Part shown: positions 1 through 64,000 of the stretch, piece by piece | Position numbering within the stretch: position 1 is the stretch's first letter | How the letters are laid out: every line of letters starts with the position of its first letter | Source of the DNA: Candidatus Limnocylindrales bacterium | GTDB lineage: Bacteria; Chloroflexota; Limnocylindria; Limnocylindrales; CSP1-4 | NCBI GenBank assembly: GCA_038915165.1 | Contig: JBCLDE010000001.1 | Coordinates: 6,234-70,233 of the forward strand | Direction of reading: 5' to 3' | DNA length: 64,000 bases | Translations under genes and position numbers: made by a program | Notes under the pieces: generated by a model | What the model was told of the DNA's origin: nothing | The model's input: only the letters and a program-made list of their open reading frames with translations | Database searches by the model: none

Positions 1-107
1 GCGGTGGCGGCGACCAAGCCGAAGAGGAACGCGACGATGAACCGGAGCCCGGCCGAGGAGCGGCGGACTTCGTGGCTCGTCTCGATAGTCTCAGTCGTTG
101 TCGTCAT
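1..107 (-). CDS. partial CDS (N-terminus only, runs off window start); small hydrophobic protein, family unknown
   Basis: ATG at 107 on the minus strand reads MTTTTETIETSHEVRRSSAGLRFIVAFLFGLVAATA..., a polar head followed by a hydrophobic helix. It is absent from the ORF track because it is cut by the window edge. Confidence 0.25.
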   Translation of the reverse strand, partial: MTTTTETIETSHEVRRSSAGLRFIVAFLFGLVAAT

Positions 108-195
108 CGATGTTGAGACATCCTAGCAAGCGGACCCGGCCAGCCCCGTCGGTGGCCGTACGACGGCCACGAGCGTGTCGCCGTGACGCCGGAGC

Positions 196-1170
196 TCAGG
201 CGGGGCTGCGGGGGACCAGGACGACGCGTCGATTCGGCTCCTCGCCGATGGACTGGGTGGCCACGCCGGGATGATCGCGCAGCGAGATGTGGATCCAGCG
301 GCGCTCGAGCGCAGACATCGGCTCCAGCTGGAGCATCTTGCCGGTCTCCGCCACGCGCGCGGCGGCGCGATCGGCCAGTTCGCGCAGCTGGCGCTCGCGG
401 CGGCCGCGATAATCCTCGACGTCGACGAGGACGCGAGTCCACGTCCCCATCTCCTTGGAAAGCATCAGGTTGACGAGGTGCTGGAGGGCGGAGAGGCGCT
501 CGCCCTTGCGACCGATGAGCGCGCCGAGCGCTTCCTTCTCATCGCCATCGGCAACGACATTGAGACGGCTCGTCTCGCCGGTCTCGACGTCCACGCGGAC
601 CACGAAACCGAGATGGCCCATCAGCCGTTCCAGAATCGCCTTGCCGGCTGCGAGGGCCTCGGGCGACGCTTCGGTGGCCTCGAGATCGGCACGCTCCGCG
701 GCGAGCGAGCCACGAGCGGCCACCAACTCTGCGGCCTCGGAGGCCGACAGGTCGGCCGATCCACCATGGGTCGGGGAAGGCGCGCGTTCGTCGTGGCGCG
801 GTCGGTCGTCCGGGCGCGGTCGGTCATCGCGGCGCGGCCGATCGTCTCGGCGCGGTCCGCGGTCGTCCTGGCGTGGGGCGCGGTCGTCCTGGCGTGGGGC
901 GCGGTCGTCCTGGCGCGGGCGATCGTCGCGCGGCGGGCTCGTCGGAAGCGGGGACGCCGCGGCAGCCTCACGTTTCGGGGCAGCACCTCCCAGCGCCGTG
1001 CGCGGCGCGGCCACGATCCGGGCCGGCTCCGCGCCCATCCCCAGGACGCCACGACTGCCGGGCGTCAGGATCTCGAAGTCCAGGTCGTTGAGCTCGGCTC
1101 CGAACGCCTCGCGTGCGAGGCGCAGGGCCTCTTCGACGGACTTGCCGGTGAACTCGCGGTACTCGCTCAT
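196..1170 (-). CDS. jag: Jag/KhpB RNA-binding protein (Jag_N, KH, R3H) with a repetitive Asp/Arg/Pro linker
   Basis: N-terminus MSEYREFTGKSVEEALRLAREAFG...FEIL matches Jag_N. The C-terminus ...LEPMSALERRWIHISLRDHPGVATQSIGEEPNRRVVLVP is a typical R3H end. It sits directly downstream of yidC, as in the classic origin block. Confidence 0.85.
   Translation of the reverse strand: MSEYREFTGKSVEEALRLAREAFGAELNDLDFEILTPGSRGVLGMGAEPARIVAAPRTALGGAAPKREAAAASPLPTSPPRDDRPRQDDRAPRQDDRAPRQDDRGPRRDDRPRRDDRPRPDDRPRHDERAPSPTHGGSADLSASEAAELVAARGSLAAERADLEATEASPEALAAGKAILERLMGHLGFVVRVDVETGETSRLNVVADGDEKEALGALIGRKGERLSALQHLVNLMLSKEMGTWTRVLVDVEDYRGRRERQLRELADRAAARVAETGKMLQLEPMSALERRWIHISLRDHPGVATQSIGEEPNRRVVLVPRSPA
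787..932. repeat. degenerate 18/21-bp tandem array inside jag, including two perfect 21-bp units (859..879, 880..900)
   Basis: The unit gcggtcgtcctggcgtggggc occurs twice in a row and is flanked by diverged 18/21-bp copies. The array encodes (DDR[A/G]PRQ/DDRPRx) repeated about 7 times in the Jag linker. Confidence 0.9.
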
Positions 1171-1171
1171 G

Positions 1172-2389
1172 TCAGCGTCGTCTCCCTCGTCGGCCCTGAC
1201 GGCCCCGCTCTCGGGGGCGGATCGTCGATGCGGCCGTGGTCTTCTTCTCAGCGTCGGTCAGGATGGCCGCACGCTTGCTTGGGTCGGGTGGCGGTGGCAT
1301 CGCCACCGGGAAGCGCGGGGTATGGCCGGTCGCGAAGCGTGGCGTCCAGCCGAACAGCGGGAACATACCGCCCCAGCCCACGATGAGGTACTGCTGGGCG
1401 ATCGAGAAGATCGTGGCGGTGATCCAGTAGATGAACAGGCCGGCCGGCAGGAACCCGCCGTACGCGATGGAGATGAACGGCAGGAACAGCATCGTCTGGC
1501 GCATGACCTTGGTATTCGGATCGTCCTCGTTCGTGCTGACCGGCAGCATCATCCGGGACTGGACCAGCTGCAGGAGGGCCGAGATGATGGCGAGGATGCT
1601 GAGACCCAGGACGAAGCCGGCGATGGTGACCGAGAAGAACGTCCACGGCTGGCTGACATCGATCGAGGTCCCGAGGAACGAGATGACCGTATCGATGCAC
1701 GGGCCGCGCGCTGCGTCGGGCACGCCCGCGGCGTTGAGGTTGGTGCATTGGAGGGGCACCACCTGGACCCGGAAGACGGTCAGCATCGCCGTCGGGTTCA
1801 CGTTGGTCAGCCCGTTCTGGATGACCGTGTACATGATGAACAGGAGCGGCATCTGGAGGAGGAGGGGCAGGCAGCCGGCCAGCGGGCTGACGCCGCGCTC
1901 CTTGAACAGTTCCTGCTGGGCAAGGCGGGCCTTCATGGCGTCGCCCTTGTAACGCCGCTGCATCTCCTTGATCTCCGGCTGCAGGAGCTGCATCCGGCGC
2001 ATCGACACGAGCTGCCTGCGGTAGAGCGGGATGACGATGGCCCGGACCAGGAGGGTCAGGGCCGCGATCGCCCAGCCGATCGCTGCGGGCACGCCGAGGT
2101 TCTGCAGGAAGCCGTAGACCGCGACGAGGACGATGAACATCGCCTGGAAGATGGGCGTGAACGCCCACGCCAGGAGGCTGACCGGGTCGGCGCCCGGCTG
2201 GGACGGGCTCAACGGCGGTTGGTGCGTCGGGGATGCCGCTGCCGCTCCGGACGCTCCGGGCGCCCCGTTCGAGGCGCACGCGGCCGCCACCAGCACGACC
2301 AGGACGAGGAGCAGGATCTGGCCGAACCTGTCCCGGTGGAAGCGATGGAGTGTCACGAGCCTGAGCGCCTCGCTAACGGACCGGGTCAT
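1172..2389 (-). CDS. yidC: membrane protein insertase YidC (start uncertain; ORF extends to 2434, GTG alternative at 2356)
   Basis: Motifs [37 protein letters not shown] and [40 protein letters not shown] are typical of the YidC/Oxa1 core. A basic C-terminal tail is present, and yidD lies immediately upstream. Confidence 0.85.
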
Positions 2390-2579
2390 ACCCGCCGGGG
2401 TTCCAGGGGTGGCAGCGGGCGATCCGCTTGGCACCCATCCAGCTTCCCTTGAGCAGACCGTGTCTCTGGATGGCCTGCTCCGTGTAGTGGGAGCAGGTGG
2501 GTTCGAACCGACAGCTGGGCGGCAGCCAGGCGAAGACGATCCGATAAAGCTTGATGAACCCGATACCGATGCGCTTCAA
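2373..2579 (-). CDS. yidD: membrane protein insertion efficiency factor YidD
   Basis: The 68-aa product reads [31 protein letters not shown]...[16 protein letters not shown], the canonical YidD signature. Confidence 0.9.
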
Positions 2580-2908
2580 CCCGTGGACCCTCCGAGCGCG
2601 CCGCCCTTGACGAGGGTTCGGCGCACAGCCCCGACCAGCGTGTCGTAGTCCGCCGCGACGATCGCGGGCCGGGCGATGATGAGGACGTCCCAGCCGGGCT
2701 GGAACGAGGGCGCCATCGCCCTGAGCGTCTCGCGAAGGCGGCGACGGACTCGATTGCGAACCACCGCCCCGCCGAGCGATCGGCCGGTCGACAGCCCGAA
2801 GCGGGTCGTCTCGAGATCGGTCCGCCGGAATCGCGCGGTGAGAAGCGGGTGGGACCGTGTGGTCCCGCCTCCCTGGAACGCCGCGAAGTCCCGCGGTCGG
2901 GAGAGCAT
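2576..2908 (-). CDS. rnpA: ribonuclease P protein component (start ATG 2908 or GTG 2911; the longer track ORF to 3127 overlaps rpmH and is rejected)
   Basis: The product reads [28 protein letters not shown]...[24 protein letters not shown]...DVLIIARP, the RnpA pattern. It lies 35 nt downstream of rpmH. Confidence 0.8.
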
Positions 2909-2943
2909 CACGAGCCGCGGCCTGTCTGCGCCGGGCCCGATCG

Positions 2944-3078
2944 TCAGGCCGTCAGCCGTTTGCGACCGCGAGCTCGACGGGCCGCCATGATCCGCCGGCC
3001 ACCGGCCGACTTCATCCGGGCGCGGAAGCCGTGCTCCTTGGCGCGGTGGCGCTTCTTTGGCTGAAAGGTCTGCTTCAT
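2944..3078 (-). CDS. rpmH: 50S ribosomal protein L34 (44 aa; below the ORF-track length cutoff)
   Basis: Reverse complement from ATG at 3078 gives [44 protein letters not shown], ending at TGA 2946..2944. This is near-consensus L34. Confidence 0.95.
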
Positions 3079-3241
3079 CTGGACTGTCCGGGATCCTCTC
3101 CATCCGGCCTCGGGGACGGTCTGTCACTACCCCCTGAAGGCACGCAAACGCACCTGGCGCCCGAAAGCGCGCGACGCGTCGTCGTCCGGCGGATGATATG
3201 CCCGGCTCCGGAAGAGTGTCAAACCTCGTTGGGACGTCCTG

Positions 3242-3960
3242 TTGATGGACGACGCTCCGGTCACCCTGGTTCCCGATGAGCAGCGCCGGCTCGACGTGTT
3301 GAGCGAGCTGCTAGCAGGCCACCTGACGACGACCGAGACGGCGCTCACGCTCGACCTGCCAATCCGGCACCTGAAGCGTCTGGGGGGCCGTGACCGGCCG
3401 CCGGGCTCAACCACGATCCCGGGCTCAACCGCCACCACCTGGCGGACCGGCCCGCCGACCGGCTCGCCGAGGTGGCCGGCGATGCATCGGCGGAGTCGGA
3501 CGGCAGATCGTGCCCCAACCCCGGCAGGCCATGCACCCGCGGACTACTACGGCCGGTGATGGCGCGTCATGGGCCATCGAGCGACCGAATCACCCGCGCT
3601 GCGGGCCTGCAGCTGCACGATCCACGCTCAGTCACGCGCCGTCGGCAGCCCGACCCGGCAGAGGTTCGGCCGTAGTAGTCCGTGGGCGACTGTTTCGCCG
3701 CGTAACCCGGTGGGACCGTGGGCCGCGGGCCGCCGTCACCGCTGGTTCGGGCCCGAGCTTCCCTTCGCCACGCTCAGTGGGGCGATCGACCGCCACGGGA
3801 TCTTCACGAAGCTGGCCTCGGAGCGCCTGACGCTCGAGGAGGGGCTGACCGGGACTCGCCTGCCGACCCAGATCGGGCGAGCCCTGGTGAGCTCGATCTC
3901 GAGCGGATTTGACGACCGCGCGCACGCGCGAGGTCCTCCGCTGGGCGGTCTGGTGGCTCC
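3242..3960 (+). pseudogene. decayed DDE/rve-type transposase (IS481/ISNCY-like) remnant between rpmH and dnaA
   Basis: The HTH-like N-terminus MMDDAPVTLVPDEQRRLDVLSELLAGHLTTTETALTLDLPIRHLKRL starts at 3242. RITRAAGL follows in a second frame. AIDRHGIFTKLASERLTLEEGLTGTRLPTQIGRAL (~3780-3890) lies in a third segment, resembling the D(R/K)HSIF...PTQFGRAL region of such transposases. There are at least 2 frameshifts and tandem TAG TAG stops at 3673..3678. The assignment is from memory of the family. Confidence 0.45.
3541..3681. repeat. 15-bp perfect inverted repeat pair (ggactactacggccg at 3541..3555, cggccgtagtagtcc at 3667..3681) flanking 111 bp
   Basis: The two arms are exact reverse complements read directly from the sequence. 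With flanks they extend to about 22 bp with 2 mismatches. The pair lies inside the transposase remnant. Confidence 0.85.
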
Positions 3961-4222
3961 GGTAGCGACACGCTCGGATACCCCATGGGGGTATCTCAGA
4001 ATCGCCTTGCGGGCCGCGTTCCGCCGGTGTTATCCTCTCCGAGCCCTCGGCGCCGGAGTCGTACGCGAGAGGCCGTGGAACCCCCGGACGGGATCCTCGG
4101 AACGCATCGAGCCGGGCGCCGCGAGCGGCGTTCCGAGCACGCGTGAACGCGGCCCGATCATTCCATTCCCTGGTCAAACCTACCCATCGACAGCCCCACA
4201 GCAGGCAGGGTCCGATCGATAT

Positions 4223-5599
4223 ATGGACGCAAAGCAGGTCTGGCGCGCCGCTCTGGGTGAGCTACAGGTTTCGCTCTCCCCTGCCAATTTCGAGACGTGG
4301 CTGCGCGACACCCTGCTCGTCGACGTCGACGAGCAGCGGTTCCGGATCGCCGTCCCGAACGGCTTCGCCAAGGACTGGCTCGAGTCTCGCTATCGCTCCC
4401 TGATCAGCCAGACCCTGGCCCGTATCGTCGGCTACAGCGTCCAGGTGGAGTTCGTCATCGGTCCCACGCCCGACGCGCCGGAGGAGCGCTCGCTGCGTCC
4501 GGCGGTCGGAGCCCCGCCGAATGTGGCACAGCAGGTCCGGGTGGAGCCCACGCGCATCGGCGGCGAAGGCGGCACGACCTTCCTGAACTCCCGCTACACG
4601 TTCTCGAACTTCATCGTCGGCTCGGCCAACCGGCTCGCCCATGCGGCCAGCCTGTCGGTCGCCGAGCGGCCGGGCCATGCCTACAACCCGCTTTTTTTGT
4701 ACGGCGGGGTCGGCCTTGGCAAGACCCATCTGATGCATGCCATCGGCAACCAGGTCATCGCCAAGTTCCCGCGAAAGCGAGTCGTCTACGCGACGAGTGA
4801 GAAGTTCACCAACGAGTTCATCACCTCGATCCAGCAGGGCAAGATCGACGAGTTCCGAGCCCGTTACCGACGGATCGATCTCCTGCTCATCGACGACATC
4901 CAGTTCATCGCCGACAAGGAGCGAACGCAGGAAGAGTTCTTCCATACGTTCAACGCGATCCACGAGGACGGCAAGCAGATCGTGCTGTCGTCGGACCGGC
5001 CACCGAAGGGGATCCTGACGCTCGAAGAGCGGCTACGCAGCCGGTTCGAGTGGGGCCTGATCGCCGACCTCACCGCGCCCGACCTGGAGACGCGCATCGC
5101 CATCCTCCGCGCGAAGGCGGAGGAGGGCGCAGTCCCGATCACCTCCGACGTCGTCGAGTTCATCGCCCGGAAGGTCGTCAGCAATATCCGGGAGCTGGAG
5201 GGCGCACTCAACCGGATCGTCGCCTATGCGAGCATGGGGGTGATGCCCATCGGCATCGAGCTCGCCCAAGCTGTCCTCTCGAACGTCCTCTACAACCCCA
5301 AGAAGCGCCAGGTGACGCCGGAGCGGGTCGCCAGGGTCGTGTCGGAGTACTACAGCGTGCCGATGGACGTCCTGCAGGGCCAGAAGCGCGACAAGGCCAT
5401 CGTGGTTCCCCGCCAGATCGCGATGTTCCTGATGCGCCAGGAGACCGACGTCTCGCTCCTGCGCATCGGTGCGGAGCTTGGCGGACGCGACCATTCGACG
5501 GTCCTGCACGCGTGCGCCAAGATCAACCGCGAGGTGGGCGTCAACGACGAGCTGCGCCGGGAGATCGCCGCGGTCCGGGAGCTGATCTACGCCGACTGA
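4223..5599 (+). CDS. dnaA: chromosomal replication initiator DnaA (458 aa; the track ORF's upstream extension from 3569 is rejected)
   Basis: The N-terminus reads MDAKQVWRAALGELQVSLSPANFETWL. The Walker A site is LFLYGGVGLGKTHLMHAIGN, the sensor region is IDDIQFIADKERTQEEFFHTFN, and the C-terminal DNA-binding helix is RDHSTVLHACAKI. Confidence 0.95.
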   Translation: MDAKQVWRAALGELQVSLSPANFETWLRDTLLVDVDEQRFRIAVPNGFAKDWLESRYRSLISQTLARIVGYSVQVEFVIGPTPDAPEERSLRPAVGAPPNVAQQVRVEPTRIGGEGGTTFLNSRYTFSNFIVGSANRLAHAASLSVAERPGHAYNPLFLYGGVGLGKTHLMHAIGNQVIAKFPRKRVVYATSEKFTNEFITSIQQGKIDEFRARYRRIDLLLIDDIQFIADKERTQEEFFHTFNAIHEDGKQIVLSSDRPPKGILTLEERLRSRFEWGLIADLTAPDLETRIAILRAKAEEGAVPITSDVVEFIARKVVSNIRELEGALNRIVAYASMGVMPIGIELAQAVLSNVLYNPKKRQVTPERVARVVSEYYSVPMDVLQGQKRDKAIVVPRQIAMFLMRQETDVSLLRIGAELGGRDHSTVLHACAKINREVGVNDELRREIAAVRELIYAD

Positions 5600-6058
5600 C
5601 CCGCGCTGCGAGACGCCGCGCCGAGGTCGATCCGTTGCCGCTTGGGCCTCGTCGAGTCCCCTTCCTGTGGATAAGCGCCCGGAATCGGTGGGAAACCCCT
5701 CTCCGCTGTGGACATCGCTGTCGTCAGGCGGGCCCTTATCGGCATCGCTCCGTGGAGATCCAGCGACGACTCCGATACAGCGCGCGAGTCGACGCGAAGC
5801 TATCCACATCCTGTCCGCTGACAAACTCGCGTCGGAGGCCCGTCCATCCACGGGATGGTGACCCTCGTCCACCGTCGAAGGGAGCGTGCCTGAGCACGTC
5901 TGTCCACTGAGTGCACACCATGATGATGGTGATGATGAGATGAGAAGATAGAGAGAAGATACCCACGGCCCACCGGTCTCGGATCGGCAGAGCGACGATC
6001 TACCGATCCGACCCCTGGCCGCGGCCCAGATACAGCGTCATAGTGGAGTGAGTCCGAC
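5600..6058. other. candidate oriC (dnaA-dnaN intergenic): DnaA-box cluster plus an AT/purine-rich unwinding-type element
   Basis: The perfect box TGTGGATAA lies at 5666..5674 (reverse complement TTATCCACA). Near-boxes are TGTGGACAT 5707..5715, cTATCCACA 5800..5808, tccATCCAC 5843..5851 and tcTGTCCAC 5899..5907. The stretch tgatgatggtgatgatgagatgagaagatagagagaagata (about 5920..5962) is strikingly AT-rich for this genome. Confidence 0.7.
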
Positions 6059-7177
6059 GTGAAACTTTCGGTCATGCAGGAGAACCTGGCGCGCGGCCTT
6101 TCGGTCGTCAGTCGTGCCGTTTCGAACCGGAGCACCCTGCCCGTCCTCGCCAACGTCCTGCTCAAGACGGAGGACGCGGGGCTCAAGTTGACCGCTACGA
6201 ACCTCGAGATCGGCATAACCTATTGGGTGCCGGGCAAGATCGAGTCGGATGGCGCAACGACCGTCCCAGCCAAGTTGCTGACGGATCTGGTTAACTCACT
6301 GCCGTCCGGCGATCGCGTCGACCTCACCCTCCAGGCGGCCGATACGTTACATCTGCGATGCGGGCGATTCGAGTCGCACATCAAGGGGATCGATGCCGAC
6401 GAATTCCCCGCCATCGGTGCTGTCGGCGAGCGACCTACGACCAGGATCGCCCAGAACGTCCTGCGCAGGGCCTTGGCTGAGATCGTCTTCGCCGCTGCCA
6501 GCGACGAGGCCCGGCCGATCCTGACCGGGGTCCTCGCCAAGTTCGAGGGCGACCGGTTGACGCTCGCTGCGGCCGATAACTACCGCATCGCCGTCAAGAC
6601 CATCCCGATCCTGGACGCCGTCCCTGAGACGAGCGTGGTCATCCCGGCCCGCGCTCTGAACGAGCTGGCGCGGATCCTCGCTGACGTCGACGACCCGGTC
6701 GAAGTCGTGCTGGCCGGCGGCCGCAATCAGGTCCTCTTCCATCTCGACGGCGTCGACCTCGTCAGTCGGCTCATCGACGGCCAATTCCCGAACTACCAGC
6801 AGGTCGTCCCACAGAGCCATACGACCCGGGCCATCTTCGATCGCGAAGAGCTTCTCCGGGCTGTCCGGCCGGCGGCGCTCATCGCCCACGAATCGGCCAA
6901 CATCGTCAAGCTCCAGATCAGCTCGGACGGCGAGCCCGGGATCACGGTCAGCGCCAACGCTGAGGTGGGCGACCATGTCGGGCAGGTCGCAGCCACCGTC
7001 GAGGGTGACGGGACGACCATCGCGTTCAACGCTCGCTACCTCGCCGATGTCCTGACCAACGTGACCGCCGACCAGTTCGCCCTCGAGCTCAACGGTCCGC
7101 TGTCACCGGGCGTTTTCAAGCCCGTCGGTGACGACCAGTACATCCACGTGGTCATGCCCGTGCGAACCACGTCCTAG
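6059..7177 (+). CDS. dnaN: DNA polymerase III beta sliding clamp
   Basis: The 372-aa product reads KLSVMQENLARGLSVVSRAVSNRSTLPVLANVLLKTEDAGLKLTATNLEIGI...MPVRT. It starts at GTG 6059 and follows dnaA/oriC. Confidence 0.95.
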   Translation: MKLSVMQENLARGLSVVSRAVSNRSTLPVLANVLLKTEDAGLKLTATNLEIGITYWVPGKIESDGATTVPAKLLTDLVNSLPSGDRVDLTLQAADTLHLRCGRFESHIKGIDADEFPAIGAVGERPTTRIAQNVLRRALAEIVFAAASDEARPILTGVLAKFEGDRLTLAAADNYRIAVKTIPILDAVPETSVVIPARALNELARILADVDDPVEVVLAGGRNQVLFHLDGVDLVSRLIDGQFPNYQQVVPQSHTTRAIFDREELLRAVRPAALIAHESANIVKLQISSDGEPGITVSANAEVGDHVGQVAATVEGDGTTIAFNARYLADVLTNVTADQFALELNGPLSPGVFKPVGDDQYIHVVMPVRTTS

Positions 7178-7224
7178 CCTGCGTATCCGGAGGCGGGACC
7201 CGGCAGGCCCGGGCTCGGACGACC

Positions 7225-8418
7225 CTGCTTGAGACGATACGCCTGCTCGACTTCCGGGGCTATGCGTCACTTGACGCGACGTTCGGTCCGGGTCCTCAGC
7301 TTATCTGGGGGCCCAACGCGGCCGGCAAGACGAGCCTGCTGGAAGCCATGGTCCTCCTCGCCTGGGGCCGTTCGCACCGGACGAGCTCCGACGGCGAGCT
7401 GATCCGCTGGGGAACGGATCTCGCCCGAGTCGAGGGCCGGGTCGGTACCAACACGATCGAGGTCGCTGTCGTCCGCGCCGGAGCCGGGGGCGAGGCCGGC
7501 CGCAAGCGGATCCGGGTCAACGGCCTCGGTCGCCGAGCGGCCGGCCTCGCCGGGCTCCTCCGGGTCGTTGTCTTCGCGCCGGAGGAGATGCTCCTCATCG
7601 TCGGCTCGCCCTCGCTCCGCCGGGCAGTCATAGACCAGCTGGCCGCGTCTGGCTCGCCGGCCTACGCCGACGCCCTCGCGACGTATGGCCGTACGCTCCA
7701 GCAACGCAACAGCCTGCTCCGCGCGATCCGCGAGGAGGGTGCGTCACGTGACGAGCTGCGCTTCTGGGACGGGGCCTTCCTCGATGCGGGCGGGGCCATC
7801 GTGGCCGAACGCCGGCGACTGCTCGAGGTCCTGGCCGACCCGCTGGCCGCAGCCCACGCAGAGATCGCCCCGGCCGAGGCCGCGACTGCTCGGCTGGCCC
7901 TTCGCTACGCGACCAACGCCCCACCACTCCCCGGCGAGGCGCCTCGTGGCGCGCTCGCCCGGCGTCTGGCCGAGACGGCCGACAAGGAGGTCTGGAACGG
8001 CTCCACGCTGATCGGGCCGCATCGCGACGACCTCGTCTTCGAACTCGACGGTCGTGACATCGCTGGTTTCGCGTCACGTGGCCAGCAGCGAACCGCGATC
8101 CTCGCCCTGAAGCTCGCCGAGCTCGACGTCCTGACCGCGATCGACGGGCGCCCGCCCCTGCTCCTGCTCGACGACGTCTTCTCAGAGCTCGATCCGGAGC
8201 GGCGGTCGCACCTGGTCCGCCGGATCGCGGCGCTGCCCCAGGCGTTCGTGACGACGACGACGCTCGACGACCTCGATCCGGAGCTCCGCGCCATCGCCGC
8301 CGCCTGGGAGGTGCGGACAGGCCCGGACGGAGCCTGGCTCGTGGCGACGGCCCGGCCGGGGCCCACGCCGGACCGCGCCCACGCGCCCACGCCGGACGTC
8401 GGGGAGGCCGCTGGGTGA
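7225..8418 (+). CDS. recF: DNA replication/repair protein RecF; conserved N-terminus lies upstream of the first canonical start (probable CTG start at 7225)
   Basis: In-frame translation from 7225 reads LLETIRLLDFRGYASLDATFGPGPQLIWGPNAAGKTSLLEAMVLL, with Walker A GPNAAGKT at 7309..7332. The track ORF starts only at ATG 7348, after the P-loop. No ATG, GTG or TTG occurs in frame between 7141 and 7348. Confidence 0.85.
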   Translation: MLETIRLLDFRGYASLDATFGPGPQLIWGPNAAGKTSLLEAMVLLAWGRSHRTSSDGELIRWGTDLARVEGRVGTNTIEVAVVRAGAGGEAGRKRIRVNGLGRRAAGLAGLLRVVVFAPEEMLLIVGSPSLRRAVIDQLAASGSPAYADALATYGRTLQQRNSLLRAIREEGASRDELRFWDGAFLDAGGAIVAERRRLLEVLADPLAAAHAEIAPAEAATARLALRYATNAPPLPGEAPRGALARRLAETADKEVWNGSTLIGPHRDDLVFELDGRDIAGFASRGQQRTAILALKLAELDVLTAIDGRPPLLLLDDVFSELDPERRSHLVRRIAALPQAFVTTTTLDDLDPELRAIAAAWEVRTGPDGAWLVATARPGPTPDRAHAPTPDVGEAAG

Positions 8419-8744
8419 GCGTCCGACGCCGGCCGATGGTCCGCCTTGGCGACCTCATCCCGGACGCGGCACGGGCCCTTGGCCTGGAGGACGAGCTGCG
8501 CCTGTCGCGCGCCATGGCGACCTTCGAGGCGCTCGTCGCCGAACGCGTCCCGGCGGCCGCGGGCGCCTGCCGCGTGGTCCGCCTGGAAGGGTTCGGCATG
8601 GATGTGGAGGCCGACATGCCGATCGTCGCCCAGGAGCTGCGCCTGCGCGCCATCGAGCTGCTGGCGGCCTTCGCGGCGGCGCCCGGTGGTGTGGGCGTCC
8701 GTGAATTGCGAGTGCACGTCCGACGCAATGGTCCGCGCGTATAA
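8415..8744 (+). CDS. DUF721 / DciA-like protein (typical recF-downstream gene)
   Basis: The 109-aa product overlaps the recF stop by GTGA. The pattern LGDLIPDAARALGLEDELRLSRAMATFEALV...CRVVRLEGFGMDVEADMPIVAQELRLRAIELL resembles DUF721, and its position after recF is conserved in many phyla. Confidence 0.6.
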   Translation: MSVRRRPMVRLGDLIPDAARALGLEDELRLSRAMATFEALVAERVPAAAGACRVVRLEGFGMDVEADMPIVAQELRLRAIELLAAFAAAPGGVGVRELRVHVRRNGPRV

Positions 8745-8874
8745 TCCGCGACACCCGTCAGCCATCTCCGGGGCAGGCGATCGCGGCCAAAGCCCGTAGC
8801 AAGCCCAGATCGACCTCGCCTGCCCGTCCCGCCACACCCCGGACTTCCGGGGCGCGCCGTCATAAGAGGCCCGG

Positions 8875-11163
8875 ATGGCCGTCCGTCTTCAGATGAAACT
8901 CGGCGTCGTCGCCGAACATGACCGACTCCCCGACTCGCCGGACACACTTGTCGTGGTCGAGCCGAGTGTCGGTTCTGTCGCGCGCTCCAAGGGCCACCTC
9001 TACCTCCTGGTGACCTCGCGGATCTCCACGCGCCACGCCCTCGAGGCCACCCGGCTGACGGCGGAGACGATCCGCAACGAGTACTACTACGACGAGTCGG
9101 CGGGCATCCGGGTCTGCCTCCAGAAGGCGATCGCGACCGCCAACAAACGGCTCGTTCATCAGGCAGACCGGCTCGGCCTGAAGACCGCGGACGACAACGG
9201 CCCGATCGGGATCGGCGTGGCCGTCGTGCGCGGCAGCGAGCTGTATGTCGCTACGGTCGGACCGGCCGAGGCCTACCTCATCCGCCAGGCCCGCCTGTCG
9301 ACGTTGCTGGATCCCCACCGAGAACGCGGCCTTCCGTCAAGCGCCCTGCAACCGGACGTCTGGCGCGGCGAGATCTCGGTCGGGGACTCGCTCGTGCTCA
9401 TCTCTCCCAACGTCATCGCCAAGATCGGCTTGGATGAGCTCAAGGACGCGATGCTGACGCTTCACCCGCAATCGGCGATGGAGCACCTGCACCACCGCTT
9501 CGCGGCGTCCGACGGGTCCGGCAGCGACGGGGCCATCGCCTTCGAGGCGACGGAGGTCTCGTCCACCAGTCGCTCACGAACGCTGGTCCCGGTCCGACCA
9601 GCCCAGCCGCTCGCCGGCGCTCCGGATCGGTCGCCGATCCCGCTGGCCGATAACGTCCAGGCGGCCGGCATCGCGGTCAGCGCCGCGGCCGGGAACGCCC
9701 GGACCGCTGCCGGCGGCGCACTGGAGCGGGTCGTGGCCAAGGTCCAGGACCTCATGCCGCGACGAAAACCGGCTTACCGCAGGATCACCCCCCTGGCGTC
9801 GCGCCGTGAAACCCAGCGAAGGGCGGCACTGGCCCTGCTGGCCCTCATCGTCGTCGTCGGCGGACTGGGACTCGCCGTCTACATGTTCGGAGGCACCTCG
9901 CCCAAGGAGGCGATCAGCTCCGTGAACGTCGGGCAGAAGGCGCTCGATGCCGCGAAGGCGGATCTGGCAAAGGTCACGGGCGCCGGCATCGACCTCGTGA
10001 GCGACGACCCCAAGCAAGCATTGGAGCTGCTGACCGATGCGCACACGCAGCTCGACATCGCCCAGTCCGCCAATGTCAGTCCGACGGTCATCGCACCGCT
10101 GCGCGCCCAGGCGGTCGCCGGGCTCGATCGCCTGTATGGCGTCGTGCCGGTCGACGCGACGAGACTGTTCACATTCACGCCGGCCGAGGGCGCCGACCCC
10201 ATCGACCTGCGGGCGATCGTCCGCGGCCCCGACGGCGCCCCGTACGTCCTGGATCGAACCACCAAGACCGTCTATCGGATCGATCTCAAGAACCAGAAGG
10301 CGACCGCAGTCGCGCGACTTGGCACGAAGGCGGCAGGTGGGACAGTGGCGACCCCGCGCTACCTGTCGGTCGGCGGTCCGGACCTGCTGATCCTCGACAG
10401 CAAGAACGTCCTGTGGCGCTGGCGACCGGCCGACGACACGGGCAAGGGGACGCTCACGAAGATCATCGTCCAGGGCGCCGCCTCGTGGGGCAACGACATC
10501 GTGGGCATCGACACGTTCCTGCGGGATGGGTCGCGCGGCCTCTACAACCTGTACGTCGTCGACCCGTCCGAAAAGCAGATCCGGGCCTATTCTCCGGCCG
10601 CCGACGGCAGCGGCTTCCCGGACGAGTCGACCGACTGGCTGGCCACCGCACGCGAGATGGCGGCGACGACCTCCACGTACGTCAACGGCGACCTGTACGC
10701 GGTCGACGGGGGCGAGCTGCTTCGCTTCGTGTCCGGCAAGAGCGAAGGCTGGGACGCGAAGGCCCCGCCAGATGGCCAGCTGCGGCCGGCACCCAGATAC
10801 GCCTTCGTGTCCGGGGAAGTGCCGTTCGTCAAGGAGCTGCGCCGGACGGGCGAGATCTACGCCTTCGACAAGACGAACAGCCGGCTCATCGCGCTCGACA
10901 AGGTCGACGGCACGTACCGCGCCCAGTACCGCCTGGCGGGCGGGGTCAGGGATTGGTCCGACCTGCGCGGGATGTACATCATCCCAGGCGTCCAGGACGC
11001 ACCGGCCACGCTCGTCTGGCTGTCGCGCGACGGCGTCCACCAGTCCGTTCTGGAGGCGGTACCAGACGTCGCGCCGAAACCGAGCGCCAGCCCGGCGACG
11101 AGCCCGGCGACGAGCCCAAGCGGGCCGGTGAAGGCGACCCCGAAGCCCACCAAGAAGCCCTGA
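8875..11163 (+). CDS. single-pass membrane protein: degenerate PP2C-like cytoplasmic domain, TM helix, beta-propeller-like ectodomain, Pro/Ser/Thr-rich tail
   Basis: The N-terminal ~230 aa follow the PPM layout (GIGVAVVRGSELYVATVGPAEAYLIRQARLSTLLDP; GDSLVLISPNV), but Asp-containing metal motifs are replaced. The TM helix is AALALLALIVVVGGLGLAVYMFG. The C-terminal ~400 aa carry repeated strand motifs (YVLDRTTKTVYRIDL, YAFDKTNSRLIALD). Confidence 0.6.
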   Translation: MAVRLQMKLGVVAEHDRLPDSPDTLVVVEPSVGSVARSKGHLYLLVTSRISTRHALEATRLTAETIRNEYYYDESAGIRVCLQKAIATANKRLVHQADRLGLKTADDNGPIGIGVAVVRGSELYVATVGPAEAYLIRQARLSTLLDPHRERGLPSSALQPDVWRGEISVGDSLVLISPNVIAKIGLDELKDAMLTLHPQSAMEHLHHRFAASDGSGSDGAIAFEATEVSSTSRSRTLVPVRPAQPLAGAPDRSPIPLADNVQAAGIAVSAAAGNARTAAGGALERVVAKVQDLMPRRKPAYRRITPLASRRETQRRAALALLALIVVVGGLGLAVYMFGGTSPKEAISSVNVGQKALDAAKADLAKVTGAGIDLVSDDPKQALELLTDAHTQLDIAQSANVSPTVIAPLRAQAVAGLDRLYGVVPVDATRLFTFTPAEGADPIDLRAIVRGPDGAPYVLDRTTKTVYRIDLKNQKATAVARLGTKAAGGTVATPRYLSVGGPDLLILDSKNVLWRWRPADDTGKGTLTKIIVQGAASWGNDIVGIDTFLRDGSRGLYNLYVVDPSEKQIRAYSPAADGSGFPDESTDWLATAREMAATTSTYVNGDLYAVDGGELLRFVSGKSEGWDAKAPPDGQLRPAPRYAFVSGEVPFVKELRRTGEIYAFDKTNSRLIALDKVDGTYRAQYRLAGGVRDWSDLRGMYIIPGVQDAPATLVWLSRDGVHQSVLEAVPDVAPKPSASPATSPATSPSGPVKATPKPTKKP

Positions 11164-11176
11164 CCGGCCGGCGTCC

Positions 11177-11896
11177 GTGATCCCGCTTCGGGATGCCAAT
11201 CCGACGCGCCGGACACCGCTGGTCACGCTGGCCATCGCCGTCGCGTGCTTCGTCGCCTTTGCCTGGGAACTCGGCCTGCTGGCCAGTGGCGGCGAGGTCG
11301 CGCTGGACGCCTTCGTGACGAGCTGGGGCGTCGTGCCGGCCGACCTGACCGCCGCCTGGTCGCGCGGCGACGTCCTGTCGCGTGAGACCGCCACGCTCAT
11401 CGCCAGCCAGTTCCTCCACGGCAGCTGGCTGCATCTGCTCGGCAACATGCTCTATCTGTGGATCTTCGGCAACAACGTCGAGGACCGGCTGGGCCGCGTG
11501 GTCTTTGTGGCGTTCTACCTGACCGGTGGAGTGCTGGCCGGTTTGAGCCAGGTCGCCATCGATCCGTCGTCGTCGGTCCCGACGATCGGCGCCTCCGGGG
11601 CGATCGCGGCAACCCTCGGGGCGTACCTCGTGCTCTTTCCGCGAGCACGGATCACCTCGCTCGTCTTCCTCGGGTTCTTCTACCAGCTCATCAACGTCCC
11701 GGCGATCATCGTCCTCGGTTTCTGGTTCGTCCTGCAGGTCGTCGATGGCATCGCCTCGCTCGGCGTGACGACGGTCGGTGGTGTCGCCGTCTTCGCCCAC
11801 ATCGGCGGTTTCGTGGCGGGGGCGCTGGCGGCCCGGCTGCTGTTCGTCCGTGCCGGGCGGCGCGGGCGGTCGACGGCCCCGCCTGCCGTGGGATAA
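11177..11896 (+). CDS. rhomboid family intramembrane serine protease
   Basis: FLHGSWLHLLGNMLYLWIFGNNVEDRLG, the catalytic-Ser motif GASGAIAATLGAY and the His motif FAHIGGFVAGAL are all present. Confidence 0.85.
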   Translation: MIPLRDANPTRRTPLVTLAIAVACFVAFAWELGLLASGGEVALDAFVTSWGVVPADLTAAWSRGDVLSRETATLIASQFLHGSWLHLLGNMLYLWIFGNNVEDRLGRVVFVAFYLTGGVLAGLSQVAIDPSSSVPTIGASGAIAATLGAYLVLFPRARITSLVFLGFFYQLINVPAIIVLGFWFVLQVVDGIASLGVTTVGGVAVFAHIGGFVAGALAARLLFVRAGRRGRSTAPPAVG

Positions 11897-11903
11897 TCGC
11901 CGC

Positions 11904-12458
11904 ATGGACGACGGGCTGGTCGAAATGGTCGTCGAGAGCGTCCGGGTCCACATGCTCTCCAGCCGCCACGTGGTCATCCTCAAGGAGGCGGCCCGCGATC
12001 GTTACCTGCCGATCTGGATCGGCCCGTGGGAGGCGAGCGCGATCGCGATGAAACTGCAGGGCCTGACCCCTCAGCGGCCGCTTACCCACGACCTGTTCGC
12101 GACGATGCTGAATGAGCTGGGCGCTCGTATCCTCCGGGTCGTCATCACCGAGCTGGCCGACGAGACGTTCCATGCCAGGATCCTGCTCGAACGGGATGGC
12201 CGGATCATCGAGGTCGACGCCCGACCCTCCGACGCCCTCGCCCTGGCCGTTCGCTCCGATGTCAAGATCTTCGCTGCGAGCGCGGTCCTGGAGCAGGTCG
12301 CGTTAGGCGGCAACGCCGATCTCGGGGGCGCGGAGGGCGGCCTTGGATCGACCCATGAGGCGACCGGCGAGCAGCTCGTCGACCCACGCCTGGACGTCTT
12401 CCGCGATTTCGTGAATTCGCTCGATGCCGACGCTGAGGGCGGCAGCCGCTCCAGTTAG
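11904..12458 (+). CDS. bifunctional nuclease (BFN/DUF151) family protein
   Basis: The product reads MDDGLVEMVVESVRVHMLSSRHVVILKEAARDRYLPIWIGPWEASAIAMKLQGLTPQRPLTHDLF...VDARPSDALALAVRSDVKIFA, a strong BFN pattern. Confidence 0.8.
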   Translation: MDDGLVEMVVESVRVHMLSSRHVVILKEAARDRYLPIWIGPWEASAIAMKLQGLTPQRPLTHDLFATMLNELGARILRVVITELADETFHARILLERDGRIIEVDARPSDALALAVRSDVKIFAASAVLEQVALGGNADLGGAEGGLGSTHEATGEQLVDPRLDVFRDFVNSLDADAEGGSRSS

Positions 12459-13231
12459 ATGGCCGGTGGCGCTGCCGGGCCCAGGATCGGCGCCCCGCGG
12501 CGCAACGCCCGGGCCTTGTTGACCCACATGTGCAGGCGGAGTCGCCAGAAATCGCGCACCGCGTGGAGGATGACGATGGGCTTCGCCCCGGTGGCCGATC
12601 CGGCCGTGCGCGGGTAGTGAGGGACGCCAACCTCGGCCACGGAACGCCCGGCCGCCTGTAGCTTGATGAGCAGCTCGGCGGAGAAGAAGGCGCCCTGCGA
12701 CTCGATCGCGATCCCTTCGAGCGCCTCCCGGCGGAAGAGCTTGCAGGCGCCGTCGACATCGGTCACCCTCAGGCCGAAGAAGATGCGATTGGCCAGCCGG
12801 TACGCGCGGGCGTAGACAGTCCGCAGGAGTGGATCGGCACGCTTGATCCGGAGACCCGCCACGACGTCGGGTGCGTCCGGCGCAGCCAGGCGGGCCGTCA
12901 GGCGGCCGATGTCGACGACCCGGAACTGGCGGTCGCCGTCGGTGAAGGCGATGAGCTCGTAGCGGGCGGCCCCGAACCCCGACAGCAGTGCGGCCCCGTA
13001 GCCGCGGTTGACCGGGTGATGGACGACGCGCACGACGTCCGGGTGGCGGGCGGCGAGCGCGTCGGCGAGATCCGGCGTCCCGTCGCGGGAGCCGTCGTCG
13101 ACGGCGATGATCTCGAACGTATGGGCCAGGCTCGGCAGCGTGGCGAGGGCCTCATCGACCAGCGCTTCGAGGTTGGCCTCCTCGTCATGTGCCGGGAAGA
13201 AATAGGAGAGACGGGCCACCCGGTCGGGCAT
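12455..13231 (-). CDS. GT2 family polyprenol-phosphate sugar synthase (Ppm1/DPM1-like; start ATG 13231, the longer track ORF is rejected)
   Basis: The product reads LSYFFPAHDEEANLEALVDEAL...EIIAVDDGSRDGT...HPVNRGYGAALLSGF...IAFTDGDRQF...GACKLFRREAL, with a GT-A DxD-type core. It is adjacent to GT-C enzymes that would use a lipid-linked donor. Confidence 0.8.
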   Translation of the reverse strand: MPDRVARLSYFFPAHDEEANLEALVDEALATLPSLAHTFEIIAVDDGSRDGTPDLADALAARHPDVVRVVHHPVNRGYGAALLSGFGAARYELIAFTDGDRQFRVVDIGRLTARLAAPDAPDVVAGLRIKRADPLLRTVYARAYRLANRIFFGLRVTDVDGACKLFRREALEGIAIESQGAFFSAELLIKLQAAGRSVAEVGVPHYPRTAGSATGAKPIVILHAVRDFWRLRLHMWVNKARALRRGAPILGPAAPPAI

Positions 13232-13345
13232 GGGGAAACGGTTCGCGTCGATCACGTTGGCGAGTTCTCCCAAGTATCCGTCGAGTCGGGTGTGCTCATC
13301 GGGCAACGGTAACCCCCGTCGGACAGATAGGCCATCATCGCGTCG

Positions 13346-14863
13346 ATGGAACGCGGCGCGGACACCGCCGGCCGGTTCAACCGGACTGCTCCCTGGCTCG
13401 TCGCCGGCTTCGCGTTCGTCATCTACGTCCGCACGCTCCTGCCGTCGGTCGCGTTCGGCGACTGGGGCGAGATGCAGACGGTCCCGCACGTCCTGGGAAT
13501 CGCCCATCCTACCGGCTACCCGACGTACGTGATGCTCGCGTGGCTGGCGGAGCTTGCACCTATCGGCTCGGTGGCGTTCCGGGCGAACCTGCTCTCGGCG
13601 GTCTTCGTGGCTGGGGCGCTGGCCACGTTCACGCTCATCTGCCTGCGCCTTGGCGTCCGACCGGTCCTGGCCATCGCGGCAGGGCTGGTCCTGGGCGTGG
13701 TCGGGACGGTCTGGGCGGCGGCGACGGTCGCCGAGGTGAACTCGCTCCACCTGCTGTTCGCCGCGCTCATCCTTCACCGAGCGCTCGTATGGGATGCCCG
13801 GCGGTCGCCGTCCGACTTGGCGCTGGGTGGGTTGCTCATAGGCCTCTCGGTCGGCAACCACCTGCTCACGCTGTTCATAGCGCCGCTTGTCGCGCTCCAC
13901 GTCCTGTGGGTCGGGCGGCGCGAGATCCGGGCACGGCCGTGGATCCTCGCCCTGCCGGTCTCCGGCGCCCTGGTCGGGCTCCTCGTCTACCTGTATATCC
14001 CGATCGCGGCGAGCTTCTCGCCGCCGCTCGGCTACAACCACCCGGTCACACTGGACGGCTTCTTCCTCGTGACGGGGGAGCAGTTCCGAGGCCAGTTCGA
14101 TTTCCTGTCGGCCGCGGGGCCGAGCGAGTTCGTGCGCTACCTGCCGGACCTGTGGGGCGTTCTCGTGTCGCGGGGCACGGCGGTCATGCCGGTCCTGGGC
14201 TTCGCCGGGCTGCTTGTGCTCGTGCTCCGGCGACCCGCGTTCGGGCTGTTGTGCTCGGCCGTGCTCGTCACCGGGCTTTACCTCTGGGCAAACTACCTGC
14301 GGCTTGAGCACTACCTGCTCGTGCCGTGGCTGCTGCTCGCGATCGGGATGGCGGTCGCGCGCGTGCTCGATGGCGCCATCGCGCGCGTGGTCGGGCGTGC
14401 TGGCGGCGGCCTTGCGGCGTCAGTCGCAGCCCTCGCCCTCGTCGTTGGCGTGCTGAACTGGCCCGCCTCCGACCGCAGTGGCGACCGATCCGCAAGCGAG
14501 TACGCCGACGCGGTCTTCTCGGCGCTCCCGCAGAACGCCGCGATCCTCGTCTGGTGGGACGCAGCGTCGCCGCTGTGGTACGGCCGTTATATCGAGGGGC
14601 GTCGGCCGGACGTGCTCATCGTGGACGACACGAATATCGTGTATGAGGGGTGGGGCACGCGGGAGGCTCGGATCGCATCGCTGATCTGCCAGCGACCGGT
14701 CTATATCATCCGGCCCGCCGACGTCGAACTGATCCCGACGGCCGCGAGGTACCGGCTCGAACCGATCCTCACGGTCTCGGTGGCGATCGGGACCCCCACC
14801 GCCGGCGAAACCCGGCGGATCTATCGCGTGCATGCTCTCGATTCGAAGGCCTGCGGCGGGTAG
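13346..14863 (+). CDS. DUF2723 / TMEM260-like GT-C membrane glycosyltransferase
   Basis: The N-terminal motif is YVRTLLPSVAFGDWGEMQTVPHVLGIAHPTGYPTYVML. It is followed by many TM helices and a soluble C-terminal domain. Confidence 0.7.
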   Translation: MERGADTAGRFNRTAPWLVAGFAFVIYVRTLLPSVAFGDWGEMQTVPHVLGIAHPTGYPTYVMLAWLAELAPIGSVAFRANLLSAVFVAGALATFTLICLRLGVRPVLAIAAGLVLGVVGTVWAAATVAEVNSLHLLFAALILHRALVWDARRSPSDLALGGLLIGLSVGNHLLTLFIAPLVALHVLWVGRREIRARPWILALPVSGALVGLLVYLYIPIAASFSPPLGYNHPVTLDGFFLVTGEQFRGQFDFLSAAGPSEFVRYLPDLWGVLVSRGTAVMPVLGFAGLLVLVLRRPAFGLLCSAVLVTGLYLWANYLRLEHYLLVPWLLLAIGMAVARVLDGAIARVVGRAGGGLAASVAALALVVGVLNWPASDRSGDRSASEYADAVFSALPQNAAILVWWDAASPLWYGRYIEGRRPDVLIVDDTNIVYEGWGTREARIASLICQRPVYIIRPADVELIPTAARYRLEPILTVSVAIGTPTAGETRRIYRVHALDSKACGG

Positions 14864-14899
14864 CCGGCCGGGTGGGCCGTACCTACAGGCGAGTGAGCG

Positions 14900-16336
14900 T
14901 CACCATCCCAGCAACCGACTCCACAGCACCCCCCACAGGTTGATCGCGACCGACAGCACGATGAGGCCGATAGCGAGCGGCATGCCCCACGAGCGCCGGT
15001 CGGCGAGCCGCTGGAACCCGAGCGCGACCAGGAGCAGGGCGAACGGCGCCGCGTCGTTGCTGAACCGATACCCGAATTGGACCCAGCCCTGGCTGAAGTG
15101 CATGAGGTTGACGAACGCGATGGCCACGACCGCCACGGTCGCACCGCTCACCAGGCGACCGCGGCCATAGCGGCCGAGGACCACGATCGCGAGCAGGTAG
15201 GCCGGGCTCGTCAGGATGACGCTCATCCCGGTGTCGCGCGGGACGGCGAGCGGGCAGGCCAGGTCGAATAGGCTACGGACGGCCCCCGGCTCCGTACACA
15301 CGGGTTGCGGGGCGATGGCCAGGCTGTCCGGCAGGGCGGCCGGGAAGATGTCGGGCAACCCGAACAGCGCGATGCCGAGGTTCTGGGGCAGGTAGCGCGG
15401 GTCCTCCACCGCCCAATCCGGATGGTAGCCGAGGCTGGGGTAGCCGTAGCTTTCCAGCTGGTAGAGGTAGTCGTAGGCCGGATGGAAGACGTGGCCGGTC
15501 GTCACCACGTTGTAGGCGATCAAGGCGAGGACCGGCAGTGCCGCCCCGAGGCCGGCTGACCAGGTCCGCCGACGCCAGTCGCCACCGCCCCCGACGAGCG
15601 CGAAGAACGGTGCCCCGAAGATAACGGTCAAGCGGGCGGTGCAGGCCAGCCCGAACAGGAACCCGGCCACGAACTGGCGCGGATCGACCGCCAGCCTGCC
15701 GCCGAGGCGCCGACCAGCACGACCGGCGGCGGACTCCGGGTCGGCGCCGAGGGCGATCCCGATGGCCAGGAAGGTCAGCCCCACGGCCGCGATGTGGGCC
15801 TGGTACCAGGTCGTCGAGAGCTGGGCGCTATACCAGAAGACGGTGCCGAAGGCGAAGAACAGGGTGGTGCACAGCCGGACCGCCGGCCGCACCGGGAGGC
15901 GACCCAGCACCCACCAGCAGAGCGCGACGTCAGTCGCGGCCAGGATGGTGAAGATGGTCTGATCGTCCGTGGCGAGGCCCCACAAGGCCACGAACGGGAG
16001 AAGCACGATGGCGGGCAGCGGCGGGAAGGGGAGCAGGCCACGCGGCACGCCGTTCGCCTTCACGATCGGCAGGACGTCCTGGAAATAGTCGTTCCCGGGC
16101 GCTCCGCCGACGCTGAGGACCGGGTAGCGGATCGCGGCTTGACCCTCGAGGAACGCGGCCGCCTGCCAGACGAAGTGGTCGTAATAGCGGTCCGCCGCGG
16201 TCGCCAGGTACACGGCCGATGACCCGAACACGAGTAACAGCCCGACCACGATGGCCAGCCCTCGGGCGTAGCGCGCGTCGGGCCAGGATGCCGTGTCGGG
16301 GTCTGCCAGGCGACCCTGTGCTACGCTCCGATCCAC
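14900..16336 (-). CDS. polytopic GT-C fold glycosyltransferase (ArnT/PMT-like); start uncertain (ORF to 16495, GTG at 16336)
   Basis: The protein has about 11 hydrophobic segments. The periplasmic-loop-like motif is DRYYDHFVWQAAAFLEGQAAIRYPV...GLLPFPPLPAIVLLPFVALWG. It sits inside the glycosyltransferase cluster. Confidence 0.55.
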   Translation of the reverse strand: MDRSVAQGRLADPDTASWPDARYARGLAIVVGLLLVFGSSAVYLATAADRYYDHFVWQAAAFLEGQAAIRYPVLSVGGAPGNDYFQDVLPIVKANGVPRGLLPFPPLPAIVLLPFVALWGLATDDQTIFTILAATDVALCWWVLGRLPVRPAVRLCTTLFFAFGTVFWYSAQLSTTWYQAHIAAVGLTFLAIGIALGADPESAAGRAGRRLGGRLAVDPRQFVAGFLFGLACTARLTVIFGAPFFALVGGGGDWRRRTWSAGLGAALPVLALIAYNVVTTGHVFHPAYDYLYQLESYGYPSLGYHPDWAVEDPRYLPQNLGIALFGLPDIFPAALPDSLAIAPQPVCTEPGAVRSLFDLACPLAVPRDTGMSVILTSPAYLLAIVVLGRYGRGRLVSGATVAVVAIAFVNLMHFSQGWVQFGYRFSNDAAPFALLLVALGFQRLADRRSWGMPLAIGLIVLSVAINLWGVLWSRLLGW

Positions 16337-16367
16337 CTTTCCACGCTCGTGCAGGAGCCGATTCCCG

Positions 16368-19300
16368 GTGACTGGCCCCGCATCAGGTGGGACCGAGCAA
16401 GGCACACGAGCGCCGTCGCGGCTGACCGGGACGCAGGGAGCCGTCGGCGCGGTCCTCGTGGTCCTCGCGCTCGGTCTCGCCCTTCGATTCATCATCGCAT
16501 ACCTGCTGCCAGGGTCTGGATTCGGAGTGGATCTGGGCGCGTTCCGGTTCTGGGCGCACGACCTCGCGACGAACGGCCCAGCGGGCTTCTACGAGCGAGA
16601 CTTCTTCCACGACTACACGCCCGGCTACCTCTACGTCCTGTGGCTGGTCGGCATCGTCGGCAACGTCGTGGGTGGCGTCGGCGACCTCATCAAGGTGCCG
16701 GCGATCCTGGCCGACCTGGCCATCGGCTGGCTGGTCTGGTCGATGATCCTGGAGCTCGGAGGTCGCCGCAGCCTGGCGCTTGGGGCCGCTCTCGTCGCGG
16801 TCGCGAACCCGATCAGCTGGTTCGACAGCGTCGTCTGGGGCCAGGTCGATTCGGTGGGCGTCGTCTTCCTGCTGCTCGGCCTCCGCGAACTCTGGCGCGA
16901 CCGCCCGGAGAGGGCCGCGATCTTCACCGTGATCGCCGCCCTGATCAAGCCGCAACTCGGGATCCTCATCCCGATCCTCGCGCTGGTGACGATCCGCCGC
17001 GCGTTCTGGCCCGTCCGCGATCCGGTGGTCGCGATCCAGCCCGAGTCGACCGCGGTCGCCGGCATCTGGGCCCGCTTCCTCGCCTGGGAGCGCCGGACGG
17101 ACCACCCGTTCCGGATCGTCACGACCGGACTGGTGGCCCTGCTCACGACCGTCCTGCTGTGCCTGCCGTTCGGGCTCTCCGTCCTGGAGTTCAGCCCCGA
17201 GGCGCCGTACCTTAAGTCCGGCCTGATCGCCCAGATCTTCGCCACGGCGTCCGGCTATCCGTATCTGACGGTCAACGCCTTCAACCCTTGGGCCCTCCTT
17301 GCGGGCGACACGGGCTACAGCCTCGCCAACGCCGGACTGTGGGTCTGCGACGGTCCATGGGGGCCCGACAAGTGCGGCTCGGGGGTCGCGTTCCTCGGCA
17401 CCATCCCGGCGGTCCTGGTCGGGAGCCTGCTGATGATGATCGTGACGGTCGTCATCTCGTTCGTGGCCGCGCGGCGCCCGGACCGCCTCACGATCCTCCT
17501 CAGCCTGACCCTGCTCGCACTGGCCTTCTACGTCGTTCCCACCCGCGTCCACGAGCGCTACGCCTACCCGTTCTTCGCGCTTGCGATCATGCTCGCGGTC
17601 ATCGCCTGCCGCTGGCGGATGGCCTATCTCGTCCTGTCAGTGACGATCCTGCTGAACATGTACGCGGTCCTGACAAACCCGTTCTACGCGAACCCGGGAA
17701 TCAGCGACTGGCTTGGCATCGGACCGCTGATCCGGTCTGAACCGGGCGTCGCGGTCATCGCGCTGATCAATGGCGCGGTCTTCCTGTGGGCATTCGCCCA
17801 GCTTCGTGCCGGGGCGCGCAACAGTTTGGCGAAGGGCCTGGCAACCGAGGAGGCGCGCGCACTGGCGGAGGACGAGCCGCTTGCCCATCGCGCCGGCGTT
17901 GTGCGCGACCCCCCACCGCCTTCTCCGGCCGTTCGTGAGGCGACCGCGGCGGCGGCAGACGATCACGGGAGCGCCACGGCTGGATCGACCGGTCCCGCGA
18001 TCACCGCGATCACCGCGGCGCTCCCGACCTGGACGCCGCGCCCCACCTACGCGGAGATCGGTGTCCTCGGCTGGTTCAAGGCACGCCTGCGCGAGGCGCC
18101 CATCCGGCCGGACCGCAGCGCAGCGCTTCGATCCGAACGTCGCGGCCGTCTCGATCGGCTCGACCTATGGCTCCTCGTCGTGCTCGTCGTCGCGGCGATG
18201 TTCCTGCGCACCTTCCGGCTGGCCGAGCCGCACCAGATGCACTTCGACGAGGTCTACCACGCCCGGACTGCGACCGAGTTCCTGCAGGCCTGGCGCTACG
18301 GCCTGTCGCACGACATCTACGAGTGGACCCATCCGCATCTCGCCAAGTACGCGATGGCCGGTGGCCTGGTCCTGTGGGGCCAGGATCAGGCTAAAGCCAC
18401 CAGCGACCTCGGCGTCTCGGTCAAGGCGTCCGTCGTCGAACCGCGCCGGGACGACCCGCTCTCGCCCGGAGGCCGAAGCGGCGAGCGGCTGCACGTCGCT
18501 ACCGGCTCTGAGGTCCGGACCTACGACCTGCGCACGCGGCGGCTCGTCTCGGTCGTGCAGGCTGCGGGAGCGTCTGCGCTGGCGATCGACAAAACCGGCA
18601 ACCGGCTCATCGTCGGGAACGAGGCGGGCCAGATCTCGACCATCGATCTGTCCGTGCTGGGGAGCGCCGGCGTCGATCCGGGCGGCGAGGCGTTCCCGTT
18701 GGCGACCGTCGACCACCCGGTCGCGAACCTGCTGGTGACCGCTGACGGCGCTTCCATCGTGGCGGCCTCAGCCGACCGCCTGTCAGTCGTGGATCTGGCC
18801 ACGGGCGACGTTCGAGGCAGTCTGGCCCTGCCCGGCATCGCCGACCTGGCGCCCGGCGGCAGTGGTTCTGCGCTGGTGGCAAGGGTCGACGAGGCCAGCG
18901 ATCCGGCGGCGCTCGCCAGCACCCTGGCGGAGCTGTTGTCGGGGGACGCGTCCGACTATGAGGCGCGTCTCGCCAAGGGATCGCCGGGCAGCACCGTCGT
19001 CCTCGGCAGCCCTGGGACCGGCGACGCGCGCAAGGCCCTCGACACGGCGCTCGCCGATGGCCGCCTGCCGGGCGTCAGCATCGACGACGTCGCCCGGGTG
19101 GCCGTCGCGACCAGCGAAGGTGTCACGTTCATCGATCCGGCCCGCGTTTCGAAGGTCAGCACCACCACGCTCAGTGGCGGCGCCCACGGCCTGGCGTTCG
19201 TCACCGGCCTCGCCGACCCCAGGCTCTACGTCACGACCGGCGCGGACTCGGATCCCGGGTACCAGGTCATCGCGGTCGGGGGCGACAGCGCCAAGGCCGG

Positions 19301-21797
19301 GCCGGCGGACCTTGGTCGGCACCCGCTCCCGGCGCCTGGCACCCGGGTCGTCTACGATCGGGCCAGCCAGCAGATCCACATCCTGGGGCTTGTGCCGGGC
19401 AGCTTGTCCGCGTCGCCGTCGGGCACGACGACAGCGCCTGGCTGGACCGTCTACGTCGTGGAACCGCACGGCAACGCCGTCTACGCTGACGCCCGCCTGC
19501 CCGACGGATTCGTGCCCAGCGCCTGGGCCGCGGACATCGAACCGGACTATCCGGCCGAGGATCGCCAGCGGCTGCTGGTCTTCGCGGGGGGTGGCGCATC
19601 GGCCTCGATCGACGTCGGGTCCCATGCCTTCGCGTGGCGGCTCCCCGGCGTCATCGCCGGTGCTCTGACGGCCGGGCTGCTCTACCTGCTCGCCCGGATC
19701 CTCTTCCGGCGCCGCCTGGTGGCCGGCCTGTTGGCGCTCTTCGTCCTCGCCGACGGGATGTTCTTCGTCCAGTCGCGGATCGGTATGAACGACGTCTACG
19801 TCGGGCTGTTCATCGTCGCCGCATACACGCTGTTCGCCGCTCTGTGGACGGGCTGGTGGCGGGGACGGGCCGCCTTCTGGCTGGCGATGCCGGTGATCGG
19901 CGTGCTGCTGGGCCTCGCCCTGGCCAGCAAGTGGGTGGCGGCCTACGCCATCGGCGCGCTCGTCCTGTTGATCCTGGTCCGCAGCGCGCTCGGACGGGTC
20001 CTGTCGATCATCGGCCTCATCGGTATCACCGGCGTCCTAGGCTACATGGCCATCAGCGTCCCGGAAGGGTCGGGGTTCGGGAACTTCACGTTCCTGCTTA
20101 TCATGGTCGCGCTCACCCTGATCGCCGTCGTCGTCGCGGTCGTCCACCCGATCGCCTGGACCGACGAGGAACTCCGCTTCGCGGTCGGCGCCCCGGTCGT
20201 CCTCGGGACGCTGGTCTTCTTCGGTGCCCTCGCTGCCGGCCGGCTCGACACCTCGATCGTGCTTGGGCCCGTCGCCGTCACGCCGCTGCTCGTGGCGATC
20301 GCCCTGGCCAGCGGGTCGCTCATCGTGGCCGGGCTGTTCTGGCTGGGCGGTCGGTTCGGCTTCGGGCCGCTGGCTGCGCCGCCCGGTCCCGACGATCCGA
20401 TGCGCCTGCTGGAGGCCCCCGGCGAGCCACCCGAGGGCTGGCTCCGGCCGGGCTGGCAGCTGGGCCTGCCGGTCGTGTTCGCTGCGCTGTGCCTCGTGGC
20501 GATCCCGATCGCCGTCTACGTCGCCACCTATATCCCGTGGGCGATGATCGAGAATCATCAGCTCGTGCCCGGCTGGCCGGTCGGCCACACCGGCCAGACC
20601 CTGGCTGACCTGACCGCCCAGATGTACCGCTACCACACCGGCCTGACCGCGGCCCACCCGGCGTCATCGCCCTGGTGGGCGTGGCCGCTGAACCTCAAGC
20701 CCGTCTGGTTCCATCAGGAGTCGCTCGGGGGCGGGACGACGGCCGCCCTGTACGACGCGGGCAACCTGGTCATCTGGTGGCTGGGCATCCCGGCCATGGC
20801 CTTCGTCGCGTGGATGGCGTTCAAGCGCCGGAGCCTTGCCCTGACCCTCATCGCGGTCGGTTTCGCGGCCCAATGGATCCCTTGGGCGCGGATCGATCGA
20901 GCGGCCTTCCAGTACCACTACTACACGGCTCTGCCGTTCGTGGTCCTGTCCCTTGCCTACTTCGCCGCCGAGCTGTGGCACGGCGCGTCCCGCCACACGT
21001 GGCAGTTGGCGCGCCTGGCCGGCGCGGCCGCGATCGTGGCCCCGGCCATCATGTGGCTACTGGACCGGCCGCTCTGCGCGTTCGTCGGGGTCGAGTCGGT
21101 CAATCCGGGTTCTCAGGCCTGTCCGGCCGTGATCCCGCAGTTCGTCCTGACCGCACGGTCCGCCGGGCTGGTCGGCGTCCTGGGGGTGGGCCTCGTCGTC
21201 ATCGTGCTGCGCTTTCTGGCGTTCGATTCGCGTGACCGTCATGCGACCGGCCGGAACCAGCTGACCGACGCGTTCCGCTCGCTGATCGGGACCGGCCTCG
21301 TCGTGGTCGCGGCGCTCGTCGTCGTGGCCTTCCTGCCCGACACGCCGATCCTCACCCTCACCAACGTGTCGGTGGAACCGATCGCGTTCCTCGGGGCCAT
21401 CCCGCTCGGCTATCTCGCGCTGCAGGTCATCGGCTCGCGCGACGCCCGCCGGTTCACGGTCGGCCTTGTCGTGGCCGCGGTCGGCTGGTTTGCCATCCTC
21501 TACCCGAATATCAGCGCTCTGCCGCTGCCGTCCGCCGTCGTCAACGCCTACCAGGGCATCCTGCCGACCCACCTGTACGCGTTCCAGTTCCCGATCAGCA
21601 CGGTCGATCGAAACAAGGAGATGCCGCTCCTGACGCCGATGCTGGGCGTCCTGCTTCTCGCGCTCGTCGCGACCTGCCTGGTCGTCGCCTACTCAGCCTG
21701 GGTCTGGCGACTGACGCTTGCCGAAGAGGCCGCCGCGGCGAGGGCCTCCGCGGCGTCGGACGAGACCGAGGGCCTGGCCCGGACCGGCGGCGCCTGA
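16368..21797 (+). CDS. giant (~1810-1834 aa) fusion of two GT-C glycosyltransferase modules; the second is PMT/GT39-like with a ~410-aa YVTN-beta-propeller-like insertion. Start uncertain (ORF from 16293)
   Basis: Module 1 (~16425..17800) carries FYERDFFHDYTPGYLYVLW...SVVWGQVDSVGVVFLLLGL...LIKPQLGILIP (Gpi18/ALG-like). An Ala/Pro linker follows. Module 2 begins near 18160 with HFDEVYHARTATEFL...YEWTHPHLAKY, with the DE motif at 18246..18251. The insert spans 18380..19620 (GAHGLAFVTGLADPRLYVTTG). The PMT core then resumes (AWRLPGVIAGAL...SRIGMNDVYV) and ends in a PMT C-terminal-like region (AAHPASSPWWAWPLNLKPVWF...AFQYHYYTALPF). Confidence 0.7.
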   Translation: MTGPASGGTEQGTRAPSRLTGTQGAVGAVLVVLALGLALRFIIAYLLPGSGFGVDLGAFRFWAHDLATNGPAGFYERDFFHDYTPGYLYVLWLVGIVGNVVGGVGDLIKVPAILADLAIGWLVWSMILELGGRRSLALGAALVAVANPISWFDSVVWGQVDSVGVVFLLLGLRELWRDRPERAAIFTVIAALIKPQLGILIPILALVTIRRAFWPVRDPVVAIQPESTAVAGIWARFLAWERRTDHPFRIVTTGLVALLTTVLLCLPFGLSVLEFSPEAPYLKSGLIAQIFATASGYPYLTVNAFNPWALLAGDTGYSLANAGLWVCDGPWGPDKCGSGVAFLGTIPAVLVGSLLMMIVTVVISFVAARRPDRLTILLSLTLLALAFYVVPTRVHERYAYPFFALAIMLAVIACRWRMAYLVLSVTILLNMYAVLTNPFYANPGISDWLGIGPLIRSEPGVAVIALINGAVFLWAFAQLRAGARNSLAKGLATEEARALAEDEPLAHRAGVVRDPPPPSPAVREATAAAADDHGSATAGSTGPAITAITAALPTWTPRPTYAEIGVLGWFKARLREAPIRPDRSAALRSERRGRLDRLDLWLLVVLVVAAMFLRTFRLAEPHQMHFDEVYHARTATEFLQAWRYGLSHDIYEWTHPHLAKYAMAGGLVLWGQDQAKATSDLGVSVKASVVEPRRDDPLSPGGRSGERLHVATGSEVRTYDLRTRRLVSVVQAAGASALAIDKTGNRLIVGNEAGQISTIDLSVLGSAGVDPGGEAFPLATVDHPVANLLVTADGASIVAASADRLSVVDLATGDVRGSLALPGIADLAPGGSGSALVARVDEASDPAALASTLAELLSGDASDYEARLAKGSPGSTVVLGSPGTGDARKALDTALADGRLPGVSIDDVARVAVATSEGVTFIDPARVSKVSTTTLSGGAHGLAFVTGLADPRLYVTTGADSDPGYQVIAVGGDSAKAGPADLGRHPLPAPGTRVVYDRASQQIHILGLVPGSLSASPSGTTTAPGWTVYVVEPHGNAVYADARLPDGFVPSAWAADIEPDYPAEDRQRLLVFAGGGASASIDVGSHAFAWRLPGVIAGALTAGLLYLLARILFRRRLVAGLLALFVLADGMFFVQSRIGMNDVYVGLFIVAAYTLFAALWTGWWRGRAAFWLAMPVIGVLLGLALASKWVAAYAIGALVLLILVRSALGRVLSIIGLIGITGVLGYMAISVPEGSGFGNFTFLLIMVALTLIAVVVAVVHPIAWTDEELRFAVGAPVVLGTLVFFGALAAGRLDTSIVLGPVAVTPLLVAIALASGSLIVAGLFWLGGRFGFGPLAAPPGPDDPMRLLEAPGEPPEGWLRPGWQLGLPVVFAALCLVAIPIAVYVATYIPWAMIENHQLVPGWPVGHTGQTLADLTAQMYRYHTGLTAAHPASSPWWAWPLNLKPVWFHQESLGGGTTAALYDAGNLVIWWLGIPAMAFVAWMAFKRRSLALTLIAVGFAAQWIPWARIDRAAFQYHYYTALPFVVLSLAYFAAELWHGASRHTWQLARLAGAAAIVAPAIMWLLDRPLCAFVGVESVNPGSQACPAVIPQFVLTARSAGLVGVLGVGLVVIVLRFLAFDSRDRHATGRNQLTDAFRSLIGTGLVVVAALVVVAFLPDTPILTLTNVSVEPIAFLGAIPLGYLALQVIGSRDARRFTVGLVVAAVGWFAILYPNISALPLPSAVVNAYQGILPTHLYAFQFPISTVDRNKEMPLLTPMLGVLLLALVATCLVVAYSAWVWRLTLAEEAAAARASAASDETEGLARTGGA

Positions 21798-22948
21798 GGG
21801 ATCGGCGCCCGGAAGTCGGTCGGCAGCGAACCGCTGGCGGCCAGCCGCCGGATGACGAAGCCGTAGTAGTCCTCCACCCTGGCGGTGACGCGCGGCCAGC
21901 TGAAGTCCTCGGCCCGAGCCCGTCCGGCCTCGCTCATCCTCGCCCGCAGCTCGGGCTCGGAGAGGAGGCGGCCGATCGCCTGGGCCAGCTCCTTGGGCTT
22001 GCGAGGCGGGACGAGCAGGCCTTCGCGACCGCGCCGGACGACCCCCTTGTAGCCGTGGATGTCCGAAGCCACGATGGGCGCTCCGGCGGCCATCGCCTCC
22101 AGCAGGACGATGCCGAACGATTCGCCACCGGTAGCCGGCGACGTGAACACATCGGCCGTCCGAAACAGCTGCGCTTTCTCCGCATCGGAGACCCGGCCAA
22201 GGAATTCGACCGCCTGGAGGCCGCGTGTCGCCACGTAGCGGCGCGCCTCGCGCTCCTGCGGCCCCGAACCAACGACCAGGAGCCGGTTGCCGTAGCCGGT
22301 CTTGCGCAGGATCCGATGCGCCTTCAGCAGGTCAAGCAGCCCCTTGCGCGGCTCGTGCCTGCCGACGAAGAGGACGTTCGGGGTGCCATCCTGCCAGCGC
22401 GCCACCGGGACCGCGCCGGCGAATCGCGGGATGTCGACGCCGTTGGGGATGACCTTGTAGTCGCCCGGAAAGAAGCGGTCGATGAAGTGGCGGGCCGCGG
22501 CGCTGACGGCGATCCGGCCGTGCAGTCGGGCAGCGTGGCCTCGCATCACGCGGCTGCCGATCTCGTAGGACGGGGAGAAGCCCGCGTAGGCATGGAACGT
22601 GGCGATGTTGACGCTGCGCGATTCGCGCAGCAGGAAGAGGGACAGGAACGGCACGAACGGCTCGTGGAAGTGGAGCACGTCGAAGCGCTCGCGGGCGATC
22701 ACGGCGCGGACCTGGCTGATGTAGCGCGGCGAGAACGTGAGCGTCCCGACGGAGCCGTTGGTCGGCATGCTGAAGCCGACGCCGATGCGCAGGACGTCGC
22801 CCTCGGAGGCGCGCTGCGGGCCGTGGCTGGCGGTGATGATCCGGACGTCATGGCCACGCAACCGCAGGTTCGCGTACAGGAACTGGATGTGCTGGGCGAC
22901 CCCGCCCGACTCGGGGTAGATGTACGGGCAGACCAGACCGATCTTCAT
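21689..22948 (-). CDS. pimA: GT4 glycosyltransferase, PimA-like (phosphatidylinositol alpha-mannosyltransferase type)
   Basis: The product reads MKIGLVCPYIYPESGGV...PTNGSVGTL...FDVLHFHEPFVP...ATFHAY...GRIAVSAAA...IPNGVDI...FVGRHEPRKG...GGESFGIVLLEAMAAGAPIVASD. This tracks mycobacterial PimA block by block. The ATGA overlap with the upstream PHP gene lies at 22945..22948. Confidence 0.8.
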   Translation of the reverse strand: MKIGLVCPYIYPESGGVAQHIQFLYANLRLRGHDVRIITASHGPQRASEGDVLRIGVGFSMPTNGSVGTLTFSPRYISQVRAVIARERFDVLHFHEPFVPFLSLFLLRESRSVNIATFHAYAGFSPSYEIGSRVMRGHAARLHGRIAVSAAARHFIDRFFPGDYKVIPNGVDIPRFAGAVPVARWQDGTPNVLFVGRHEPRKGLLDLLKAHRILRKTGYGNRLLVVGSGPQEREARRYVATRGLQAVEFLGRVSDAEKAQLFRTADVFTSPATGGESFGIVLLEAMAAGAPIVASDIHGYKGVVRRGREGLLVPPRKPKELAQAIGRLLSEPELRARMSEAGRARAEDFSWPRVTARVEDYYGFVIRRLAASGSLPTDFRAPIPQAPPVRARPSVSSDAAEALAAAASSASVSRQTQAE

Positions 22949-23790
22949 CGGGGTCCGCGCTCGCCGGAATCGAAGCGCGGCGGCCGTAGCCGTCCACCCG
23001 GATAGCCGTGGTCGCGGCCCGTGCCGTCGCGGCGCAGGCGACCAGCCACCTCCGCGCGGGCGTCTCGGCCTCGCTTGCGCAGCTGCTGGCCGAACGTGCC
23101 GAGCTGGCCGGCCAGCTCGTGGAACGAGCCGCCGTGATCGGTCGTGCGCCCGACGATGGCCCGGTGGAGGTCCGCCGCGTCGCTCCCCGGGAAGGTCGTC
23201 CAGCCAGTCCCGATGGCGTCGAGGGTATGCGCATCGCTGTTGCCCAGGCGAGCCAGACCGTGGACATCGGCGAACTGGACGACGCGGCGATGCCAGGGCC
23301 GCCCGAGGGCCGTCGGGTTGAACGTTTCGAGGCCGTCGGGGTGGACCGCCGGGTTCGGGTCGTCCAGGAGTCGACGCAGGACCCAACCCTGGGCGCACAG
23401 CGGGAACGGAACGAGCGGATGGGCCGGGATGGCCAGGCCGCCGGCGTCGTGGACCGCGAGGATCGTCTCGCGCAGCGAGCGCAGCGGACGGATGGGCCGC
23501 TCCACGAAGAGCGCCAGGAGGTGCCCGCCGAGCGTGGTGACCTCCTCGCCCACGACGACCTCGACACGCAGGCCGCGGTCGCGTGCCATGGATCGAGCCG
23601 CGAGCGCGGCATCGACCCGTCCGTGGTCCGCGATGGCGATGATGTTGAGGTCGGTCCGTCCCTCGACGTGGGTCAGGATGGCGTCGATGCTCGCGGTCCC
23701 ATCGCTGGCGAGCGTATGGATGTGGAGATCGGCACGGCCGCGTCGCTCGACGCCATCCGCCATGCCTTGGTGGGCCACCGGCTGCGTCAT
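22945..23790 (-). CDS. PHP-domain metal-dependent phosphoesterase
   Basis: RADLHIHTLASDGTASI (HxH motif), IIAIADHG, AIPAHP and LGNSDAHTL are typical PHP metal ligands. The gene is coupled by ATGA overlaps on both sides (23787..23790, 22945..22948). Confidence 0.8.
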   Translation of the reverse strand: MTQPVAHQGMADGVERRGRADLHIHTLASDGTASIDAILTHVEGRTDLNIIAIADHGRVDAALAARSMARDRGLRVEVVVGEEVTTLGGHLLALFVERPIRPLRSLRETILAVHDAGGLAIPAHPLVPFPLCAQGWVLRRLLDDPNPAVHPDGLETFNPTALGRPWHRRVVQFADVHGLARLGNSDAHTLDAIGTGWTTFPGSDAADLHRAIVGRTTDHGGSFHELAGQLGTFGQQLRKRGRDARAEVAGRLRRDGTGRDHGYPGGRLRPPRFDSGERGPR

Positions 23791-24785
23791 GCCGCGGCCT
23801 CCTGTTTGGCCCCGGCCTCCCGTGCTGCGTCGGCCTCGAGGTCCGGCCAGATCGGGAAGAAGACGGCCCACCATTGCTCCGGAGCGTCGGCGATGAGCTC
23901 CTCGAAGGCGGCGGCCAGGGCGGTCATCGTCGACGTGACACGCTCCCGTCGTGAGCCGTCTGCGGGGACGTCGATCGGGATGAGGCGGGCGCGGAAGCGG
24001 CCCTTGCCGGCGCGCCGGACGCCCATCGCGTAGGTCGGCACGCCACTTTCGACAGCGAGCATGGCGGGCCCCATGGGCAGCACGGACGGAGCGCCGAAGA
24101 GCGGGATGGGTGTTCCGCCGCCGGTCAGGTCCCGGTCGCCGACGAGGCCGACCGGGATGCCCTCGCGGAGTGCGGTCAGCAGGGCGCGACGCGCCTTGCG
24201 CAGGCCGACGAGGCGGATCCCGGCCACGCCGCGCGTCCGCTCGAAGTAGGCCTGCAGGCCCGGGTCGTCGATGGTCTCCATCGGCGTCACCGTGCTCCCG
24301 ACCCGAAAGGCGAGGAAGACGACGGCCAGCTCGAGGGAGCCGAAGTGCAGGCCGACGAACAGGACGGCCTTGCCCGGCACGACGGCCTGGGCGATGAGTT
24401 CCGGCGTATCGAGGATCAGTCGCTCGTCCACGAATCCGCGGGTGACTGCCGGCGTTCGGGCGACCTCGATGTAGTAGCGAGCGGCATGCCGGTAGGCGCT
24501 GCGGACCAGTCGCTCCAGGGCGACAGGGTCCGTGGCGGCCGCGCGAACGGCCGGGCTGCCACGCCCCGAGGCGTGCAGCGACTGGGCAACCCGGCGGAGG
24601 TTGCGGCGGGCCTGGGCCGCGCGGTCCGGGGTCGTCCGGTGCCACAGGTCGCCGGCCAGTTCGGCGGCTCGGAAGAGCGGGCCTTCCGGCAGTCGGCAAG
24701 CGAGCCAGGACGCCCCGATGAGCGCCCGGCCGCGAAGTCGCGAGCCGAGGCCCACGCGCCGGACGGTGTCGGCGCCGTCGCTCAC
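23787..24785 (-). CDS. lysophospholipid/lipid A-type acyltransferase (HtrB/LpxL family; PatA-like), copy 2
   Basis: It has the family layout: NLRRV...AYRHAARYYIEVAR...GKAVLFVGLHFGSLE...GLVGDRDLTGGG...FGAPSVLPMGPAMLA...PEQWW. The GTG start at 24785 overlaps the upstream stop (GTGA). Confidence 0.75.
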   Translation of the reverse strand: MSDGADTVRRVGLGSRLRGRALIGASWLACRLPEGPLFRAAELAGDLWHRTTPDRAAQARRNLRRVAQSLHASGRGSPAVRAAATDPVALERLVRSAYRHAARYYIEVARTPAVTRGFVDERLILDTPELIAQAVVPGKAVLFVGLHFGSLELAVVFLAFRVGSTVTPMETIDDPGLQAYFERTRGVAGIRLVGLRKARRALLTALREGIPVGLVGDRDLTGGGTPIPLFGAPSVLPMGPAMLAVESGVPTYAMGVRRAGKGRFRARLIPIDVPADGSRRERVTSTMTALAAAFEELIADAPEQWWAVFFPIWPDLEADAAREAGAKQEAAA

Positions 24786-25750
24786 GGGGCGTCGTCCACG
24801 TGTGTGCCGTGGCCGTCCTCGGATCCGAGCGCCGGGCCAGGGTCCCGCTGCCCGGCCTGCATCGTCCGTGCGCGCCGCTCGAGGTCCGCAGCCTCCTCGG
24901 CGGTCTCTGGCCAGATCGGCTTGAAGCTGTACCACTGCTCGGGGGCCGGCCGGATGGTGTCGGCCAGGGCGTCGGCGACCGCCTGGGTAGCCCGCTGGAG
25001 CTCAGCCGGATCCGAGGACGTGACTGTGATCGGATCCCCCCAGCCCACGTGGAGACGGCCGCCGGGCTGGCGGGTCGTCACGATCGGCAGGATGCGCGAG
25101 TGGGTCTTGGCCGCCAACGTCGCCGGTCCCGCGGGCAGCGTGGTCCATGCACCGAACAGCTGCACCGGGATGCCGTCACTGCGGTAGCCCCAGTCGACGA
25201 GAAGCCCCAGCATCTCGCGCCGTCGAAGGACCCCAAAGATCGCCCGCAGGTTGCGCCATGGGATGAGCGTCGCGTTCCACTGCTCGCGTTGGCGCTTGAG
25301 CAGGTCGAACAGTTCAGGGAACGATGAATCGTCAGCGACGACGCTGAGCGGCAGGCCGAGATCGGCGATCGCCGCCCCGATGACGTCGTTGTTGCCCACG
25401 TGGCCGACGGTCAGGATGAGTCCGCCATCCGATGATGCCCCCAGGATCCGCCGCGCCTCCGCACCATCGATGGGATCGACGAGTTTGACGATCTCGTCGG
25501 GCTGCATGAACGGCACACGCATGAGCTCGACGAGGTAGTCGCCATACGCTCGGTAGGCGCGCAGGGCCATGGCACGGACCCGGGGATCGCCCGGCGGCAG
25601 ACCCAGGACATGCCCGAAATTGCGGTTTGACCACGCACGTTTCGTCGGCCAGAGAAGATACGAGGCCTGGGCGCCAAGTCCCAACAGGGCTCCGGCCGGC
25701 CGAGCCGGCACGGTACGCAGGACCCATGCGGCGGCGCGGTAGGCCAGCAC
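24782..25750 (-). CDS. lysophospholipid/lipid A-type acyltransferase (HtrB/LpxL family; PatA-like), copy 1; start uncertain (GTG 25750)
   Basis: It has the same family layout: NFGHVLG...AYRAYGDYLVELMR...GGLILTVGHVGNNDV...GLLVDWGYRSDG...LFGAWTTLPAGPATLA...PEQWY. It is a paralog of the downstream gene. Confidence 0.7.
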   Translation of the reverse strand: MLAYRAAAWVLRTVPARPAGALLGLGAQASYLLWPTKRAWSNRNFGHVLGLPPGDPRVRAMALRAYRAYGDYLVELMRVPFMQPDEIVKLVDPIDGAEARRILGASSDGGLILTVGHVGNNDVIGAAIADLGLPLSVVADDSSFPELFDLLKRQREQWNATLIPWRNLRAIFGVLRRREMLGLLVDWGYRSDGIPVQLFGAWTTLPAGPATLAAKTHSRILPIVTTRQPGGRLHVGWGDPITVTSSDPAELQRATQAVADALADTIRPAPEQWYSFKPIWPETAEEAADLERRARTMQAGQRDPGPALGSEDGHGTHVDDAP

Positions 25751-25824
25751 GACGGACCGTTCCAGGATCCGTGATCGTGCCCCACCGCGCCGGTGCGGCG
25801 CCTCGAGTCGACGCTCGCTCGAGT

Positions 25825-27069
25825 TCACTTGGCGGCGGCTACCTTGGCCTTCGATCCGGCGAGCTTGCGCAGCGTGCGCTTGGGCGGTGCCTCCGTCCCG
25901 ACGAGGGTCTCGTTGTCTTCGCCCCGGATGAATGCCTCGACGCGGTTGAACGCGATGTCGTCGTGGATCTGGTGCGGCGGGCTCTTCATGAAGTAGCTCG
26001 ACGGGGCGACCAGCGTTCCGGCCAGGCCGCGGTCCAGGCCCAGCTTCAGGCAGCGGATGGCGTCGGTGATGACGCCGGCGCTGTTCGGGCTGTCCCAGAC
26101 CTCCAGCTTGAGCTCCACATTGAGCGGGACATCGCCGAAGGTCGTGCCCTCCATCCGGATGTAGCACCACTTGCGGTCCAGGAGCCACGGCACGTGGTCG
26201 CTTGGGCCGACATGGATGTCGTCGGGGTCGAGCTCATAGTCGAGCATGGACGTCACGGCGTTCGTCTTCGAGATCTTCTTCGACTCGAGGCGCTCGCGCT
26301 CCAGCATGTTGAGGAAGTCCGTGTTGCCGCCGAAGTTGAGCTGGTAGGTGCGGTCCAGGCGGACGCCGCGGTCCATGAACAGGCGAGTCAGGACGCGGTG
26401 GGTGATCGTTGCACCGACCTGGCTCTTGATGTCGTCGCCGATGACAGGCAGGCCGGCCTCTGCAAAGCGACGCTGCCAGTACGGCTCGCGACCGATGAAC
26501 ACCGGGATGGCGTTGATGAAGCCGACACCGGCTCGGAGCGCCTGCTCGACATACCACTTGGTCGCCTCTTCCGAACCGACTGGCAGGTACGAGACCATCA
26601 CATCGACTTCGCGCTCCTTGAGGATGCCCACGATGTCGGCCGTGGGGCCGGGCGCCTTCTCGATGATCTGGCTGAGGTACTTGCCCAGGCCGTCGTGGGT
26701 CATGCCGCGCTCGACGGTGACGCCGGTGTGGGCCACCTGCTGGAAGACGATCGTGTTGTTCGGCTTCGTGTAGATCGCCTCGGACAGGTCCTTGCCGACC
26801 TTGTTCTTGTCGATGTCGAACGCCGCCACGAACTCGATGTCGCGGACGTGGTATCCGCCCAGGTCGACATGCATCAGGCCCGGGACGAAGTCGTCCTTCT
26901 TGGCCTCCTCGTAGTAATAGCGACCCTGGACCAGACTGCTGGCGCAGTTGCCGACGCCGACGATCGCGACGCGGATCTTGCCGTCGCCACGGCGCCCGGC
27001 GCCCGCCCAGGTGTTGGTCGGCATCGCGCCGCTCTTGCCGCTCTTGCCGCTCTTGCCGTTGGTGCTCAC
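25825..27069 (-). CDS. ino1: myo-inositol-1-phosphate synthase (start GTG 27069 or ATG 27024)
   Basis: [60 protein letters not shown] and NILGNTDF-like [11 protein letters not shown] are all present. Confidence 0.9.
27028..27058. repeat. 9-bp tandem repeat gccgctctt x3 (+ partial) at the 5' end of ino1
   Basis: Read directly from the sequence. It encodes (GKS)3 if translation starts at GTG 27069. Otherwise it abuts ATG 27024 as 5' leader. Confidence 0.9.
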
Positions 27070-27085
27070 GTCGGTCTCTGTACTC

Positions 27086-27769
27086 CTACTGCGACTGGGT
27101 CGACTGGTGATGGGCCTGGCTGCGGACATGGAGGATCCGCTGGATGACGGTGATGGTGGCACCCACGGCGATGACGGCGAGGGCCGCCGTCAGGGTCCCG
27201 CCCTGCGGGTCGCAGGGACCAGCGCACGCGGTGCCCGCCGGGACGGCTTCGTAGATCGGCACCGGGGCAAGGATCAGCCCCAGGCAGAGGATGACCAGGC
27301 GAACCTCGCGCGGCATGACGCCCACGGCGGCCATCCCGGTCCCGGCGGTGAACCCGAGCCCCTCCGACTTGGCGCGCGTGTAGCTGACCATGAACGCCGC
27401 GCCCATCGCCGCCGCGGCGAGGATGGCTCCCTCAACGAAGCCGGCGAAGGCACAGCCGGCGATGATCCCGACGTAGACCAGCATCTCGCCCCAACGATCG
27501 AAGATAGAGTCCATGAACGCGCCGAGCCTGCTGACCTTGCCGATCGCTCGGGCCAGGGTCCCATCGAACATATCGAAGACGCCGCCGATCAAGACGACGA
27601 GGCCGCCGACGAGCCAGAGCTGCTGCGATACAAGGACGGCCCCGACCGCGGTGATCGCGAAGCCGATGAGCGTCAGGGCGTCAGGCGTCAGGCCGAGCCG
27701 ACCCATGCCGAGCGCGATCGGCTCGAAGGCCTTCTTGACGCGTGTGCGGGAGTCGTTGGAGATCGTCAT
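27086..27769 (-). CDS. CDP-alcohol phosphatidyltransferase (phosphatidylinositol-phosphate synthase-like)
   Basis: The signature D(x)2DG(x)2AR(x)8G(x)3D(x)3D is seen as [31 protein letters not shown]. The gene is adjacent to ino1 and a pimA-like gene. Confidence 0.85.
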
Positions 27770-27772
27770 CGG

Positions 27773-28018
27773 CTAGATGGCGAAGCCGAGGACGGCCCGT
27801 TCGCGAGCGGCGAACTCGGCGAAGGCCTCTCCGCGCAGGCGACAGACCGTTTCGCGGCCCTGACGGCGAGTCTCGACGACGCCGGCTGCCCGCAGGCGAC
27901 CGAGGTGCCACGAGACGAGCGGCTGGGAGAGCCCGACGTGGGCCGTGAGCTCTGCGACAGTGGCCTCGCCACCGGCCAGGCTACGCACGATGCGCAGCCG
28001 ATTGACGTCGGCCATCAC
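27773..28018 (-). CDS. ArsR/SmtB-family HTH transcriptional regulator, first gene of the inositol-lipid operon
   Basis: The 81-aa product reads RLRIVRSLAGGEATVAELTAHVGLSQPLVSWHLGRLRAAGVVETRRQGRETVCRL, a winged-HTH ArsR pattern. Confidence 0.8.
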   Translation of the reverse strand: MMADVNRLRIVRSLAGGEATVAELTAHVGLSQPLVSWHLGRLRAAGVVETRRQGRETVCRLRGEAFAEFAARERAVLGFAI

Positions 28019-28135
28019 CTTGTGGAAGAACCGAAGTTGGCGCAGGTCTTCCGGTTGGACGACGGCCGCGGCGATCGTGCCACGGACTCGTGCTCGCGAG
28101 GGGGACAGGGCAGTCAGGCTCCGATGGTGGTGGTC

Positions 28136-28171
28136 GCATCAACCACGATTTATATCAATCGCCGTTGATGC
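28136..28171. promoter_or_regulatory. 36-bp nested palindrome in the arsR/MFS divergent intergenic region (candidate operator)
   Basis: The element reads GCATCAAC-ca-CGATT-tatatc-AATCG-cc-GTTGATGC. The outer 8-bp arms (28136..28143 / 28164..28171) and the inner 5-bp arms are exact complements. The core is AT-rich in a GC-rich spacer. Confidence 0.4.
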
Positions 28172-28255
28172 TAAGACGTCCCGCCACCGGATGTCAAGCG
28201 ATGGACGCCCGACAGTCATGGACGCCCGCGGTCGGACAGTCGATACACTCCCCGG

Positions 28256-29983
28256 ATGGACCGTCGTTCGGCGCTCGTGCTGCTCGTCGTCTTCGGGACA
28301 GGCGTGTTTCTGGCGGGCCTCGAGTTGATGGTCACCGCCGTCGCGCTGCCGTCCATCCTGGCCGACCTTGCCGATCCGAGCGGCACCTCGGCGTGGGTCG
28401 AGCTGCGCAAGGCCAGCTGGATCATCAATGGCTACCTCCTGGTCTACATCCTGACGATGCCGCTCGCGGGCCGGCTGGCCGACCTGTGGGGTGCGCGCCG
28501 GCTGTTCATGGGGGCGCTCGTCGTGTTCACCGTCGGTTCGGCGCTTGCCGGCGCCGCGCAGACCCTCGACCAGCTGATCGCCGCCCGGCTGGTCCAGGCG
28601 GTCGGAGGCGGGGTGCTGGTCCCGGTCGGTACGGCGGCCGCGTCGCACTTGTTCGAGGGCGCGGCGCGTCCCCGGGCGCTCGGTGTCATCGGCGCCCTGA
28701 CCTTCCTCGGGATGGCCGCGGGGCCGGTCGTCGGTGCGGCGATCCTGGCGTCCGTCCACGCCGAGGGTGCCCTCGCGGCCGCCGATAGCAACGGCTCGCT
28801 CGCCGCGATCCTTGCGCCCGCGTGGCGGTGGGTCTTCTACGTGAACATCCCGATCGGGATCGTCGCGTTGACCCTGGCCTGGGCCGCCTCGCCCGATTGG
28901 GAGACGCCGCGCCGTCCCGGGCGGGTGGATCTTGTGGGCGCCGCCCTGTTCGGGCTCGCTCTCCTTGTCGGCCTGCTGGGGTTGACCCTGCTTGGCAGCA
29001 CGGAGGTGGCCGGTACTGCTGTCGAGCCCGCAGTCGTGACCGTCGGACTCCTCGGCGTGGCGGCGGTCGCCTCGATCAGTGCCGTCGTGCGCGGGCTGCG
29101 CGTTGACGATCCCTTCCTGGACCCGCGGCTTTTCCGGAGCGTGCCGTTCAGTTCCGCGGCCCTCGTCTCGCTGCTGACCGGGTACGCCTTCGCGACCGCC
29201 ATCATCGGAGGCGCCGTCTTCGTCGATCGCGTCCTTTACGGTGGGCCGGACGAGCAACGGTTGGCACTCGGCGCACTGGCCGGGGCGACCGCACTCGGCG
29301 CGCTTCTCTCGGGCTTCATCGTGCGGGTCGTACCGCTCCAGCTGGTCACGCTGGCCGGCCTGGCCCTGAGCGTCGGCGGGCTGCTGGCGATGGCTACCTG
29401 GACGTCGGGCGTCGGGGTGCAGACGGTCGCACTAGCGCTCGGTGTGTTCGGCTTCGGATTCGGGCTGACCGTGACCCCGCGGTCCACGGCTGCCGTCGAG
29501 GCCGCCGGTCGGCGATCGTTCGGCGTCGCCTCGGCCGTCGTGACGGTCGCCCGGATGATCGGCATGGCGAGCGGCCTCGCCATCCTGACCGCCTACGGCT
29601 CGACGACGATCGACCGCCTGGCGGCCCAGGTCTACGCGACGCCCGACGCCTACCTCCAGTTCATCCCCGAGTCACTGCGCGATCGACCGCTGCGCGACCC
29701 GTTGGTCGTCGGTGCCCTCGAGGAGTGGGCGTCGCGCGAGGCGGCCGAGATCATGGTCGGGTTGTTCGTGGTCGCCGCCATCGTGACGGCAGCGGCCGTG
29801 CCGCCGGGCCTCGCGCTTGGCGGCAGGCGCGGGAACCGGGCGGGTATGCTGCGCGATGGACCGGCCGCGACGGACGCGGCGGAGGGGACCACCGCGAGAG
29901 GACCGGACGCCGATGGCCGCGACTCATCCGAACCCGGGTCTCGCGCTCTGATGCGCGGGTCGCCCCCCAGGGTGAGCCCGTGA
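28256..29983 (+). CDS. MFS transporter, DHA2 (EmrB/QacA-like, 14-TMS type)
   Basis: The product reads LELMVTAVALPSILADL...NGYLLVYILTMPLAGRLADLWGARRLF...LIAARLVQAVGGGVLVP. It has about 14 hydrophobic segments and a long C-terminal tail. Confidence 0.85.
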   Translation: MDRRSALVLLVVFGTGVFLAGLELMVTAVALPSILADLADPSGTSAWVELRKASWIINGYLLVYILTMPLAGRLADLWGARRLFMGALVVFTVGSALAGAAQTLDQLIAARLVQAVGGGVLVPVGTAAASHLFEGAARPRALGVIGALTFLGMAAGPVVGAAILASVHAEGALAAADSNGSLAAILAPAWRWVFYVNIPIGIVALTLAWAASPDWETPRRPGRVDLVGAALFGLALLVGLLGLTLLGSTEVAGTAVEPAVVTVGLLGVAAVASISAVVRGLRVDDPFLDPRLFRSVPFSSAALVSLLTGYAFATAIIGGAVFVDRVLYGGPDEQRLALGALAGATALGALLSGFIVRVVPLQLVTLAGLALSVGGLLAMATWTSGVGVQTVALALGVFGFGFGLTVTPRSTAAVEAAGRRSFGVASAVVTVARMIGMASGLAILTAYGSTTIDRLAAQVYATPDAYLQFIPESLRDRPLRDPLVVGALEEWASREAAEIMVGLFVVAAIVTAAAVPPGLALGGRRGNRAGMLRDGPAATDAAEGTTARGPDADGRDSSEPGSRALMRGSPPRVSP

Positions 29984-30006
29984 CGCCCCAGGGTGAGCCC
30001 GTGACG
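29965..30006. repeat. perfect 21-bp tandem duplication (ccccagggtgagcccgtgacg x2) spanning the MFS stop / corA start junction
   Basis: The copies lie at 29965..29985 and 29986..30006. Each contains GTGA, so each provides a candidate GTG start. The first also carries the MFS TGA stop at 29981..29983. Confidence 0.95.
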
Positions 30007-31008
30007 AGGCAGCGGGCCCCCTCCCGGAGCGGCCAGCCTGGAACGATCCGGATCGCGGCGTTTGAGGGCGACAGCATCCTCGAATACGAAGGCCCGACGG
30101 CGCTGGCGCGCCTTCCGGATCTGCTCCGCCAGCCCGACGCCTCGATCTGGGTCGACCTCACGGCGCCGAACGAAGACCAGGTCCAGCAGATCGGTGTGGC
30201 CCTCGCCCTCCATCCACTCATCATCGAAGACGTCCTCGAGGGTAACCAGCGGGCGAAGATCGAGGCCACCGACGGCGTCATCCACATCGTCCTGTTCACG
30301 CTGACCTCGGGCGACCAGGTCCTGGCGTCCGAACTGGACATCGTCCTTGGACTCGGCTTCCTGCTGACTGTTCACGACGGGCCGTGGGATCCTCGGGCGA
30401 CCCACCACCTCCACGGCGGGGTCGCTCCGCTCCTCAAGCGGGGGCCGGACCACCTGCTCTGGGCGCTGGCCGACGACATCGTGGACGGTTACTTCCCATT
30501 CGCCGACGCCATCGGCGACGCCATCGACGACGTACAGGACGAGGTGGTCCGAAAGGCGACCCGAGACACGCTGGAACGCCTCTTCACGCTCAAGCGCGAG
30601 CTCATCCAGGTGCGCCGGGCCATCAGCCCTGTTCGCGAGGTCTTCAACCAGCTGACCAACCGCGACGAGGCGCTCATCGATGCGAATGAGGTCATCTATT
30701 TCCGCGACATCTACGACCACATCATCCGCTTGACCGATGAGCTCGACAATTACCGGGAGCTGGCCTCCGCGACGCTCGACGTCTACCTGACGCAGGTCAA
30801 CAACAACCTTTCGGTGATCATGAAACGCCTCACCGGGGTGACCGTCATCGTCGCCGGCATCGGCGCGATCGCCGGCATCTTCGGGATGAGCGAGGCCGGG
30901 TCGGCCATCGCCGGCGGCGCGGCCGTCGGGTTCTGGGCCGTCACTGTGTTGACCGTCGCGCTGGCCGTCGGAGCCGTGATCGTCCTGCGCAGGATCGACT
31001 GGATCTGA
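29980..31008 (+). CDS. corA: CorA-family divalent cation transporter with GMS in place of the GMN motif (start GTG 29980 or 30001)
   Basis: The cytoplasmic domain carries HPLIIEDVLEGNQRAKIE. The coiled stalk reads YFRDIYDHIIRLTDELDNYRE...NNNLSVIMKRLTGVTVI. The pore loop is IAGIFGMSE (atg agc at about 30866..30871), followed by a final TM. Confidence 0.8.
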   Translation: MTPQGEPVTRQRAPSRSGQPGTIRIAAFEGDSILEYEGPTALARLPDLLRQPDASIWVDLTAPNEDQVQQIGVALALHPLIIEDVLEGNQRAKIEATDGVIHIVLFTLTSGDQVLASELDIVLGLGFLLTVHDGPWDPRATHHLHGGVAPLLKRGPDHLLWALADDIVDGYFPFADAIGDAIDDVQDEVVRKATRDTLERLFTLKRELIQVRRAISPVREVFNQLTNRDEALIDANEVIYFRDIYDHIIRLTDELDNYRELASATLDVYLTQVNNNLSVIMKRLTGVTVIVAGIGAIAGIFGMSEAGSAIAGGAAVGFWAVTVLTVALAVGAVIVLRRIDWI

Positions 31009-31039
31009 CGCACTGCACAGCCGGCGCGAACCGCCGCCA

Positions 31040-31921
31040 CTATCCCCGGTCCGCCGCCACGTGCTCCATCGCCGTGGCCAGTGCCGACAGGGCCCGGGCG
31101 GCCTCCCGGGGTGAACCAAGGTGCACGTCGGCCGCGCTGCGCACCTCATCCGGCATGCCGTGGGGCCCGGTGACCGCAACGGCCAGTCCGCCCATCCTGC
31201 CCGCCGCGCGCGCCGCCCGGAGTGCGACGAACGCGTCCGCATCGCTCACGTCATCGCCGAAGGCGACCACCGTGGCGGGCCGAAGTTCGGTCAGCAGGAG
31301 CTCGAGCGCCTCGCGTTTGCCGCCGGCCGTACGGGGACGGAGGTCGACGACGAGCCGCCCGCGGTAGTGGACCAGGTCGTGCGGTGGCAGGTCCCTGTCG
31401 ACCGTCTCGATGGCGGCCTGGACCTGGGCGCGTGCGGTCGCGGAATCAGGCGCCTGGCGCACGTGGAATGCGACGGACGGCCCCTTGCGCTCCACGAAGA
31501 GCCAGGCCGGACGGCCCAATAGCTCTGGCACGCGAGTGGCGAGCGCCGCCGCCGTGTCTACGGACGCCGCATGGCCGGTCCGGACCGTCGTCACGATCCC
31601 GTTCGCTCGCCCACCGCGTGGGTAGGTGCCCGACTGCAGGCCGTGGTCGCCGAGGTAGGTGATGCCGCCCACCCTGACCCGCGCCGCGACGTCCGCCACC
31701 GTCCGGCCGGTCAGGATGGCGATCGTCAGGTGTTCGGGGCGGGAGTCGGCGATGCGGGCCAGGCGTCGCAAGGCCCGCTGGGCCAGCGGCACGATGACCG
31801 CCGCCCCGGGGTCGCGCGAACCCACGGCGAGGGTCCCGTCGAAGTCGGCCACGACGAGCAGGCGCCCCGGCCGGTCGGCAAGCCCGGCGATGCCGGCCAG
31901 CGTCGTTGCGCGGCGGGTCAA
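31040..31921 (-). CDS. HAD-IIB phosphatase, trehalose-6-phosphate phosphatase-like (TTG start overlapping upstream stop as TTGA)
   Basis: LLVVADFDGTL (motif I), ILTGRT (motif II) and VVAFGDDVSDADAF (motif IV) are present. Confidence 0.65.
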   Translation of the reverse strand: MTRRATTLAGIAGLADRPGRLLVVADFDGTLAVGSRDPGAAVIVPLAQRALRRLARIADSRPEHLTIAILTGRTVADVAARVRVGGITYLGDHGLQSGTYPRGGRANGIVTTVRTGHAASVDTAAALATRVPELLGRPAWLFVERKGPSVAFHVRQAPDSATARAQVQAAIETVDRDLPPHDLVHYRGRLVVDLRPRTAGGKREALELLLTELRPATVVAFGDDVSDADAFVALRAARAAGRMGGLAVAVTGPHGMPDEVRSAADVHLGSPREAARALSALATAMEHVAADRG

Positions 31922-32586
31922 GGCGTGACGTCGATCCCCGGCATGATCGTGCGCAGTCCGGCGGCCATGACGTCCGGCCCGATGCCCCCGAGTGCCCCGT
32001 CCCGGACGATCCCCTCGGCATCGATCCAGAAGTGGATCGGCAGGGCGATGGCGTCCCACCTTTTCGACACCTGTCCGTCCACGTCGAGGCCCATCGGGAA
32101 GGTGACGTTGAGTTTCTGGGCAAAGGTCGCGACCGTGCCTTCTTCCTCCTTGACGTCGACCGCGATGACGACCAGCCCGTGGTCCGCGTAGCGAACGGCG
32201 AAGCCGTTCATCAGTGGGAACTCGTCCTGGCACGACGGGCACCAGGTCGCCATGAAGTTGATCCAGACCGGCTTGCCCCGGAGCGCGGCGAGGTCGATCG
32301 TGCCGCCCCCGACCTGCGGCACGACGAGGGCGGGCGCCGGCTCACCGACATGGAAGAGCCCGGCCCTGCCGCTCGGTGCGCTCGGTGCGGGCGATGCGCT
32401 CGATGGCACGGAGGGTGCCGCGGTTGATCCTCCCGGTGTCGAGCCGGCTGGAGCGAGGGAGAAGGACGACGGTGCGTTCGAGGGTACCGGCGGCTCCGGG
32501 GCGAACGCCAGGATGCCAACGAGGATCCCGAACGCGACGGCGACACCGACGACGAGGCCGGCGACGATAGAGAGACGAGGCCACAT
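31918..32586 (-). CDS. membrane-anchored TlpA/ResA-like thiol-disulfide oxidoreductase
   Basis: An N-terminal TM helix and a Pro/Ser linker are followed by LRGKPVWINFMATWCPSCQDEFPLM, a WCxxC redoxin motif. Confidence 0.8.
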   Translation of the reverse strand: MWPRLSIVAGLVVGVAVAFGILVGILAFAPEPPVPSNAPSSFSLAPAGSTPGGSTAAPSVPSSASPAPSAPSGRAGLFHVGEPAPALVVPQVGGGTIDLAALRGKPVWINFMATWCPSCQDEFPLMNGFAVRYADHGLVVIAVDVKEEEGTVATFAQKLNVTFPMGLDVDGQVSKRWDAIALPIHFWIDAEGIVRDGALGGIGPDVMAAGLRTIMPGIDVTP

Positions 32587-32654
32587 GTCCCGGAGCGTAC
32601 CAGTACCTGTGGCCGACGGCCTTCGCGTGCGGCCGCTGCTACGATGCCGCTCCC

Positions 32655-33389
32655 ATGGGCGACCTCGCGGAGCGGATGCGTACCAGACTCCTTCCGGCGA
32701 TCGTGACCGCGCTGGGTGTCGTACTCCTTGCGGGTGGCCTGCTGTCCATCGCCGCGCCGGTGACGGCCGATCCGTTGTCGAGCCCGGCGCCCACCGCCGT
32801 CGCGCTCGTGCCGTCCGAGCGCCCGCGCATCACGCTCCCACCGCCGTCATCCGCGGGACCGGTCGCCAGTCCGTCGATCCCGGCCGACCGTGTCGCGACC
32901 CGCGTCCGGATCTGGGAGCTCGGGATCGACCTGCCGGTCTTGCCGCCGGGCGGCCCGGACGATTACCCGCTGTGTGACGTCGCGCAGTACTTCCGCCACC
33001 CCAGTCTCGGGCAACCGGGGATGGGTCGGGCGACCTATCTGTACGCCCATGCCCGCGATGGGATGTTCGGGCCGATCCTCGAAGCCTCGAAGGTCCAGGA
33101 CGGCAACAAGATGCGCGGGATGGTCGTCGAGGTCTGGACGAGCGACGACCAGCGCTTCCTGTACGAGATCACGGAGGTCCGCCGCCACGTTCCCTTCGAC
33201 GACGTGTGGTTCGACGATCCGATGGCCGCGCCCGAGGAGGAGCTCTGGCTGCAGACCTCGGAAGGCCCCGCGGTCCCGAAGGGCCAGCCACCGAATCCGA
33301 AGCTCCAGGTTGTGGCGATGCCGCTCTCACAGGAGCCCGCTGACCACGCGGACGCCCACCCGGTCGCGAAACCGGTGGACTGCGGCTAG
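32655..33389 (+). CDS. membrane-anchored sortase-like protein with Ser at the expected catalytic Cys position
   Basis: The TM anchor is LLPAIVTALGVVLLAGGLL. The rest follows a sortase-like layout: RIWELGIDLPVLPPG, YLYAHARDGMFGPI (His), GMVVEVWTSDDQRFLYEITEV, and ELWLQTSEGP where sortases have L.TC.P. The call is by pattern only. Confidence 0.4.
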   Translation: MGDLAERMRTRLLPAIVTALGVVLLAGGLLSIAAPVTADPLSSPAPTAVALVPSERPRITLPPPSSAGPVASPSIPADRVATRVRIWELGIDLPVLPPGGPDDYPLCDVAQYFRHPSLGQPGMGRATYLYAHARDGMFGPILEASKVQDGNKMRGMVVEVWTSDDQRFLYEITEVRRHVPFDDVWFDDPMAAPEEELWLQTSEGPAVPKGQPPNPKLQVVAMPLSQEPADHADAHPVAKPVDCG

Positions 33390-34864
33390 GTCCCGCTCAC
33401 GGTCGTGATGGCCGCGGCCGCTGTCGCGGCCGCGTCGAGCAGGCCACCGGGGAACAGACCCAGCACGATCGTCAGCACGGCCGCCGCGGCGAGCCCGCCC
33501 CACATCAACGCGCCGTGCTTCGGCGCCGGCGCATCGCTGGCCGAATCGCGCATGAACATGTAGACGATGACCCGCAGGTAGTAGAACGCGGCGATCGCCG
33601 CATTGAGGACGACGATGACGGCCAGGATCGTCAGCGGGCCCCCGACCTGCACGGCCGCCAGGATGATGTTGGCCTTGGCGAAGAAGCCGGCCGTCGGCGG
33701 TATCCCGGTCAGTGACAACAGGAAGAGTGTCATGAGCACGCCCAACCACGGTTCGCGCCGGCCGAGCCCAGCGAACGTGGTCAGGCCGGAAGTGACGCCG
33801 ACCCGCTTCTGGAGTGCGGCGATGACCGCGAACGCGCCGAGGTTCATGAACGCGTAGGCGACACCGTAGAAGAGCAGCGCCTCGATGCCCGCGGACTGCT
33901 CCGGTGGGCCGGCGGCCCAGGCCGCCAGGCCGACCAGCATGTAGCCGGTATGGGCGATGGAGCTGTAGGCCAGCATCCGCTTGACGTTGTCCTGGGTCAG
34001 GGCGACGAGATTGCCGAGGGTCATCGTCACCGTCGCAAGCACGATCATGACCGGTAGCCAGAACTCGGCCAGCGGCCCCAGCGCCCCCACGAACAGGCGC
34101 AGGATCAGGGCGAAGGCGCCGACCTTGGGCAAGACCGACAGGTAGCCGGTGATGGGCGTCGGCGAGCCCTGGTAGGCGTCTGGCGTCCAGTAATGGAACG
34201 GCACGGCGGCGATCTTGAATGCGACGCCCGTCGTCAGGAAGGCGAGGCCCATCGCGAGGCCGGGCGAGAGCGGCGCCGTACCGGCGACCACCGCGGCCAG
34301 CGCCTGGGCGATGCCGTCGACGCGCGTCGTGCCGGTCAGGCCCCAGACGAAGGCGAGGCCGAACAGGAAGATCGCGGAGCTGAAGGAACCCAGCAGGAAG
34401 TACTTGATCGCGCCCTCGGTCGAATACGAGTCGGTCTTGTGGAAGCCGGCCAACAGGTAGCCGGGCAACACCATCAACTCCAGTCCGAGGAACAGCAGCA
34501 ACAGGTCTGTCGAGCCGGCGATGAGCATCGCGCCGGTCATCGCGAAGACGAGGAGGGCCGCGAACTCGGCCACCGGCAGCCCACGCGGCAGCAGGTAGTC
34601 CGGTCCGAATACGATGGTCATCGCGATGATGACGATGAACAGGACGTCGAGGAACGTCGTCAGCGCGTCGGCTCTGTAGACGCCATCGAACGCCGTCCCG
34701 CTGACCATGATGGTCAGGCCCGCGGTGATGGCCAGGCCGATGAGCGAGGTGCCCACCGCCAGCGTGCTGGAGCCGGGCCGGATCATATCGACGATGAGGA
34801 TCGCGGCTGCCGTGAGGACGCCCGCGATGAGCGGGCTGATGACGACCAGGTCCTGCCAGCTCAA
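33386..34864 (-). CDS. nuoN: NADH-quinone oxidoreductase subunit N (antiporter-like)
   Basis: The 492-aa polytopic protein reads FKIAAVPFHYWTPDAYQGSPTPITGYLSVLPK...MLAYSSIAHTGYML. TTGA overlap with nuoM. Confidence 0.9.
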   Translation of the reverse strand: MSWQDLVVISPLIAGVLTAAAILIVDMIRPGSSTLAVGTSLIGLAITAGLTIMVSGTAFDGVYRADALTTFLDVLFIVIIAMTIVFGPDYLLPRGLPVAEFAALLVFAMTGAMLIAGSTDLLLLFLGLELMVLPGYLLAGFHKTDSYSTEGAIKYFLLGSFSSAIFLFGLAFVWGLTGTTRVDGIAQALAAVVAGTAPLSPGLAMGLAFLTTGVAFKIAAVPFHYWTPDAYQGSPTPITGYLSVLPKVGAFALILRLFVGALGPLAEFWLPVMIVLATVTMTLGNLVALTQDNVKRMLAYSSIAHTGYMLVGLAAWAAGPPEQSAGIEALLFYGVAYAFMNLGAFAVIAALQKRVGVTSGLTTFAGLGRREPWLGVLMTLFLLSLTGIPPTAGFFAKANIILAAVQVGGPLTILAVIVVLNAAIAAFYYLRVIVYMFMRDSASDAPAPKHGALMWGGLAAAAVLTIVLGLFPGGLLDAAATAAAAITTVSGT

Positions 34865-36504
34865 TGTGCGGCCCCGCCTTCCGGCTGGAGCACAGGGCGG
34901 GACGGCTTGAGCAGGACCCAGCCCGTGCGCGCCACGATCCCGGCCAGGAGCAGGACGATCCCGCCGATGACGGCTGCGTCGGGGATCGCGATGGGTGCCG
35001 CCGGTGCGACCGCGTCGAGAGTCTCCGTGACGGTGCCCGAGAACAGGTTCAGGAGCAGGCCCGGCTGGACGCCGAAGATGACGACCAGCGTCGCGAGCGG
35101 GACGAGCGTCAGGATCTCCACAGCGGTCATGTCGGTCAGGCGGTTGCCGAGCCCGGTCAGGAAGTCGGACAGCTCACCGAACACCATCCGCCCGTACATG
35201 TACAGGAGGTAGCCGGCCGCCAGGATCATCACGAACGTCGCCACGGCAGCCGCCCCGGGGTTGGCCTGGAACGTGCCGACGAGGACCAGGAACTCACCGA
35301 CGAAGCCGGACAGGCCGGGCAGGCCGACGGAGGCGAAGACGAAGAACCCGAAGACAGCCGCCCAGACCGGGGTCCGACCGGCGAGGCCACCCATCCTGGC
35401 GATCGTCCGGTCATGCGTGCGTTCGTAGATGACGCCGACCAGCAGGAAGAGGGCGCCGGTGATGAGGCCGTGGTTGATCATCTGGAGGATCGCGCCCTGG
35501 AGGCCCTGCTGGGTGAACACGAAGATGCCCAGCGTCACGAAGCCCATGTGGCTGACCGACGAGTACGCGACCAGCCGTTTGAGGTCTGGCTGGACCAGCG
35601 CCACGATCGCGCCGTAGATGATCGCGATGAGCGACAGCACGATGATGACCGGCGCAAACGTTGCGGCAGCATCGGGATAGAGCGGCAGGGCGAACCGGAT
35701 GAAGCCGTACGCGCCGAGCTTGAGCATGACTGCGGCCAGGATGACCGAGCCTGCCGTGGGGGCTTCCGTGTGGGCATCGGGAAGCCAAGTATGGAACGGG
35801 AACATCGGGACCTTGATCGCGAAGGCCAGGAAGAAGGCCCCGAAGGCGGCCAGTTGAAGGCCGTCGGCGAAGCCGGGTGACGTCGCGTAGGCCCGCAGCA
35901 TCTCGAAGTCGAAGGCACCGATCCATGATCCGGCGTGGTCGGCCTGGTAGGCGTACGCGGTCGCCAGGATCGCGACCAGCATCAGCAGCGACCCGACCAG
36001 CGTGTAGAGCACGAACTTGATCGTGGCGTAGATCCGGTTGGCCCCGCCCCAGATCCCGATGATCAGGTACATCGGGACCAGGACGATCTCCCAGAAGATG
36101 TAGAACAGGAACGTGTCCAGGGCCAGGAAGACGCCGATCATCCCGACCTCCAGCACGAGGAAGGAGATCATGTATTCCTTGATCCGCGTCTGGATCGGCT
36201 TGAAGCTGGCCAGGATCGCGATCGCGGACAGGGTCGTGGTCAGGACCACCAGTGCGACCGAGATACCGTCCGCGCCAAGCTTGTAGCCGATGCCGAAGGC
36301 CGGGATCCACGAGTGGCTCTCGACGTACTGGAAGCCGGGCCGGCCGGGCAGGTAGCCGATGAGCAGGAAGAGCGACGCGATGAGTGCGAGCACGGCAAAG
36401 CCGAGCGCGACCCCCCGCGCCATCGTCGCCGGCAGGATGGCCACGGCCAGTGCGCCGACCAGTGGCAGGAAGGTGATGATCGAGAGGAGCGGCAGGCCGG
36501 TCAT
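34861..36504 (-). CDS. nuoM: NADH-quinone oxidoreductase subunit M (start ATG 36504 or GTG 36510)
   Basis: The product reads FAIKVPMFPFHTWLPDAHTEAPTAGSVILAAVMLKLGAYGFIRF...LVAYSSVSHMGFV. Confidence 0.9.
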   Translation of the reverse strand: MTGLPLLSIITFLPLVGALAVAILPATMARGVALGFAVLALIASLFLLIGYLPGRPGFQYVESHSWIPAFGIGYKLGADGISVALVVLTTTLSAIAILASFKPIQTRIKEYMISFLVLEVGMIGVFLALDTFLFYIFWEIVLVPMYLIIGIWGGANRIYATIKFVLYTLVGSLLMLVAILATAYAYQADHAGSWIGAFDFEMLRAYATSPGFADGLQLAAFGAFFLAFAIKVPMFPFHTWLPDAHTEAPTAGSVILAAVMLKLGAYGFIRFALPLYPDAAATFAPVIIVLSLIAIIYGAIVALVQPDLKRLVAYSSVSHMGFVTLGIFVFTQQGLQGAILQMINHGLITGALFLLVGVIYERTHDRTIARMGGLAGRTPVWAAVFGFFVFASVGLPGLSGFVGEFLVLVGTFQANPGAAAVATFVMILAAGYLLYMYGRMVFGELSDFLTGLGNRLTDMTAVEILTLVPLATLVVIFGVQPGLLLNLFSGTVTETLDAVAPAAPIAIPDAAVIGGIVLLLAGIVARTGWVLLKPSRPVLQPEGGAAH

Positions 36505-36512
36505 GTCCACGC

Positions 36513-38467
<1,955 letters not shown>

Positions 38468-38468
<1 letters not shown>

Positions 38469-38797
38469 CACCGGCTCATCGCATCGTACTCGTCGACCAG
38501 CGGCGTCTTCTTGTTGCGGTAGATGGCGATGACGATGGCCAGCCCGACCGTCGCTTCGGCCGCGGCCACGGCCATGACCATGAGCGCGATGACCGAGCCC
38601 TGGGCGGACAACGGCTGCGCGCCGGCGGGAGTGACCCCGAACGCACCGAACGCGACGATGGCGAGGTTGACGCCGTTGAGCATCAGCTCGATGGACATCA
38701 GCATGCTGATCGCGTTGCGCCGGGCCAGGAACCCGAACGATCCGATGGAGAACAGGAGGCTGGCCAGGATGAGGTAGGCGTCGAGGGAGTCGCTCAC
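38468..38797 (-). CDS. nuoK: NADH-quinone oxidoreductase subunit K
   Basis: The 109-aa product reads [37 protein letters not shown]. The GTG start overlaps the nuoJ stop (GTGA). Confidence 0.9.
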
Positions 38798-39387
38798 GAC
38801 GGCCCACCTGGTTCGCGCTTGGCCAGGAAGACGCCGCCGACGACCGCGGCCAGGAGCAGCACGCTGACAACCTCGAACGGCAGGACGAAGTCGCTGAACA
38901 GCACGCTCGACATGGCGTCCGTCGCCAGGCGGACCCGCTCCGGCAGCTCGCCCCAGTCCGTGGCGGCGATGGCCAGGGCGACGACGACGGCGATGACGGT
39001 GGAGGCGATCGCGGCCGGCACAGCCTGAGTCTGGAAGACCAGCCGGCTCGGCGCGTCCTTGGTCTGGGTCAGCATGATCGCGAACAGGATGAGGACGCTG
39101 ATCGCGCCGATGTAGATGATGACCTGGGCGGCCGCCAGGAGCGGCGCACCGATCAGGACGTAGATGCCGGCCAGGGCACCGAAGCAGACGATCATGGCCA
39201 GGCCGCAGCGGATGATGTCGCGCATCGTCACGACGAGCAGGCCGGCCCCGATCATGACCGCGGCGAGGAGCCAGAACAGGGCGTCCGCCCAGTCCTGGCC
39301 GAGGAAGACCAGCATGATCGCCGCGACGCCCATGACCAGGCCGACGACGGCGAGCGCCAGGATGATCGGGATCGATCGCTGCAGCAC
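38794..39387 (-). CDS. nuoJ: NADH-quinone oxidoreductase subunit J (start GTG 39387; ATG 39444 alternative would overlap the upstream gene)
   Basis: The product reads [58 protein letters not shown]. Confidence 0.8.
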
Positions 39388-39397
39388 GTCCCGTCGT

Positions 39398-41980
39398 CTA
39401 CTCGGGATGGATCGGTGCGATGGCGGCTCCATGCCCGTTGCCATTGGCGGGGACGCCCCCGATGGTCGGCGGGAGCATGGGCAGCATCCGCGTCGGGTCG
39501 ATGATGCGTCCTTCCGCGGCCGCTGTGGACGCCCAATCGCGCTCGCGCCGGATGTAGGTGACTTCAGTCTCGCGGTCGATCGCCGCGATGGCCATCAGAT
39601 CGATCATCGGGTTCGCGCGGCTCGTGTCGGCGAGCTCGATGTCCGGACCATGGCGCAGTGCGTCGTATGGGCAGGCGTCCACGCAGATACCGCACAGGAT
39701 ACAGCGGCTCTCGTCGACCTCGAACTTCTGGAGGATGCGCGGCTTGAGCATCAGGGCGCCGGTCGGGCAGGTCTCGGCGCACCGTCCGCACGAGACGCAC
39801 GGGGTGTCGTTGAGGCTCATGTCCAGCGGCGTCGTGACGAGCGTGTCGAAGCCGATCCGCATGAAGTCGTAACAGGCCGCCCCGACGACCTCGGCGCACA
39901 CGGTCGCGCAGCGGCCGCAGTCGATGCAGCGTGACGGCTCGCGCAGGATGAAGGCGTGCGAATCGTCCCGGATGTAGTCGTGGTTGGTGCCGGTGAAGCG
40001 GTTCTCGGTGACGCTCCGGTAGCCGGCCCCGGCGTTGTGCTGCGGTTCGAGGGTCTGGAGCGTGGTCCCGTACTCGATCCCAAGGCGACGCAGGTCGCAG
40101 AAGCCGATCGCCTCGCAGGTGCACTGCAGGCAGCGGGTCGACTCGGCGACCGCTTCCTCGCGGGTATATGGCAGTTCGTACTCGATAAAGCTGTTTCTGC
40201 GTTCCTCCGCCTCCAGCACCTTCATCCGGTAGCGCGGTTCCTTGGCCTCCATGGTGAACGGTACGATGGACAGGAACTCGGGCTGCGGCTCGGCCAGTGT
40301 CTGGCGGGTCCGGATGGCGCTCAGGTCGAGGCCCTTCATGTGGGCGTCGACAGCGTACGCCGCGCGGCGGCCCTCGGCGCAGGCCTGCACGACGGTCGCG
40401 GACCCGATCCGCACGTCGCCGGCCCCGAACACGCCCGGGCGGCCGGTCTCGAAGGTCACCGCGTCCGCCCTGAGCCGGTGCAGTATCGTCTTCTCCGGTC
40501 CCTCGTTGCCGGGCTGTCCCAGCCAGTCGAGCTCCGGCCCCTGGCCGATGGCCAGCAGGACACGGTCGCATGGGATGATGAATTCGGTGCCAGGGGCCGG
40601 TTCGGGCCGGCGGCGGCCGGACGCATCCGGTGCACCCAGGACCATCCGGATGAACTCGACGCCCGTGACGTTGCGGGCTTCGTCGGCGATGACACGGACC
40701 GGACCGGCCTGGAAGATGGCGGTGACGCCCTCCTCGATCGCCTCGTGGACCTCGTTGGAAGCCGGCATGTCCTTCATGTCGCGGCGATAGACCAGCGTTA
40801 CTGCCTTGGCGCCCTGGCGGACGGAGATCCGCGAGCAGTCCATGGAGGTGAACCCACCACCGATGACCACGACCCGCTTGCCGGCGTGGTCCGGGTAGGG
40901 CAGGCCGAGGGTCGCCGTGCGCAGGTACTCCAGGCCCTCGATACATTCGGGCGCGTCGTCGTCCGGGATGCCCAGCTTGTTCGTGTCGTAGCAGCCGATC
41001 GCAATGAGGACGGAATCGAAGCCCTGGAAGGTCAGGTCATCCAGCGTGAAGTCGCGGCCGAAGCCGGTATTGCAGACGATCTTGCCGCCGAGACGCGTGA
41101 TCGATTCGTACTCCGCTTCGAGGACTTCGACCTTCGGCAGGCGGTATTGCGGGATGCCGTACCGGAGCATGCCGCCCGGCGCCGGGTCGCGCTCGAAGAC
41201 CGTCACATCGTGGCCGGCCAGGAGCAGGTAGAACGCGGCGCTCATGCCGGCCGGCCCCGAGCCGATGATCGCGGCTCGTCGTCCCGAGGGTGCCTGGCGC
41301 TCGAACGGCAGTGGTGGGTCCACCCCGTCGTCGAGCATCGACTTCAGGACCTGGTCGCCGGCGTAGCGGTGGCTGTCGCGGATGGCGATCGCCTCGTCGA
41401 CCTCGTCGCGTCGGCAGTGATCCTCACACGGCGCCGGGCAGACCCGCCCGAGGATGCTCGGGAACGGGATCGTCCGCTTGAAGATCCGCGCCGACTCGCG
41501 CCAATCGGCCTGTGCGTTGGCCTTCAGGAAGCCCGGGATGTCGATGGAGCTGGGGCACTTGTTCTGGCAGGGCGGCAGGCAATAGGCGTTGTGGTCGGAG
41601 AAGATCAGCTCCAGGTTCGTCCGGCGCAGGCGGCGCACCTCTTCGGTCTGGGTCTGGACCTTCATCTCCGGCGCGCACACGCGCGCGCACGAGATCGGCG
41701 GGTGCTCCTCGCCCTCGACCTCGACGACACACATCCGGCAGGCCCCGAAGCCGGGCAGCTTCGGCTCGTAGCACAGGGTCGGGATCTCGATGCCGTTGGC
41801 GCGGCACACCTCGAGGATCGTCTGGCCCTCGAACCCTTCGAGGATGCGGCCGTCGACCTCGATGCGGATGCGCGGGGTCGACTGCGGGCGCTGCGGCGCC
41901 TGAGCCTCCAGCAGTCGCTCGGCGAGCGACTGCTGGTCCAGTGCGGGGCGGCTTTGGGGGCGCGTGATCAGGTCGGCCAT
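39398..41980 (-). CDS. 860-aa Fe-S flavoprotein fusion: NuoG-type N-terminal [2Fe-2S] domain, GltD/NfnB-type NAD(P)H-FAD module, NuoG-type [4Fe-4S] region, NuoI-like 2x[4Fe-4S] tail
   Basis: The 2Fe-2S region is RIRIEVDGRILEGFEGQTILEVCRANGIEIPTLCYEPKLPGFGACRMCVVEV. The GltD part reads CPSSIDIPGFL...GRVCPAPCEDHC, AAIIGSGPAGMS and VVVIGGGFTSMD. The 4Fe-4S region is SRCIDCGRCATVCAEV...CVSCGRCAETCPTGAL. The tail CILCGICVDACPYDALRHGPDIELAD resembles the NuoI C-terminus. Confidence 0.8.
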   Translation of the reverse strand: MADLITRPQSRPALDQQSLAERLLEAQAPQRPQSTPRIRIEVDGRILEGFEGQTILEVCRANGIEIPTLCYEPKLPGFGACRMCVVEVEGEEHPPISCARVCAPEMKVQTQTEEVRRLRRTNLELIFSDHNAYCLPPCQNKCPSSIDIPGFLKANAQADWRESARIFKRTIPFPSILGRVCPAPCEDHCRRDEVDEAIAIRDSHRYAGDQVLKSMLDDGVDPPLPFERQAPSGRRAAIIGSGPAGMSAAFYLLLAGHDVTVFERDPAPGGMLRYGIPQYRLPKVEVLEAEYESITRLGGKIVCNTGFGRDFTLDDLTFQGFDSVLIAIGCYDTNKLGIPDDDAPECIEGLEYLRTATLGLPYPDHAGKRVVVIGGGFTSMDCSRISVRQGAKAVTLVYRRDMKDMPASNEVHEAIEEGVTAIFQAGPVRVIADEARNVTGVEFIRMVLGAPDASGRRRPEPAPGTEFIIPCDRVLLAIGQGPELDWLGQPGNEGPEKTILHRLRADAVTFETGRPGVFGAGDVRIGSATVVQACAEGRRAAYAVDAHMKGLDLSAIRTRQTLAEPQPEFLSIVPFTMEAKEPRYRMKVLEAEERRNSFIEYELPYTREEAVAESTRCLQCTCEAIGFCDLRRLGIEYGTTLQTLEPQHNAGAGYRSVTENRFTGTNHDYIRDDSHAFILREPSRCIDCGRCATVCAEVVGAACYDFMRIGFDTLVTTPLDMSLNDTPCVSCGRCAETCPTGALMLKPRILQKFEVDESRCILCGICVDACPYDALRHGPDIELADTSRANPMIDLMAIAAIDRETEVTYIRRERDWASTAAAEGRIIDPTRMLPMLPPTIGGVPANGNGHGAAIAPIHPE

Positions 41981-42016
41981 GGTCGCCTTAGTGCCGCGCC
42001 GACATCGGCCACAAAC

Positions 42017-43852
42017 TCACCGGGATCCTCCTGCCACACCGGGGGTGCCGGCCAGCTGCGCGTCGCGGTACGACTCCTTGTAGAGCCGGCCGTCACTCGA
42101 GATCTCCTGGAGCTCGAACCGCTCCATCGTAATGGCGTCGAACGGGCAGCGCTTGACGCACAGCGCGCAGCGGATGCAGCTCTCCTCGTCGATGATCATC
42201 GCCCCGCCGTTGTCCCAGCCGTAGGCCTCCTCGAGCTCGGGCAGCGGCCCCTCGGATTTGAGCTGGTTGATGTCGACCAGGTGGATGACGCCGACGGGGC
42301 AGACATCGGCACAGGCGCCGCACAGGACGCAGCGGAACGGGTCGAACCAGATGTTGTAATTGCACATGAGACAGCGGATCGACTCGGCGACGGCGGCATT
42401 GGCGTCGTAGCCAAGCTCAACCGGCGTGTTGAAGTTGACGACCGGTTCGGTCGATGGCATCCGCGCGGTCACCGGCAGCATCGGGATGTGCTGGCGCGGC
42501 AGGACGTCGTAGAACTCGGGCATGTCGTGGCGCCACGAGCTGGTGATCTTGACGTTGGCGCTGACCGAGACGTCGGTCCGGCCGGCCAGGTAGCGATCGA
42601 TGGCGTAGGCGCACTTCTTGCCGTGGCCGGCCGCCTCGACCAGGGTCGTCGGGCCGGTCACGAAGTCGCCGCAGGCGAAGACGCCCCGGACGTTGGAGGC
42701 GTACGTGGCGGGGTCCACCTTGACCCGGCCGCGGTTGATCTGGAACTTCGCCTCGATCGGCAGGAAGGTCAGGTCGGCCGCCTGTGAGACGGCGGGGATG
42801 ACGGTCTTGGCCGGGATGACGAACTCGGAGCCCGCGATCGGCACCGGGGAACGGCGGCCGGACGCGTCCGGCTCACCCAACCGGTTACGGATGAACTTGA
42901 CGCCGCTGACCTTGCCGTCCTCGCCCAGGATCTCGATCGGGCTGGCCAGGAACTCCAGGCGCACGCCTTCACGCTCGGTCTCGCCCAGCTCCTCTTCGTC
43001 GACGACGAGCTCCGAGCGGGTGCGCCGGTAGACGATCGAGACGCGCTCGGCGCCGTGGCGCAGGCTGGTGCGCGAGCAGTCCATCGCGGTGTAGCCGCCA
43101 CCGATGACCACGATGTCGGTCCCGACCTCCAGGGGCTGGCCGAGGTTGGCCTGCTTCATGAAATCGACGCCGTACTGGACACCCTCGAGATCGGCGCCGG
43201 GGATGTCCAGGGCCACCGCGTCCATGGCGCCGGCGGTGATCGCGATCGCGTCGAAGTCCCGCTGGAGTTGCTCGAACGTGATGTCCACCCCGATCGTCGT
43301 GTCATACACGAACCGGACGCCCAGCCGCTCGATCAGGCGCACGTCGTTCTCGATCGCCTCACGCGGCAGGCGGAAGGCCGGCACGCCGATGAGCATCGTC
43401 CCGCCACCGTACGGCAGGCTGTCGAAGACGGTGCACTGGTAGCCCGCGGTGGCGAGCTCGCGGGCGACGCTCAGACCGGCCGGTCCGGCACCGACGATCG
43501 CCACGCGCTCGTCGCGCGGCGTGATCTGGGGCATCACGTCCGGGATGCCCGACGCCTCATGCCATTCGACGAGGAAGCGCTTCATCGCCCGGATCGCCAG
43601 TGGCCGATCGATGTCGCCACGACGACAGGCCCGCTCGCACGGCGCCGAGCAGACATACGAACACATCGCGGCGACCGGGTTCGTCTCGCGCGCCAGGATG
43701 TAGCCCTCCTCGAACCGGCCTTCGGCGGCAAGGTTGAGGTAGCCACGGCAATTCGTCCCGACCGGGCACGCTTCCTGGCACTCGATGTTGCACTGGAGCC
43801 AGGAGGCGTCGACGGGCTGGACGAGGAATTCCTGGGGCTGCTCGATGGCCAA
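42017..43852 (-). CDS. 611-aa GltD/NfnB-type NAD(P)H oxidoreductase with C-terminal 2x[4Fe-4S] ferredoxin domain (TTG start)
   Basis: The product reads CQEACPVGTNC...CSYVCSAPCERACRR, VAIVGAGPAGLS, IVVIGGGYTAMD and FACGDF. The C-terminus carries CVLCGACADVCPVGVI and CIRCALCVKRCPFDAI. Confidence 0.8.
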   Translation of the reverse strand: MAIEQPQEFLVQPVDASWLQCNIECQEACPVGTNCRGYLNLAAEGRFEEGYILARETNPVAAMCSYVCSAPCERACRRGDIDRPLAIRAMKRFLVEWHEASGIPDVMPQITPRDERVAIVGAGPAGLSVARELATAGYQCTVFDSLPYGGGTMLIGVPAFRLPREAIENDVRLIERLGVRFVYDTTIGVDITFEQLQRDFDAIAITAGAMDAVALDIPGADLEGVQYGVDFMKQANLGQPLEVGTDIVVIGGGYTAMDCSRTSLRHGAERVSIVYRRTRSELVVDEEELGETEREGVRLEFLASPIEILGEDGKVSGVKFIRNRLGEPDASGRRSPVPIAGSEFVIPAKTVIPAVSQAADLTFLPIEAKFQINRGRVKVDPATYASNVRGVFACGDFVTGPTTLVEAAGHGKKCAYAIDRYLAGRTDVSVSANVKITSSWRHDMPEFYDVLPRQHIPMLPVTARMPSTEPVVNFNTPVELGYDANAAVAESIRCLMCNYNIWFDPFRCVLCGACADVCPVGVIHLVDINQLKSEGPLPELEEAYGWDNGGAMIIDEESCIRCALCVKRCPFDAITMERFELQEISSDGRLYKESYRDAQLAGTPGVAGGSR

Positions 43853-43909
43853 GCGGGGCGTGCCTTTCCCTGGTTCTCGGGGCTCGGGTGCGAACGGACG
43901 ATCGGCGCA

Positions 43910-43945
43910 GCGGCCGATGCGGCCGATGCGGCCGATGCGCCGAAT
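43910..43945. repeat. 9-bp tandem repeat gcggccgat x3 perfect + 1 degenerate, in the divergent promoter region between the nuo-like operon and sufB
   Basis: Read directly from the sequence: units at 43910, 43919 and 43928, and a degenerate one at 43937. The array lies 58-93 nt upstream of the TTG start at 43852. Confidence 0.9.
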
Positions 43946-44212
43946 CTACCATCCGTCCCGTCAGGACGTGCACGGCAGGGGGATCCGGCGGGCATTGCGG
44001 GCGAGAGGAGAAGTCAGCAGACGCCCCGTCGGAGGCAGTTCCGGATGGACCAGCCGAGCCGGGTGATCGTCATGAAGGTCGGCGTTCACCTAGCCTGGAT
44101 CCACCGGTAGCAGGGACTGATTCGTCGCTGGCCTGGGTGGCGGGCTCACTGTCGAACCGCGTCCGGTTTCGCGCAGCTTTGCCCCTCTCTATCTCTCATC
44201 CCGACCCGTCGC

Positions 44213-44241
44213 TTGACACTTCGGCGCGTAATCCCGACAAT
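44213..44241 (+). promoter_or_regulatory. putative sigma70-type promoter for sufB (TTGACA-17 nt-GACAAT)
   Basis: TTGACA lies at 44213..44218 and GACAAT at 44236..44241, in a locally AT-richer spacer about 80 nt upstream of the sufB ATG. This is sequence inspection only. Confidence 0.3.
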
Positions 44242-44320
44242 CTGACTCGGAATTAGAAACAAGCCTCGACCAGGCCGGGCCGCGGCGCCTCGGGTGCCGC
44301 TACACAGCACGGGAGATCTC

Positions 44321-45733
44321 ATGACAGCGACCACAGCAACCCGCGAGATCGTCACCGACCAGCGCGACCAGTTCGCCTTCCACGACGACATCACCTACCT
44401 CGTCGAGACGAAACGCGGCTTGACGCGCGAGACGGTCGAGGAGATCAGCGGCTTCAAGAACGAGCCGGACTGGATGCTCCAGTTCCGCCTGCGCGCCTAT
44501 GAGCACTTCCTCAAGCGCCCGATGCCGGCGTGGGGCGGCGACCTGTCGAAGATCGACTTCGGCAACATCGTCTACTACCGCAAGCCGTCGGCGCGCGAAG
44601 AGAAGTCGTGGGACGACGTGCCGGAAAAGATCAAGGCCACCTTCGAGCGGCTGGGCATCCCCGAGGCGGAGCGCAAGTTCCTGGCCGGCGTGGGCGCGCA
44701 GTACGACAGCGAGGTCGTCTATCACTCCGTCAAGGAAGAACTGACCAAGATCGGCGTCGTGTTCATGGGCACGGATCAGGCGCTCATCGACTACCCGGAG
44801 CTCTTCCGCAAGTACTTCGCCACGGTCGTCCCGGCGGAGGACAACAAGTTCGCGGCGCTCAACGCCGCGGTCTGGTCGGGCGGCTCGTTCGTCTATGTGC
44901 CGAAGGGTGTCGAGGTCCCGCTCCCGCTGCAAGCCTACTTCCGCATCAACGGCGAGAACACCGGCCAGTTCGAGCGGACGCTGATCATCGTCGACGAGGG
45001 CGCCAAGGTCCACTACATCGAGGGCTGCACCGCGCCGGTCTATGCGACCGAGTCGCTCCATGTCGCCGTCGTCGAAGTCGTCGCGCTGGCCGGCTCCAAG
45101 GTCCGCTACACGACGATCCAGAACTGGTCGAACGACGTCTACAACCTGGTCACCAAGCGCGCCCACGCCCACGCCAACAGCAACGTGGAGTGGATCGACG
45201 CGAATACCGGCTCGCGCCTCACCATGAAGTACCCGGCCATCTACCTGCGCGGCGAGGGCGCCACGGCCGACATCATCAGCGTCGCCGTCGCGGGCAAGGG
45301 CCAGCATCAGGACACCGGGGCCAAGGCTGTCCACCTGGCACCCAACACCCGCTCGCGGATCGTGAGCAAGTCCGTCTCCAAGGATGGCGGCCGGTCGACC
45401 TACCGCGGCTCGCTCAAGGTGTTGCCGGGGGCCACGAATGTCGTCGCCAGCGTGCGTTGCGACGCGCTCATGCTCGACGACATCAGCCGCAGCGACACCT
45501 ACCCGTACATCGACATCCAGGAAGACGACACGACGATGACCCACGAGGCCACGGTCGGCAAGGTCAGCGCCGACCAGGTCTTCTACCTGATGAGTCGCGG
45601 CCTGACGGAGAACGAGGCGACGAACCTCATCGTCCAGGGCTTCCTGGAGGTCTTCACGAAGGAACTGCCGATGGAGTACGCCATCGAGTTCAACCGGCTC
45701 GTGAAGCTCGAGATGGAGGGGTCGCTCGGATGA
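44321..45733 (+). CDS. sufB: Fe-S cluster assembly protein SufB
   Basis: The product reads ...[32 protein letters not shown]...EGCTAPVY...[17 protein letters not shown]...[17 protein letters not shown]...[21 protein letters not shown]. Confidence 0.9.
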
Positions 45734-46056
45734 CGACTGAGGCGGCGGACGTCGCCGACGCCTCGCACTCGTCGCCGAAACCCGGACCCCGTCCGGTCCG
45801 GCGGGCGCCCACCGACCTCTTCCGGTAGGCGCCTACCGACCTCCCGTTCTCCTTCGCCGACCGGGCGCTCATCGAGCGTCTCGGGACGGAACGCGGTGAG
45901 CCCGCCTGGTTGCGTGCCGAGCGCACGGCCGCCGCTGACGCGTTCGAGGCGTTGCCCCTTGAGCCGAACCGTCTCTACACGACCTATCTCGACCTGCGTC
46001 TCGTGGACGTGATGACGGTCGTGCCCGCCGCACGCGAGTTGCGGCGAACTACGTAG
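45730..46056 (+). pseudogene. sufD: truncated sufD remnant (about 100 codons, internal TAG, then sequence changes character)
   Basis: The ATG overlaps the sufB stop (ATGA). An in-frame TAG lies at 45826..45828 between two copies of a 15-bp repeat (gcgcccaccgacctc / gcgcctaccgacctc, 24 bp apart). The SufD-like N-terminus then reads FSFADRALIERLGTERGEPAWLRAERTAAADAFEALPLEPNRLYTTYLDL and ends at TAG 46054..46056. No sufC/S/U follows. Confidence 0.6.
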
Positions 46057-46167
46057 CCTGTGCAACTTTCGCTTGGAGCCGAGGTTCAGCTGGGCCGTTA
46101 CCGCGAGCGGTACTCTGACCCTACGAGAAGCCGCTTATGAGGAACCGATTCAAGGGGAGACAGGGAG

Positions 46168-46509
46168 ATGCAGACACTAACGCAGATGAAGTGCGTCGCG
46201 TGCCGCAAGGACGCACCGACCGTGACGGATGCCGAGATCGCCGAATTTCATTGCCAAGTCTCTGGTTGGGACATCGTTGAGCTCGATGGACTCAAACGCC
46301 TGAGACGCGTCTTTTCAGTGGACGATTTTGCGCAGGCGTTGGAATTCACGAAGAAGGTTGGCGCGCTTGCAGAGGCAGAGGGGCATCACCCTGCGCTGCT
46401 GACCGAATGGGGTAGGACGACGGTCACATGGTGGACGCACAAAATCAAGGGCCTGCATCGCAACGATTTCATCATGGCGGCGAAAACGGACGAGCTGTAT
46501 CAGCCATGA
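46168..46509 (+). CDS. pterin-4-alpha-carbinolamine dehydratase (PCD/DCoH)
   Basis: The 113-aa product reads ...[62 protein letters not shown]-type RBS lies upstream. The gene sits in a visibly lower-GC patch. Confidence 0.85.
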
Positions 46510-46682
46510 CTCGATCCGTCAGACGGGGCCCGGCCTCGATGCCGGGGAGACGGCGAGGTCGTGACTTCTGGTTGCAAGGAGCACAACCTGGAGTTTACGC
46601 ATCCCACACGGTCTGGCTACCCAGCGAGAAGACAGGCGCGACGTTCCCCACATCGTGCGTGACGAGCCTGGACGACCTGTAG

Positions 46683-47882
46683 CTAGCCGGCTCTGAACCG
46701 TGCGGCCTCGTCCGACCCGCGCGTCGCGTCGCCCGCGCTGTAGGAGTGCGCTCCGGCTCCGGCGAGCTTGCCGCCGTCGACGATCAGGTACTCCTCGCGG
46801 ATCGGGCGGTTGTCAAACCAGCACTCCAGGATCTCCCGGACACCGGCCGCGTAGCGAGCCTGCGCCGAGAGCGTGGTGCCGGACGTGTGCGGGGTCATCG
46901 CGTGATTGGGCATCGTCCGCCAGGGATGATCCTGTGGCGCGGGCTGGGGGAACCAGACATCGCCGGCATAGCCCGCCAGCTGGCCGCTCTCGAGCGCCCG
47001 CACCACGGCGTCGCGGTCGCAGATCTTGCCGCGCGCCGTGTTGACGAGGTAGGCGCCGCGCTTCATCTGCCCGATAAGATCGTCATCGAAGAGGTGCTCG
47101 GTCTCGGGATGCAGCGGCGTGTTGATCGTCACGACGTCACACACACGCACGAGCGACTCGACGTCCGGGTGATACGTGACGTCGAGGGCCTGCTCGAGGG
47201 CGGGAACACGGTGGCGGTCAGTGTAATGCAGCCCGACCTCGAACGGCTTCAGCCGTCGCAGTACCGCGGAGCCGATCCGCCCGGCCCCGACGGTGCCAAC
47301 CTGCATCCCCTCCAGGTCGTAGGCGCGGGACACGCAGTCCGCGATATGCCAGCCGCCGGCGACGACCCGCTGGTAGGACGGGATGTAGTTGCGGACGAGC
47401 GACAGGATCAGCATCACGACGTGCTCGGAGACGCTGATGCTGTTCGAGTACGTCACCTCGGCGACGGTGATGCCCCGGTCGATCGCGGCCTGGAGATCGA
47501 CGTGGTCCGAGCCGATCCCGGCCGTCACTGCGAGCTTCAGCCGCGGCGCCTTGGCGATCCGCTCCGCCGTCAGGTAGGCGGGCCAGAACGGCTGCGAGAT
47601 CACGATCTCCGCCTCGGGCAGCTCGCGCTCGAAGACGGAGTCCGGCCCGTCCTTGTCAGAGGTCACGATCAGCCGGTGCCCGCGCTCCTCGAGGAACCGC
47701 CGCAGCCCGAGCTCGCCCGACACGCTCCCGAGCAGCTCGCCCGGCGTGAAGTCGATGCGCTCCGGCGAGGGCGTGGCCTGACCATCGGGGTAGCGCTCGA
47801 TCCTCGGGATCGCGTCACGGGCGTACGATGTCGGGTAGCCTGCCACGGGGTCGTCGTAGAGAATGCACAGGATAGTAGCCAT
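46683..47882 (-). CDS. fdh: NAD-dependent formate dehydrogenase
   Basis: The product is nearly colinear with the Pseudomonas sp. 101 / Mycobacterium vaccae FDH sequences as I remember them: ILCILYDDPVAGYPTSYARD, TPGELLGSVSGELGLR, VTSDKDGPDSVFERELPEAEIVISQPFWPAYLTAERIAKA, TAGIGSDHVDLQAAIDRGITVAEVTYSNSISVSEHVVM, GTVGAGRIG, GDVWFPQPAPQDHPWR. Confidence 0.9.
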   Translation of the reverse strand: MATILCILYDDPVAGYPTSYARDAIPRIERYPDGQATPSPERIDFTPGELLGSVSGELGLRRFLEERGHRLIVTSDKDGPDSVFERELPEAEIVISQPFWPAYLTAERIAKAPRLKLAVTAGIGSDHVDLQAAIDRGITVAEVTYSNSISVSEHVVMLILSLVRNYIPSYQRVVAGGWHIADCVSRAYDLEGMQVGTVGAGRIGSAVLRRLKPFEVGLHYTDRHRVPALEQALDVTYHPDVESLVRVCDVVTINTPLHPETEHLFDDDLIGQMKRGAYLVNTARGKICDRDAVVRALESGQLAGYAGDVWFPQPAPQDHPWRTMPNHAMTPHTSGTTLSAQARYAAGVREILECWFDNRPIREEYLIVDGGKLAGAGAHSYSAGDATRGSDEAARFRAG

Positions 47883-48102
47883 CTGGATGCCCCTTGCCTA
47901 TCACCGAGTCGAACGCGATCGCCATCATACGCCGCTGTTGCCGTCTGGGCCGGCGGATGCAGGCGACGCACACGAATTCGTGGGTAGGCATGGCGGGGAC
48001 CCTGATGACCGGTGTGATGCCGCGCAGGCGACGTCGGCCAGAATATGAGCTAGCGGCTCGAGCGCCCACCCCATCACGCGAGCCCACGGAGGTCAAGGCA
48101 TC

Positions 48103-48237
48103 ATGCTTGCCGAGCCCACGGTCCTGATCGGTATCGGGGGAATCCTGGGAGCCAATGCCCGTTATCTCGAGGGCCACCGTGGGCAGCGCCCTGACCACCC
48201 GTTCAAGCACGAGACAAGGGTGTGGCTCGGGCGGTAG
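48103..48237 (+). pseudogene. crcB: crcB (fluoride channel) N-terminal remnant
   Basis: A GGAGG RBS precedes MLAEPTVLIGIGGILGANARYL, the typical CrcB start with G-G-x-x-G-x-x-x-R-Y. The rest is non-membrane sequence ending at TAG 48235..48237. Only about 22 codons look CrcB-like. Confidence 0.45.
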
Positions 48238-48399
48238 GACTCGGGAGCCCTCGATGGGTCACCCTACTGCTCGTCTCACTCCGCACGGATAGGGCGGCTC
48301 TGCCCGGCGAAGCAGGAAGCCCAACGGGGACTTCGACCGTCCCGGGCGGCACAAGTCTGCGGGCGCGGCGGGCAGAGCCAGGCTCTGAGCCGGGCGGCC

Positions 48400-48996
48400 T
48401 TACTTCTTGGCAGCCGTGTAGTACGGGTTCTCGCCGGAGGCGTGATCGGTCGTGTCGACGATCGCGATGATCTCGGGCACGGCCTGCCTGATCGAGACCT
48501 CGACGCCCTGGCGAAGCGTGACGTCCACCTGGGCGCAGCCGACGCAGCCGCCGCCCATCGAGATGAAGGCGGTTCCGTCACGGACCTCGAGCAGGTCGAT
48601 ATAGCCGCCGTGGGCCGCGACGCCCGGGTTCACCTGGGTGTCGAGCACGAACTGAACGCGTGCCGCGAGCGGATCGGCCCAGCCGGCGTTCGGGTTGTCG
48701 ATCGCGATGGCGCCGCCGACCGTGGACGCGTCCAGTCCGATCGTGGCGCCGCGCAGCTGGTCGGCGTCGGCGGCCGGCACGTACACCACGCCCTGGGGCG
48801 TTTGGACCACGAGGTCGGTCGGGTCGACCTCGTTGGGCGAAACGAGGGAGAAGCTGTAGGTGAAGCTCGGCCCGCGGTGCCCGGTGATCGCCACGCGCAG
48901 TCGCGCGTCCGGGTGGCCGGCGCTTTTCGCGGCGGCCGCGATCTTGGCCTGGGCTTCGGGGGTGATGAGCAGGAGTGGCACGTCCACAGGCGGCAT
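48400..48996 (-). CDS. NfuA-like Fe-S carrier (degenerate A-type N-domain + Nfu C-domain)
   Basis: The N-terminal half reads ITPEAQAKIAAAAKSAGHPDARLRVAITGHRGPSFTYSFSLV. The C-terminal half reads VNPGVAAHGGYIDLLEVRDGTAFISMGGGCVGCAQVDVTLRQGVE, the Nfu CxxC motif. Confidence 0.8.
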   Translation of the reverse strand: MPPVDVPLLLITPEAQAKIAAAAKSAGHPDARLRVAITGHRGPSFTYSFSLVSPNEVDPTDLVVQTPQGVVYVPAADADQLRGATIGLDASTVGGAIAIDNPNAGWADPLAARVQFVLDTQVNPGVAAHGGYIDLLEVRDGTAFISMGGGCVGCAQVDVTLRQGVEVSIRQAVPEIIAIVDTTDHASGENPYYTAAKK

Positions 48997-49104
48997 CCTA
49001 CGCCAGTTGCCTCCCGAGGTCGAGCGCGGGATCCCCGGTCGCGCGAGGTCGTGGGCGCCGGCTGGCGCTGGTGATCTGGCCGCGCGAGGCGCAGAATCGA
49101 GACG

Positions 49105-49500
49105 ATGACCCGGATCCTGCTGCTCCTGCCGACGCGCACCTACCGGACCGCCGACTTTCTAGCCGCGGCGGATCGGTTGGGCCTGGAGGTCGTGGTCGGG
49201 TCGGAGCGGCGGAATGCGCTCGAAGCACTGACCGGCGGCGGGACGCTCCGGGTCCAGCTGGGCGACCCGGCGCGTGGCGCTGCGACGATCGAGCGGTACG
49301 CCGCGGACCGTCCGCTCGATGCCGTGATCGGCGTCGACGACGGATCGACGCTGGTCGCCGCCATGGCGGCCGAGCGGCTGGGCCTGCCGCACAACCCGGT
49401 CGCAGCAGTCGAACGAAGCCGGGACAAGGCACGGGCACGCCAGACCTTCGCGGCGGCCGGCCTGCCGACACCCGGCTTCGCAACGCATCCTCGTCGGTGA
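49105..49500 (+). pseudogene. 5' fragment of an ATP-grasp enzyme gene (pre-ATP-grasp domain only)
   Basis: The fragment reads MTRILLLLPTRTYRTADFLAAADRLGLEVVVGS...VIGVDDGSTLVAAMAAERLGLPHNPVAAVERSRDKARARQTFAAAGLPTPGF and then hits a stop. Full-length relatives continue for about 250 more residues. No continuation is seen in any frame. Confidence 0.5.
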
Positions 49501-49558
49501 CAGCGAGTCCGAGATCAGGATGGTAGCGGTCGGCACCGTGCAGCGATAGGCTGGTGCC

Positions 49559-50359
49559 ATGCTCACGCGGATCGACCACCTCGTCATCGCCTGCGCAGAC
49601 CCTGATGCGGCGGCCGCCGACCTCGAACGCACGGTCGGGCTGGCTCCCGGCGGTGGCGGACGCCACGACGCGCTCGGGACGTACAACCGGCTCGTCTGGC
49701 TAGGGGATTCCTACCTCGAGCTGATCGGGGTGTTCGACCGCGACCTAGCCGCCCGATCGTGGATCGGCGCGCCATCGCTCCGTGCACTCGACGGGGGAGG
49801 TGGGCTCGCGACGTGGGCCGTTGCCACAGACGCGATCGATGAGGACGTCGCCCGGCTGAACGCCCGGGGCGCGAACCTGGCAGCGCCGATCGACGGCGAG
49901 CGCCGACGGCCCGACGGCGCGGTCGTACGCTGGCGGCTCGCCGCGCCTCGGGAGCTCGGACCGGCAACCCCGCCGTTTCTCATCGAACACGACCCGACGG
50001 CCGCCGAGTGGACGGCGCCAGAGCGTGCCGCCCGAGCCGCCCAGACCCACCCACTCGGGGCGTCCATCCGGCTCGAGACGCTCGAGATCGACGTACCCGA
50101 TATCGCTCGAACGAGCGGCGCGCTCTTTCGGACCGTCGGGATCGGGCCGTTCCGTCCATCGCTGTCCGGCCGTCGCACCCGCGACGCGCCCATCGGCCGG
50201 CAGACGGTCCGGCTCCGGGCCGCGATGGGGCTCGTCACCGTGGCGACATGGCCCGTTGCCACGATCCATCTGCGGGCTGTGCCCGTGGACTTCACCGCCA
50301 CACCGGTCGAGCCACGCACGGTCGAGTTCCTGGGGTGTCGGTTCATCGTCGCGCCGTGA
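49559..50359 (+). CDS. glyoxalase-like (VOC superfamily) domain protein
   Basis: The product reads MLTRIDHLVIACADPDAAAADLERTVGL...HDALGTYNRLVWLGDSYLELIGV...PPFLIEHD. Confidence 0.65.
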   Translation: MLTRIDHLVIACADPDAAAADLERTVGLAPGGGGRHDALGTYNRLVWLGDSYLELIGVFDRDLAARSWIGAPSLRALDGGGGLATWAVATDAIDEDVARLNARGANLAAPIDGERRRPDGAVVRWRLAAPRELGPATPPFLIEHDPTAAEWTAPERAARAAQTHPLGASIRLETLEIDVPDIARTSGALFRTVGIGPFRPSLSGRRTRDAPIGRQTVRLRAAMGLVTVATWPVATIHLRAVPVDFTATPVEPRTVEFLGCRFIVAP

Positions 50360-50394
50360 GGCCCGCCTAGCTTGCACCCCGTCTCCGCGACCAC

Positions 50395-51000
50395 GCCTTG
50401 GCACTCGGCTCGCTGCTGCTGGGCGGCACACCCATCCGCCTCACGGGCCAGGACACCCTGCTCGTCACGTTCGCCAGCGCCACCTCGTGTTGCGCGATGT
50501 GACGAATGGCAGGGCGCATGCGCCGATCCAGCATCTGGCCGAGGCGAAGGCACCGCTGGAGCTGCGCGAGACGTCCCGCTGTCGGAGTACGGCTGTCTCG
50601 GCTTCGAATACGGGTACGCGGTCGAGGCGCCGGAGACGCCCGTACTGTGGGTGGCCCAATACGGCGACTTCGTCAAAGGCGCCGAGGTGATCATCGACCA
50701 GTTCCTCATCGCCGGCTTCGCCAAGTGGGGCCAGACCTCCCGCCTCACGCTGTTCCTGCCGCACGGCTACGAAGGCCAGCGGCCCGAGCACTCGAGTGCC
50801 AGCCTCGGCTCGTTTTGTGCAGCGGGCGGGTCTACTACGACCTGATCCTCTCTTCCCTTCGTGGCCTGGGCAGATCGCGTGGCCATCGCCCGCGTGGAGT
50901 GGCCATCGCCCGCGTGGAGCTGCCCTATCCCTTCCCGGGCCTCGAGAGCGTCGTCTGGGCGCAGGAAGGGCCACGCAAGATGCGCCTATCGTCCAAGCTC
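50395..51000 (+). pseudogene. sucA: decayed 3' fragment of a second 2-oxoglutarate dehydrogenase E1 (sucA/kgd paralog)
   Basis: The fragment is colinear with kgd 58870..59720 of this window: [21 protein letters not shown]..., [74 protein letters not shown], ...YYDL..., ...LPYPFPG...VVWAQEGPRKM. It carries frameshifts, an internal deletion and a 20-bp tandem duplication at 50880..50919. Confidence 0.75.
50880..50919. repeat. perfect 20-bp tandem duplication (tggccatcgcccgcgtggag x2) inside the sucA remnant
   Basis: Read directly from the sequence. The intact kgd has a single copy of the homologous segment (HDVAIGRVELLYPFPG). Confidence 0.95.
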
Positions 51001-51029
51001 TCAGCTAAGATACATTCAAGAGGCACGCC

Positions 51030-53000
51030 ATAGGCCAGAACGTCACCCAGAAGCTCATCGCATCCCACCTGGTCTCCGGCGACCTCACCATCGGGAGCGA
51101 GATCGGCCTGCGCATCGACCAGACGCTCACCCAGGACGCCACCGGGACGATGGTCATGCTCGAGCTCGATGCGCTCGGCCTCGACCGGGCGCGAACCGAG
51201 GTGTCGGTGCAGTACGTCGACCACAACCTCCTGCAGACCGACAACAAGAACGCCGAGGACCACGAGTTTCTGCGCTCGGGCTGTAAACGCTTCGGACTCT
51301 GGTACTCGAAGGCCGGCAACGGCATCTCCCACCCCACTCACATGCAGCGCTTCGGCATCCCAGGCAAGACGCTGGTCGGCTCGGACAGCCACACCCCTGC
51401 TGCCGGCTCGCTGGGCATGCTGGCGATCGGGCTCGGCGGCGTCGAGGTGGCGATGGCGATCGCCGGCGAACCCGTCTACCTGCGGATGCCCGAGATCTGG
51501 GGGGTCCGCCTGACTGGCGAGCTGCCGGCCTGGGTCAGCGCCAAGGACGTCATCCTCGAGATGCTCCGCCGGCACGGCGTCAAGGGCGGCGTCAACCGGA
51601 TCATCGAGTACCACGGTCCTGGTCTGGCGCACCTCGCGGCGATGGACCGGCACGTGATCGCGAATATGGGGGCTGAGCTGGGCGCCACGAGCACGGTCTT
51701 CCCGGCCGATGACCAGGTCCGGACGTTCCTTCGTGCCGAGCAGCGCGAGGCCGATTTCGTCGAGCTCCTCGCCGACGTCGACGCGACGTACGACGTGACC
51801 GAGGAGATCGATCTGTCCACCCTCGAGCCGCTGATCGCGCTGCCAAGCTCACCAGGCAACGTCGTCCCGGTCCGCGAGGTAGCCGGCCGAGAGGTCGCGC
51901 AGGTCGTCGTCGGCTCGTCGGCCAACCCCGGGCTGCGCGACTTCGCTGTCGTCGCCGCGATTGTTCTCGGGAGGCAGACCCATCCCCGCGTCTCCTTCGA
52001 CGTCAACCCCTCGTCGCGGGAGATCCTGCAGGACCTCACGGACATGGGTGCGACGCTCGGTTTGATCGCGGCCGGCGCGCGGCTCCACCAGTCCGGCTGC
52101 ATGGGCTGTATCGGTATGGGCCAGGCGCCGGCGACCGGGCGGAACAGCCTGCGGACGTTCCCACGCAACTTCCCGGGCCGGTCCGGGACGAGGGAGGACT
52201 CGGTCTACCTCTGCTCCCCGGAGACCGCCGCCGCGGCCGCGCTGACGGGCGAGATCACCGATCCACGCGATCTGCCGCGGCTGCTCGGCATCGACTACCC
52301 GCATGTCGAGCTGCCGGCCCGCTCCAGCGTGAACCTCGCGATGTTCGAGCCGCCGCTGCCGACGAAGGAGGCCCGGCGGGTTGAGCTGGTCATCGGGTCG
52401 AACATCTCCGCGCTGCCCGACTTCGACCCGCTGCCCGAGCGAATCGAGGCCCCCGTCGCACTCAAGGTCGGCGATGACGTGTCGACCGACGAGATCCTGC
52501 CGGCCGGCGAGCGGGTGCTGCCCTACCGTAGCAACATCCCCAGGCTGGCCGAGTTCGCCTTCCTGCCGATCGACGAGAGCTACCCGGCTCGGGCACTCGC
52601 CACCAGGGAAGGCAGCGGCCACATCGTGGTCGGCGGCGCCAACTACGGACAGGGATCCTCGCGAGAGCATGCCGTGATCGCGCCGCGCTACCTCGGCCTA
52701 CGCGCGGTCCTCGCCGTCTCCTTCGCCCGCATCCACTGGCAGAACCTGGCGAGTTTCGGGGTGCTGGCGCTGGAGTTCGTTGACCCCGAGGACTATGAGC
52801 GAGTCGTGCGGGATGACGTCCTCGTCATCGAGGGCATTCGGGATGCGATCGCCTCGGGCACCGAGGTCAAGGTCCGCAACGCCACCCGCGGCGAGGTATT
52901 CGTTACCCAGCACCGACTGTCCGGTCGGCAGGTCTCCCTGTTGCTGGCCGGTGGACTGATCCCGTGGCTCCGCGGGCGGGCGAGCGGGCCGACGGCTTGA
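51030..53000 (+). CDS. aconitase-family hydratase (about 656 aa) whose conserved N-terminus begins at an ATA codon with a well-spaced SD
   Basis: In frame from 51030 the product reads (I)GQNVTQKLIASHLVSGDLTIGSEIGLRIDQTLTQDATGTMVMLE..., then GSDSHTPAAGSLGMLAIG, GCMGCIGMG and GANYGQGSSREHA. The frame opens after TAA at 51006. There is no ATG, GTG or TTG before 51150. AAGAGG at 51018..51023 lies 6 nt before ATA 51030. Confidence 0.85.
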   Translation: MGQNVTQKLIASHLVSGDLTIGSEIGLRIDQTLTQDATGTMVMLELDALGLDRARTEVSVQYVDHNLLQTDNKNAEDHEFLRSGCKRFGLWYSKAGNGISHPTHMQRFGIPGKTLVGSDSHTPAAGSLGMLAIGLGGVEVAMAIAGEPVYLRMPEIWGVRLTGELPAWVSAKDVILEMLRRHGVKGGVNRIIEYHGPGLAHLAAMDRHVIANMGAELGATSTVFPADDQVRTFLRAEQREADFVELLADVDATYDVTEEIDLSTLEPLIALPSSPGNVVPVREVAGREVAQVVVGSSANPGLRDFAVVAAIVLGRQTHPRVSFDVNPSSREILQDLTDMGATLGLIAAGARLHQSGCMGCIGMGQAPATGRNSLRTFPRNFPGRSGTREDSVYLCSPETAAAAALTGEITDPRDLPRLLGIDYPHVELPARSSVNLAMFEPPLPTKEARRVELVIGSNISALPDFDPLPERIEAPVALKVGDDVSTDEILPAGERVLPYRSNIPRLAEFAFLPIDESYPARALATREGSGHIVVGGANYGQGSSREHAVIAPRYLGLRAVLAVSFARIHWQNLASFGVLALEFVDPEDYERVVRDDVLVIEGIRDAIASGTEVKVRNATRGEVFVTQHRLSGRQVSLLLAGGLIPWLRGRASGPTA

Positions 53001-53169
53001 GGAGATCGTCGGCGAGACGACGACGTCAGCTCGACCGCCGATCCACTGCCGGGGACGGCGAGCCGATGGTGCCCGCGCTTCACTTCGCAGCAGCCAAAAT
53101 CCACTTTTGATCAAACCCGCAGCGGTGAAGCGATGGCTCGCTCCCGTCGACGGCCGGGGCCGCAATCAA

Positions 53170-53305
53170 CTCGATCAATCGCGCTCTCGCCCTCGCGACA
53201 CCGCTGGCCGAAGCCCGGGACTCGATGCCGGTGAGTCCACGAGACGTTCGCCGAGGGGACCTGCTCGGCGGGCTGATCCACGAGCACCGCGGAGCGGCCG
53301 CGTGA
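53170..53305 (+). mobile_element. short C-terminal remnant of an rve/DDE transposase
   Basis: The frame ending at TGA 53303..53305 reads ...RRGDLLGGLIHEHRGAAA. This resembles the ...LGGL(I/L)xEYxRAA C-terminus common in IS481/IS3-type integrases. No intact upstream ORF is present. Confidence 0.3.
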
Positions 53306-53332
53306 TCGAATCTGGATTTCCGAACCCCACGG

Positions 53333-55072
53333 GTGCACCATGAGTCTGTGCACCGAACCGAGACCTCCAACGTCCTCGTCATCGGCACCGGCGCGGCCGG
53401 CTACCGCGCCGCCATCGCTGCCACACAGGCGGGCGTTCAGGTGCTCATGCTCGGGAAGCGCGCGCGGCTGGACGCACACACTGTGCTGGCCTCCGGCGGC
53501 ATCAACGCGGCGCTCGGGACGCGCGACCCGGAGGACTCCTGGGAGCAGCACTTCGCCGACACCGTGCGCGAGGGCTACTTCCTCGGACATCCTCGGCCGG
53601 TCGAGATCATGGCGCGTGAGTCGCCGGACGCCGTGCTCGAGCTCGCCGCCTGGGGGTGCGAGTTCGCGCGCACAGAGGACGGCGAACTGGACCAGCGCTT
53701 CTTCGGCGCCCACCGCTGGCGGCGAACTTGCTACGCCGGCGACTTCACCGGACGCGCGATCCTGCGCACCGTTGCTGCGAAGGCCGCCGAGCTCGGCATC
53801 CGTGTCGAGGAGGACCAGTACGTCTCTCGGCTGCTCGTCGCCGACGGAACGTGCTTTGGCGCGCTCGCGTTCGACCTGCACACTGGCGAGCGGACCGTTC
53901 ACCTCGCCGACGCGGTCATCCTCGCGACGGGCGGTCACACGCGCATCTGGCGACGGAGCTCCTCGCGTCGCGACGAGAACTATGGTGACGGTATGCGCCT
54001 GGCGCTCGACGCGGGCTGCCGGCTCATGGACATGGAGCTGGTCCAGTTCCACCCGACCGGCATGGTGTTCCCCGAGGAGGCGGCGGGGACCCTTGTCACG
54101 GAAGCCGTCCGCGGCGAGGGCGGGCGCCTGTACAACGCGGTCGGCGAGCGGTACATGGAGCGTTATGACCCTGTCCGGCTCGAGCTCAGCTCGCGTGACC
54201 GCGTGGCGCTGGCGAACTACACCGAGATCGTCCAGGGACGAGGCGGCCCGCACGGCGGCGTGTTCCTCGACATCACCCACCGTGGCAAGGACTACATCTG
54301 CGAGAAGCTGCCGCGCATGTACCGTCAGTTCGTCGAGTGGCAGATGCTTGACATCTCACGCGAGCCGATGGAGGTTGCCCCGACCGCGCACTACACGATG
54401 GGCGGGATCGTCGTCGATCCGGAGACGCACGCGACAGACGTGCCGGGTCTCTATGCCGCCGGCGAGTGCGTCGGCGGACTGCATGGCGCGAACCGGCTCG
54501 GCGGGAACTCACTCGGCGAGGCGCTGATCTCCGGACGCCGCGCCGGCGAGGCGGCGGCGGCCTTCGCGCTCGAAGCCGAGGCCTTCATACGGTCGCGGCG
54601 TGCGATCAACGAGGGGCTCGACGAGCTGGACGCGTTGACTCGACCCGGCGCCGAGCTTGCCCGTCCGCTCCAGCGCCGCCTGCGCGACGTGATGTGGGAG
54701 CGGTGCGGGGTCGTCCGCGACGAGAACGGCCTGCGGGAGGGCCTGAGGGAGATCGAGGTTCTACGCGAGACCGCCGCCGACGTCGACGTTCGGCCGGGCG
54801 CCGAAGGCTGGACGGACCTCGCGCACGCGCTCGACCTGCGCGCCGGACTCACGGTCGCCGAGGCCACCCTGCGCGGCGCCATCGAGCGGCGCGAGACGCG
54901 CGGGGCGCACAACCGTACCGACTTTCCCGATCTCGACCCGACGCTCCAGGTGAACTTCTACGTCGACGCCCGGATGGACCCGTGGAGCGAGCCCGTTCCG
55001 GGCGTGCCGGATGAGCTCCGCGAATGGACCGAACGTCCCGTCGAACTCGGCGCCGAGCGGCTGCTCGAATGA
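53333..55072 (+). CDS. SdhA/FrdA/NadB-family FAD flavoprotein (stand-alone; no Fe-S or membrane subunit adjacent)
   Basis: VLVIGTGAAGYRAA, LASGGINAAL, MELVQFHPTGM, PTAHYTMGGI and AAGECVGGLHGANRLGGNSL are present. Confidence 0.8.
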   Translation: MHHESVHRTETSNVLVIGTGAAGYRAAIAATQAGVQVLMLGKRARLDAHTVLASGGINAALGTRDPEDSWEQHFADTVREGYFLGHPRPVEIMARESPDAVLELAAWGCEFARTEDGELDQRFFGAHRWRRTCYAGDFTGRAILRTVAAKAAELGIRVEEDQYVSRLLVADGTCFGALAFDLHTGERTVHLADAVILATGGHTRIWRRSSSRRDENYGDGMRLALDAGCRLMDMELVQFHPTGMVFPEEAAGTLVTEAVRGEGGRLYNAVGERYMERYDPVRLELSSRDRVALANYTEIVQGRGGPHGGVFLDITHRGKDYICEKLPRMYRQFVEWQMLDISREPMEVAPTAHYTMGGIVVDPETHATDVPGLYAAGECVGGLHGANRLGGNSLGEALISGRRAGEAAAAFALEAEAFIRSRRAINEGLDELDALTRPGAELARPLQRRLRDVMWERCGVVRDENGLREGLREIEVLRETAADVDVRPGAEGWTDLAHALDLRAGLTVAEATLRGAIERRETRGAHNRTDFPDLDPTLQVNFYVDARMDPWSEPVPGVPDELREWTERPVELGAERLLE

Positions 55073-55111
55073 CGTCGATCGGTGTACGGTGGAACCGCAC
55101 GGAGGTGTCGC

Positions 55112-55378
55112 ATGTCCGCCGGACACGACCCGGCCGAGGCGATCGGCCAGGTGACCCACTACTTCAGCCATCGCTCGGTTGCCGCAGTCCGCTTGAGCGC
55201 GCCGCTCGCCCTGGGCGACAAGATCCACATTCGCGGTCACACCACCGACCTCGTCCAGAACGTCGCGTCGATGGAGGTCGAGCGCGCGAAGGTCGACCGG
55301 GCAGGCCCCGGGGACGACGTTGCCCTCGAGGTCGACGATCACGTCCGGGACCGCGACCTGATCTTCCACGAGGCGTAG
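55112..55378 (+). CDS. small EF-Tu-domain-2-like beta-barrel protein (translation elongation factor-like)
   Basis: The product reads IGQVTHYFSHRSVAAVRLSAPLALGDKIHIRGHTTDLVQNVASMEVERAKVDRAGPGDDVALEV. The assignment is a pattern memory only. Confidence 0.5.
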   Translation: MSAGHDPAEAIGQVTHYFSHRSVAAVRLSAPLALGDKIHIRGHTTDLVQNVASMEVERAKVDRAGPGDDVALEVDDHVRDRDLIFHEA

Positions 55379-55540
55379 AGGCGGCCGGCGCGCCGGGATG
55401 CGTCTCACGATCGCGCTGGGCGGCGATGCAAAGCCCGGTCCCGGCGTCGCAGGAACGACCTGGGGGTCGTAGTTCTCCTGTGCCCCGGTGAGCGACGCGA
55501 ACTGCCCGGGGCCAGGACCACGCGGCCATCGTCGAGCGGA

Positions 55541-56248
55541 TCACCGCGGCCAGCCGCATGTTCGACACGGATCTCCGGCGCGAAGCCTCGATCCGAAATA
55601 GATCTGCCCCACACGATGCAGGAACATGTGGGACTCGTTGGGATAGGTGACAAGTGTGGCGTCCCGGAACCAGGACGCTGAACCCGCTGCGGGTGTCCTG
55701 GCGACCGTCGGCCTGAGCCGCGCTAGGGTGGCCCTGCCGCCGCCGGGCGCTCCACTGGTCGTAATGCGCGAAATCGCGAGCGCAACGAGGGCGCCGAGGA
55801 CCCCGACCGCGATGAGCAGACCGCGAACTTCCGCCGAGTAGGACAGCCCAAGCGCCGCATCGAGCGACGCCGACCCAGATCCCGTACCGGCCAGGGCCAC
55901 GACCCCCGCCGCGAGGCTGAGCGGGAACTCGACGCCGCCGTTGGCGTTCCAGAAGCCCTTTTGCAAGTTTACGAGCGCGACGATCACGACCGACTGGGCG
56001 ATGAGTGCCGCGGTCGCCAGGGGCGTCAGGAGACCCACGGCGAGCAGGACCCCGCCCCCGAGTTGGGCCGCCGTCGAGACGAGGGCCCAGAAGCCTACCG
56101 GACGGAGCCCCATGTGCTCGACCCCGGCGCGCCAGCCGGCATACCCCGGACCCGACCACCATCCAAATACCTTCTGCGCGCCGTGGGCGGCGAAGGTCAG
56201 GCCGATCATGAGACGCAGGATGAGTAGACCGAGATCGCCGGGTGTCAT
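55541..56248 (-). CDS. DoxX-family membrane protein with an unrelated ~80-aa C-terminal tail
   Basis: The product reads LLILRLMIGLTFAAHGAQKVFGWW...LLAVGLLTPLATAALIAQSVVIV. The tail ...WFRDATLVTYPNESHMFLH looks like the end of a hydrolase and may be a fused remnant. Confidence 0.7.
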   Translation of the reverse strand: MTPGDLGLLILRLMIGLTFAAHGAQKVFGWWSGPGYAGWRAGVEHMGLRPVGFWALVSTAAQLGGGVLLAVGLLTPLATAALIAQSVVIVALVNLQKGFWNANGGVEFPLSLAAGVVALAGTGSGSASLDAALGLSYSAEVRGLLIAVGVLGALVALAISRITTSGAPGGGRATLARLRPTVARTPAAGSASWFRDATLVTYPNESHMFLHRVGQIYFGSRLRAGDPCRTCGWPR

Positions 56249-56423
56249 TGCCGTGACTCCAGCTCTACTCTACGATTCTGTTGCGAGCGCAACCAAGGTG
56301 AGGCAGGGGCCCGGGCTGGTCAAACCGCGTGGATGCTTCTTGATGCTCTGTCGGGTGGATGCTCGCACATCCACGCGCCGAGCGGACAAGTCGTGCGCGA
56401 TGGGGCCGATGGGGCTACCGTAA

Positions 56424-59400
56424 ATGGCGACCGTGAGCAATTCCATGACTGGTTCGAACGAGGCCCGCGACGCGGTCCGCGCCGTGCCGATTCCGATCCA
56501 GGGGATTGGCGCGCGCCTCGTCGCCAACATGACCCAGAGCCTCACCGTCCCCACCGCAACCTCGTTCCGCGACATGCCGGTCGATGTCATGGTTGCGCTG
56601 CGGCGCCAACTCAACGCGGCCTTGGCCCCGTTCCGCCTGTCGTTCACCCACCTGATCGCGTATGCCATCGCCCAGGCGGGAGCAGTCCACCCGACGCTCG
56701 CTGCCCACTTCGTGGAGATCGACGGGCGGCCGCATCGGGTCGACGCGAGCGCGATCAATCTCGGGCTGGCCGTGGACGTCCGGACCCGCGACGGTCAGCC
56801 ATTTCTGGTCGTCCCTGTGGTCCGGGGTGCCGACGAGCTCGACTTCGCGGCCTTCGTGGCCGCCTACGACGATCTGGTGGGGCGGGCAAGAGACAGCCGC
56901 CTCTCGGCCGACGACCTCGTGGGCGCCGGCATCACGCTCACCAACCCGGGGACGGTGGGCACGACCGCGTCCATCCCTCGCCTGATGCCGGGCCAGGGCG
57001 CGATCGTCGCCACCGGTGCGATCCACAAGGTCGCCGGCGGGAGCGTGATGACGGTCAGCAGCACCTACGACCATCGGATCATCCAGGGTGCCGAATCGGG
57101 CCGCTTCCTGGCCACGGTGGAAGAACTGCTCGGAGGCGCGGACGACTTCTACGGCTACGTCGCGGATTGCCTGGAGATCCCGCGGTCGGTGGTCTCAGTG
57201 ACGACCACGACGGTCGCGCCCGCGACCGTCGGCGTGGCGTCTCCCGCCGCGACCAGCGGCCTGGCCGAAATCGCCGCCGGTGTGGCCCTCGTCCACTCCT
57301 ATCGCCAATTCGGCCACCGGGCCGCCGCTCTCGACCCTCTCGGCAGCACCCCGCCCGGCGAGCCGGCCCTGGAACCGGAGGCCTGGGGCCTCACTCCGGA
57401 GGAGCTGGCGTGTGTCCCGGCCGACCTGCTGCGTGTCGACCTGCCGGGAGCCAACCTGGCGGATGTCCTGCCGGAGCTGCGTCGCACCTACTGCGGAACC
57501 ATCGCCTACGAGATCGAGCACATCAACAGCCACGACGAGCGGACGTGGCTGCGGAAGACGATCGAGACGGGAACGCATCGGGTCCCCCTTACCGCGGACG
57601 ACAAGCGGAAACTTCTCACCCGGCTGACGGCCGTGGAGGCCTTCGAGCACTTTCTCCAGCGTGCGTACCTGGGCCAGAAGCGGTTCTCGATCGAGGGCCT
57701 CGATGTCCTCGTCCCGATGCTGCACCAGATCATCGAGCTGGTCGGACGGGCCGGCGCCAGGACGGTCAAGCTCGGAATGGCCCATCGGGGTCGCCTGAAC
57801 GTCCTCGTCCAGGTGGTGGGCGTCCCCGACGCCGTGATCCTCGACGAGTTCGAGCGCAGCCACTCAACGGCCGAGGCCGACCTCCCGCCCGAGGGTGAGA
57901 CGAGCGACGTCAAGTACCACCGCGGCGCGGACGGCGTCCATCAGACCGCGAGTGGCCCGATCCTGGTGACGCTCTCGTCCAACCCGAGCCACCTCGAGGC
58001 AGTCGACCCCGTGGTCGAGGGCCGGGCACGCGCCGAGCAAAGCGATCGCAAGGGACCTACGGTGAGCCGGGACGTCCGCCTCGCGGTGCCCGTGCTGATC
58101 CATGGAGACGCCGGGTTTGCTGCGCAGGGCGTGGTCGCCGAGACGTTTAACCTCGCGCGTCTCGCCGGCTACACGACCGGCGGGACGACCCACCTCATCG
58201 CCGACAATCAGCTCGGCTTCACGGTCGAGCCGAGTGACGGCCGCTCGACCGACTACGCCAGTGATCTTGCCAAGGGCTTCGACGTGCCGATCGTCCACGT
58301 CAACGCCGACGATCCGGAGGCCTGCCTGGCGGCGGTAGAGCTCGCCGTCGCCTACCGCGAACGGTTTCATGGCGACTTCGTCATCCACGTCGTGGGCTAC
58401 CGTCGCCACGGCCACAACGAGGAGGACGAGCCGGCCTATACACAACCGCTGATGTACGCTCGGGTCGCCGAGCACCCGACGGTCCGCGAGCTCTACCTGC
58501 GGCGCCTGGTCGAGGAGGGCACCCTCGAGCTCAGCGCCGGAGAGGCGATGCTCAGTGCTGCGGAGGCACGCCTGGCGGAGATCCAGGAGTCGGTGGCGAG
58601 CAGGGTGACGGACGGCGAGCTGGAGGCCGTCGCGGAACCTGGGGCGACCGAGCCCCGGCCGGCGGCGAATCTGGTCGGTCCGCGACGCAGGACCCGCGGC
58701 TCGACGGAGGTTCCCGCAACGGCGGTCCGCGCAAGCCGCCTGCGAACCATCAACGACGAGCTCCTCCGCTGGCCCGAGGACTTCACCGTTCATCCCAAGT
58801 TGATCCGCCAGCTCGACCGGCGGCGCGCGGCGCTCGGCCCGGACGGCAGGATCCTGTGGGCGCAGGCGGAAGCCCTCGCGCTGGGGTCACTCCTGCTCGA
58901 CGGCACGCCGATTCGCCTGACCGGCCAGGACACCGAACGAGGGACGTTCAGCCAGCGCCATCTCGTGCTCCACGATGCCGGGGACGGGCGGCAGTTCACG
59001 CCGATCCAGCATCTGTCCGGCGCTCGGGCCTCATTCGAGCTGCACAACAGCCCCCTCTCGGAGCTGGCCTGCCTCGGGTTCGAGTACGGCTATGCCGTGG
59101 AGGCGCCAGAGACCCTCGTCCTCTGGGAGGCGCAGTACGGGGACTTTGCCAACGGCGGCGAGGTCGTGATCGACCAGTTCATCATCGCGGGCCTAGCGAA
59201 GTGGGGCGAGACCTCTCGGCTGACCCTCCTGCTACCGCACGGCTACGAGGGCCAAGGACCGGAGCACTCGAGCGCGCGTCTTGAGCGCTACCTGTCCCTA
59301 GGAGCAGAGGACAACATTCGGGTCGCGAACTGCACGACGCCCGCCCAGTACTTTCACCTGCTGCGCGACCAGGGCCTCCGCCCGATCGTCCGACCGCTGG

Positions 59401-59957
59401 TGCTGATGACGCCCAAGAGCCTGCTGAGGCTTCCGGCCGCGACCTCCAGCGTCGACGAGTTGACCGCCGGCCGGTTCGAGGCCGTCCTCGACGATCCGGA
59501 CCGCGCGGCATCACGCAGCGACGTCCGCCGGCTTGTGCTGTGCAGCGGCCGTCTCTACTACGACCTGCTGCTCTCGCCGATGCGCGCAGAGGCACACGAC
59601 GTGGCCATCGGTCGAGTCGAGCTTCTCTATCCGTTTCCCGGCGAGGAGGTGCGGCGGCTGGTCGCCCGCTACCCGTCCCTCGAGACGGTGGTCTGGGCCC
59701 AGGAGGAGCCGCGCAACATGGGTGCCCGCAAGTTCGTGCTGCCCAAGCTTCTCGAACTTGTCCCCGGGAACGTCCCGATCGTCGACGTCTCGCGACCCGA
59801 GCGATCGAGCCCGGCCGAGGGGTACCACGCCGCGCACCGGACCCAGCAGCAATCGATCGTCGAGGAGGCATTCGGAGAGCTGTCCCTCCGGTCGCCGGCC
59901 CGCGGCCACGGGGGTCGCGGCCGTGCACGGACGTCCCGAAAGGCATCGGTGGCATGA
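56424..59957 (+). CDS. kgd: Kgd/OdhA-type 2-oxoglutarate dehydrogenase: E2 acyltransferase catalytic domain fused to E1o
   Basis: The N-terminal ~230 aa read LTVPTATSFRDMPV...LTNPGTVGTTASIPRLMPGQGAIVATG...SSTYDHRIIQGAESGRFL (E2 catalytic core). E1o motifs follow: RFSIEGLD, MAHRGRLNVL, GDVKYH-like SDVKYHRG, HGDAGFAAQGVV, HNEEDEP, FEYGY and [15 protein letters not shown]. Confidence 0.9.
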   Translation: MATVSNSMTGSNEARDAVRAVPIPIQGIGARLVANMTQSLTVPTATSFRDMPVDVMVALRRQLNAALAPFRLSFTHLIAYAIAQAGAVHPTLAAHFVEIDGRPHRVDASAINLGLAVDVRTRDGQPFLVVPVVRGADELDFAAFVAAYDDLVGRARDSRLSADDLVGAGITLTNPGTVGTTASIPRLMPGQGAIVATGAIHKVAGGSVMTVSSTYDHRIIQGAESGRFLATVEELLGGADDFYGYVADCLEIPRSVVSVTTTTVAPATVGVASPAATSGLAEIAAGVALVHSYRQFGHRAAALDPLGSTPPGEPALEPEAWGLTPEELACVPADLLRVDLPGANLADVLPELRRTYCGTIAYEIEHINSHDERTWLRKTIETGTHRVPLTADDKRKLLTRLTAVEAFEHFLQRAYLGQKRFSIEGLDVLVPMLHQIIELVGRAGARTVKLGMAHRGRLNVLVQVVGVPDAVILDEFERSHSTAEADLPPEGETSDVKYHRGADGVHQTASGPILVTLSSNPSHLEAVDPVVEGRARAEQSDRKGPTVSRDVRLAVPVLIHGDAGFAAQGVVAETFNLARLAGYTTGGTTHLIADNQLGFTVEPSDGRSTDYASDLAKGFDVPIVHVNADDPEACLAAVELAVAYRERFHGDFVIHVVGYRRHGHNEEDEPAYTQPLMYARVAEHPTVRELYLRRLVEEGTLELSAGEAMLSAAEARLAEIQESVASRVTDGELEAVAEPGATEPRPAANLVGPRRRTRGSTEVPATAVRASRLRTINDELLRWPEDFTVHPKLIRQLDRRRAALGPDGRILWAQAEALALGSLLLDGTPIRLTGQDTERGTFSQRHLVLHDAGDGRQFTPIQHLSGARASFELHNSPLSELACLGFEYGYAVEAPETLVLWEAQYGDFANGGEVVIDQFIIAGLAKWGETSRLTLLLPHGYEGQGPEHSSARLERYLSLGAEDNIRVANCTTPAQYFHLLRDQGLRPIVRPLVLMTPKSLLRLPAATSSVDELTAGRFEAVLDDPDRAASRSDVRRLVLCSGRLYYDLLLSPMRAEAHDVAIGRVELLYPFPGEEVRRLVARYPSLETVVWAQEEPRNMGARKFVLPKLLELVPGNVPIVDVSRPERSSPAEGYHAAHRTQQQSIVEEAFGELSLRSPARGHGGRGRARTSRKASVA

Positions 59958-60125
59958 TCGAGACCCGTCACGATCGCAACGTTCACGACATCCACAGTTC
60001 GCCTCCACCTTAGTATGCGGGCACCGGCCCGCGCGCACGAAGGGCTGCTCACGCCCGCTTGGCACAGGTGATCGGCGACGCCGAGGGACGCGGCGGAGCG
60101 GCTGCGCGCGGTCGTTCGGCTGGCC

Positions 60126-60449
60126 GTGCCGGACGCGATCGAACGAGTGCGGTCAGGCTGGCACCTGATCGGCTACGAGGTTCCCGCTGGGCGCCGTTCG
60201 AGGTACTTCGCCTTCGTCGCGCCGGAGGTCGAGCACGTCCACCTCGGGTTCGAGTACGGAATCTGGATGTCCGATCCCGACGGTCTGCTCCGGGGCGCGC
60301 ACCTGGGCCTCCGCAAGGTGCGCTTCGTGACGTACATGCCGGGCGATCCCATCCCGGAGCCGGCGCTCGTCGAGTTCACTCGCGAAGCCGCGTGGCTGGC
60401 CACGATGTCGCGCGACGAGCATCTGGTGCTCGAGCTGGACCGCGACTGA
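60126..60449 (+). CDS. DUF1801-like protein, apparently lacking its N-terminal ~30 residues
   Basis: The product reads ...AVPDAIERVRSGWHLIGYEV...FAFVAPEVEHVHLGFEYGIWMSDPDGLLRGAHLGLRKVRFV. The frame opens at 60072 with homologous-looking ...AAERLRAVVRLA, but the first start codon is GTG 60126. Confidence 0.45.
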   Translation: MPDAIERVRSGWHLIGYEVPAGRRSRYFAFVAPEVEHVHLGFEYGIWMSDPDGLLRGAHLGLRKVRFVTYMPGDPIPEPALVEFTREAAWLATMSRDEHLVLELDRD

Positions 60450-60653
60450 AGGCCGAGCGCCATGCTGTCGCGACGAATGACCAGGTTGATCGAAATCCGC
60501 TCGAATCGCCTTCGTCCGGGCTGGCGGTCCGAGTTCGAGCGGCACAGGGACTGGAAGCGTACGACGGGCTCTCAAGCCCTCTGCCGTCGAGACGGCAGAG
60601 GGCTGGCGCGACGAGACCACCCTATCCTGCTACTCGTCGCGTAGACTCCGGCC

Positions 60654-61640
60654 ATGGCTGACGGCGACCGCTCTGGGCTGCATACGGGGATGGCAGGGCT
60701 TCCGAGTGGCGCACAAGCGGAGATCGAGTCACTCCGTGCAGTTCGTAGCCCAACTCGACGCGTAGTGGCCCCTGCACTCGAAGACATCCTGTACGAGCCG
60801 ATTCCAGTGCTCGATCACGGGTTCATACGCGTGATCGACTACATGGGCGACGACTCCTCTGTCGTCCAAGCCGCCAGAGTCTCCTATGGACGTGGGACGA
60901 CGAAGCAGCGCACCGATGCCGGGTTGATTGGCTACTTGATGCGCCATCGGCACACGTCGCCGTTCGAGATGTGCGAGATCAAGCTGCACGTGAAGCTGCC
61001 CATCTTCGTCGCCCGGCAGTGGATTCGCCACAGGACTGCGAGTGTGAACGAGTACTCGGGCCGATACTCCGTTCTCGACCGGGAATTCTACGTTCCGCGC
61101 ATTGGCGACCTGGCTCCGCAATCGCAGACAGCCCGGCAGGGTCGTGCGGGAGTCTTGCCTCCCGAACGGGCGTCGAGAGTCCTCGACCTGCTAAGGCGCA
61201 ACGCTGAAGCGGCATACGAAGGATATGAGACGCTGCTCGCGGACCCCTCGGAGACGCCTGATGGCTTAGGGCTTGCCCGCGAGCTGGCACGCATGAACTT
61301 GACCCTGAGTTACTACACTCAGTGGTACTGGAAGATTGACCTCCACAACCTTCTGCACTTCGTCGAGGTGAGGGCGTCTCCGGACGCACAGCTGGAAATC
61401 CGCGCCTACGCGTTGGTGTTGCTAGAGCTCCTGAGGGCCTGGGTCCCGCAGACGGCCGAGGCATTTCGCATTCACAGGCTCGAGGGTGTCAGCCTCTCCT
61501 CCAAGGCTATCCGCGTGATCCGCGCCGCCGTGCCGACGTCCAATCTCGTGAGGCCCGAAGACATGAGTGACGGCGAATGGCGCGAGCTACTCGCCGTCCT
61601 CGATCGAAATGAGGCCGTGGACCCTGATGCAAGTCGGTAG
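60654..61640 (+). CDS. thyX: FAD-dependent thymidylate synthase ThyX (start 60654 or ATG 60690)
   Basis: LDHGFIRVIDYMGDD, HRHTSPFEMCEIKLHVKLPIFVARQWIRHRTASVNEYSGRYS (the RHRxxSxxxxSxR motif) and WKIDLHNLLHFVEVR are present. GC is visibly lower than in the surroundings. Confidence 0.9.
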   Translation: MADGDRSGLHTGMAGLPSGAQAEIESLRAVRSPTRRVVAPALEDILYEPIPVLDHGFIRVIDYMGDDSSVVQAARVSYGRGTTKQRTDAGLIGYLMRHRHTSPFEMCEIKLHVKLPIFVARQWIRHRTASVNEYSGRYSVLDREFYVPRIGDLAPQSQTARQGRAGVLPPERASRVLDLLRRNAEAAYEGYETLLADPSETPDGLGLARELARMNLTLSYYTQWYWKIDLHNLLHFVEVRASPDAQLEIRAYALVLLELLRAWVPQTAEAFRIHRLEGVSLSSKAIRVIRAAVPTSNLVRPEDMSDGEWRELLAVLDRNEAVDPDASR

Positions 61641-61979
61641 AGCTTTATCGAAAGGGACCAAACGGGCACCCGCGAAACCCGAAGTGCTCGTGCACCGATC
61701 AGGTGGCCGTCGGAGCAGGCTACGGGCGTATGCCGCTGGTTTCACCCGCCCGCGAACAACACCACCCACCTAGAGCACCCATGTCCGGCCAGATCCCGGC
61801 CTCGACGACGTGGATGAGGGCCCTACGCAGGGCAGCGGCGGCTGCCGCGAACTCGTCGAGGGCGGTCAGGCACCTGCCGCACGTACGACGCAGGTCTCCA
61901 TCGTCCGATCGCCGACGGCGCGAAACTCGGCCCGCGGCCAGACGAGCATCCGCCGTCTCAGTCACACACGATTCACCTG

Positions 61980-62017
61980 TTGGTTATTTCCGAGCGCGGT
62001 AGTATGATTTAGCGATG
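61980..62017 (+). promoter_or_regulatory. putative promoter TTGGTT-17-TATGAT ending 6 nt before the sufT ATG (likely leaderless transcript)
   Basis: TTGGTT lies at 61980..61985, TATGAT at 62003..62008 and the ATG at 62015. There is no room for an SD. Confidence 0.35.
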
Positions 62018-62350
62018 ATCAACGAGACAAGCATCGCCACCCCTGACGTCGCGCCGCCCGCCTTCAACGCCGAGCGCCGTGCCACGGAGCTCGCCATCCT
62101 CGACGCCCTGCGCTCCGTCGTGGACCCGGAGATCGGGATGAATGTCGTGGAACTGGCGCTCATCAAGCAGATCATCCTCGCCCCGGACTCGACCGAGGTG
62201 AGGATGATCCTGACCACGCCCTTCTGTCCGTACGCCGCCTCGATCCTCGCCCAGGTCAAGGAGCAGACCGAGACCGTGGTCGAGCACGACGTCACGGTCA
62301 CCCTGCTGGCCGAGCCTTGGGACCCCAAGGAAGCCGGCATAATGTGGTGA
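62015..62350 (+). CDS. sufT: SufT/DUF59 (MIP18-family) Fe-S assembly protein
   Basis: The product reads ILDALRSVVDPEIGMNVVELALIKQI...VRMILTTPFCPYAASILAQVKE. Confidence 0.8.
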   Translation: MINETSIATPDVAPPAFNAERRATELAILDALRSVVDPEIGMNVVELALIKQIILAPDSTEVRMILTTPFCPYAASILAQVKEQTETVVEHDVTVTLLAEPWDPKEAGIMW

Positions 62351-62426
62351 GCGCGACGCGCACCTCCCGAGCCACCACGCCGAGCCGATGGGCTGGTATC
62401 GCCACCGTCGGCGAGGGGATCGAAGG

Positions 62427-62480
62427 GTAACCCGGGATTTAAGCGGGTTACTTGTCAAAACTCGTTACCGCACGTACGAT
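62427..62480 (+). promoter_or_regulatory. 8-bp inverted repeat (GTAACCCG N9 CGGGTTAC) abutting a TTGTCA-17-TACGAT promoter upstream of the A-type carrier gene
   Basis: The arms lie at 62427..62434 and 62444..62451. The -35 element is at 62452..62457 and the -10 at 62475..62480. A second palindrome GGTGAC...GTCACC (62483..62505) follows, along with a strong RBS GAAGGAGG at 62541..62548. Confidence 0.35.
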
Positions 62481-62557
62481 ATGGTGACTGGCCGGAATCG
62501 TCACCATTACCCGGACGCCATCACGGAACTTGACCCTTCAGAAGGAGGCCGCGGCAG

Positions 62558-62956
62558 ATGCTTGAAGTCCAGTTGATCGAGGTCCAGCCGACCACGGTGC
62601 TCAATATGACCGACGCCGCCACCCTGAAGCTCCGTGAGATCGTGGCCCAAGGGACCAACCCAAACATCGGCCTGCGCGTCCACATCACCAGCGGCGGCTG
62701 CTCTGGCCACAAGTACGAGATGATGCTCGAGGACGCCCCAACCGCCCAGGACAAGGTCATCAAGGCCAACGGCGTCACCGTCTATGTCGATGGCAAGAGC
62801 ATCCACCTGCTGAAGGGCGCCGAGATCGATTACGTCGATACGCTTATGGGCGCCGGCTTCACGGTCAACAACCCCAATGCCGTCGCGGCCTGCGGCTGCG
62901 GCACCAGCTTTCGCACCGCCGACGATGCCGGCTCAGCGAAAAGCTGCTCCAACTAG
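62558..62956 (+). CDS. A-type Fe-S carrier (IscA/SufA/ErpA, HesB family)
   Basis: The product reads LRVHITSGGCSGHKYEMML...IDYVDTLMGAGFTVNNPNAVAACGCGTSF. The AGGAGG RBS 9 nt upstream supports ATG 62558. Confidence 0.85.
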   Translation: MLEVQLIEVQPTTVLNMTDAATLKLREIVAQGTNPNIGLRVHITSGGCSGHKYEMMLEDAPTAQDKVIKANGVTVYVDGKSIHLLKGAEIDYVDTLMGAGFTVNNPNAVAACGCGTSFRTADDAGSAKSCSN

Positions 62957-63085
62957 ATCGGGAACCGTGGAGCGGTCGGTGGCTGGGTTCGGTGGCTTCA
63001 CGGGCTCCGACGGTGGAACTACCGCTCTTTCCGCTGCACACCGTGCTCTGTCCAGAGACGGTGAGTGCGCAGGGACAGGACTCGA

Positions 63086-63373
63086 ATGACCTATGTGATC
63101 GCCGAGGCGTGCATCGACGTGCTCGACCAGTCGTGCGTCTCGGTCTGTCCGGTTGACTGCATCCATTTCGACGAAGGTACGGATCGCAAGCTGTTCATCG
63201 ATCCGAACGAGTGCATCGACTGCGGAGCCTGTGAGCCAGAATGTCCGGTGAATGCGATCTTCACCGAGGAGTCTCTGCCGCCGGAATGGGCGAACTACAC
63301 AGCCATCGACGCCGTCTGGTTTACCGACAAGGCGGCTGCCCGAGCCGAGGTTGACGCGCTCATGCCGGTCTGA
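63086..63373 (+). CDS. fdxA: 7Fe-type ferredoxin ([3Fe-4S][4Fe-4S], FdxA-like)
   Basis: The product reads MTYVIAEACIDVLDQSCVSVCPVDCIH...IDPNECIDCGACEPECPVNAIF. Confidence 0.85.
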   Translation: MTYVIAEACIDVLDQSCVSVCPVDCIHFDEGTDRKLFIDPNECIDCGACEPECPVNAIFTEESLPPEWANYTAIDAVWFTDKAAARAEVDALMPV

Positions 63374-63488
63374 CCGCCCGTCGGGCCTCGTCGAGCGGTC
63401 CCTCGCGGGCGGCGAGGCTCTGGTGGAAGCGATACGACAAGCCCGGAACTCGAGCAGGTGGCAGCGGTGGGCGATCACGTCGACGACC

Positions 63489-63574
63489 CGGCCATCGACC
63501 TCGATGCGGATGCGCGGAGTCCACTGCGGGGCGGCTTTGGGGGCGGGTGATCAGGTCCGGCCACGGTCGCCTTA
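63489..63574 (-). pseudogene. degenerate second copy of the first ~45 codons (plus leader) of the 860-aa nuoG-like fusion gene, directly downstream of nuoF-like
   Basis: 63489..63530 matches 41847..41888 (42 nt, 3 mismatches). 63531..63574 matches 41948..41990 (2 mismatches, 1-nt insertion). This copy lacks the 59 nt at 41889..41947, and ATG is changed to GTG. The shared block ends at TAA, which here is the nuoF-like stop codon (63572..63574). Confidence 0.8.
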
Positions 63575-64000
63575 TGAGATCGCGCCGGCGGTCACCGCGA
63601 TCGGGTGACAGACACCGGCCGGGCAGGAACTCTTGAGGAGATGATCGTCCAACTCGGAGCGGAAGTATCGCATCCCGCTCGTCAACGGGAGGGTCGTCAG
63701 GCGCTCGTGGTCGCACAGCGCGGAGGCCACGATGTCGGCCGAAAGGTCCTCCAGCAGGTTCGTATCAGTCGGGCGCGGCCGGCCCTCGGTGGCCCGATCG
63801 GCGATCTCTAGCAGGCGGCGGGTACCGATCCGGCAGGGGATCGTCTTGCCGCAGGCCTCGTTCGCGCAGAAGCGCGTCAGCAGGCGGGCCAGATCCACGA
63901 CGCAGGTCCGATCGTCGGCGACGACCACGGAACCGGAGCCGACGTGGGCACCGGCGGCCCGCAGCGTGTCGAAGGTATACGGCGTGTCGAGCAGGTCGGC
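63572..64000 (-). CDS. nuoF: NuoF/HoxF-type NADH dehydrogenase flavoprotein subunit, C-terminal part (partial, continues beyond window end)
   Basis: Reading in from the window edge gives ...LLDTPYTFDTLRAAGAHVGSGSVVVADDRTCVVDLARLLTRFCANEACGKTIPCRIGTRRLLEI...ALCDHERLTTLPLTSGMRYFRSELDDHL. This is the NuoF N3-cluster region pattern E.CG.C.PCR.G. Confidence 0.75.
   Translation of the reverse strand, partial: ADLLDTPYTFDTLRAAGAHVGSGSVVVADDRTCVVDLARLLTRFCANEACGKTIPCRIGTRRLLEIADRATEGRPRPTDTNLLEDLSADIVASALCDHERLTTLPLTSGMRYFRSELDDHLLKSSCPAGVCHPIAVTAGAIS

Follow-up and report, generated by a model that had tools for sequence, protein, structure and literature searches.

A single-chain protein of Limnocylindria that joins a PimE-like GT-C fold to a PMT-type module with a beta-propeller in its first loop

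The locus, its reading frame and its conservation

The window, a stretch of 64,000 nucleotides of contig JBCLDE010000001.1 from a Candidatus Limnocylindrales bacterium (assembly GCA_038915165.1), carries on its forward strand a large gene whose product combines two membrane-embedded GT-C modules with a soluble insert. The features of this gene, and three neighbours at lower coordinates, are the following.

16368..21797, + strand: whole gene, single open reading frame, 1809 aa, GTG start, stop codon counted
16419..17798, + strand: module 1, aa 18-477, a 12-helix GT-C of GT87/PimE-ALG-PIG type, both termini predicted intracellular
16530..16532, + strand: D55, candidate catalytic base at the N-terminal tip of juxtamembrane helix JM1 (helix 53-69)
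16836..16853, + strand: WGQVDS motif, aa 157-162
16947..16955, + strand: K194-P-Q motif, candidate donor-phosphate ligand
17538..17561, + strand: PTRVHERY motif, aa 391-398
17799..18155, + strand: predicted cytoplasmic linker, aa 478-596, ~115 residues
18156..18215, + strand: TM1 of the PMT module, aa 597-616 (helix 3-22 of AlphaFold model mcc50e7dd9e96)
18243..18299, + strand: loop-1 juxtamembrane helix 1 with the DE motif (model helix 32-50; D627 and E628 at 18246-18251)
18339..18377, + strand: loop-1 juxtamembrane helix 2, HPHLAKYAMAGGLVLW region, aa 658-670 (model helix 64-76)
18390..19613, + strand: beta-propeller insert in loop 1, aa 675-1082, 7 or 8 blades
18903..19055, + strand: three-helix sub-insertion in the propeller, aa ~846-896 (model helices 252-263, 267-276 and 291-302)
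19626..21734, + strand: PMT (GT39-type) membrane core and additional helices at its C-terminus, aa 1087-1789; TM1 is followed by ~18 more helices
14900..16336, - strand: p531, divergent neighbour, a GT-C-like membrane protein, start codon uncertain
13346-14863: TMEM260-like GT-C gene, a separate neighbour in the same island
12455..13219, - strand: GT2 gene resembling polyprenyl-phosphate-sugar synthases

The open reading frame begins with GTG at 16368 and ends with a stop codon at 21795-21797; the stop-to-stop opening begins at 16272, and the earliest possible start is 16293. The start at 16368 is supported by the N-terminus MTGPASGG..., which is conserved in homologs. A promoter and terminator scan of the divergent start region found none. 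GC3 is 0.80-0.97 in the same single frame in each 300-nt block past the first, and 0.74 in the first block, which takes in 75 nt 5' of the start. Because GC3 is high in one frame all along the gene, a frameshift is unsupported.

Full-length homologs (1750-1860 aa, 60-88% identity) number more than 120, and the pattern FDEVYHAR retrieved at least 591 matches among GTDB species representatives. Of the 80 best related loci, all from Limnocylindria/Chloroflexota genomes, 73 carry the gene as a continuous ORF with a length of 1650 codons or more, three were cut by contig ends, and four were interrupted. The fused architecture is a conserved core gene of the whole bacterial class. The preliminary description called it unusual, but it is not rare, and a Paenibacillus GT39-GT87 fusion had already been noted. 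In the split relatives, the two halves are adjacent genes with an 11-nt overlap and identical synteny, and P0190 and P0208 are genuine split forms. Two other apparently unfused genes, P0138 and P0232, are probably truncated gene calls, since their 90% clusters hold 1798-aa and 2127-aa members, and P0128 looks frameshifted. At some loci, stop-to-stop frames of up to 2566 codons were considered as a sign of extra modules and set aside as upstream read-through in the antisense of the neighbour.

We also asked whether a frameshift, misassembly, or the loss of a stop codon might have joined two or three genes artificially. The frame is interrupted in four of the 80 related loci, and more distant relatives have split forms. 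Against this stand the continuous GC3 signal, the single ORF of ~1800 codons in 73 of 80 independent genomes and in >120 metagenomic proteins, and the conserved residues within the linker. We find an artefact scarcely credible and dropped it on the basis of the GC3 continuity and the intact orthologous frames; the single polypeptide of about 1800 residues first described from the sequence stands as an uninterrupted 1809-codon gene.

Two GT-C modules, a linker and an inserted propeller

The predicted helices of module 1 span aa 18-477, in agreement with the extent given for it earlier (about 16425..17800). Its AlphaFold model (pLDDT 84.6, pTM 0.85) was compared with the PDB using Foldseek, which returned GPI-MT-I (9wno_A), ALG6 (6snh), PimE (9dm5), ALG3 (9s6r), and PIG-U. 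The modelled GT-C fold resembles that of PimE (E 1.2e-4, TM-score 0.57 normalised to PimE), a closeness that GPI-MT-I (0.66) and ALG6 (0.67) equal or exceed. By sequence, the Pfam GT87 model (PF09594) gave a borderline 24.0 bits against a cut-off of 25 (E 3.9e-5); the homolog P0117 reached 25.9 bits, and two other homologs had no match. PDB chains searched by sequence with module 1, including a 40-sequence profile, gave no match. The PIG-V/Gpi18 model (GT76, PF04188) had no Pfam match for module 1 at E up to 10, which rules out membership in that family. The earlier assignment of module 1 as Gpi18/ALG-like thus holds at the level of fold, where GPI-MT-I, ALG6, ALG3, PIG-U, and PimE are the best PDB matches, and fails at the level of sequence, where GT87/PimE is nearest. 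On some homologs, "Gpi18-like" is merely a JGI/COG label.

The motifs of module 1 are strongly conserved. D55 is invariant in 96 homologs and is also found in distant and split relatives; it occupies the same position as PimE D58, a positional correspondence made without superposition. W157, Q159, and D161 of the WGQVDS motif are invariant, with WGQxD/E in distant relatives and one WAQ variant, and the numbering of the motif parallels PimE D160/Q163 by position. K194 is likewise invariant, sits at a helix break (H180-193 / H195-213), and parallels PimE K195 by position. The PTRVHERY motif is invariant family-wide and in split relatives, and it is possibly equivalent to PimE H321/H322. Even in split relatives at 32% identity, D55, Q159/D161, K194, and H395 are kept. 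In PimE, D160/Q163 are needed for activity, and mutating the parallel residues abolishes or reduces activity (PMC12041525). Mapped by position and motif, the residues required in PimE (here D55, WGQxD, K194, and HERY) appear to be retained in module 1.

The linker consists, in order, of an amphipathic helix (481-502), a disordered Ala/Pro-rich stretch, and, ahead of the next TM helix, a conserved segment rich in Arg. Beyond aa ~500 its AlphaFold pLDDT is <60. Its conserved residues are W555, G565, W569, R580, D582, R594, and D596. Two unfused PMT genes, P0187 and P0138 (the latter probably a truncated call), begin with the stretch that matches the last ~65-70 positions of the linker profile.

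Module 2 is a GT39/PMT module, judging from two Pfam models that pass their cut-offs and an invariant DE motif. PMT (PF02366) scored 42.9 bits against a cut-off of 22.7 over aa 1087-1204, and it matches just profile positions 82-198 because the insert splits the domain. PMT_4TMC (PF16192) scored 50.7 bits against 32.4 over aa 1412-1558 (20601-21041), with 53-65 bits in homologs. The FDEVYHAR segment is invariant, and D627/E628 are present in 96 of 96 sequences, directly after TM1 in extracytoplasmic loop 1. The PMT-like GT-C with its loop-1 signature, and the DE of HFDEVYH at 18246..18251, had been recognised correctly in the preliminary description. The only PDB sequence relatives of module 2 are fungal Pmt4 structures (9e61/9i5k, E about 3e-4). 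With the NCBIfam Pmt equivalog NF058602 the score was 45 bits, where the cut-off is 800; module 2 is accordingly no ortholog of characterised actinobacterial Pmt.

Between the DE motif and the resumption of the PMT core at AWRLPG (W1090 R1091) lies a soluble insert of ~410 residues, whose extent (18390-19613) matches the earlier estimate of about 18380 to 19620. The insert is folded, not disordered: its model has a pLDDT of about 90 over aa 675-1082, about 30 beta-strands, and a whole-model pTM of 0.81. The 50 best Foldseek matches listed were nearly all WD40-type propellers or propeller-containing chains, with probability 1.0, target-normalised TM-scores up to 0.77, and E down to 5.5e-9. A profile search of the PDB gave weak WD40-type matches for the insert. 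Pfam WD40/YVTN repeat models reached only sub-threshold scores on the insert (Beta-prop_THOC3 E 0.051, WD40 E 0.16), and we therefore rejected membership in a WD40/YVTN family in favour of fold likeness only. Of the strands earlier described as YVTN-propeller-like, the propeller part is borne out by Foldseek and the YVTN part goes undetected by Pfam. By sequence, the insert forms a small family of its own: a set of 1.84 billion representatives holds only 511 such clusters (50% identity). The three-helix sub-insertion is missing in relatives P0198, P0240, and P0254.

The insert is flanked by a 13-residue helix on one side and by TM2, which starts W-R-L-P-G, on the other. Juxtamembrane helix 2 has only 13 residues in the model and is too short for a membrane span. 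As this HPHLAKY helix is juxtamembrane in loop 1, and the TM2 arginine R1091 follows just after the insert, the propeller shares the extracytoplasmic loop of the DE motif. It had been placed after the second helix; its actual position is in loop 1, between the HPHLAK juxtamembrane helix and TM2. From this insertion point and the mycobacterial model described below, the propeller is likely positioned above the DE active site.

The topology of the chain can be predicted from its charged and cysteine residues. Arg-rich segments (GGRRS, RELWRDRPER, TIRRA, AARRPDR, RSERRGRLDR, and LFRRR) fall on one side, and two conserved pairs of cysteines, C327/C336 and C1570/C1585, lie on the opposite side. We infer a protein with ~31 membrane helices and both catalytic sites on the outer face of the cytoplasmic membrane.

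The gene neighbourhood and related systems

The divergent neighbour p531 is syntenic in 62 of the 80 loci, shows homology (E 3e-23) to the third, C-terminal module of P0254, a relative of 2012 aa, and has a weak NCBIfam match to the LA_3751/3752 putative glycosyltransferase family; it is a likely functional partner. The TMEM260-like gene resembles a family of eukaryotic protein O-mannosyltransferases. The GT2 gene (Pfam Glycos_transf_2, E 1e-24) has PpgS, ArnC, PgfS, and dolichyl-P-hexose transferase as its best NCBIfam matches, none over its own cut-off, and it keeps its place in the split-gene loci L081 and L082. From its sequence, it is a candidate maker of the lipid-linked donor. Convergent downstream are a PimA-like GT4 gene (PDB PimA at E 1e-60 over full length; next-best 1e-20) and a PatA-like acyltransferase gene whose sole PDB matches are PatA, followed by Ino1 and PIP synthase. 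The linkage with these four genes recurs in about 54-71 of the 80 loci (the count varies by gene) and also in the deeply diverged split relatives L081 and L082.

The closest known counterpart is the mycobacterial Pmt complex. In an M. smegmatis pull-down, Pmt co-purifies with the GT87-like Rv0051, the propeller Rv3212, and Rv1209, and an AF3 model places the propeller over the Pmt DE site (bioRxiv 10.64898/2026.07.15.738315). The trio of GT39 with DE motif, GT87-type GT-C, and extracytoplasmic propeller at the active-site loop is all present in one chain here, whereas the mycobacterial complex is built from four separate proteins (Rv1002c, Rv0051, Rv3212, and the DivIVA-like Rv1209) and belongs to Actinomycetota, not Chloroflexota. 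Fusion in one chain guarantees the physical association of the three parts, and their covalent joining is an independent argument that these components work together. The parallels differ in detail. Rv3212 is anchored in trans by its own helix, whereas our propeller is inserted in PMT loop 1; Rv3212 is reported as eight-bladed and the propeller here has 7 or 8 blades, a likeness drawn by description only. Rv0051/ML2687c is described as GT87-like without catalytic residues and is proposed to act like Pmt2 (bioRxiv 10.64898/2026.07.15.738315); module 1 keeps candidate catalytic residues, which makes the parallel with Rv0051 imperfect. We identified no DivIVA-like partner such as Rv1209, whose place the ~115-aa cytoplasmic linker may take.

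Other systems share some of these features. The Paenibacillus GT39-GT87 translational fusion (UniProt V9WAU2; bioRxiv 10.64898/2026.07.15.738315) is described as a polypeptide that likewise unites two GT-Cs, one from each of these families. The eukaryotic Pmt1-Pmt2 heterodimer (6P25) and Pmt4 homodimer (9e61, 9i5k) have a GT39 core, DE in the first luminal loop, PMT_4TMC, paired GT-C subunits, and over the active site a soluble cap; the protein here shares this plan, its cap being predicted. Their partner is another GT39 instead of a GT87-type protein, they have 11 helices against about 19 in module 2, and they are capped by a MIR beta-trefoil that lies between TM7 and TM8, not by a propeller in loop 1, so the earlier remark that eukaryotic MIR domains occupy a different loop was correct. 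Module 1 shares with PimE (9DM5; PMC12041525) a 12-helix GT-C fold, by position a JM1-tip Asp, a Q/D motif near 160, and a Lys near 195, and probably a polyprenyl-P-sugar donor; the sequence similarity is marginal (24 bits, with no hmmsearch match to the PimE PDB chain), and only module 1 is fused to a PMT. TMTC1-4 and TMEM260 also combine a GT-C core with a covalently attached extracytoplasmic/luminal soluble repeat domain for acceptor selection, but theirs is C-terminal and helical (TPR-type), and they have no second GT-C. AftB is a bacterial GT-C that depends on a periplasmic propeller (partner an ML1720 homolog; bioRxiv 10.64898/2026.07.15.738315); there the propeller acts in trans, and the enzyme is an arabinosyltransferase of another GT family. 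In our search of the literature on Chloroflexi with PIM and on GT39 with GT87, we found nothing on the family of this gene except for bioRxiv 10.64898/2026.07.15.738315, and no report of PIMs in Chloroflexota.

Proposed function, its alternatives and what it would mean

We lean towards the view that this one chain is a complete holoenzyme that O-glycosylates proteins, with mannose the most likely sugar. Module 2 would use its invariant loop-1 Asp-Glu to move the sugar from polyprenyl-phosphate-mannose onto Ser/Thr of exported proteins. The propeller in loop 1 would cap this active site and select or hold the acceptor polypeptide, as has been proposed for mycobacterial Rv3212 and for eukaryotic MIR domains. 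Tethered by the ~115-residue cytoplasmic linker, module 1 would stand in for the partner GT-C, which is Rv0051 in mycobacteria and Pmt2 in yeast. Since it appears to keep the PimE catalytic residues, it probably elongates the glycan from the first mannose as well. GT87 PimE elongates O-mannose chains. The preliminary description had suggested substrate capture and sequential transfer by one protein, and this fits the later literature on the mycobacterial Pmt with its GT87-like GT-C and propeller and on elongation by PimE.

The adjoining PimA/PatA/Ino1/PIP-synthase operon makes the elongation of a glycolipid or lipoglycan, instead of proteins, the main rival, which we regard as rather unlikely. 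Here the neighbouring operon would produce acylated phosphatidylinositol mannoside at the cytoplasmic face, from where it would be flipped. The GT87-type module (like PimE/MptB) and the island GT-Cs, the PMT-like module included, would then extend it with polyprenyl-P-mannose, and the propeller would hold the growing glycan. The operon linkage, extending to L081 and L082, fits this rival equally well. The nearest sequence family of module 1 is PimE, and among its structural neighbours every one works on a PI-glycan or a lipid-linked glycan. However, module 2 passes both PMT-specific Pfam models, and we know of no GT39/PMT-type enzyme that acts on lipid. GT39, GT87-like GT-C, and propeller are also the exact make-up of the M. 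smegmatis protein-mannosylating complex. Moreover, the synteny may just reflect a shared "mannose/envelope" island near the origin. In M. tuberculosis, Rv0051 is presumably also close to ino1 (Rv0046c), at a distance of a few genes, and nevertheless acts together with Pmt.

The remaining alternatives change one part of the proposal. In one, which we consider distinctly unlikely, the machine mannosylates proteins as proposed, but module 1 is a non-catalytic scaffold or acceptor recruiter, and there is no sequential transfer. The description of Rv0051/ML2687c as Pmt2-like, and the presence of PIG-U, a non-catalytic GT-C fold, among the best structural matches of module 1, would agree with such a role. 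Yet D55, WGQxD, K194, and PTRxHERY, which fall at PimE catalytic positions, are invariant in the family and in the 32%-identical split relatives, and catalytic-type residues so conserved are not expected of a mere scaffold. It is more improbable still that the sugar is a different one (glucose, GalNAc, or arabinose-type) and the acceptor another part of the envelope (S-layer protein or wall polysaccharide). The PMT and GT87 labels would then denote fold only. The island GT2 matches synthases of varied specificity with none over cut-off, and the family scores far under the Pmt equivalog cut-off; by contrast, the adjoining PimA and PatA genes and the GT39/GT87 affinities point to mannose.

For the holoenzyme that we favour, the boldest form is one we put forward only tentatively and think doubtful: a natural O-mannosylation "assembly line," in which GT39 initiates and GT87 elongates, both active and tethered next to each other in the membrane, under a built-in propeller that feeds exported polypeptides to them. 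If true, it would be a "Rosetta stone," implying that the mycobacterial-type Pmt/GT87/propeller complex is ancient and Terrabacteria-wide, and embedded in an actinobacterial-type phosphatidylinositol-mannoside island in Chloroflexota.

To our knowledge, the sole proposal for how bacterial Pmt chooses substrates and needs partners is a 2026 preprint whose evidence comes from AF3 models, pull-downs, and the correlation of phenotypes. Here, three parts of those kinds are built into one conserved polypeptide whose propeller sits in the catalytic loop, which offers independent support for the mycobacterial architecture and extends it beyond Actinobacteria. One ~200-kDa chain is also a tractable target for cryo-EM and mutagenesis compared with a labile four-protein complex, and the apparently retained PimE-type residues make coupled initiation and elongation directly testable. 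Finally, the adjoining PimA/PatA/Ino1/PIP-synthase operon suggests that PIM-like lipids may be present in these abundant freshwater and soil Chloroflexota.

An intact and conserved single-chain gene

The gene at 16368..21797 (+) is a single ORF of 1809 codons with a GTG start at 16368. Its GC3 lies between 0.80 and 0.97 in one frame in all 300-nt blocks beyond the first, the Ala/Pro-rich linker included. A database search returned >120 full-length homologs (1750-1860 aa, 60-88% identity), whose N-termini start at the same MTGPASGG. Using a GTDB scan with one genome per species, we obtained 591 or more relatives. The top 80 of these all align to residues ~1-1809 at 48-71% identity, and they are labeled nearly all as Limnocylindria or other Chloroflexota, with three labeled as other phyla. 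In 73 of the 80 loci the gene is intact, as one ORF of 1650 codons or more; contig ends truncate it in three others, and the remaining four have an interrupted gene. The single high-GC3 frame and the 73 intact loci exclude a frameshift or sequencing error behind the single polypeptide of the preliminary description. The architecture is real and conserved as described there, and the positions given for module 1, the DE motif (18246-18251), and the insert were right.

In the interrupted orthologs (loci L037, L040, L065, and L076), the longest ORF has 1365-1503 codons, which could reflect frameshifts from long-read MAG sequencing or recent pseudogenisation or splitting.

Most complete proteins among the 50%-identity representatives are fused (1674-1827 aa), and some are longer. 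One relative of 2012 aa, P0254, carries a third C-terminal module (aa 1633-2003) homologous to the divergent window neighbor at 14900-16336 (-) (E 3e-23). Locus L081 is split into a 702-aa module 1 homolog (E 1e-48) and a 1439-aa PMT-plus-propeller gene, which overlap by 11 nt, and locus L082 has a similar arrangement. Two other apparent split cases are probably truncated gene calls rather than real splits.

Two glycosyltransferase modules and a propeller

Module 2 passes the Pfam cut-offs for PMT (42.9 bits vs 22.7) and PMT_4TMC (50.7 bits vs 32.4). Fungal Pmt4 proteins are its sole solved-structure relatives by sequence, and FDEVYHAR and THPHLAKY are invariant in its alignment. AlphaFold, given 96 aligned sequences, modeled aa 595-1790 (pLDDT 81.9, pTM 0.81) with the following elements.

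Elements of the PMT module in the AlphaFold model
aa 597-616: TM1
directly after TM1: juxtamembrane helix bearing D627/E628
aa 658-670: second loop-1 helix, 13 residues only
aa 675-1082: beta-rich domain, about 30 strands, pLDDT about 90
aa ~846-896 (window 18903-19055): three-helix sub-insertion inside the beta-rich domain
from W1090-R1091: TM2

Among the 50 top-ranking Foldseek matches listed for the model, nearly every one is a beta-propeller or a chain that contains one, in most cases a seven-bladed WD40 domain (E down to 5.5e-9, target-normalised TM-score up to 0.77); BamB and an eight-bladed designed protein are also present. The insert is thus folded, not disordered, and the modeled strand count would fit either seven or eight blades. 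Of the earlier label "YVTN-propeller-like," the propeller fold stands, while WD40 and YVTN repeat models gave no significant match to the insert. When 1.84 billion representatives were searched with a profile of the insert, no more than 511 clusters (50% identity) matched, and all listed matches of at least 700 aa share the same protein architecture; these results mark the insert as a private propeller family.

The 13-residue helix is too short to span the membrane, and Arg-rich segments lie before TM1 (RSERRGRLDR) and after TM2 (LFRRR). On this basis, the propeller is predicted to sit in extracytoplasmic loop 1, the same loop as the catalytic DE, and before TM2 instead of after a second membrane helix as first proposed. 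It takes the place of a short connector which, in yeast Pmt1, links HPPLAK to the essential TM2 arginine.

Several relatives (P0198, P0240, P0254, P0250, and P0261 are listed for both regions) lack the helical sub-insertion, and likewise an extra membrane-helix block of the PMT core (~20130-20420, core-profile ~170-265). Both are variable accessories among the relatives.

Module 1 alone scores 24.0 bits against Pfam GT87, the PimE family (E 3.9e-5, cut-off 25), and one homolog reaches 25.9 bits. Its model (aa 1-561, pLDDT 84.6, pTM 0.85) has 12 membrane helices plus juxtamembrane helices, and its closest PDB folds are GPI-mannosyltransferase I, PIG-U, PimE (9dm5), ALG6, and ALG3. The label "Gpi18/ALG-like" is therefore right at the fold level, without extending to PIG-V itself, for which there was no Pfam match. 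PimE activity requires D58 (JM1 tip), Y62, Y92, Q163, K195, and W319, with contributions from D160, H321, and H322 (PMC12041525).

Module 1 residues with PimE counterparts by position only
D55: start of helix 53-69
Y87/Y89
W-G-Q159-V-D161
K194: helix break
P-T-R-V-H395-E-R-Y

Across 96 homologs, D55, Y87, Q159, D161, K194, and H395 never vary, and relatives at 32% identity, both distant and split, retain the motifs. This conservation suggests that module 1 is an active enzyme, the equivalence to PimE residues being positional.

Loops rich in Arg fall consistently on one side and the conserved Cys pairs (C327/C336 and C1570/C1585) on the other, which gives module 1 an N-in/C-in topology and a cytoplasmic ~115-residue linker. 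With this sorting, both catalytic sites are predicted to face outward.

A glycosylation island near the replication origin

Most of the 80 loci, as well as the split relatives, share the gene order around the target.

Genes of the window around the target
1172-2575 (-): yidC
3560-5599: dnaA
6044-7177: dnaN
7132-8418: recF
8866-12458: genes that always come ahead of the island: conserved 765-aa protein of unknown function (no family match), rhomboid protease, bifunctional-nuclease-domain (BFN) protein
12455-13219 (-): small GT2, polyprenyl-P-sugar synthase-like; closest matches PpgS, ArnC, PgfS, and dolichyl-P-hexose transferase
13346-14863 (+): TMEM260-like GT-C, Pfam E 1e-21
14900-16495 (-) as called: 531-codon GT-C-like ORF, multi-pass membrane protein, weak putative glycosyltransferase family match
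then the target; convergent to it:
true start about 22948 (-), MKIGLVCPY: PimA-like GT4, PDB PimA E 1e-60, full length
23787-24935 (-): PatA-like acyltransferase, PDB matches PatA only, E 1e-16
25825-27189 (-): myo-inositol-1-phosphate synthase (Ino1)
27086-27772 (-): PIP synthase

The replication-origin gene set (1172-8418) at the window start puts the island about 5-20 kb from dnaA. Rv0051 and ino1 (Rv0046c) of M. tuberculosis are also neighbors near oriC.

The stretch 21689-27772 (-) is an operon of the actinobacterial early-PIM type. It suggests phosphatidylinositol mannosides in Chloroflexota, of which we found no report in the literature searched. The GT2 may supply the island's four GT-C modules with their lipid-linked donor. 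The 618-aa ORF listed for it is too long and runs over the antisense of the gene next to it.

The 531-codon ORF as called overlaps the target start by 128 nt, and its real start is probably farther downstream along the minus strand, at a lower window coordinate. At the 3' end, the target and the PimA-like ORF overlap convergently by 109 nt (21689-21797) with high GC3 in both frames; L081 lacks this overlap. In 62 related loci, the closest TMEM260-like match is on the opposite strand at 28-43% identity, with flanking genes mostly at 50-90%, reflecting either local inversion with fast divergence or paralog replacement. Farther on, a weak sortase-like ORF (32571-33389) precedes a run of complex I/Mrp-type antiporter subunits (together 32571-45733).

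Putative function

The mycobacterial GT39 Pmt co-purifies with Rv0051, Rv3212, and Rv1209, according to a July 2026 preprint (bioRxiv 10.64898/2026.07.15.738315). There, Rv0051 is a GT87-like GT-C said to be without catalytic residues, Rv1209 a DivIVA-like bridge, and Rv3212 an eight-bladed periplasmic propeller which AF3 puts directly over the DE site as a MIR-like gatekeeper. The same preprint notes that some GT39 enzymes of Paenibacillus are fused to GT87, and a review describes O-mannose chain elongation by the GT87 enzyme PimE. The target has the same three kinds of component, GT39, GT87-like, and propeller, joined in cis.

The best-supported reading, which we favor at somewhat better than even confidence, is a single-chain protein O-mannosylation holoenzyme. 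In it, mannosylation would be initiated by the GT39 module and the acceptor chosen by the propeller in loop 1, with the tethered GT87 module as partner and probable elongator. The conserved PimA, PatA, Ino1, and PIP synthase neighbors speak instead for its main rival, elongation of a PI-mannoside glycolipid, which we consider unlikely. Less likely still is a variant of the holoenzyme reading in which module 1 is a dead scaffold, the role proposed for Rv0051; the PimE-type residues conserved in module 1 argue against it. We give little credence to another sugar or another acceptor. In the literature searched, we found neither this family described nor any PMT with a propeller insertion in a loop. 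As a single-chain O-mannosylation holoenzyme, the target would be a cis "Rosetta-stone" version of a complex only recently proposed.

Follow-up and report, generated by a model that had tools for sequence, protein, structure and literature searches.

The region at 21689-28197 is predicted to be a single transcription unit for the synthesis of acylated phosphatidylinositol-mannoside (PIM)-type glycolipids, a reading to which we assign a probability of roughly 0.7 on the basis of sequence comparison. It lies in a window of 64,000 nucleotides (the whole stretch of DNA analysed) from Candidatus Limnocylindrales bacterium, a soil or freshwater organism represented by a 77%-complete MAG of the Chloroflexota class Limnocylindria. 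Seven tightly packed minus-strand genes stand behind one promoter in the order arsR, PIPS, Ino1, AT1, AT2, PHP and pimA:

28168..28197, minus strand: sigma-70-like promoter (TTGACA, 18-nt spacer, TAGCAT)
28138..28169, minus strand: two abutting 16-bp operator-like sites, ATCAACGGCGATTGAT and ATAAATCGTGGTTGAT (pattern AT[AC]A-N8-T[GT]AT)
27773..28108, minus strand: arsR, ArsR/SmtB-family winged-helix regulator, ~111 aa (HTH_5, NF033788; probable start CTG 28108)
27086..27769, minus strand: PIPS, CDP-alcohol phosphatidyltransferase, 227 aa (PF01066; PIP/AIP synthase models)
25825..27069, minus strand: Ino1, myo-inositol-3-phosphate synthase (start GTG 27069 or ATG 27024)
24782..25750, minus strand: AT1, acyltransferase of the PatA-side clade, ~322 aa (PF03279, 1.5e-28; PatA structures, 4e-17)
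23787..24785, minus strand: AT2, acyltransferase of the PimA-proximal clade, 332 aa, GTG start (PF03279, 1.4e-25; PatA, 9e-17)
22945..23790, minus strand: PHP trinuclear-metal phosphoesterase, 281 aa, candidate phosphatidylinositol phosphate (PIP) phosphatase (PHP_C, 4e-11; PHP, 9e-4)
21689..22948, minus strand: pimA orthologue (GT4), 419 aa, predicted GDP-mannose:phosphatidylinositol alpha-mannosyltransferase

Operon structure and regulation

Coordinates and domain searches confirmed the seven open reading frames and the domains named for them in the first-pass annotation, apart from the start of arsR, which probably lies further upstream. The 4-nt overlaps reported there are exact in position (24782, 23787 and 22945), but when read from the sequence they occupy three junctions and not four: GTGA between AT1 and AT2 (24785..24782), and ATGA both between AT2 and PHP (23790..23787) and between PHP and pimA (22948..22945). 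Elsewhere the gaps measure 3 nt (ArsR-PIPS), 16 or 61 nt (PIPS-Ino1, with the GTG or the ATG start of Ino1, respectively) and ~74 nt (Ino1-AT1); the GTG at 27069 is preceded by a GGAG that overlaps the PIPS stop. Polyprenyl-phosphate-sugar machinery adjoins the cluster.

Scanning 21400-28400 returned the promoter as the sole promoter-like site on either strand (10/12 matches; shuffles average 0.3), and no terminator-like site on the minus strand inside the cluster. The first operator-like site overlaps the -10 hexamer. The motif precedes arsR in 59 of 62 loci, distant families included, with at least two copies in 44, and 103 of its 109 occurrences in ~1.02 Mb of locus DNA fall within the 260-nt regions upstream of arsR; the pattern was derived from the same sequences in which it was later counted, and most of the loci are close relatives. 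We regard the double 16-bp site before arsR as a putative operator conserved phylum-wide.

The arsR gene is probably longer than annotated, starting ~30 codons upstream of GTG 28018, at CTG 28108, because relatives conserve the peptide encoded by these 30 codons, and several of them have no start codon at the position of GTG 28018, and because a GTG or ATG in relatives matches CTG 28108. The regulator matches HTH_5 (PF01022) at 5e-14 (53 bits) and NF033788 at 75.7 bits against a cut-off of 55, and an ArsR homologue heads the cluster in distant families too. Its 111-aa sequence contains a single Cys, with neither a CXC motif in alpha-3 nor an alpha-5 His/Asp/Glu metal site, suggesting that it is probably a non-metal-sensing member of the ArsR/SmtB family. 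ArsR would probably repress its own promoter by binding the two abutting 16-bp sites over the -10 hexamer.

Enzymes and conservation of the gene order

None of the operon enzymes reaches its NCBIfam equivalog cut-off. PIPS, proposed at first pass to be a PIP synthase, does group with PIP/AIP synthases and not with PgsA, Cls or Pss: it scored 134 bits with NF040950 (AIP synthase), 108 with NF045883 (PIP synthase) and 96 with NF052561, versus 28 with PgsA and ClsA. These scores lie below the equivalog cut-offs (170-180), which points to a divergent member of the PIP/AIP synthase branch. The best PDB matches are the PIP synthases 5d91 and 6h53, the signature D-x2-DG-x2-AR-x8-G-x3-D-x3-D is complete, and the whole genome holds one copy. 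Predicted co-transcription with ino1, in a cluster that contains no IMPase gene, is consistent with inositol-3-phosphate as the predicted PIPS acceptor. Ino1 itself matches PF01658 at 125 bits and TIGR03450 over its full length (profile 1-355 of 355) at 538 bits, under the narrow equivalog cut-off of 638, and shows 68-78% identity across the phylum.

The GT4 protein aligned with Mycobacterium smegmatis PimA over residues 1-363 at ~45% identity (E = 1e-60), compared with 1e-20 for PimB', 3e-14 for BshA and 2e-14 for MshA, and it therefore belongs with PimA, as had been claimed, and not with non-PI glycosyltransferases. The alignment includes the N-terminal MxIGxVCPY...GGV segment and the E-x7-E block GGESFGIVLLEAMAAG; PESGGV, HEPRKG and this block align with their PimA counterparts (G-G loop, R/K pair and E-x7-E). 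The gene is single-copy, the other GT4 proteins of the genome being at most 34% identical over partial length.

AT1 and AT2 are both Lip_A_acyltrans proteins, and their earlier assignment as acyltransferases is borne out by the finding that PatA is the only solved structure that either of them matches. NF005919 (PIM acyltransferase) is the best model for both, at 121 bits each and below its cut-off of 209. The catalytic His and its acidic partner (PatA H126 and E200) are present in both proteins, with an H-x4-D motif (HVGNND) in AT1, an H-x4-E motif (HFGSLE) in AT2, and D at the PatA E200 column in each. AT2 forms a separate clade that tracks gene position across 22 loci (SH-aLRT 93), and M. 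smegmatis PatA falls on the AT1 side of the tree, on a long branch and with weak support. The two proteins appear from these comparisons to be ancient paralogues in two position-specific clades.

The same gene order was found in all 80 related Limnocylindria species loci (51 complete, 29 cut by contig ends and none deviating), an arrangement far beyond chance, and the additional genes of the operon, initially described as embedded in one unit, are conserved parts of it and not passengers. Across the phylum, a PimA orthologue is present in 221 of 301 Chloroflexota genomes (133 of 171 genera) and adjoins PIPS in all 33 distant-family loci read out, while Ino1, the two acyltransferases, PHP and ArsR join the PimA-PIPS core in modular variants. 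PIPS lies downstream of pimA in most Chloroflexota. This distribution suggests that Chloroflexota ancestrally had the PimA-PIPS pair as a core, to which Ino1, the acyltransferases, PHP and ArsR were added as modules, and that Limnocylindria moved PIPS to the operon front.

The mycobacterial and corynebacterial pgsA1-patA-pimA operon (Rv2612c-Rv2610c, with Rv2609c) likewise combines a PIP synthase, a PatA-family acyltransferase and PimA. The parallel drawn in the first-pass annotation stands; Limnocylindria keep the same relative order (PIPS ... AT ... PimA) and retain the catalytic motifs of the three enzymes. The Chloroflexota operon, from a different phylum, adds ino1, a second ancient acyltransferase paralogue, a pimA-coupled PHP and an ArsR-type regulator with its operator, but has no counterpart of the HIT gene or of the LemA/Nudix gene (Rv2609c). 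It appears to be a variant of the mycobacterial system. The Bacteroides thetaiotaomicron cluster BT_1522-BT_1526 (PMC9246714) likewise brings together MIPS and a PIP synthase, includes a dedicated PIP phosphatase and makes PI de novo from glucose-6-phosphate and CDP-DAG. However, it has no PimA, PatA or ArsR, Bacteroides makes inositol sphingolipids and not mannosylated or acylated PI, and its phosphatase is PgpA-like, whereas the Chloroflexota candidate has a PHP fold with no homology to it.

Two other readings of the operon product were considered. That the GT4 enzyme is PimA-like but uses another sugar or acceptor, yielding other inositol glycolipids or glycosyl-diacylglycerols, seems improbable to us. 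It would accord with weak and generic best NCBIfam scores and no match to a PimA-specific model, with an amphipathic helix that keeps only part of the basic residues seen in PimA, with the failure to detect a GDP-mannose pyrophosphorylase in the 77%-complete MAG, and with reports from cultured Chloroflexota of 'unidentified glycolipids' beside PI as a major polar lipid (PMC12453558). Nevertheless, the identity to PimA extends over both Rossmann domains and stands forty orders of magnitude above other solved GT4 enzymes, all the distant loci read out have the gene next to PIPS, a relative from the same order carries a GMP-type nucleotidyltransferase as a pyrophosphorylase candidate, and the polyprenyl-phosphate-sugar machinery lies next to the cluster. 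Still far less probable is that Ino1 and the CDP-alcohol transferase make a compatible solute of the di-myo-inositol phosphate type and not a membrane lipid; DIPP synthase-type transferases are related (DIPPS model, a weak match at 48.8 bits; 4mnd, 1.5e-7), but the protein has no cytidylyltransferase domain, it fits the AIP and PIP synthase models far better, its predicted transcript also encodes PimA and lipid acyltransferases, and the organism gives no sign of a hyperthermophilic lifestyle.

The PHP phosphoesterase

The metal ligands of the PHP protein (H23, H25, D30, H56, E83, H90, H124, D186 and H188) are invariant in 18 orthologues. Its AF2 model has a pLDDT of 89.9 and matched exclusively PHP proteins in Foldseek (probability 1.0), the nearest being uncharacterised PHP proteins and RNase AM (TM ~0.6). 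With invariant ligands and a confident fold, the protein is predicted to be built for activity. Equivalog assignments as RNase AM (NF047791, 40 bits against a cut-off of 375) and as 3',5'-nucleoside bisphosphate phosphatase (NF041577, 28 bits against 400) were rejected. The genome encodes a second PHP paralogue.

The best 30 PHP loci all read AT1-AT2-PHP-PimA or Ino1-PHP-PimA. PHP lies directly beside pimA, at no more than 600 bp, in 82 of the 149 genomes with a listed PimA place, and in 94 of 113 loci the two genes share 4 nt, at the PHP stop and the pimA start. An actinobacterial contig, whose close relative is labelled Gaiellales, carries a GT4::PHP fusion after PIPS and Ino1. Because of this linkage to pimA through adjacency, overlap and fusion, PHP is a good candidate for the PIP phosphatase (PIP to PI), an assignment with about even odds. 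PHP is absent from many PimA-PIPS clusters, including those of the type ArsR-Ino1-AT1-AT2-PimA-PIPS and the minimal Ino1-PimA-PIPS, and no substitute phosphatase gene was seen in the clusters without it. In one genome, G138, neither a PimA orthologue nor a PIPS match was found, although its PHP falls within the cluster-type clade.

Bacteroides is the only bacterial group in which a PIP phosphatase has been identified (PMC9246714; PMC9385802); in mycobacteria, EphE (Rv3670), predicted to bind PimA, has only been proposed as a candidate (bioRxiv 10.64898/2026.07.15.738315). The case for EphE concerns the same missing step and uses the same argument as that for PHP, a link to PimA, both physical and functional, and not measured activity. 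However, EphE is an alpha/beta-hydrolase whose gene lies apart from pimA, whereas PHP is a trinuclear-metal, TIM-barrel-type protein whose gene immediately precedes pimA and is translationally coupled with it. TrpH/YciV-type PHP proteins (RNase AM, 7ug9 and 9etk; Cv1693, 2yb1) share the fold, the PHP_C extension and the full ligand set, and Cv1693 removes a ring phosphomonoester from a doubly phosphorylated molecule, a reaction chemically analogous to PIP to PI. The operon protein differs from them in sequence (17-24% identity, TM ~0.5-0.6) and in an operon context of lipid synthesis and not nucleotide metabolism. The PHP module of Gaiellales/Thermoleophilia (Actinomycetota) is related (33-34% identical) and likewise tied to a PimA-like GT4 in a PIPS-Ino1 operon, but there it forms a single polypeptide with GT4, of which Pfam reports just the N-terminal GT4 domain, and the operon has a PAP2-family gene beside PIPS and no acyltransferases.

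It is also conceivable, though on balance unlikely, that the operon makes PI/PIM-type lipids while PIP is dephosphorylated by an unlinked enzyme. In that case PHP would hydrolyse nucleotides or RNA (pAp or nanoRNA, for example, or the GDP or CMP that the pathway releases), or it would serve PimA as a regulatory or non-catalytic partner. Such a role fits its absence from ~45% of the PimA-bearing genomes inspected, complete acyltransferase-containing and minimal clusters among them, and its persistence in G138; among characterised proteins PHP is most closely related to RNase AM and the 3',5'-nucleoside bisphosphate phosphatase, the mycobacterial gene beside pimA encodes a Nudix/LemA scaffold and not a phosphatase, and the PAP2-family gene of the Gaiellales-type operon could be the lipid phosphatase there. 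Against this, both nucleotide-enzyme models score far under their cut-offs, the second PHP paralogue could do the housekeeping, a housekeeping nuclease would hardly be expected to show the 4-nt coupling to pimA or, in another phylum, the GT4 fusion, and the pathway is otherwise without any phosphatase.

Proposed pathway

Taking PHP as the candidate PIP phosphatase, homology and gene context, from which all steps are drawn, suggest the following pathway. Ino1 would convert glucose-6-phosphate to inositol-3-phosphate, which the CDP-alcohol transferase would join to CDP-diacylglycerol to give PIP. PHP may then strip the ring phosphate to leave PI, the most speculative step, which we judge evenly balanced. 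The PimA orthologue, translationally coupled to PHP, would form PIM1 by adding a hexose, probably mannose donated by GDP-mannose, and the two PatA-like acyltransferases would add acyl chains, AT1 probably as the PatA-equivalent mannose-6-O-acylase and AT2 in a second, different acylation. We infer, in agreement with the first-pass annotation, a nearly self-contained route from glucose-6-phosphate and CDP-DAG to PIM-type lipids.

More tentatively, and at somewhat less than even odds for the whole, PHP could be a PIP phosphatase of a third bacterial type, homologous neither to the PgpA-like BT_1525 nor to the EphE proposed for mycobacteria, and could act in a complex with PimA that channels PIP to PIM1; AT2 could be a previously unrecognised PIM-modifying acyltransferase, and the ArsR-type repressor a metal-independent sensor tuning inositol-lipid synthesis phylum-wide. 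The operon thus offers a candidate enzyme for the conversion of PIP to PI, a step whose enzyme is unidentified in most bacteria, and if the assignment is true, PHP would extend the PHP fold, for the first time among known enzymes, to the head group of a membrane lipid.

Organization and control region of the predicted operon

The source metagenome-assembled genome (2.4 Mb, 69% G+C, 77% completeness), to whose contig 1 the window belongs, carries seven tandem minus-strand ORFs, from 21689 to about 28108. Judged by how close relatives of its proteins and loci are named, the genome belongs to Chloroflexota, class Limnocylindria (Candidatus Limnocylindrales). The first-pass annotation, made from the sequence alone, had proposed an ArsR-led inositol-lipid operon here, and Pfam and NCBIfam upheld all seven of its gene labels.

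Genes of the operon in 5' to 3' order (all minus strand; Pfam and NCBIfam assignments)
arsR: ArsR/SmtB regulator
PIPS: CDP-alcohol phosphatidyltransferase
Ino1: myo-inositol-3-phosphate synthase (MIPS)
AT1, AT2: two Lip_A_acyltrans proteins
PHP: PHP/PHP_C phosphoesterase
pimA: GT4 glycosyltransferase

Read from the sequence, the overlaps GTGA (24785..24782), ATGA (23790..23787) and ATGA (22948..22945) lie exactly where they had been placed; they do join the last four genes, although they make up three junctions and not the four counted. Gaps of 3 nt and about 74 nt separate ArsR from PIPS and Ino1 from AT1, respectively. An Ino1 start at GTG 27069, where the preceding GGAG overlaps the PIPS stop codon, would leave 16 nt between PIPS and Ino1. 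With this start, the Ino1 N-terminus (27025-27069) carries three in-frame copies of GGCAAGAGC, which give 10 residues, a short tandem repeat preceding the conserved MIPS core. In a consensus scan of 21400-28400, the only sigma-70-like promoter was TTGACA-18-TAGCAT at 28197..28168, ahead of arsR; within the cluster, the minus strand showed nothing resembling a terminator.

The start of arsR had been set at GTG 28018. The 30 codons 5' of it encode a peptide, LSPSRARVRGTIAAAVVQPEDLRQLRFFHK, that is conserved in relatives; several of these have no start codon at the equivalent of GTG 28018 but carry GTG or ATG at the position of CTG 28108, some behind GGAGG. The upstream peptide and the relatives' start codons thus point to CTG 28108 and to an ArsR of probably 111 aa, a normal length for ArsR proteins. 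Neither a CXC nor an alpha-5 metal site was found in this 111-aa sequence.

Operator-like sites upstream of arsR
28169..28154: site 1, ATCAACGGCGATTGAT, 16 bp, just downstream of the -10 hexamer and overlapping it
28153..28138: site 2, ATAAATCGTGGTTGAT, 16 bp, abutting site 1

The pattern AT[AC]A-N8-T[GT]AT, derived from the same sequences on which it was counted and mostly from close relatives, occurs upstream of arsR in 59/62 loci (at least two copies in 44); the 1.02 Mb of locus DNA contains it 109 times in all, 103 of them inside the 260-nt arsR upstream regions. It recurs in distant families, e.g., as ATAAGCGGACATTTAT, ATAACGGACTCTTTAT and ATAAAGTTTTCTTTAT. This arrangement of promoter and putative operators is compatible with autorepression of arsR, and the operator-bearing spacer is common to arsR and the divergent MFS gene. 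We infer an operon transcript and a signal to which the regulator would respond.

Assignment of the lipid enzymes

Residues 1-363 of the GT4 protein, encoded by a single-copy gene in the source genome, align with Mycobacterium smegmatis PimA (E = 1e-60, about 45% identity). The aligned part takes in MxIGxVCPY...GGV at the N-terminus, EPRKG and the E-x7-E block, and matches to the next solved GT4 enzymes are far weaker (PimB' 1e-20, MshA 2e-14, BshA 3e-14). The CDP-alcohol transferase retains the complete D-x2-DG-x2-AR-x8-G-x3-D-x3-D signature and scores 134 bits against the archaetidylinositol-phosphate synthase model and 108 against PIP synthase, versus 28 for PgsA and ClsA; its closest solved structures are PIP synthases. 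Both proteins fall outside the groupings that the annotation had named as contrary to its reading, namely non-PI glycosyltransferases for the former and the PgsA or cardiolipin synthase type for the latter. For AT1 and AT2, PatA is the sole match among solved structures (about 1e-17), and the catalytic His and acidic residues are retained in both. None of the operon's enzymes reached an NCBIfam equivalog cut-off; they are divergent family members, as expected for another phylum. The gene identities are shown at family level; each enzymatic step and the identity of the sugar transferred are inferred.

In a tree of 46 acyltransferase copies from 24 loci, two clades track gene position, PimA-proximal AT2 versus distal AT1 (SH-aLRT 93), with M. 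smegmatis PatA falling to AT1, although its branch is long and weakly supported. As the clades follow gene position, the duplication is old and both copies have been kept, implying that they catalyse two distinct acylations. For the second (inositol) PIM acylation of mycobacteria, the enzyme is unassigned and has been suspected to be unrelated to PatA, so AT2 is a candidate for some second acylation step, limited to Chloroflexota.

The PHP protein and its link to PimA

The trinuclear-metal ligands of PHP are invariant among 18 orthologues, and its AF2 model is confident (pLDDT 89.9, pTM 0.87), evidence that this is a working enzyme, as predicted from sequence and model. Foldseek matched PHP proteins only, the best being the uncharacterised 3e38 and 2anu; RNase AM and Cv1693 aligned with TM of about 0.5-0.6 and 17-24% identity, and no function could be transferred from these relatives. 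A basic, aromatic C-terminal tail was considered as a membrane anchor and set aside, being common to cluster and solitary copies and hence non-discriminating.

PHP lies immediately upstream of pimA in all 30 best PHP loci, 94/113 loci show a 4-nt overlap between its stop and the start of pimA, and a PHP match occurs within 600 bp of pimA in 82 of the 149 genomes with a listed PimA place. Searching long proteins, we found recurrent GT4::PHP fusions with a PHP part 33-34% identical, one labelled Gaiellales and several in multi-member clusters; one sits in an operon PAP2-PIPS-Ino1-[GT4::PHP]. Only these Gaiellales-type fusions were accepted. Many other apparent "fusions", of the AT::PHP and PHP::GT4 types and 70-80% identical, were singletons from long-read assemblies and were set aside as read-through artefacts at 4-nt overlaps. 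The PAP2_3-family gene ahead of PIPS-Ino1-[GT4::PHP] (locus L165, 3413-4189) is a candidate for an alternative lipid-phosphate phosphatase or inositol-phosphotransferase in that lineage.

PIP phosphatase has no assigned enzyme outside Bacteroides (PMC9246714, PMC9385802); in mycobacteria the sole proposal is EphE, a predicted PimA binder (bioRxiv 10.64898/2026.07.15.738315). As the pathway requires exactly one phosphatase, PHP is the natural candidate, and we put the probability that it is the PIP phosphatase at about 50%. Against this role, clustered PHP is missing in about 45% of PimA-bearing genomes, one genome (G138) has a cluster-clade PHP without PimA or PIPS, and solitary PHP paralogues are common. 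No replacement phosphatase was seen in the PHP-less clusters, where the neighbours are housekeeping genes (nusA-infB-rbfA-truB, prfA, dap genes). Neighbourhoods of solitary copies were uninformative, and in control genomes the PHP_C domain was too widespread to inform.

The source genome encodes a second PHP/PHP_C paralogue (contig C73:6397-6975; 34% identical, long branch), which may be its housekeeping TrpH-like enzyme. Some large genomes (7.9-9.2 Mb) encode fusions of a STAS (anti-sigma-antagonist) domain with a PHP module that shares about 41% identity with the operon's PHP (P0183, P0185, P0187 and P0190), which suggests that this PHP subfamily also serves a very different purpose, possibly in regulation.

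Distribution in Chloroflexota and flanking genes

The order ArsR-PIPS-Ino1-AT1-AT2-PHP-PimA was found in 80/80 species-level Limnocylindria loci (51 complete, 29 cut by contig ends, none deviating); the complete loci are flanked by the divergent MFS gene in 44/51 and the convergent giant GT-C gene in 48/51. A profile search of genome contigs with the PHP alignment recovered close Limnocylindria relatives only, in agreement with the taxonomic placement of the source genome. At E <= 1e-55, a PimA orthologue, nearly always single copy, was present in 221/301 sampled Chloroflexota genomes and 133/171 genera, and PIPS adjoins pimA in all 33 distant-family loci read out. The cluster architectures are modular: distant families have ArsR-Ino1-AT1-AT2-PHP-PimA-PIPS, the same without PHP (ArsR-Ino1-AT1-AT2-PimA-PIPS), Ino1-PHP-PimA, or PimA-PIPS alone, and small genomes have Ino1-PimA-PIPS after nusA-infB-rbfA-truB. 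Limnocylindria differ in that PIPS is shifted to the operon front, which happens to reproduce the mycobacterial relative gene order.

A glycosylation locus (12455-21797) sits just past pimA in convergent orientation.

Genes flanking the operon
12455-13231, minus strand: polyprenyl-phosphate-sugar synthase-type GT2
13331-14863: TMEM260-like GT-C
14900-16588: unassigned ORF within the glycosylation locus
28256-29983, plus strand: MFS transporter (MFS_1, weak Sugar_tr), divergent from arsR
29650-31242, minus strand: 530-aa ORF, no Pfam match, conserved across Limnocylindria

The locus also encodes an 1834-aa double GT-C protein with a PMT-like C-terminal half and an N-terminal module that has a sub-threshold match to GT87, the PimE family (24.2 bits versus a cut-off of 25), and no PDB sequence match. 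It could act in PIM-type lipid extension or protein O-mannosylation. The 3' ends of its gene and of the pimA-like gene share 109 nt (21689-21797), and the C-terminal tails of both proteins are Ala/Ser-rich and outside the homology regions.

The arrangement first proposed is real and its interpretation is supported: the analysis shows family-level gene identities, packing, synteny, operator conservation and the PHP-PimA linkage. The locus is an expanded version of the PI/PIM operon already known. In mycobacteria and other Actinobacteria, PIM-type lipids and the corresponding operon are textbook traits; Chloroflexota are abundant in soil, freshwater and sludge. Our survey suggests a PimA-PIPS core in about three quarters of the sampled Chloroflexota, a phylum for which we found no description of a PI/PIM operon in the searchable literature. 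PI is a major lipid in cultured members (PMC12453558). The conserved ArsR-operator pair offers a handle on bacterial control of inositol-lipid synthesis. Two pathway steps, PIP dephosphorylation (PMC9246714, PMC9385802, bioRxiv 10.64898/2026.07.15.738315) and the second PIM acylation, lack an assigned enzyme, and the operon supplies compact candidates for activities of this kind. As no mycobacterial PHP orthologue has been seen so far, PHP is not a direct answer for mycobacteria; if its proposed role is true, PIP dephosphorylation would have been solved several times independently.

Follow-up and report, generated by a model that had tools for sequence, protein, structure and literature searches.

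Phosphatidylinositol (PI) synthesis in bacteria and archaea runs via phosphatidylinositol phosphate (PIP). In mycobacteria, the operon pgsA1-patA-pimA-Rv2609c unites genes for PIP synthase, a PatA-type acyltransferase, PimA and an extra hydrolase, the Nudix nucleotide-sugar hydrolase Rv2609c. The sole genetically identified bacterial PIP phosphatase is BT_1525, a PgpA-like protein of Bacteroides thetaiotaomicron whose gene adjoins those for PIP synthase and MIPS (PMC9246714). Beyond Bacteroides, the PIP phosphatase is still called unidentified (PMC4634129, PMC9385802). A first-pass annotation of the DNA studied here had regarded this step as lacking a firmly assigned enzyme in actinobacteria and had put forward a PHP-domain phosphoesterase for it; in Bacteroides, such an enzyme is already known. 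Our literature search found no paper tying a PHP protein to the PIP phosphatase step, and nothing relevant on PIMs in Chloroflexota.

The window (the whole stretch of 64,000 nucleotides that was analysed) belongs to a ~77% complete Chloroflexota MAG of the class Limnocylindria, a soil bacterium and not an actinobacterium. On its minus strand, an arsR gene is followed by genes for a CDP-alcohol phosphatidyltransferase, Ino1, two PatA-like acyltransferases, the PHP protein and a PimA-like GT4 enzyme (Table 1). An arsR gene at the head of the cluster is conserved in Limnocylindria and several other families. The PHP gene, which reads as a stop-free translation, lies between the acyltransferase genes and pimA, as the first-pass annotation had described, and the start/stop coupling reported for both of its sides was confirmed: its start codon (ATG, 23790-23788) shares an ATGA with the TGA stop of the acyltransferase gene upstream, and its stop codon (TGA, 22947-22945) shares another ATGA with the ATG start of the pimA-like gene. 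GTGA overlaps were found at the junctions of ino1 with the first and of the first with the second acyltransferase gene, and ino1 to pimA forms a run of four 4-nt overlaps. The layout departs from the mycobacterial operon in several respects. There, the extra gene encodes a Nudix protein and stands at the equivalent position 3' of pimA, whereas the window has a PHP gene 5' of pimA; mycobacteria have one acyltransferase gene and ino1 elsewhere, whereas the operon of the window contains two acyltransferase genes and ino1.

Table 1 Features of the operon in the window, listed in order of transcription
Feature	Position	Strand	Evidence and remarks
ArsR/SmtB-family regulator, operon head	27773..28018	-	HTH_5, NF033788
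CDP-alcohol phosphatidyltransferase, predicted PIP synthase, 227 aa	27086..27769	-	NCBIfam and alignment to RsPIPS/MtPgsA1 structures
Ino1, myo-inositol-1-phosphate (inositol-3-phosphate) synthase	25825..27069	-	TIGR03450 7.7e-162 (538 bits, cut-off 638); PF01658; start uncertain, GTG 27069 or ATG 27024
Acyltransferase 1 (PatA/HtrB family)	24782..25828	-	PF03279 4.6e-29; NF005919 122.9 bits, below cut-off; likely GTG start 25828, overlapping ino1 stop
Acyltransferase 2 (PatA/HtrB family)	23787..24785	-	PF03279 2.4e-25; NF005919 (PIM acyltransferase) 120.5 bits, below cut-off 209; likely GTG start 24785, overlapping acyltransferase 1 stop
PHP-fold metallophosphoesterase, 281 aa, PHP + PHP_C; candidate phosphatidylinositol-phosphate phosphatase	22945..23790	-	Translation, Pfam/NCBIfam, ligands, model, Foldseek
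PimA-like GT4 mannosyltransferase, 419 aa	21689..22948	-	Pfam Glycos_transf_1 and Glyco_transf_4; ATG overlaps PHP stop

All four metal-ligand motifs that had been called intact were located in the translation of the PHP gene (H23-I-H25, D55-H56, A123-H124-P125 and S185-D186-A187-H188). Matched by motif order to YcdX (H, H, H/D, H, E, H, H, D, H), the nine-ligand PHP metal site is complete (H23, H25, D30, H56, E83, H90, H124, D186 and H188), and these nine residues, together with D21 and the four motifs, are invariant in an alignment of 40 cluster-linked homologues. Pfam PHP_C (PF13263) matched residues 166-213 above its gathering threshold (42.6 bits; threshold 21.3), and a whole-genome family search likewise retrieved the protein as PHP_C. 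The Pfam PHP model (PF02811) matched the N-terminal 66 residues only and remained below its cut-off (20.1 bits; cut-off 26.4). As the AlphaFold model from the single sequence was unusable (pLDDT 42.5), we used the model built on the 40-sequence alignment (pLDDT 92.3, pTM 0.88). With this model, Foldseek matched PHP phosphoesterases at probability 1.0, and all 38 matches at E<=1e-3 were PHP proteins or PHP domains of DNA polymerase III/PolC, in agreement with a distorted (beta/alpha)7 barrel. As judged from the model, the window protein has the PHP fold; given its score below the PF02811 cut-off, it is a divergent member, which the fold reveals and the Pfam model misses. The invariant nine-ligand site in the 40 homologues and the confident model predict that the protein is catalytically competent.

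The closest folds were TM0559 (2anu) and BVU_3505 (3e38), two structural-genomics PHP phosphoesterases of the same compact PHP/PHP_C type (Foldseek E 5e-12 to 5e-10; TM 0.53-0.74, depending on normalisation; sequence identity ~18%). Both are uncharacterised and therefore give no clue to the substrate; taken together, the closest solved structures (TM 0.5-0.6) were either uncharacterised or enzymes that act on nucleotides and RNA. RNase AM (7ug9, 9etk) and the 3',5'-nucleotide bisphosphate phosphatase Cv1693 (2yb1) share with the window protein the PHP fold, an N-terminal D-x-H-x-H-T-x-x-S-D-G and the three-metal ligand set. They are also the best PDB sequence matches, and JGI labels relatives 'predicted metal-dependent phosphoesterase TrpH', as would be expected of a housekeeping TrpH/YciV-type nucleotide or RNA phosphoesterase (pAp phosphatase or 5'-3' exoribonuclease) that sits in a lipid operon by historical accident. 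We regard this explanation as very improbable. The structural likeness is just TM ~0.5, the sequence match is limited to the N-terminal ~90 residues, and the NCBIfam models for RNase AM/TrpH (NF047791; 40.3 versus a cut-off of 375) and 3',5'-nucleoside bisphosphate phosphatase (NF041577; 28.1 versus 400) matched residues 20-87 only. The genomic context of RNase AM and Cv1693 differs, and the window protein is shorter than either between H90 and H124, where the two enzymes presumably carry an insertion domain. The CehA/McbA family metallohydrolase model (NF038032) also stayed below its cut-off (56.4 bits; cut-off 80). HisK/HisJ histidinol phosphatases gave no NCBIfam match and poor Foldseek matches (2yxo, TM 0.36-0.37; 4gyf, E 0.15), and a profile match to 3dcp reached just E 0.0027 across 65 residues.

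BT_1525 and the window protein are alike in the proposed conversion of PIP to PI, for which the PHP protein is a candidate, and in being encoded inside an inositol-lipid cluster. They differ in family and fold: BT_1525 is a PgpA protein (PF04608), and the window protein, with its PHP fold, shows no similarity to it; a PgpA domain was not matched in the window protein. If the function proposed here is right, the unrelated folds would imply non-orthologous displacement, and the shared function would be analogous, not homologous.

The PHP gene is a member of the PI/PIM gene cluster. It was located immediately 5' of pimA in all 45 Limnocylindria loci, in 29 of 29 loci from a phylum search that included five families outside the class, and in 15 of the 20 best matches from other Chloroflexota families; pimA was immediately 3' of the PHP gene in every cluster-type locus. 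The surrounding order is variable, with pgsA first in the window and last elsewhere, and with 0, 1 or 2 acyltransferase genes. In streamlined genomes of 1.2-1.7 Mb, the cluster is reduced to exactly ino1-PHP-pimA-pgsA, with overlapping PHP and pimA genes. Apparent fusions were also seen (PHP-GT4 in P0127 and P0202; acyltransferase-PHP in P0068); as these may be real Rosetta-stone fusions or single-base errors at the 4-nt overlaps, they were kept out of the evidence. On the family tree, the cluster-linked label changed 8 times compared to a shuffled mean of 21.5, and none of 500 shuffles was as low. The adjacency to pimA thus outlasts rearrangement across Chloroflexota families. A linkage that survives rearrangement in many families and genome streamlining is unlike that of a passenger gene, which further speaks against a TrpH-type enzyme placed by accident. 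Since the PHP gene stays beside pimA in many families, its product is the best candidate in the phylum for PIP dephosphorylation.

A dephosphorylation step is indicated by the synthase of the operon. The NCBIfam models that it matched best were those for AIP synthase (NF040950) at 134 bits and PIP synthase (NF045883) at 108 bits, neither of which reached its cut-off. Alignment to the RsPIPS and MtPgsA1 structures showed that the RxxR arginine and the second arginine (R153 and R191 of RsPIPS) are conserved. [quoted passage not shown] Therefore, PIP should be the product, its dephosphorylation should be required, and free inositol should not be the substrate of the synthase. Phosphatases known or suspected to perform such steps are scarce: PgpA was found in 4 of 301 Chloroflexota genomes and was absent in a search of the window's own genome, and PAP2 was patchy (7/21), with none in the window's own genome or in any of the eight small relatives that keep the cluster. 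An ordinary IMPase-family protein is encoded elsewhere in the window's genome, so free inositol phosphate is already handled. Among the checked neighbours of seven PI clusters lacking PHP, we found no phosphatase; these neighbours were a permease, adenylosuccinate synthetase, SHMT, a sugar-phosphate isomerase-like TIM barrel, an esterase, TruB, ParA and one protein without a Pfam match.

Several observations speak against the proposed role. Of 30 Chloroflexota genomes sampled at even spacing, 28 gave a pgsA-like match but only 10 had PHP at most 6 kb from pgsA, and compact PI clusters without PHP occur in many families (e.g., ino1-pimA-pgsA and AT-AT-pimA-pgsA). At a cut-off of E<=1e-10, PHP homologues were detected in 270 of 301 Chloroflexota genomes and not in the other 31; tallied with Ino1, 239 genomes had both, 26 Ino1 only, 31 PHP only and 5 neither (3.7 expected), and several of the seeming Ino1-negatives have a longer MIPS type. 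Because Ino1 and PHP are both near-ubiquitous, co-occurrence is uninformative at the family level. The first-pass annotation had proposed co-occurrence with PIP synthase and ino1 as a check; the ino1 tally tells nothing either way, proximity to pgsA holds in a third of the sample, and what persists is the adjacency to pimA. The 26 genomes with ino1 and without PHP indicate that the PHP enzyme is not a universal component of the pathway. Conversely, unlinked PHP copies are also present in genomes without inositol-phosphate synthase (e.g., G011 and G024), so the family has at least one other function. Linkage to PI genes was not found outside Chloroflexota in the representative checked, a Bacillota-labelled MAG (P0246) in which PHP is not beside PI genes. 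The suggested bearing on the actinobacterial enzyme falls away: Corynebacterium glutamicum, a PIM-producing actinobacterial control, encodes zero PHP_C proteins and the host is not an actinobacterium, hence the PHP protein is not the actinobacterial enzyme.

Cluster membership, the PIP-synthase arginines and the scarcity of PgpA and PAP2 strengthen the suggestion that the PHP protein removes the phosphate from PIP; its presence in the cluster of about a third of the sampled Chloroflexota, and a reaction read from context, weaken it. On the basis of gene context, we propose the PHP protein as a plausible candidate for the PIP phosphatase in part of the Chloroflexota, with a fold class new to this activity, an assignment that could go either way. 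We take the protein to be a cytoplasmic enzyme with a three-metal active site, for which PIP phosphatase is the likeliest role in Limnocylindria and several further families of the phylum. In such a pathway, Ino1 would convert glucose-6-phosphate to inositol phosphate, which the CDP-alcohol phosphatidyltransferase would combine with CDP-diacylglycerol to form PIP. The PHP enzyme would then hydrolyse the phosphomonoester on the inositol ring to yield PI, the PimA-like enzyme, whose gene is immediately 3' and translationally coupled, would mannosylate PI, and the two PatA-like acyltransferases would acylate the mannosylated product. The core of the PHP protein has a net charge of -7, and the tail is net positive in 38 of 40 cluster homologues; the net-positive C-terminal helix and tail would keep the acidic catalytic core at the anionic membrane surface. 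Operon structure, conserved linkage, fold, metal ligands and the signature of the synthase are results of the analysis; PIP as the substrate, the order of the steps and the membrane association are what we infer.

The linkage points to membership in the pathway and not to a particular reaction, and the same evidence would fit a PHP enzyme of the PI/PIM pathway with another substrate. It might hydrolyse free inositol phosphate, GDP-mannose or CDP-diacylglycerol (as an analogue of the Nudix protein Rv2609c) or mannosylated PIP, or act as a phosphodiesterase in inositol-lipid turnover. The characterised PHP relatives Cv1693 and RNase AM act on nucleotides or RNA, and a nucleotide-sugar hydrolase occupies the equivalent mycobacterial position. 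PHP enzymes may be diesterases too (PMC11656708). Nevertheless, we consider such a role doubtful: the arginine pair of the synthase argues against free inositol as its substrate, an IMPase-family protein is encoded elsewhere, and the protein falls far short of the cut-offs set for RNase AM and pAp phosphatase. Moreover, a hydrolase with a regulatory role would hardly be expected to persist in the four-gene cluster of the streamlined genomes, and an obligatory dephosphorylation of PIP would be left without a candidate where PgpA and PAP2 are absent.

The rarity of PgpA and PAP2 compared to the near-ubiquitous PHP homologues would also be explained if the whole PHP family, linked and unlinked, were a putative generic phospholipid head-group phosphatase of the Chloroflexota (PGP, PIP) replacing PgpA/B/C, with the operon copy as one specialised or conveniently placed paralogue. 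In line with this, linked and unlinked clades are barely separable by sequence; D49 and G163 alone are cluster-specific, which does not amount to a substrate-specificity signature. Membrane or lipid genes also lie next to some of the unlinked copies: the second PHP copy of the window's genome adjoins a 383-aa multi-pass membrane protein and mreB/murA, another adjoins genes for a GT4 and a DedA/VTT protein, and one PHP2-type copy is convergent with pgsA. Such a generic role appears quite unlikely, as the neighbours of unlinked copies are inconsistent, with no shared theme found among SurE, MarR, MFS, CYTH and an anti-sigma factor, and as 31 genomes lack the family at the above cut-off. In its widest form, the proposal of a PHP-type PIP phosphatase would make compact PHP/PHP_C phosphoesterases an unrecognised class of phospholipid head-group phosphatases, converting PIP to PI in Chloroflexota and possibly PGP to PG via unlinked paralogues, in place of PgpA/B/C; this extension we hold to be unlikely. 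Because PHP_C proteins are present in archaeal control genomes, relatives might serve as the archaetidylinositol-phosphate phosphatase.

The mycobacterial PIP-phosphatase problem is not solved by the PHP family. For a large phylum whose members are mostly uncultured, the locus does provide a concrete candidate with another fold, and ino1-PHP-pimA-pgsA is a natural four-gene minimal pathway. If the assignment is true, the substrates of the PHP superfamily would come to include a lipid, the step from PIP to PI would be a case of non-orthologous displacement, and the route to PIM-type glycolipids in Chloroflexota would resemble that of mycobacteria.

The PHP-fold metallophosphoesterase gene (PHP) lies within seven co-directional genes on the minus strand (window 21689-28018), annotated with Pfam and NCBIfam. 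The last four junctions of this operon are 4-nt start/stop overlaps (GTGA, GTGA, ATGA and ATGA), and translation and junction reading confirmed the gene position, start/stop coupling and motifs described in the first-pass annotation. The tandem PatA-like acyltransferases (window 23787-25828) are a diverged pair. The candidate had been framed in terms of actinobacteria. Close homologues of PHP (77-95% identity) come from MAGs named Candidatus Limnocylindrales or Chloroflexota, and these labels identify the host (MAG of 2.42 Mb, 165 contigs, ~77% complete) as a member of the Chloroflexota without actinobacterial affiliation. The candidate bears on Chloroflexota, not actinobacteria.

Genes of the PHP-containing operon and minimal clusters in two streamlined genomes
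Feature	Location	Strand	Basis or content
ArsR-type regulator	27773-28018	-	Pfam, NCBIfam
CDP-alcohol phosphatidyltransferase (pgsA)	27086-27769	-	Pfam, NCBIfam
Ino1	about 25825-27069	-	Pfam, NCBIfam
PatA/HtrB-type acyltransferase 1 (AT1)	24782-25828	-	Pfam, NCBIfam
PatA/HtrB-type acyltransferase 2 (AT2)	23787-24785	-	Pfam, NCBIfam
PHP gene	22945-23790	-	ORF, 281-aa product
GT4 PimA-like glycosyltransferase (pimA)	21689-22948	-	Pfam, NCBIfam
Minimal ino1-PHP-pimA-pgsA cluster	L144 (G244:C44) 1750-5247		four genes, streamlined genome
Minimal ino1-PHP-pimA-pgsA cluster	L145 (G260:C21) 3224-6989		four genes, streamlined genome

The PHP protein matched the Pfam model PHP_C (42.6 bits, cut-off 21.3) and, weakly and below the cut-off, the PHP domain (20.1 bits, cut-off 26.4). 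Residue conservation and an AlphaFold model were based on 40 aligned homologues from cluster-linked loci (36-91% identity), among which D21, H23, H25, D30, D55, H56, E83, H90, H124, E155, N158, S185, D186 and H188 are invariant. Judged by motif order, the protein has the full predicted PHP three-metal ligand set. The model was confident (pLDDT 92.3, pTM 0.88), and Foldseek returned PHP proteins exclusively: the best matches were the uncharacterised BVU_3505 (3e38) and TM0559 (2anu), followed by RNase AM, PsfC and Cv1693 (TM 0.5-0.6). This suggests that the protein is probably a genuine, divergent and active PHP phosphoesterase; its nearest structural relatives do not indicate the substrate. 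In sequence searches, matches to the solved structures of RNase AM and Cv1693 covered the N-terminal ~90 residues only, and scores were far under the cut-offs for the NCBIfam equivalogs RNase AM, pAp phosphatase and PolX, and for the CehA/McbA domain model. We consider a housekeeping nucleotide or RNA enzyme, despite the RNase AM matches, very improbable.

Any hydrophobic segment of the protein is too short to cross a membrane. Its core has a net charge of -7, and the long C-terminal helix (226-253) plus tail carries +8 over residues 226-281 (+7 under the tail definition used for all 40 homologues). Of the 40 homologues, 38 have such a positive tail, in many cases containing aromatic residues; it could allow the protein to attach peripherally to an anionic membrane.

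Gene order ties PHP to the synthesis of phosphatidylinositol (PI) and its mannosides (PIM). The loci recovered from species genomes were Limnocylindria-type throughout and, as far as their contigs reach, share the order arsR-pgsA-ino1-AT1-AT2-PHP-pimA (45/45 loci). A phylum-wide search found PHP preceding pimA in 29/29 loci, five of them from families outside the class with the order ino1-PHP-pimA-pgsA or AT-AT-PHP-pimA-pgsA. For 20 further families, the best PHP hit lay within an [arsR]-ino1-AT(-AT)-PHP-pimA-pgsA cluster in 15. Acyltransferases number 0, 1 or 2 per cluster among Chloroflexota families, while PHP-pimA adjacency is constant. On a 69-member maximum-likelihood tree, the cluster-linked label required 8 changes, compared with 21.5 when labels were shuffled, and none of 500 shuffles gave so low a number. 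In Limnocylindria and some twenty further families of Chloroflexota, membership of PHP in the PI/PIM pathway thus has good support, which upholds this part of the first-pass proposal; its other part, the conversion of PI phosphate (PIP) to PI, is a reaction we infer.

Some loci depart from this pattern. In addition to its main PHP-pgsA cluster, G225 has a second pairing of a PimA-like gene (46% identical) with PHP, on which two acyltransferase-like genes converge (L135, G225:C39, 2774-6549); it may represent a PIM-type module that was duplicated or became specialised. Three database proteins, P0127 (628 aa), P0202 (726 aa) and P0068 (466 aa), read as fusions that join PHP with a GT4 domain or with part of an acyltransferase; such fusions are either genuine or produced by frameshift errors where genes overlap by 4 nt. 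A 2-kb contig in a 'Patescibacteria group bacterium' bin (L040, DATJGH010000191.1) carries PHP-pimA 71-72% identical to the window proteins; it nests within the Limnocylindria clade and is probably mis-binned.

Aligned to RsPIPS and MtPgsA1, the operon synthase conserves the RxxR arginine, the second arginine (RsPIPS R153, R191) and the S132 position. Clarke et al. (PMC4634129) report these PIP-synthase arginines to be absolutely conserved, missing from eukaryotic PI synthases and needed for activity, so PIP is the expected product. A single bacterial PIP phosphatase has been identified, the PgpA-like BT_1525 (PMC9246714). The window's own genome has neither PgpA nor PAP2. PgpA occurs in 4/301 Chloroflexota genomes, and PAP2 in 7/21 relatives and in 0/8 genomes of a small-genome sister family retaining the PHP-containing cluster. 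An IMPase-family protein is encoded outside the operon; the gap in the operon is therefore not a phosphatase for free inositol phosphate. Of the obligatory steps, only PIP to PI lacks a gene, and PHP is a competent phosphoesterase; this makes PIP to PI the most economical assignment, and we give it about an even chance. Another hydrolytic role within the PI/PIM pathway, the main rival, would accommodate the same linkage and leave that step without a gene; we regard it as possible, though doubtful. No literature tying a PHP enzyme to this step was found.

Two of the four PgpA-bearing genomes (G159 and G300) belong to family f46, which has no PHP homologue at E<=1e-10; G159 carries an ino1-GT4-pgsA cluster. 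The pair offers a small hint that PgpA and PHP are complementary in distribution.

Both the PHP family (270/301 at E<=1e-10) and Ino1 (265/301) are nearly ubiquitous in Chloroflexota, and the co-occurrence suggested at first pass as a check gave no signal (both 239, Ino1 only 26, PHP only 31, neither 5). Six genomes without actinobacterial-type Ino1 (G228, G292, G013, G038, G156 and G265) encode, away from the PI cluster, a MIPS homologue of greater length (open frames 514-558 aa); two MIPS types thus supply inositol phosphate within the phylum. In 30 genomes evenly spaced over the Chloroflexota set, PHP lay <=6 kb from pgsA in only 10. PHP is missing from the compact PI clusters of many families; among the neighbouring genes checked at seven such clusters, none encodes another phosphatase. 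Some genomes of 99-100% completeness, for example G048, G126 and G223, combine pimA-pgsA and Ino1 without any PHP homologue at E<=1e-10. Copies outside PI/PIM clusters form several clades with unrelated neighbours, and some occur even in genomes without any MIPS (e.g., G011, G024). PHP is therefore not universal in the pathway, nor is the family PI-dedicated. If the operon copy is a PIP phosphatase, other Chloroflexota would employ either an unlinked paralogue or another enzyme. Linked and unlinked copies are told apart by two positions only (D49, G163), as might suit a family of generic lipid head-group phosphatases, a role we find unlikely. Among control genomes, PHP_C was absent from the PIM producer C. 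glutamicum, from B. thetaiotaomicron and from E. coli, and occurred in B. subtilis, Thermus, Deinococcus, Thermotoga and four archaea. The one Bacillota-labelled MAG representative had no PI genes beside PHP.

The window's genome encodes a second PHP/PHP_C paralogue (L002, G000:C73, 1327-2076, minus strand; 249 aa, 37% identical); murA and mreB lie upstream of it, and a gene for a 383-aa multi-pass membrane protein follows. Equivalent copies of other Limnocylindria form a well-supported clade. In G010, a complete 2.1-Mb genome with no MIPS detected, a PHP2-type gene is convergent to AT-pimA-pgsA, directly after pgsA (L104, G010:C1, 6747-9277).

In two streamlined Chloroflexota genomes (1.2 and 1.7 Mb, 99-100% complete), the cluster consists of ino1-PHP-pimA-pgsA alone, with a 4-nt PHP/pimA overlap and no acyltransferases. 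Provided that PHP contributes the dephosphorylation, these genes would lead from glucose-6-phosphate and CDP-diacylglycerol to PIM1, a natural minimal pathway suited to reconstitution. If PHP is the PIP phosphatase, a known step would be carried out by a new fold.
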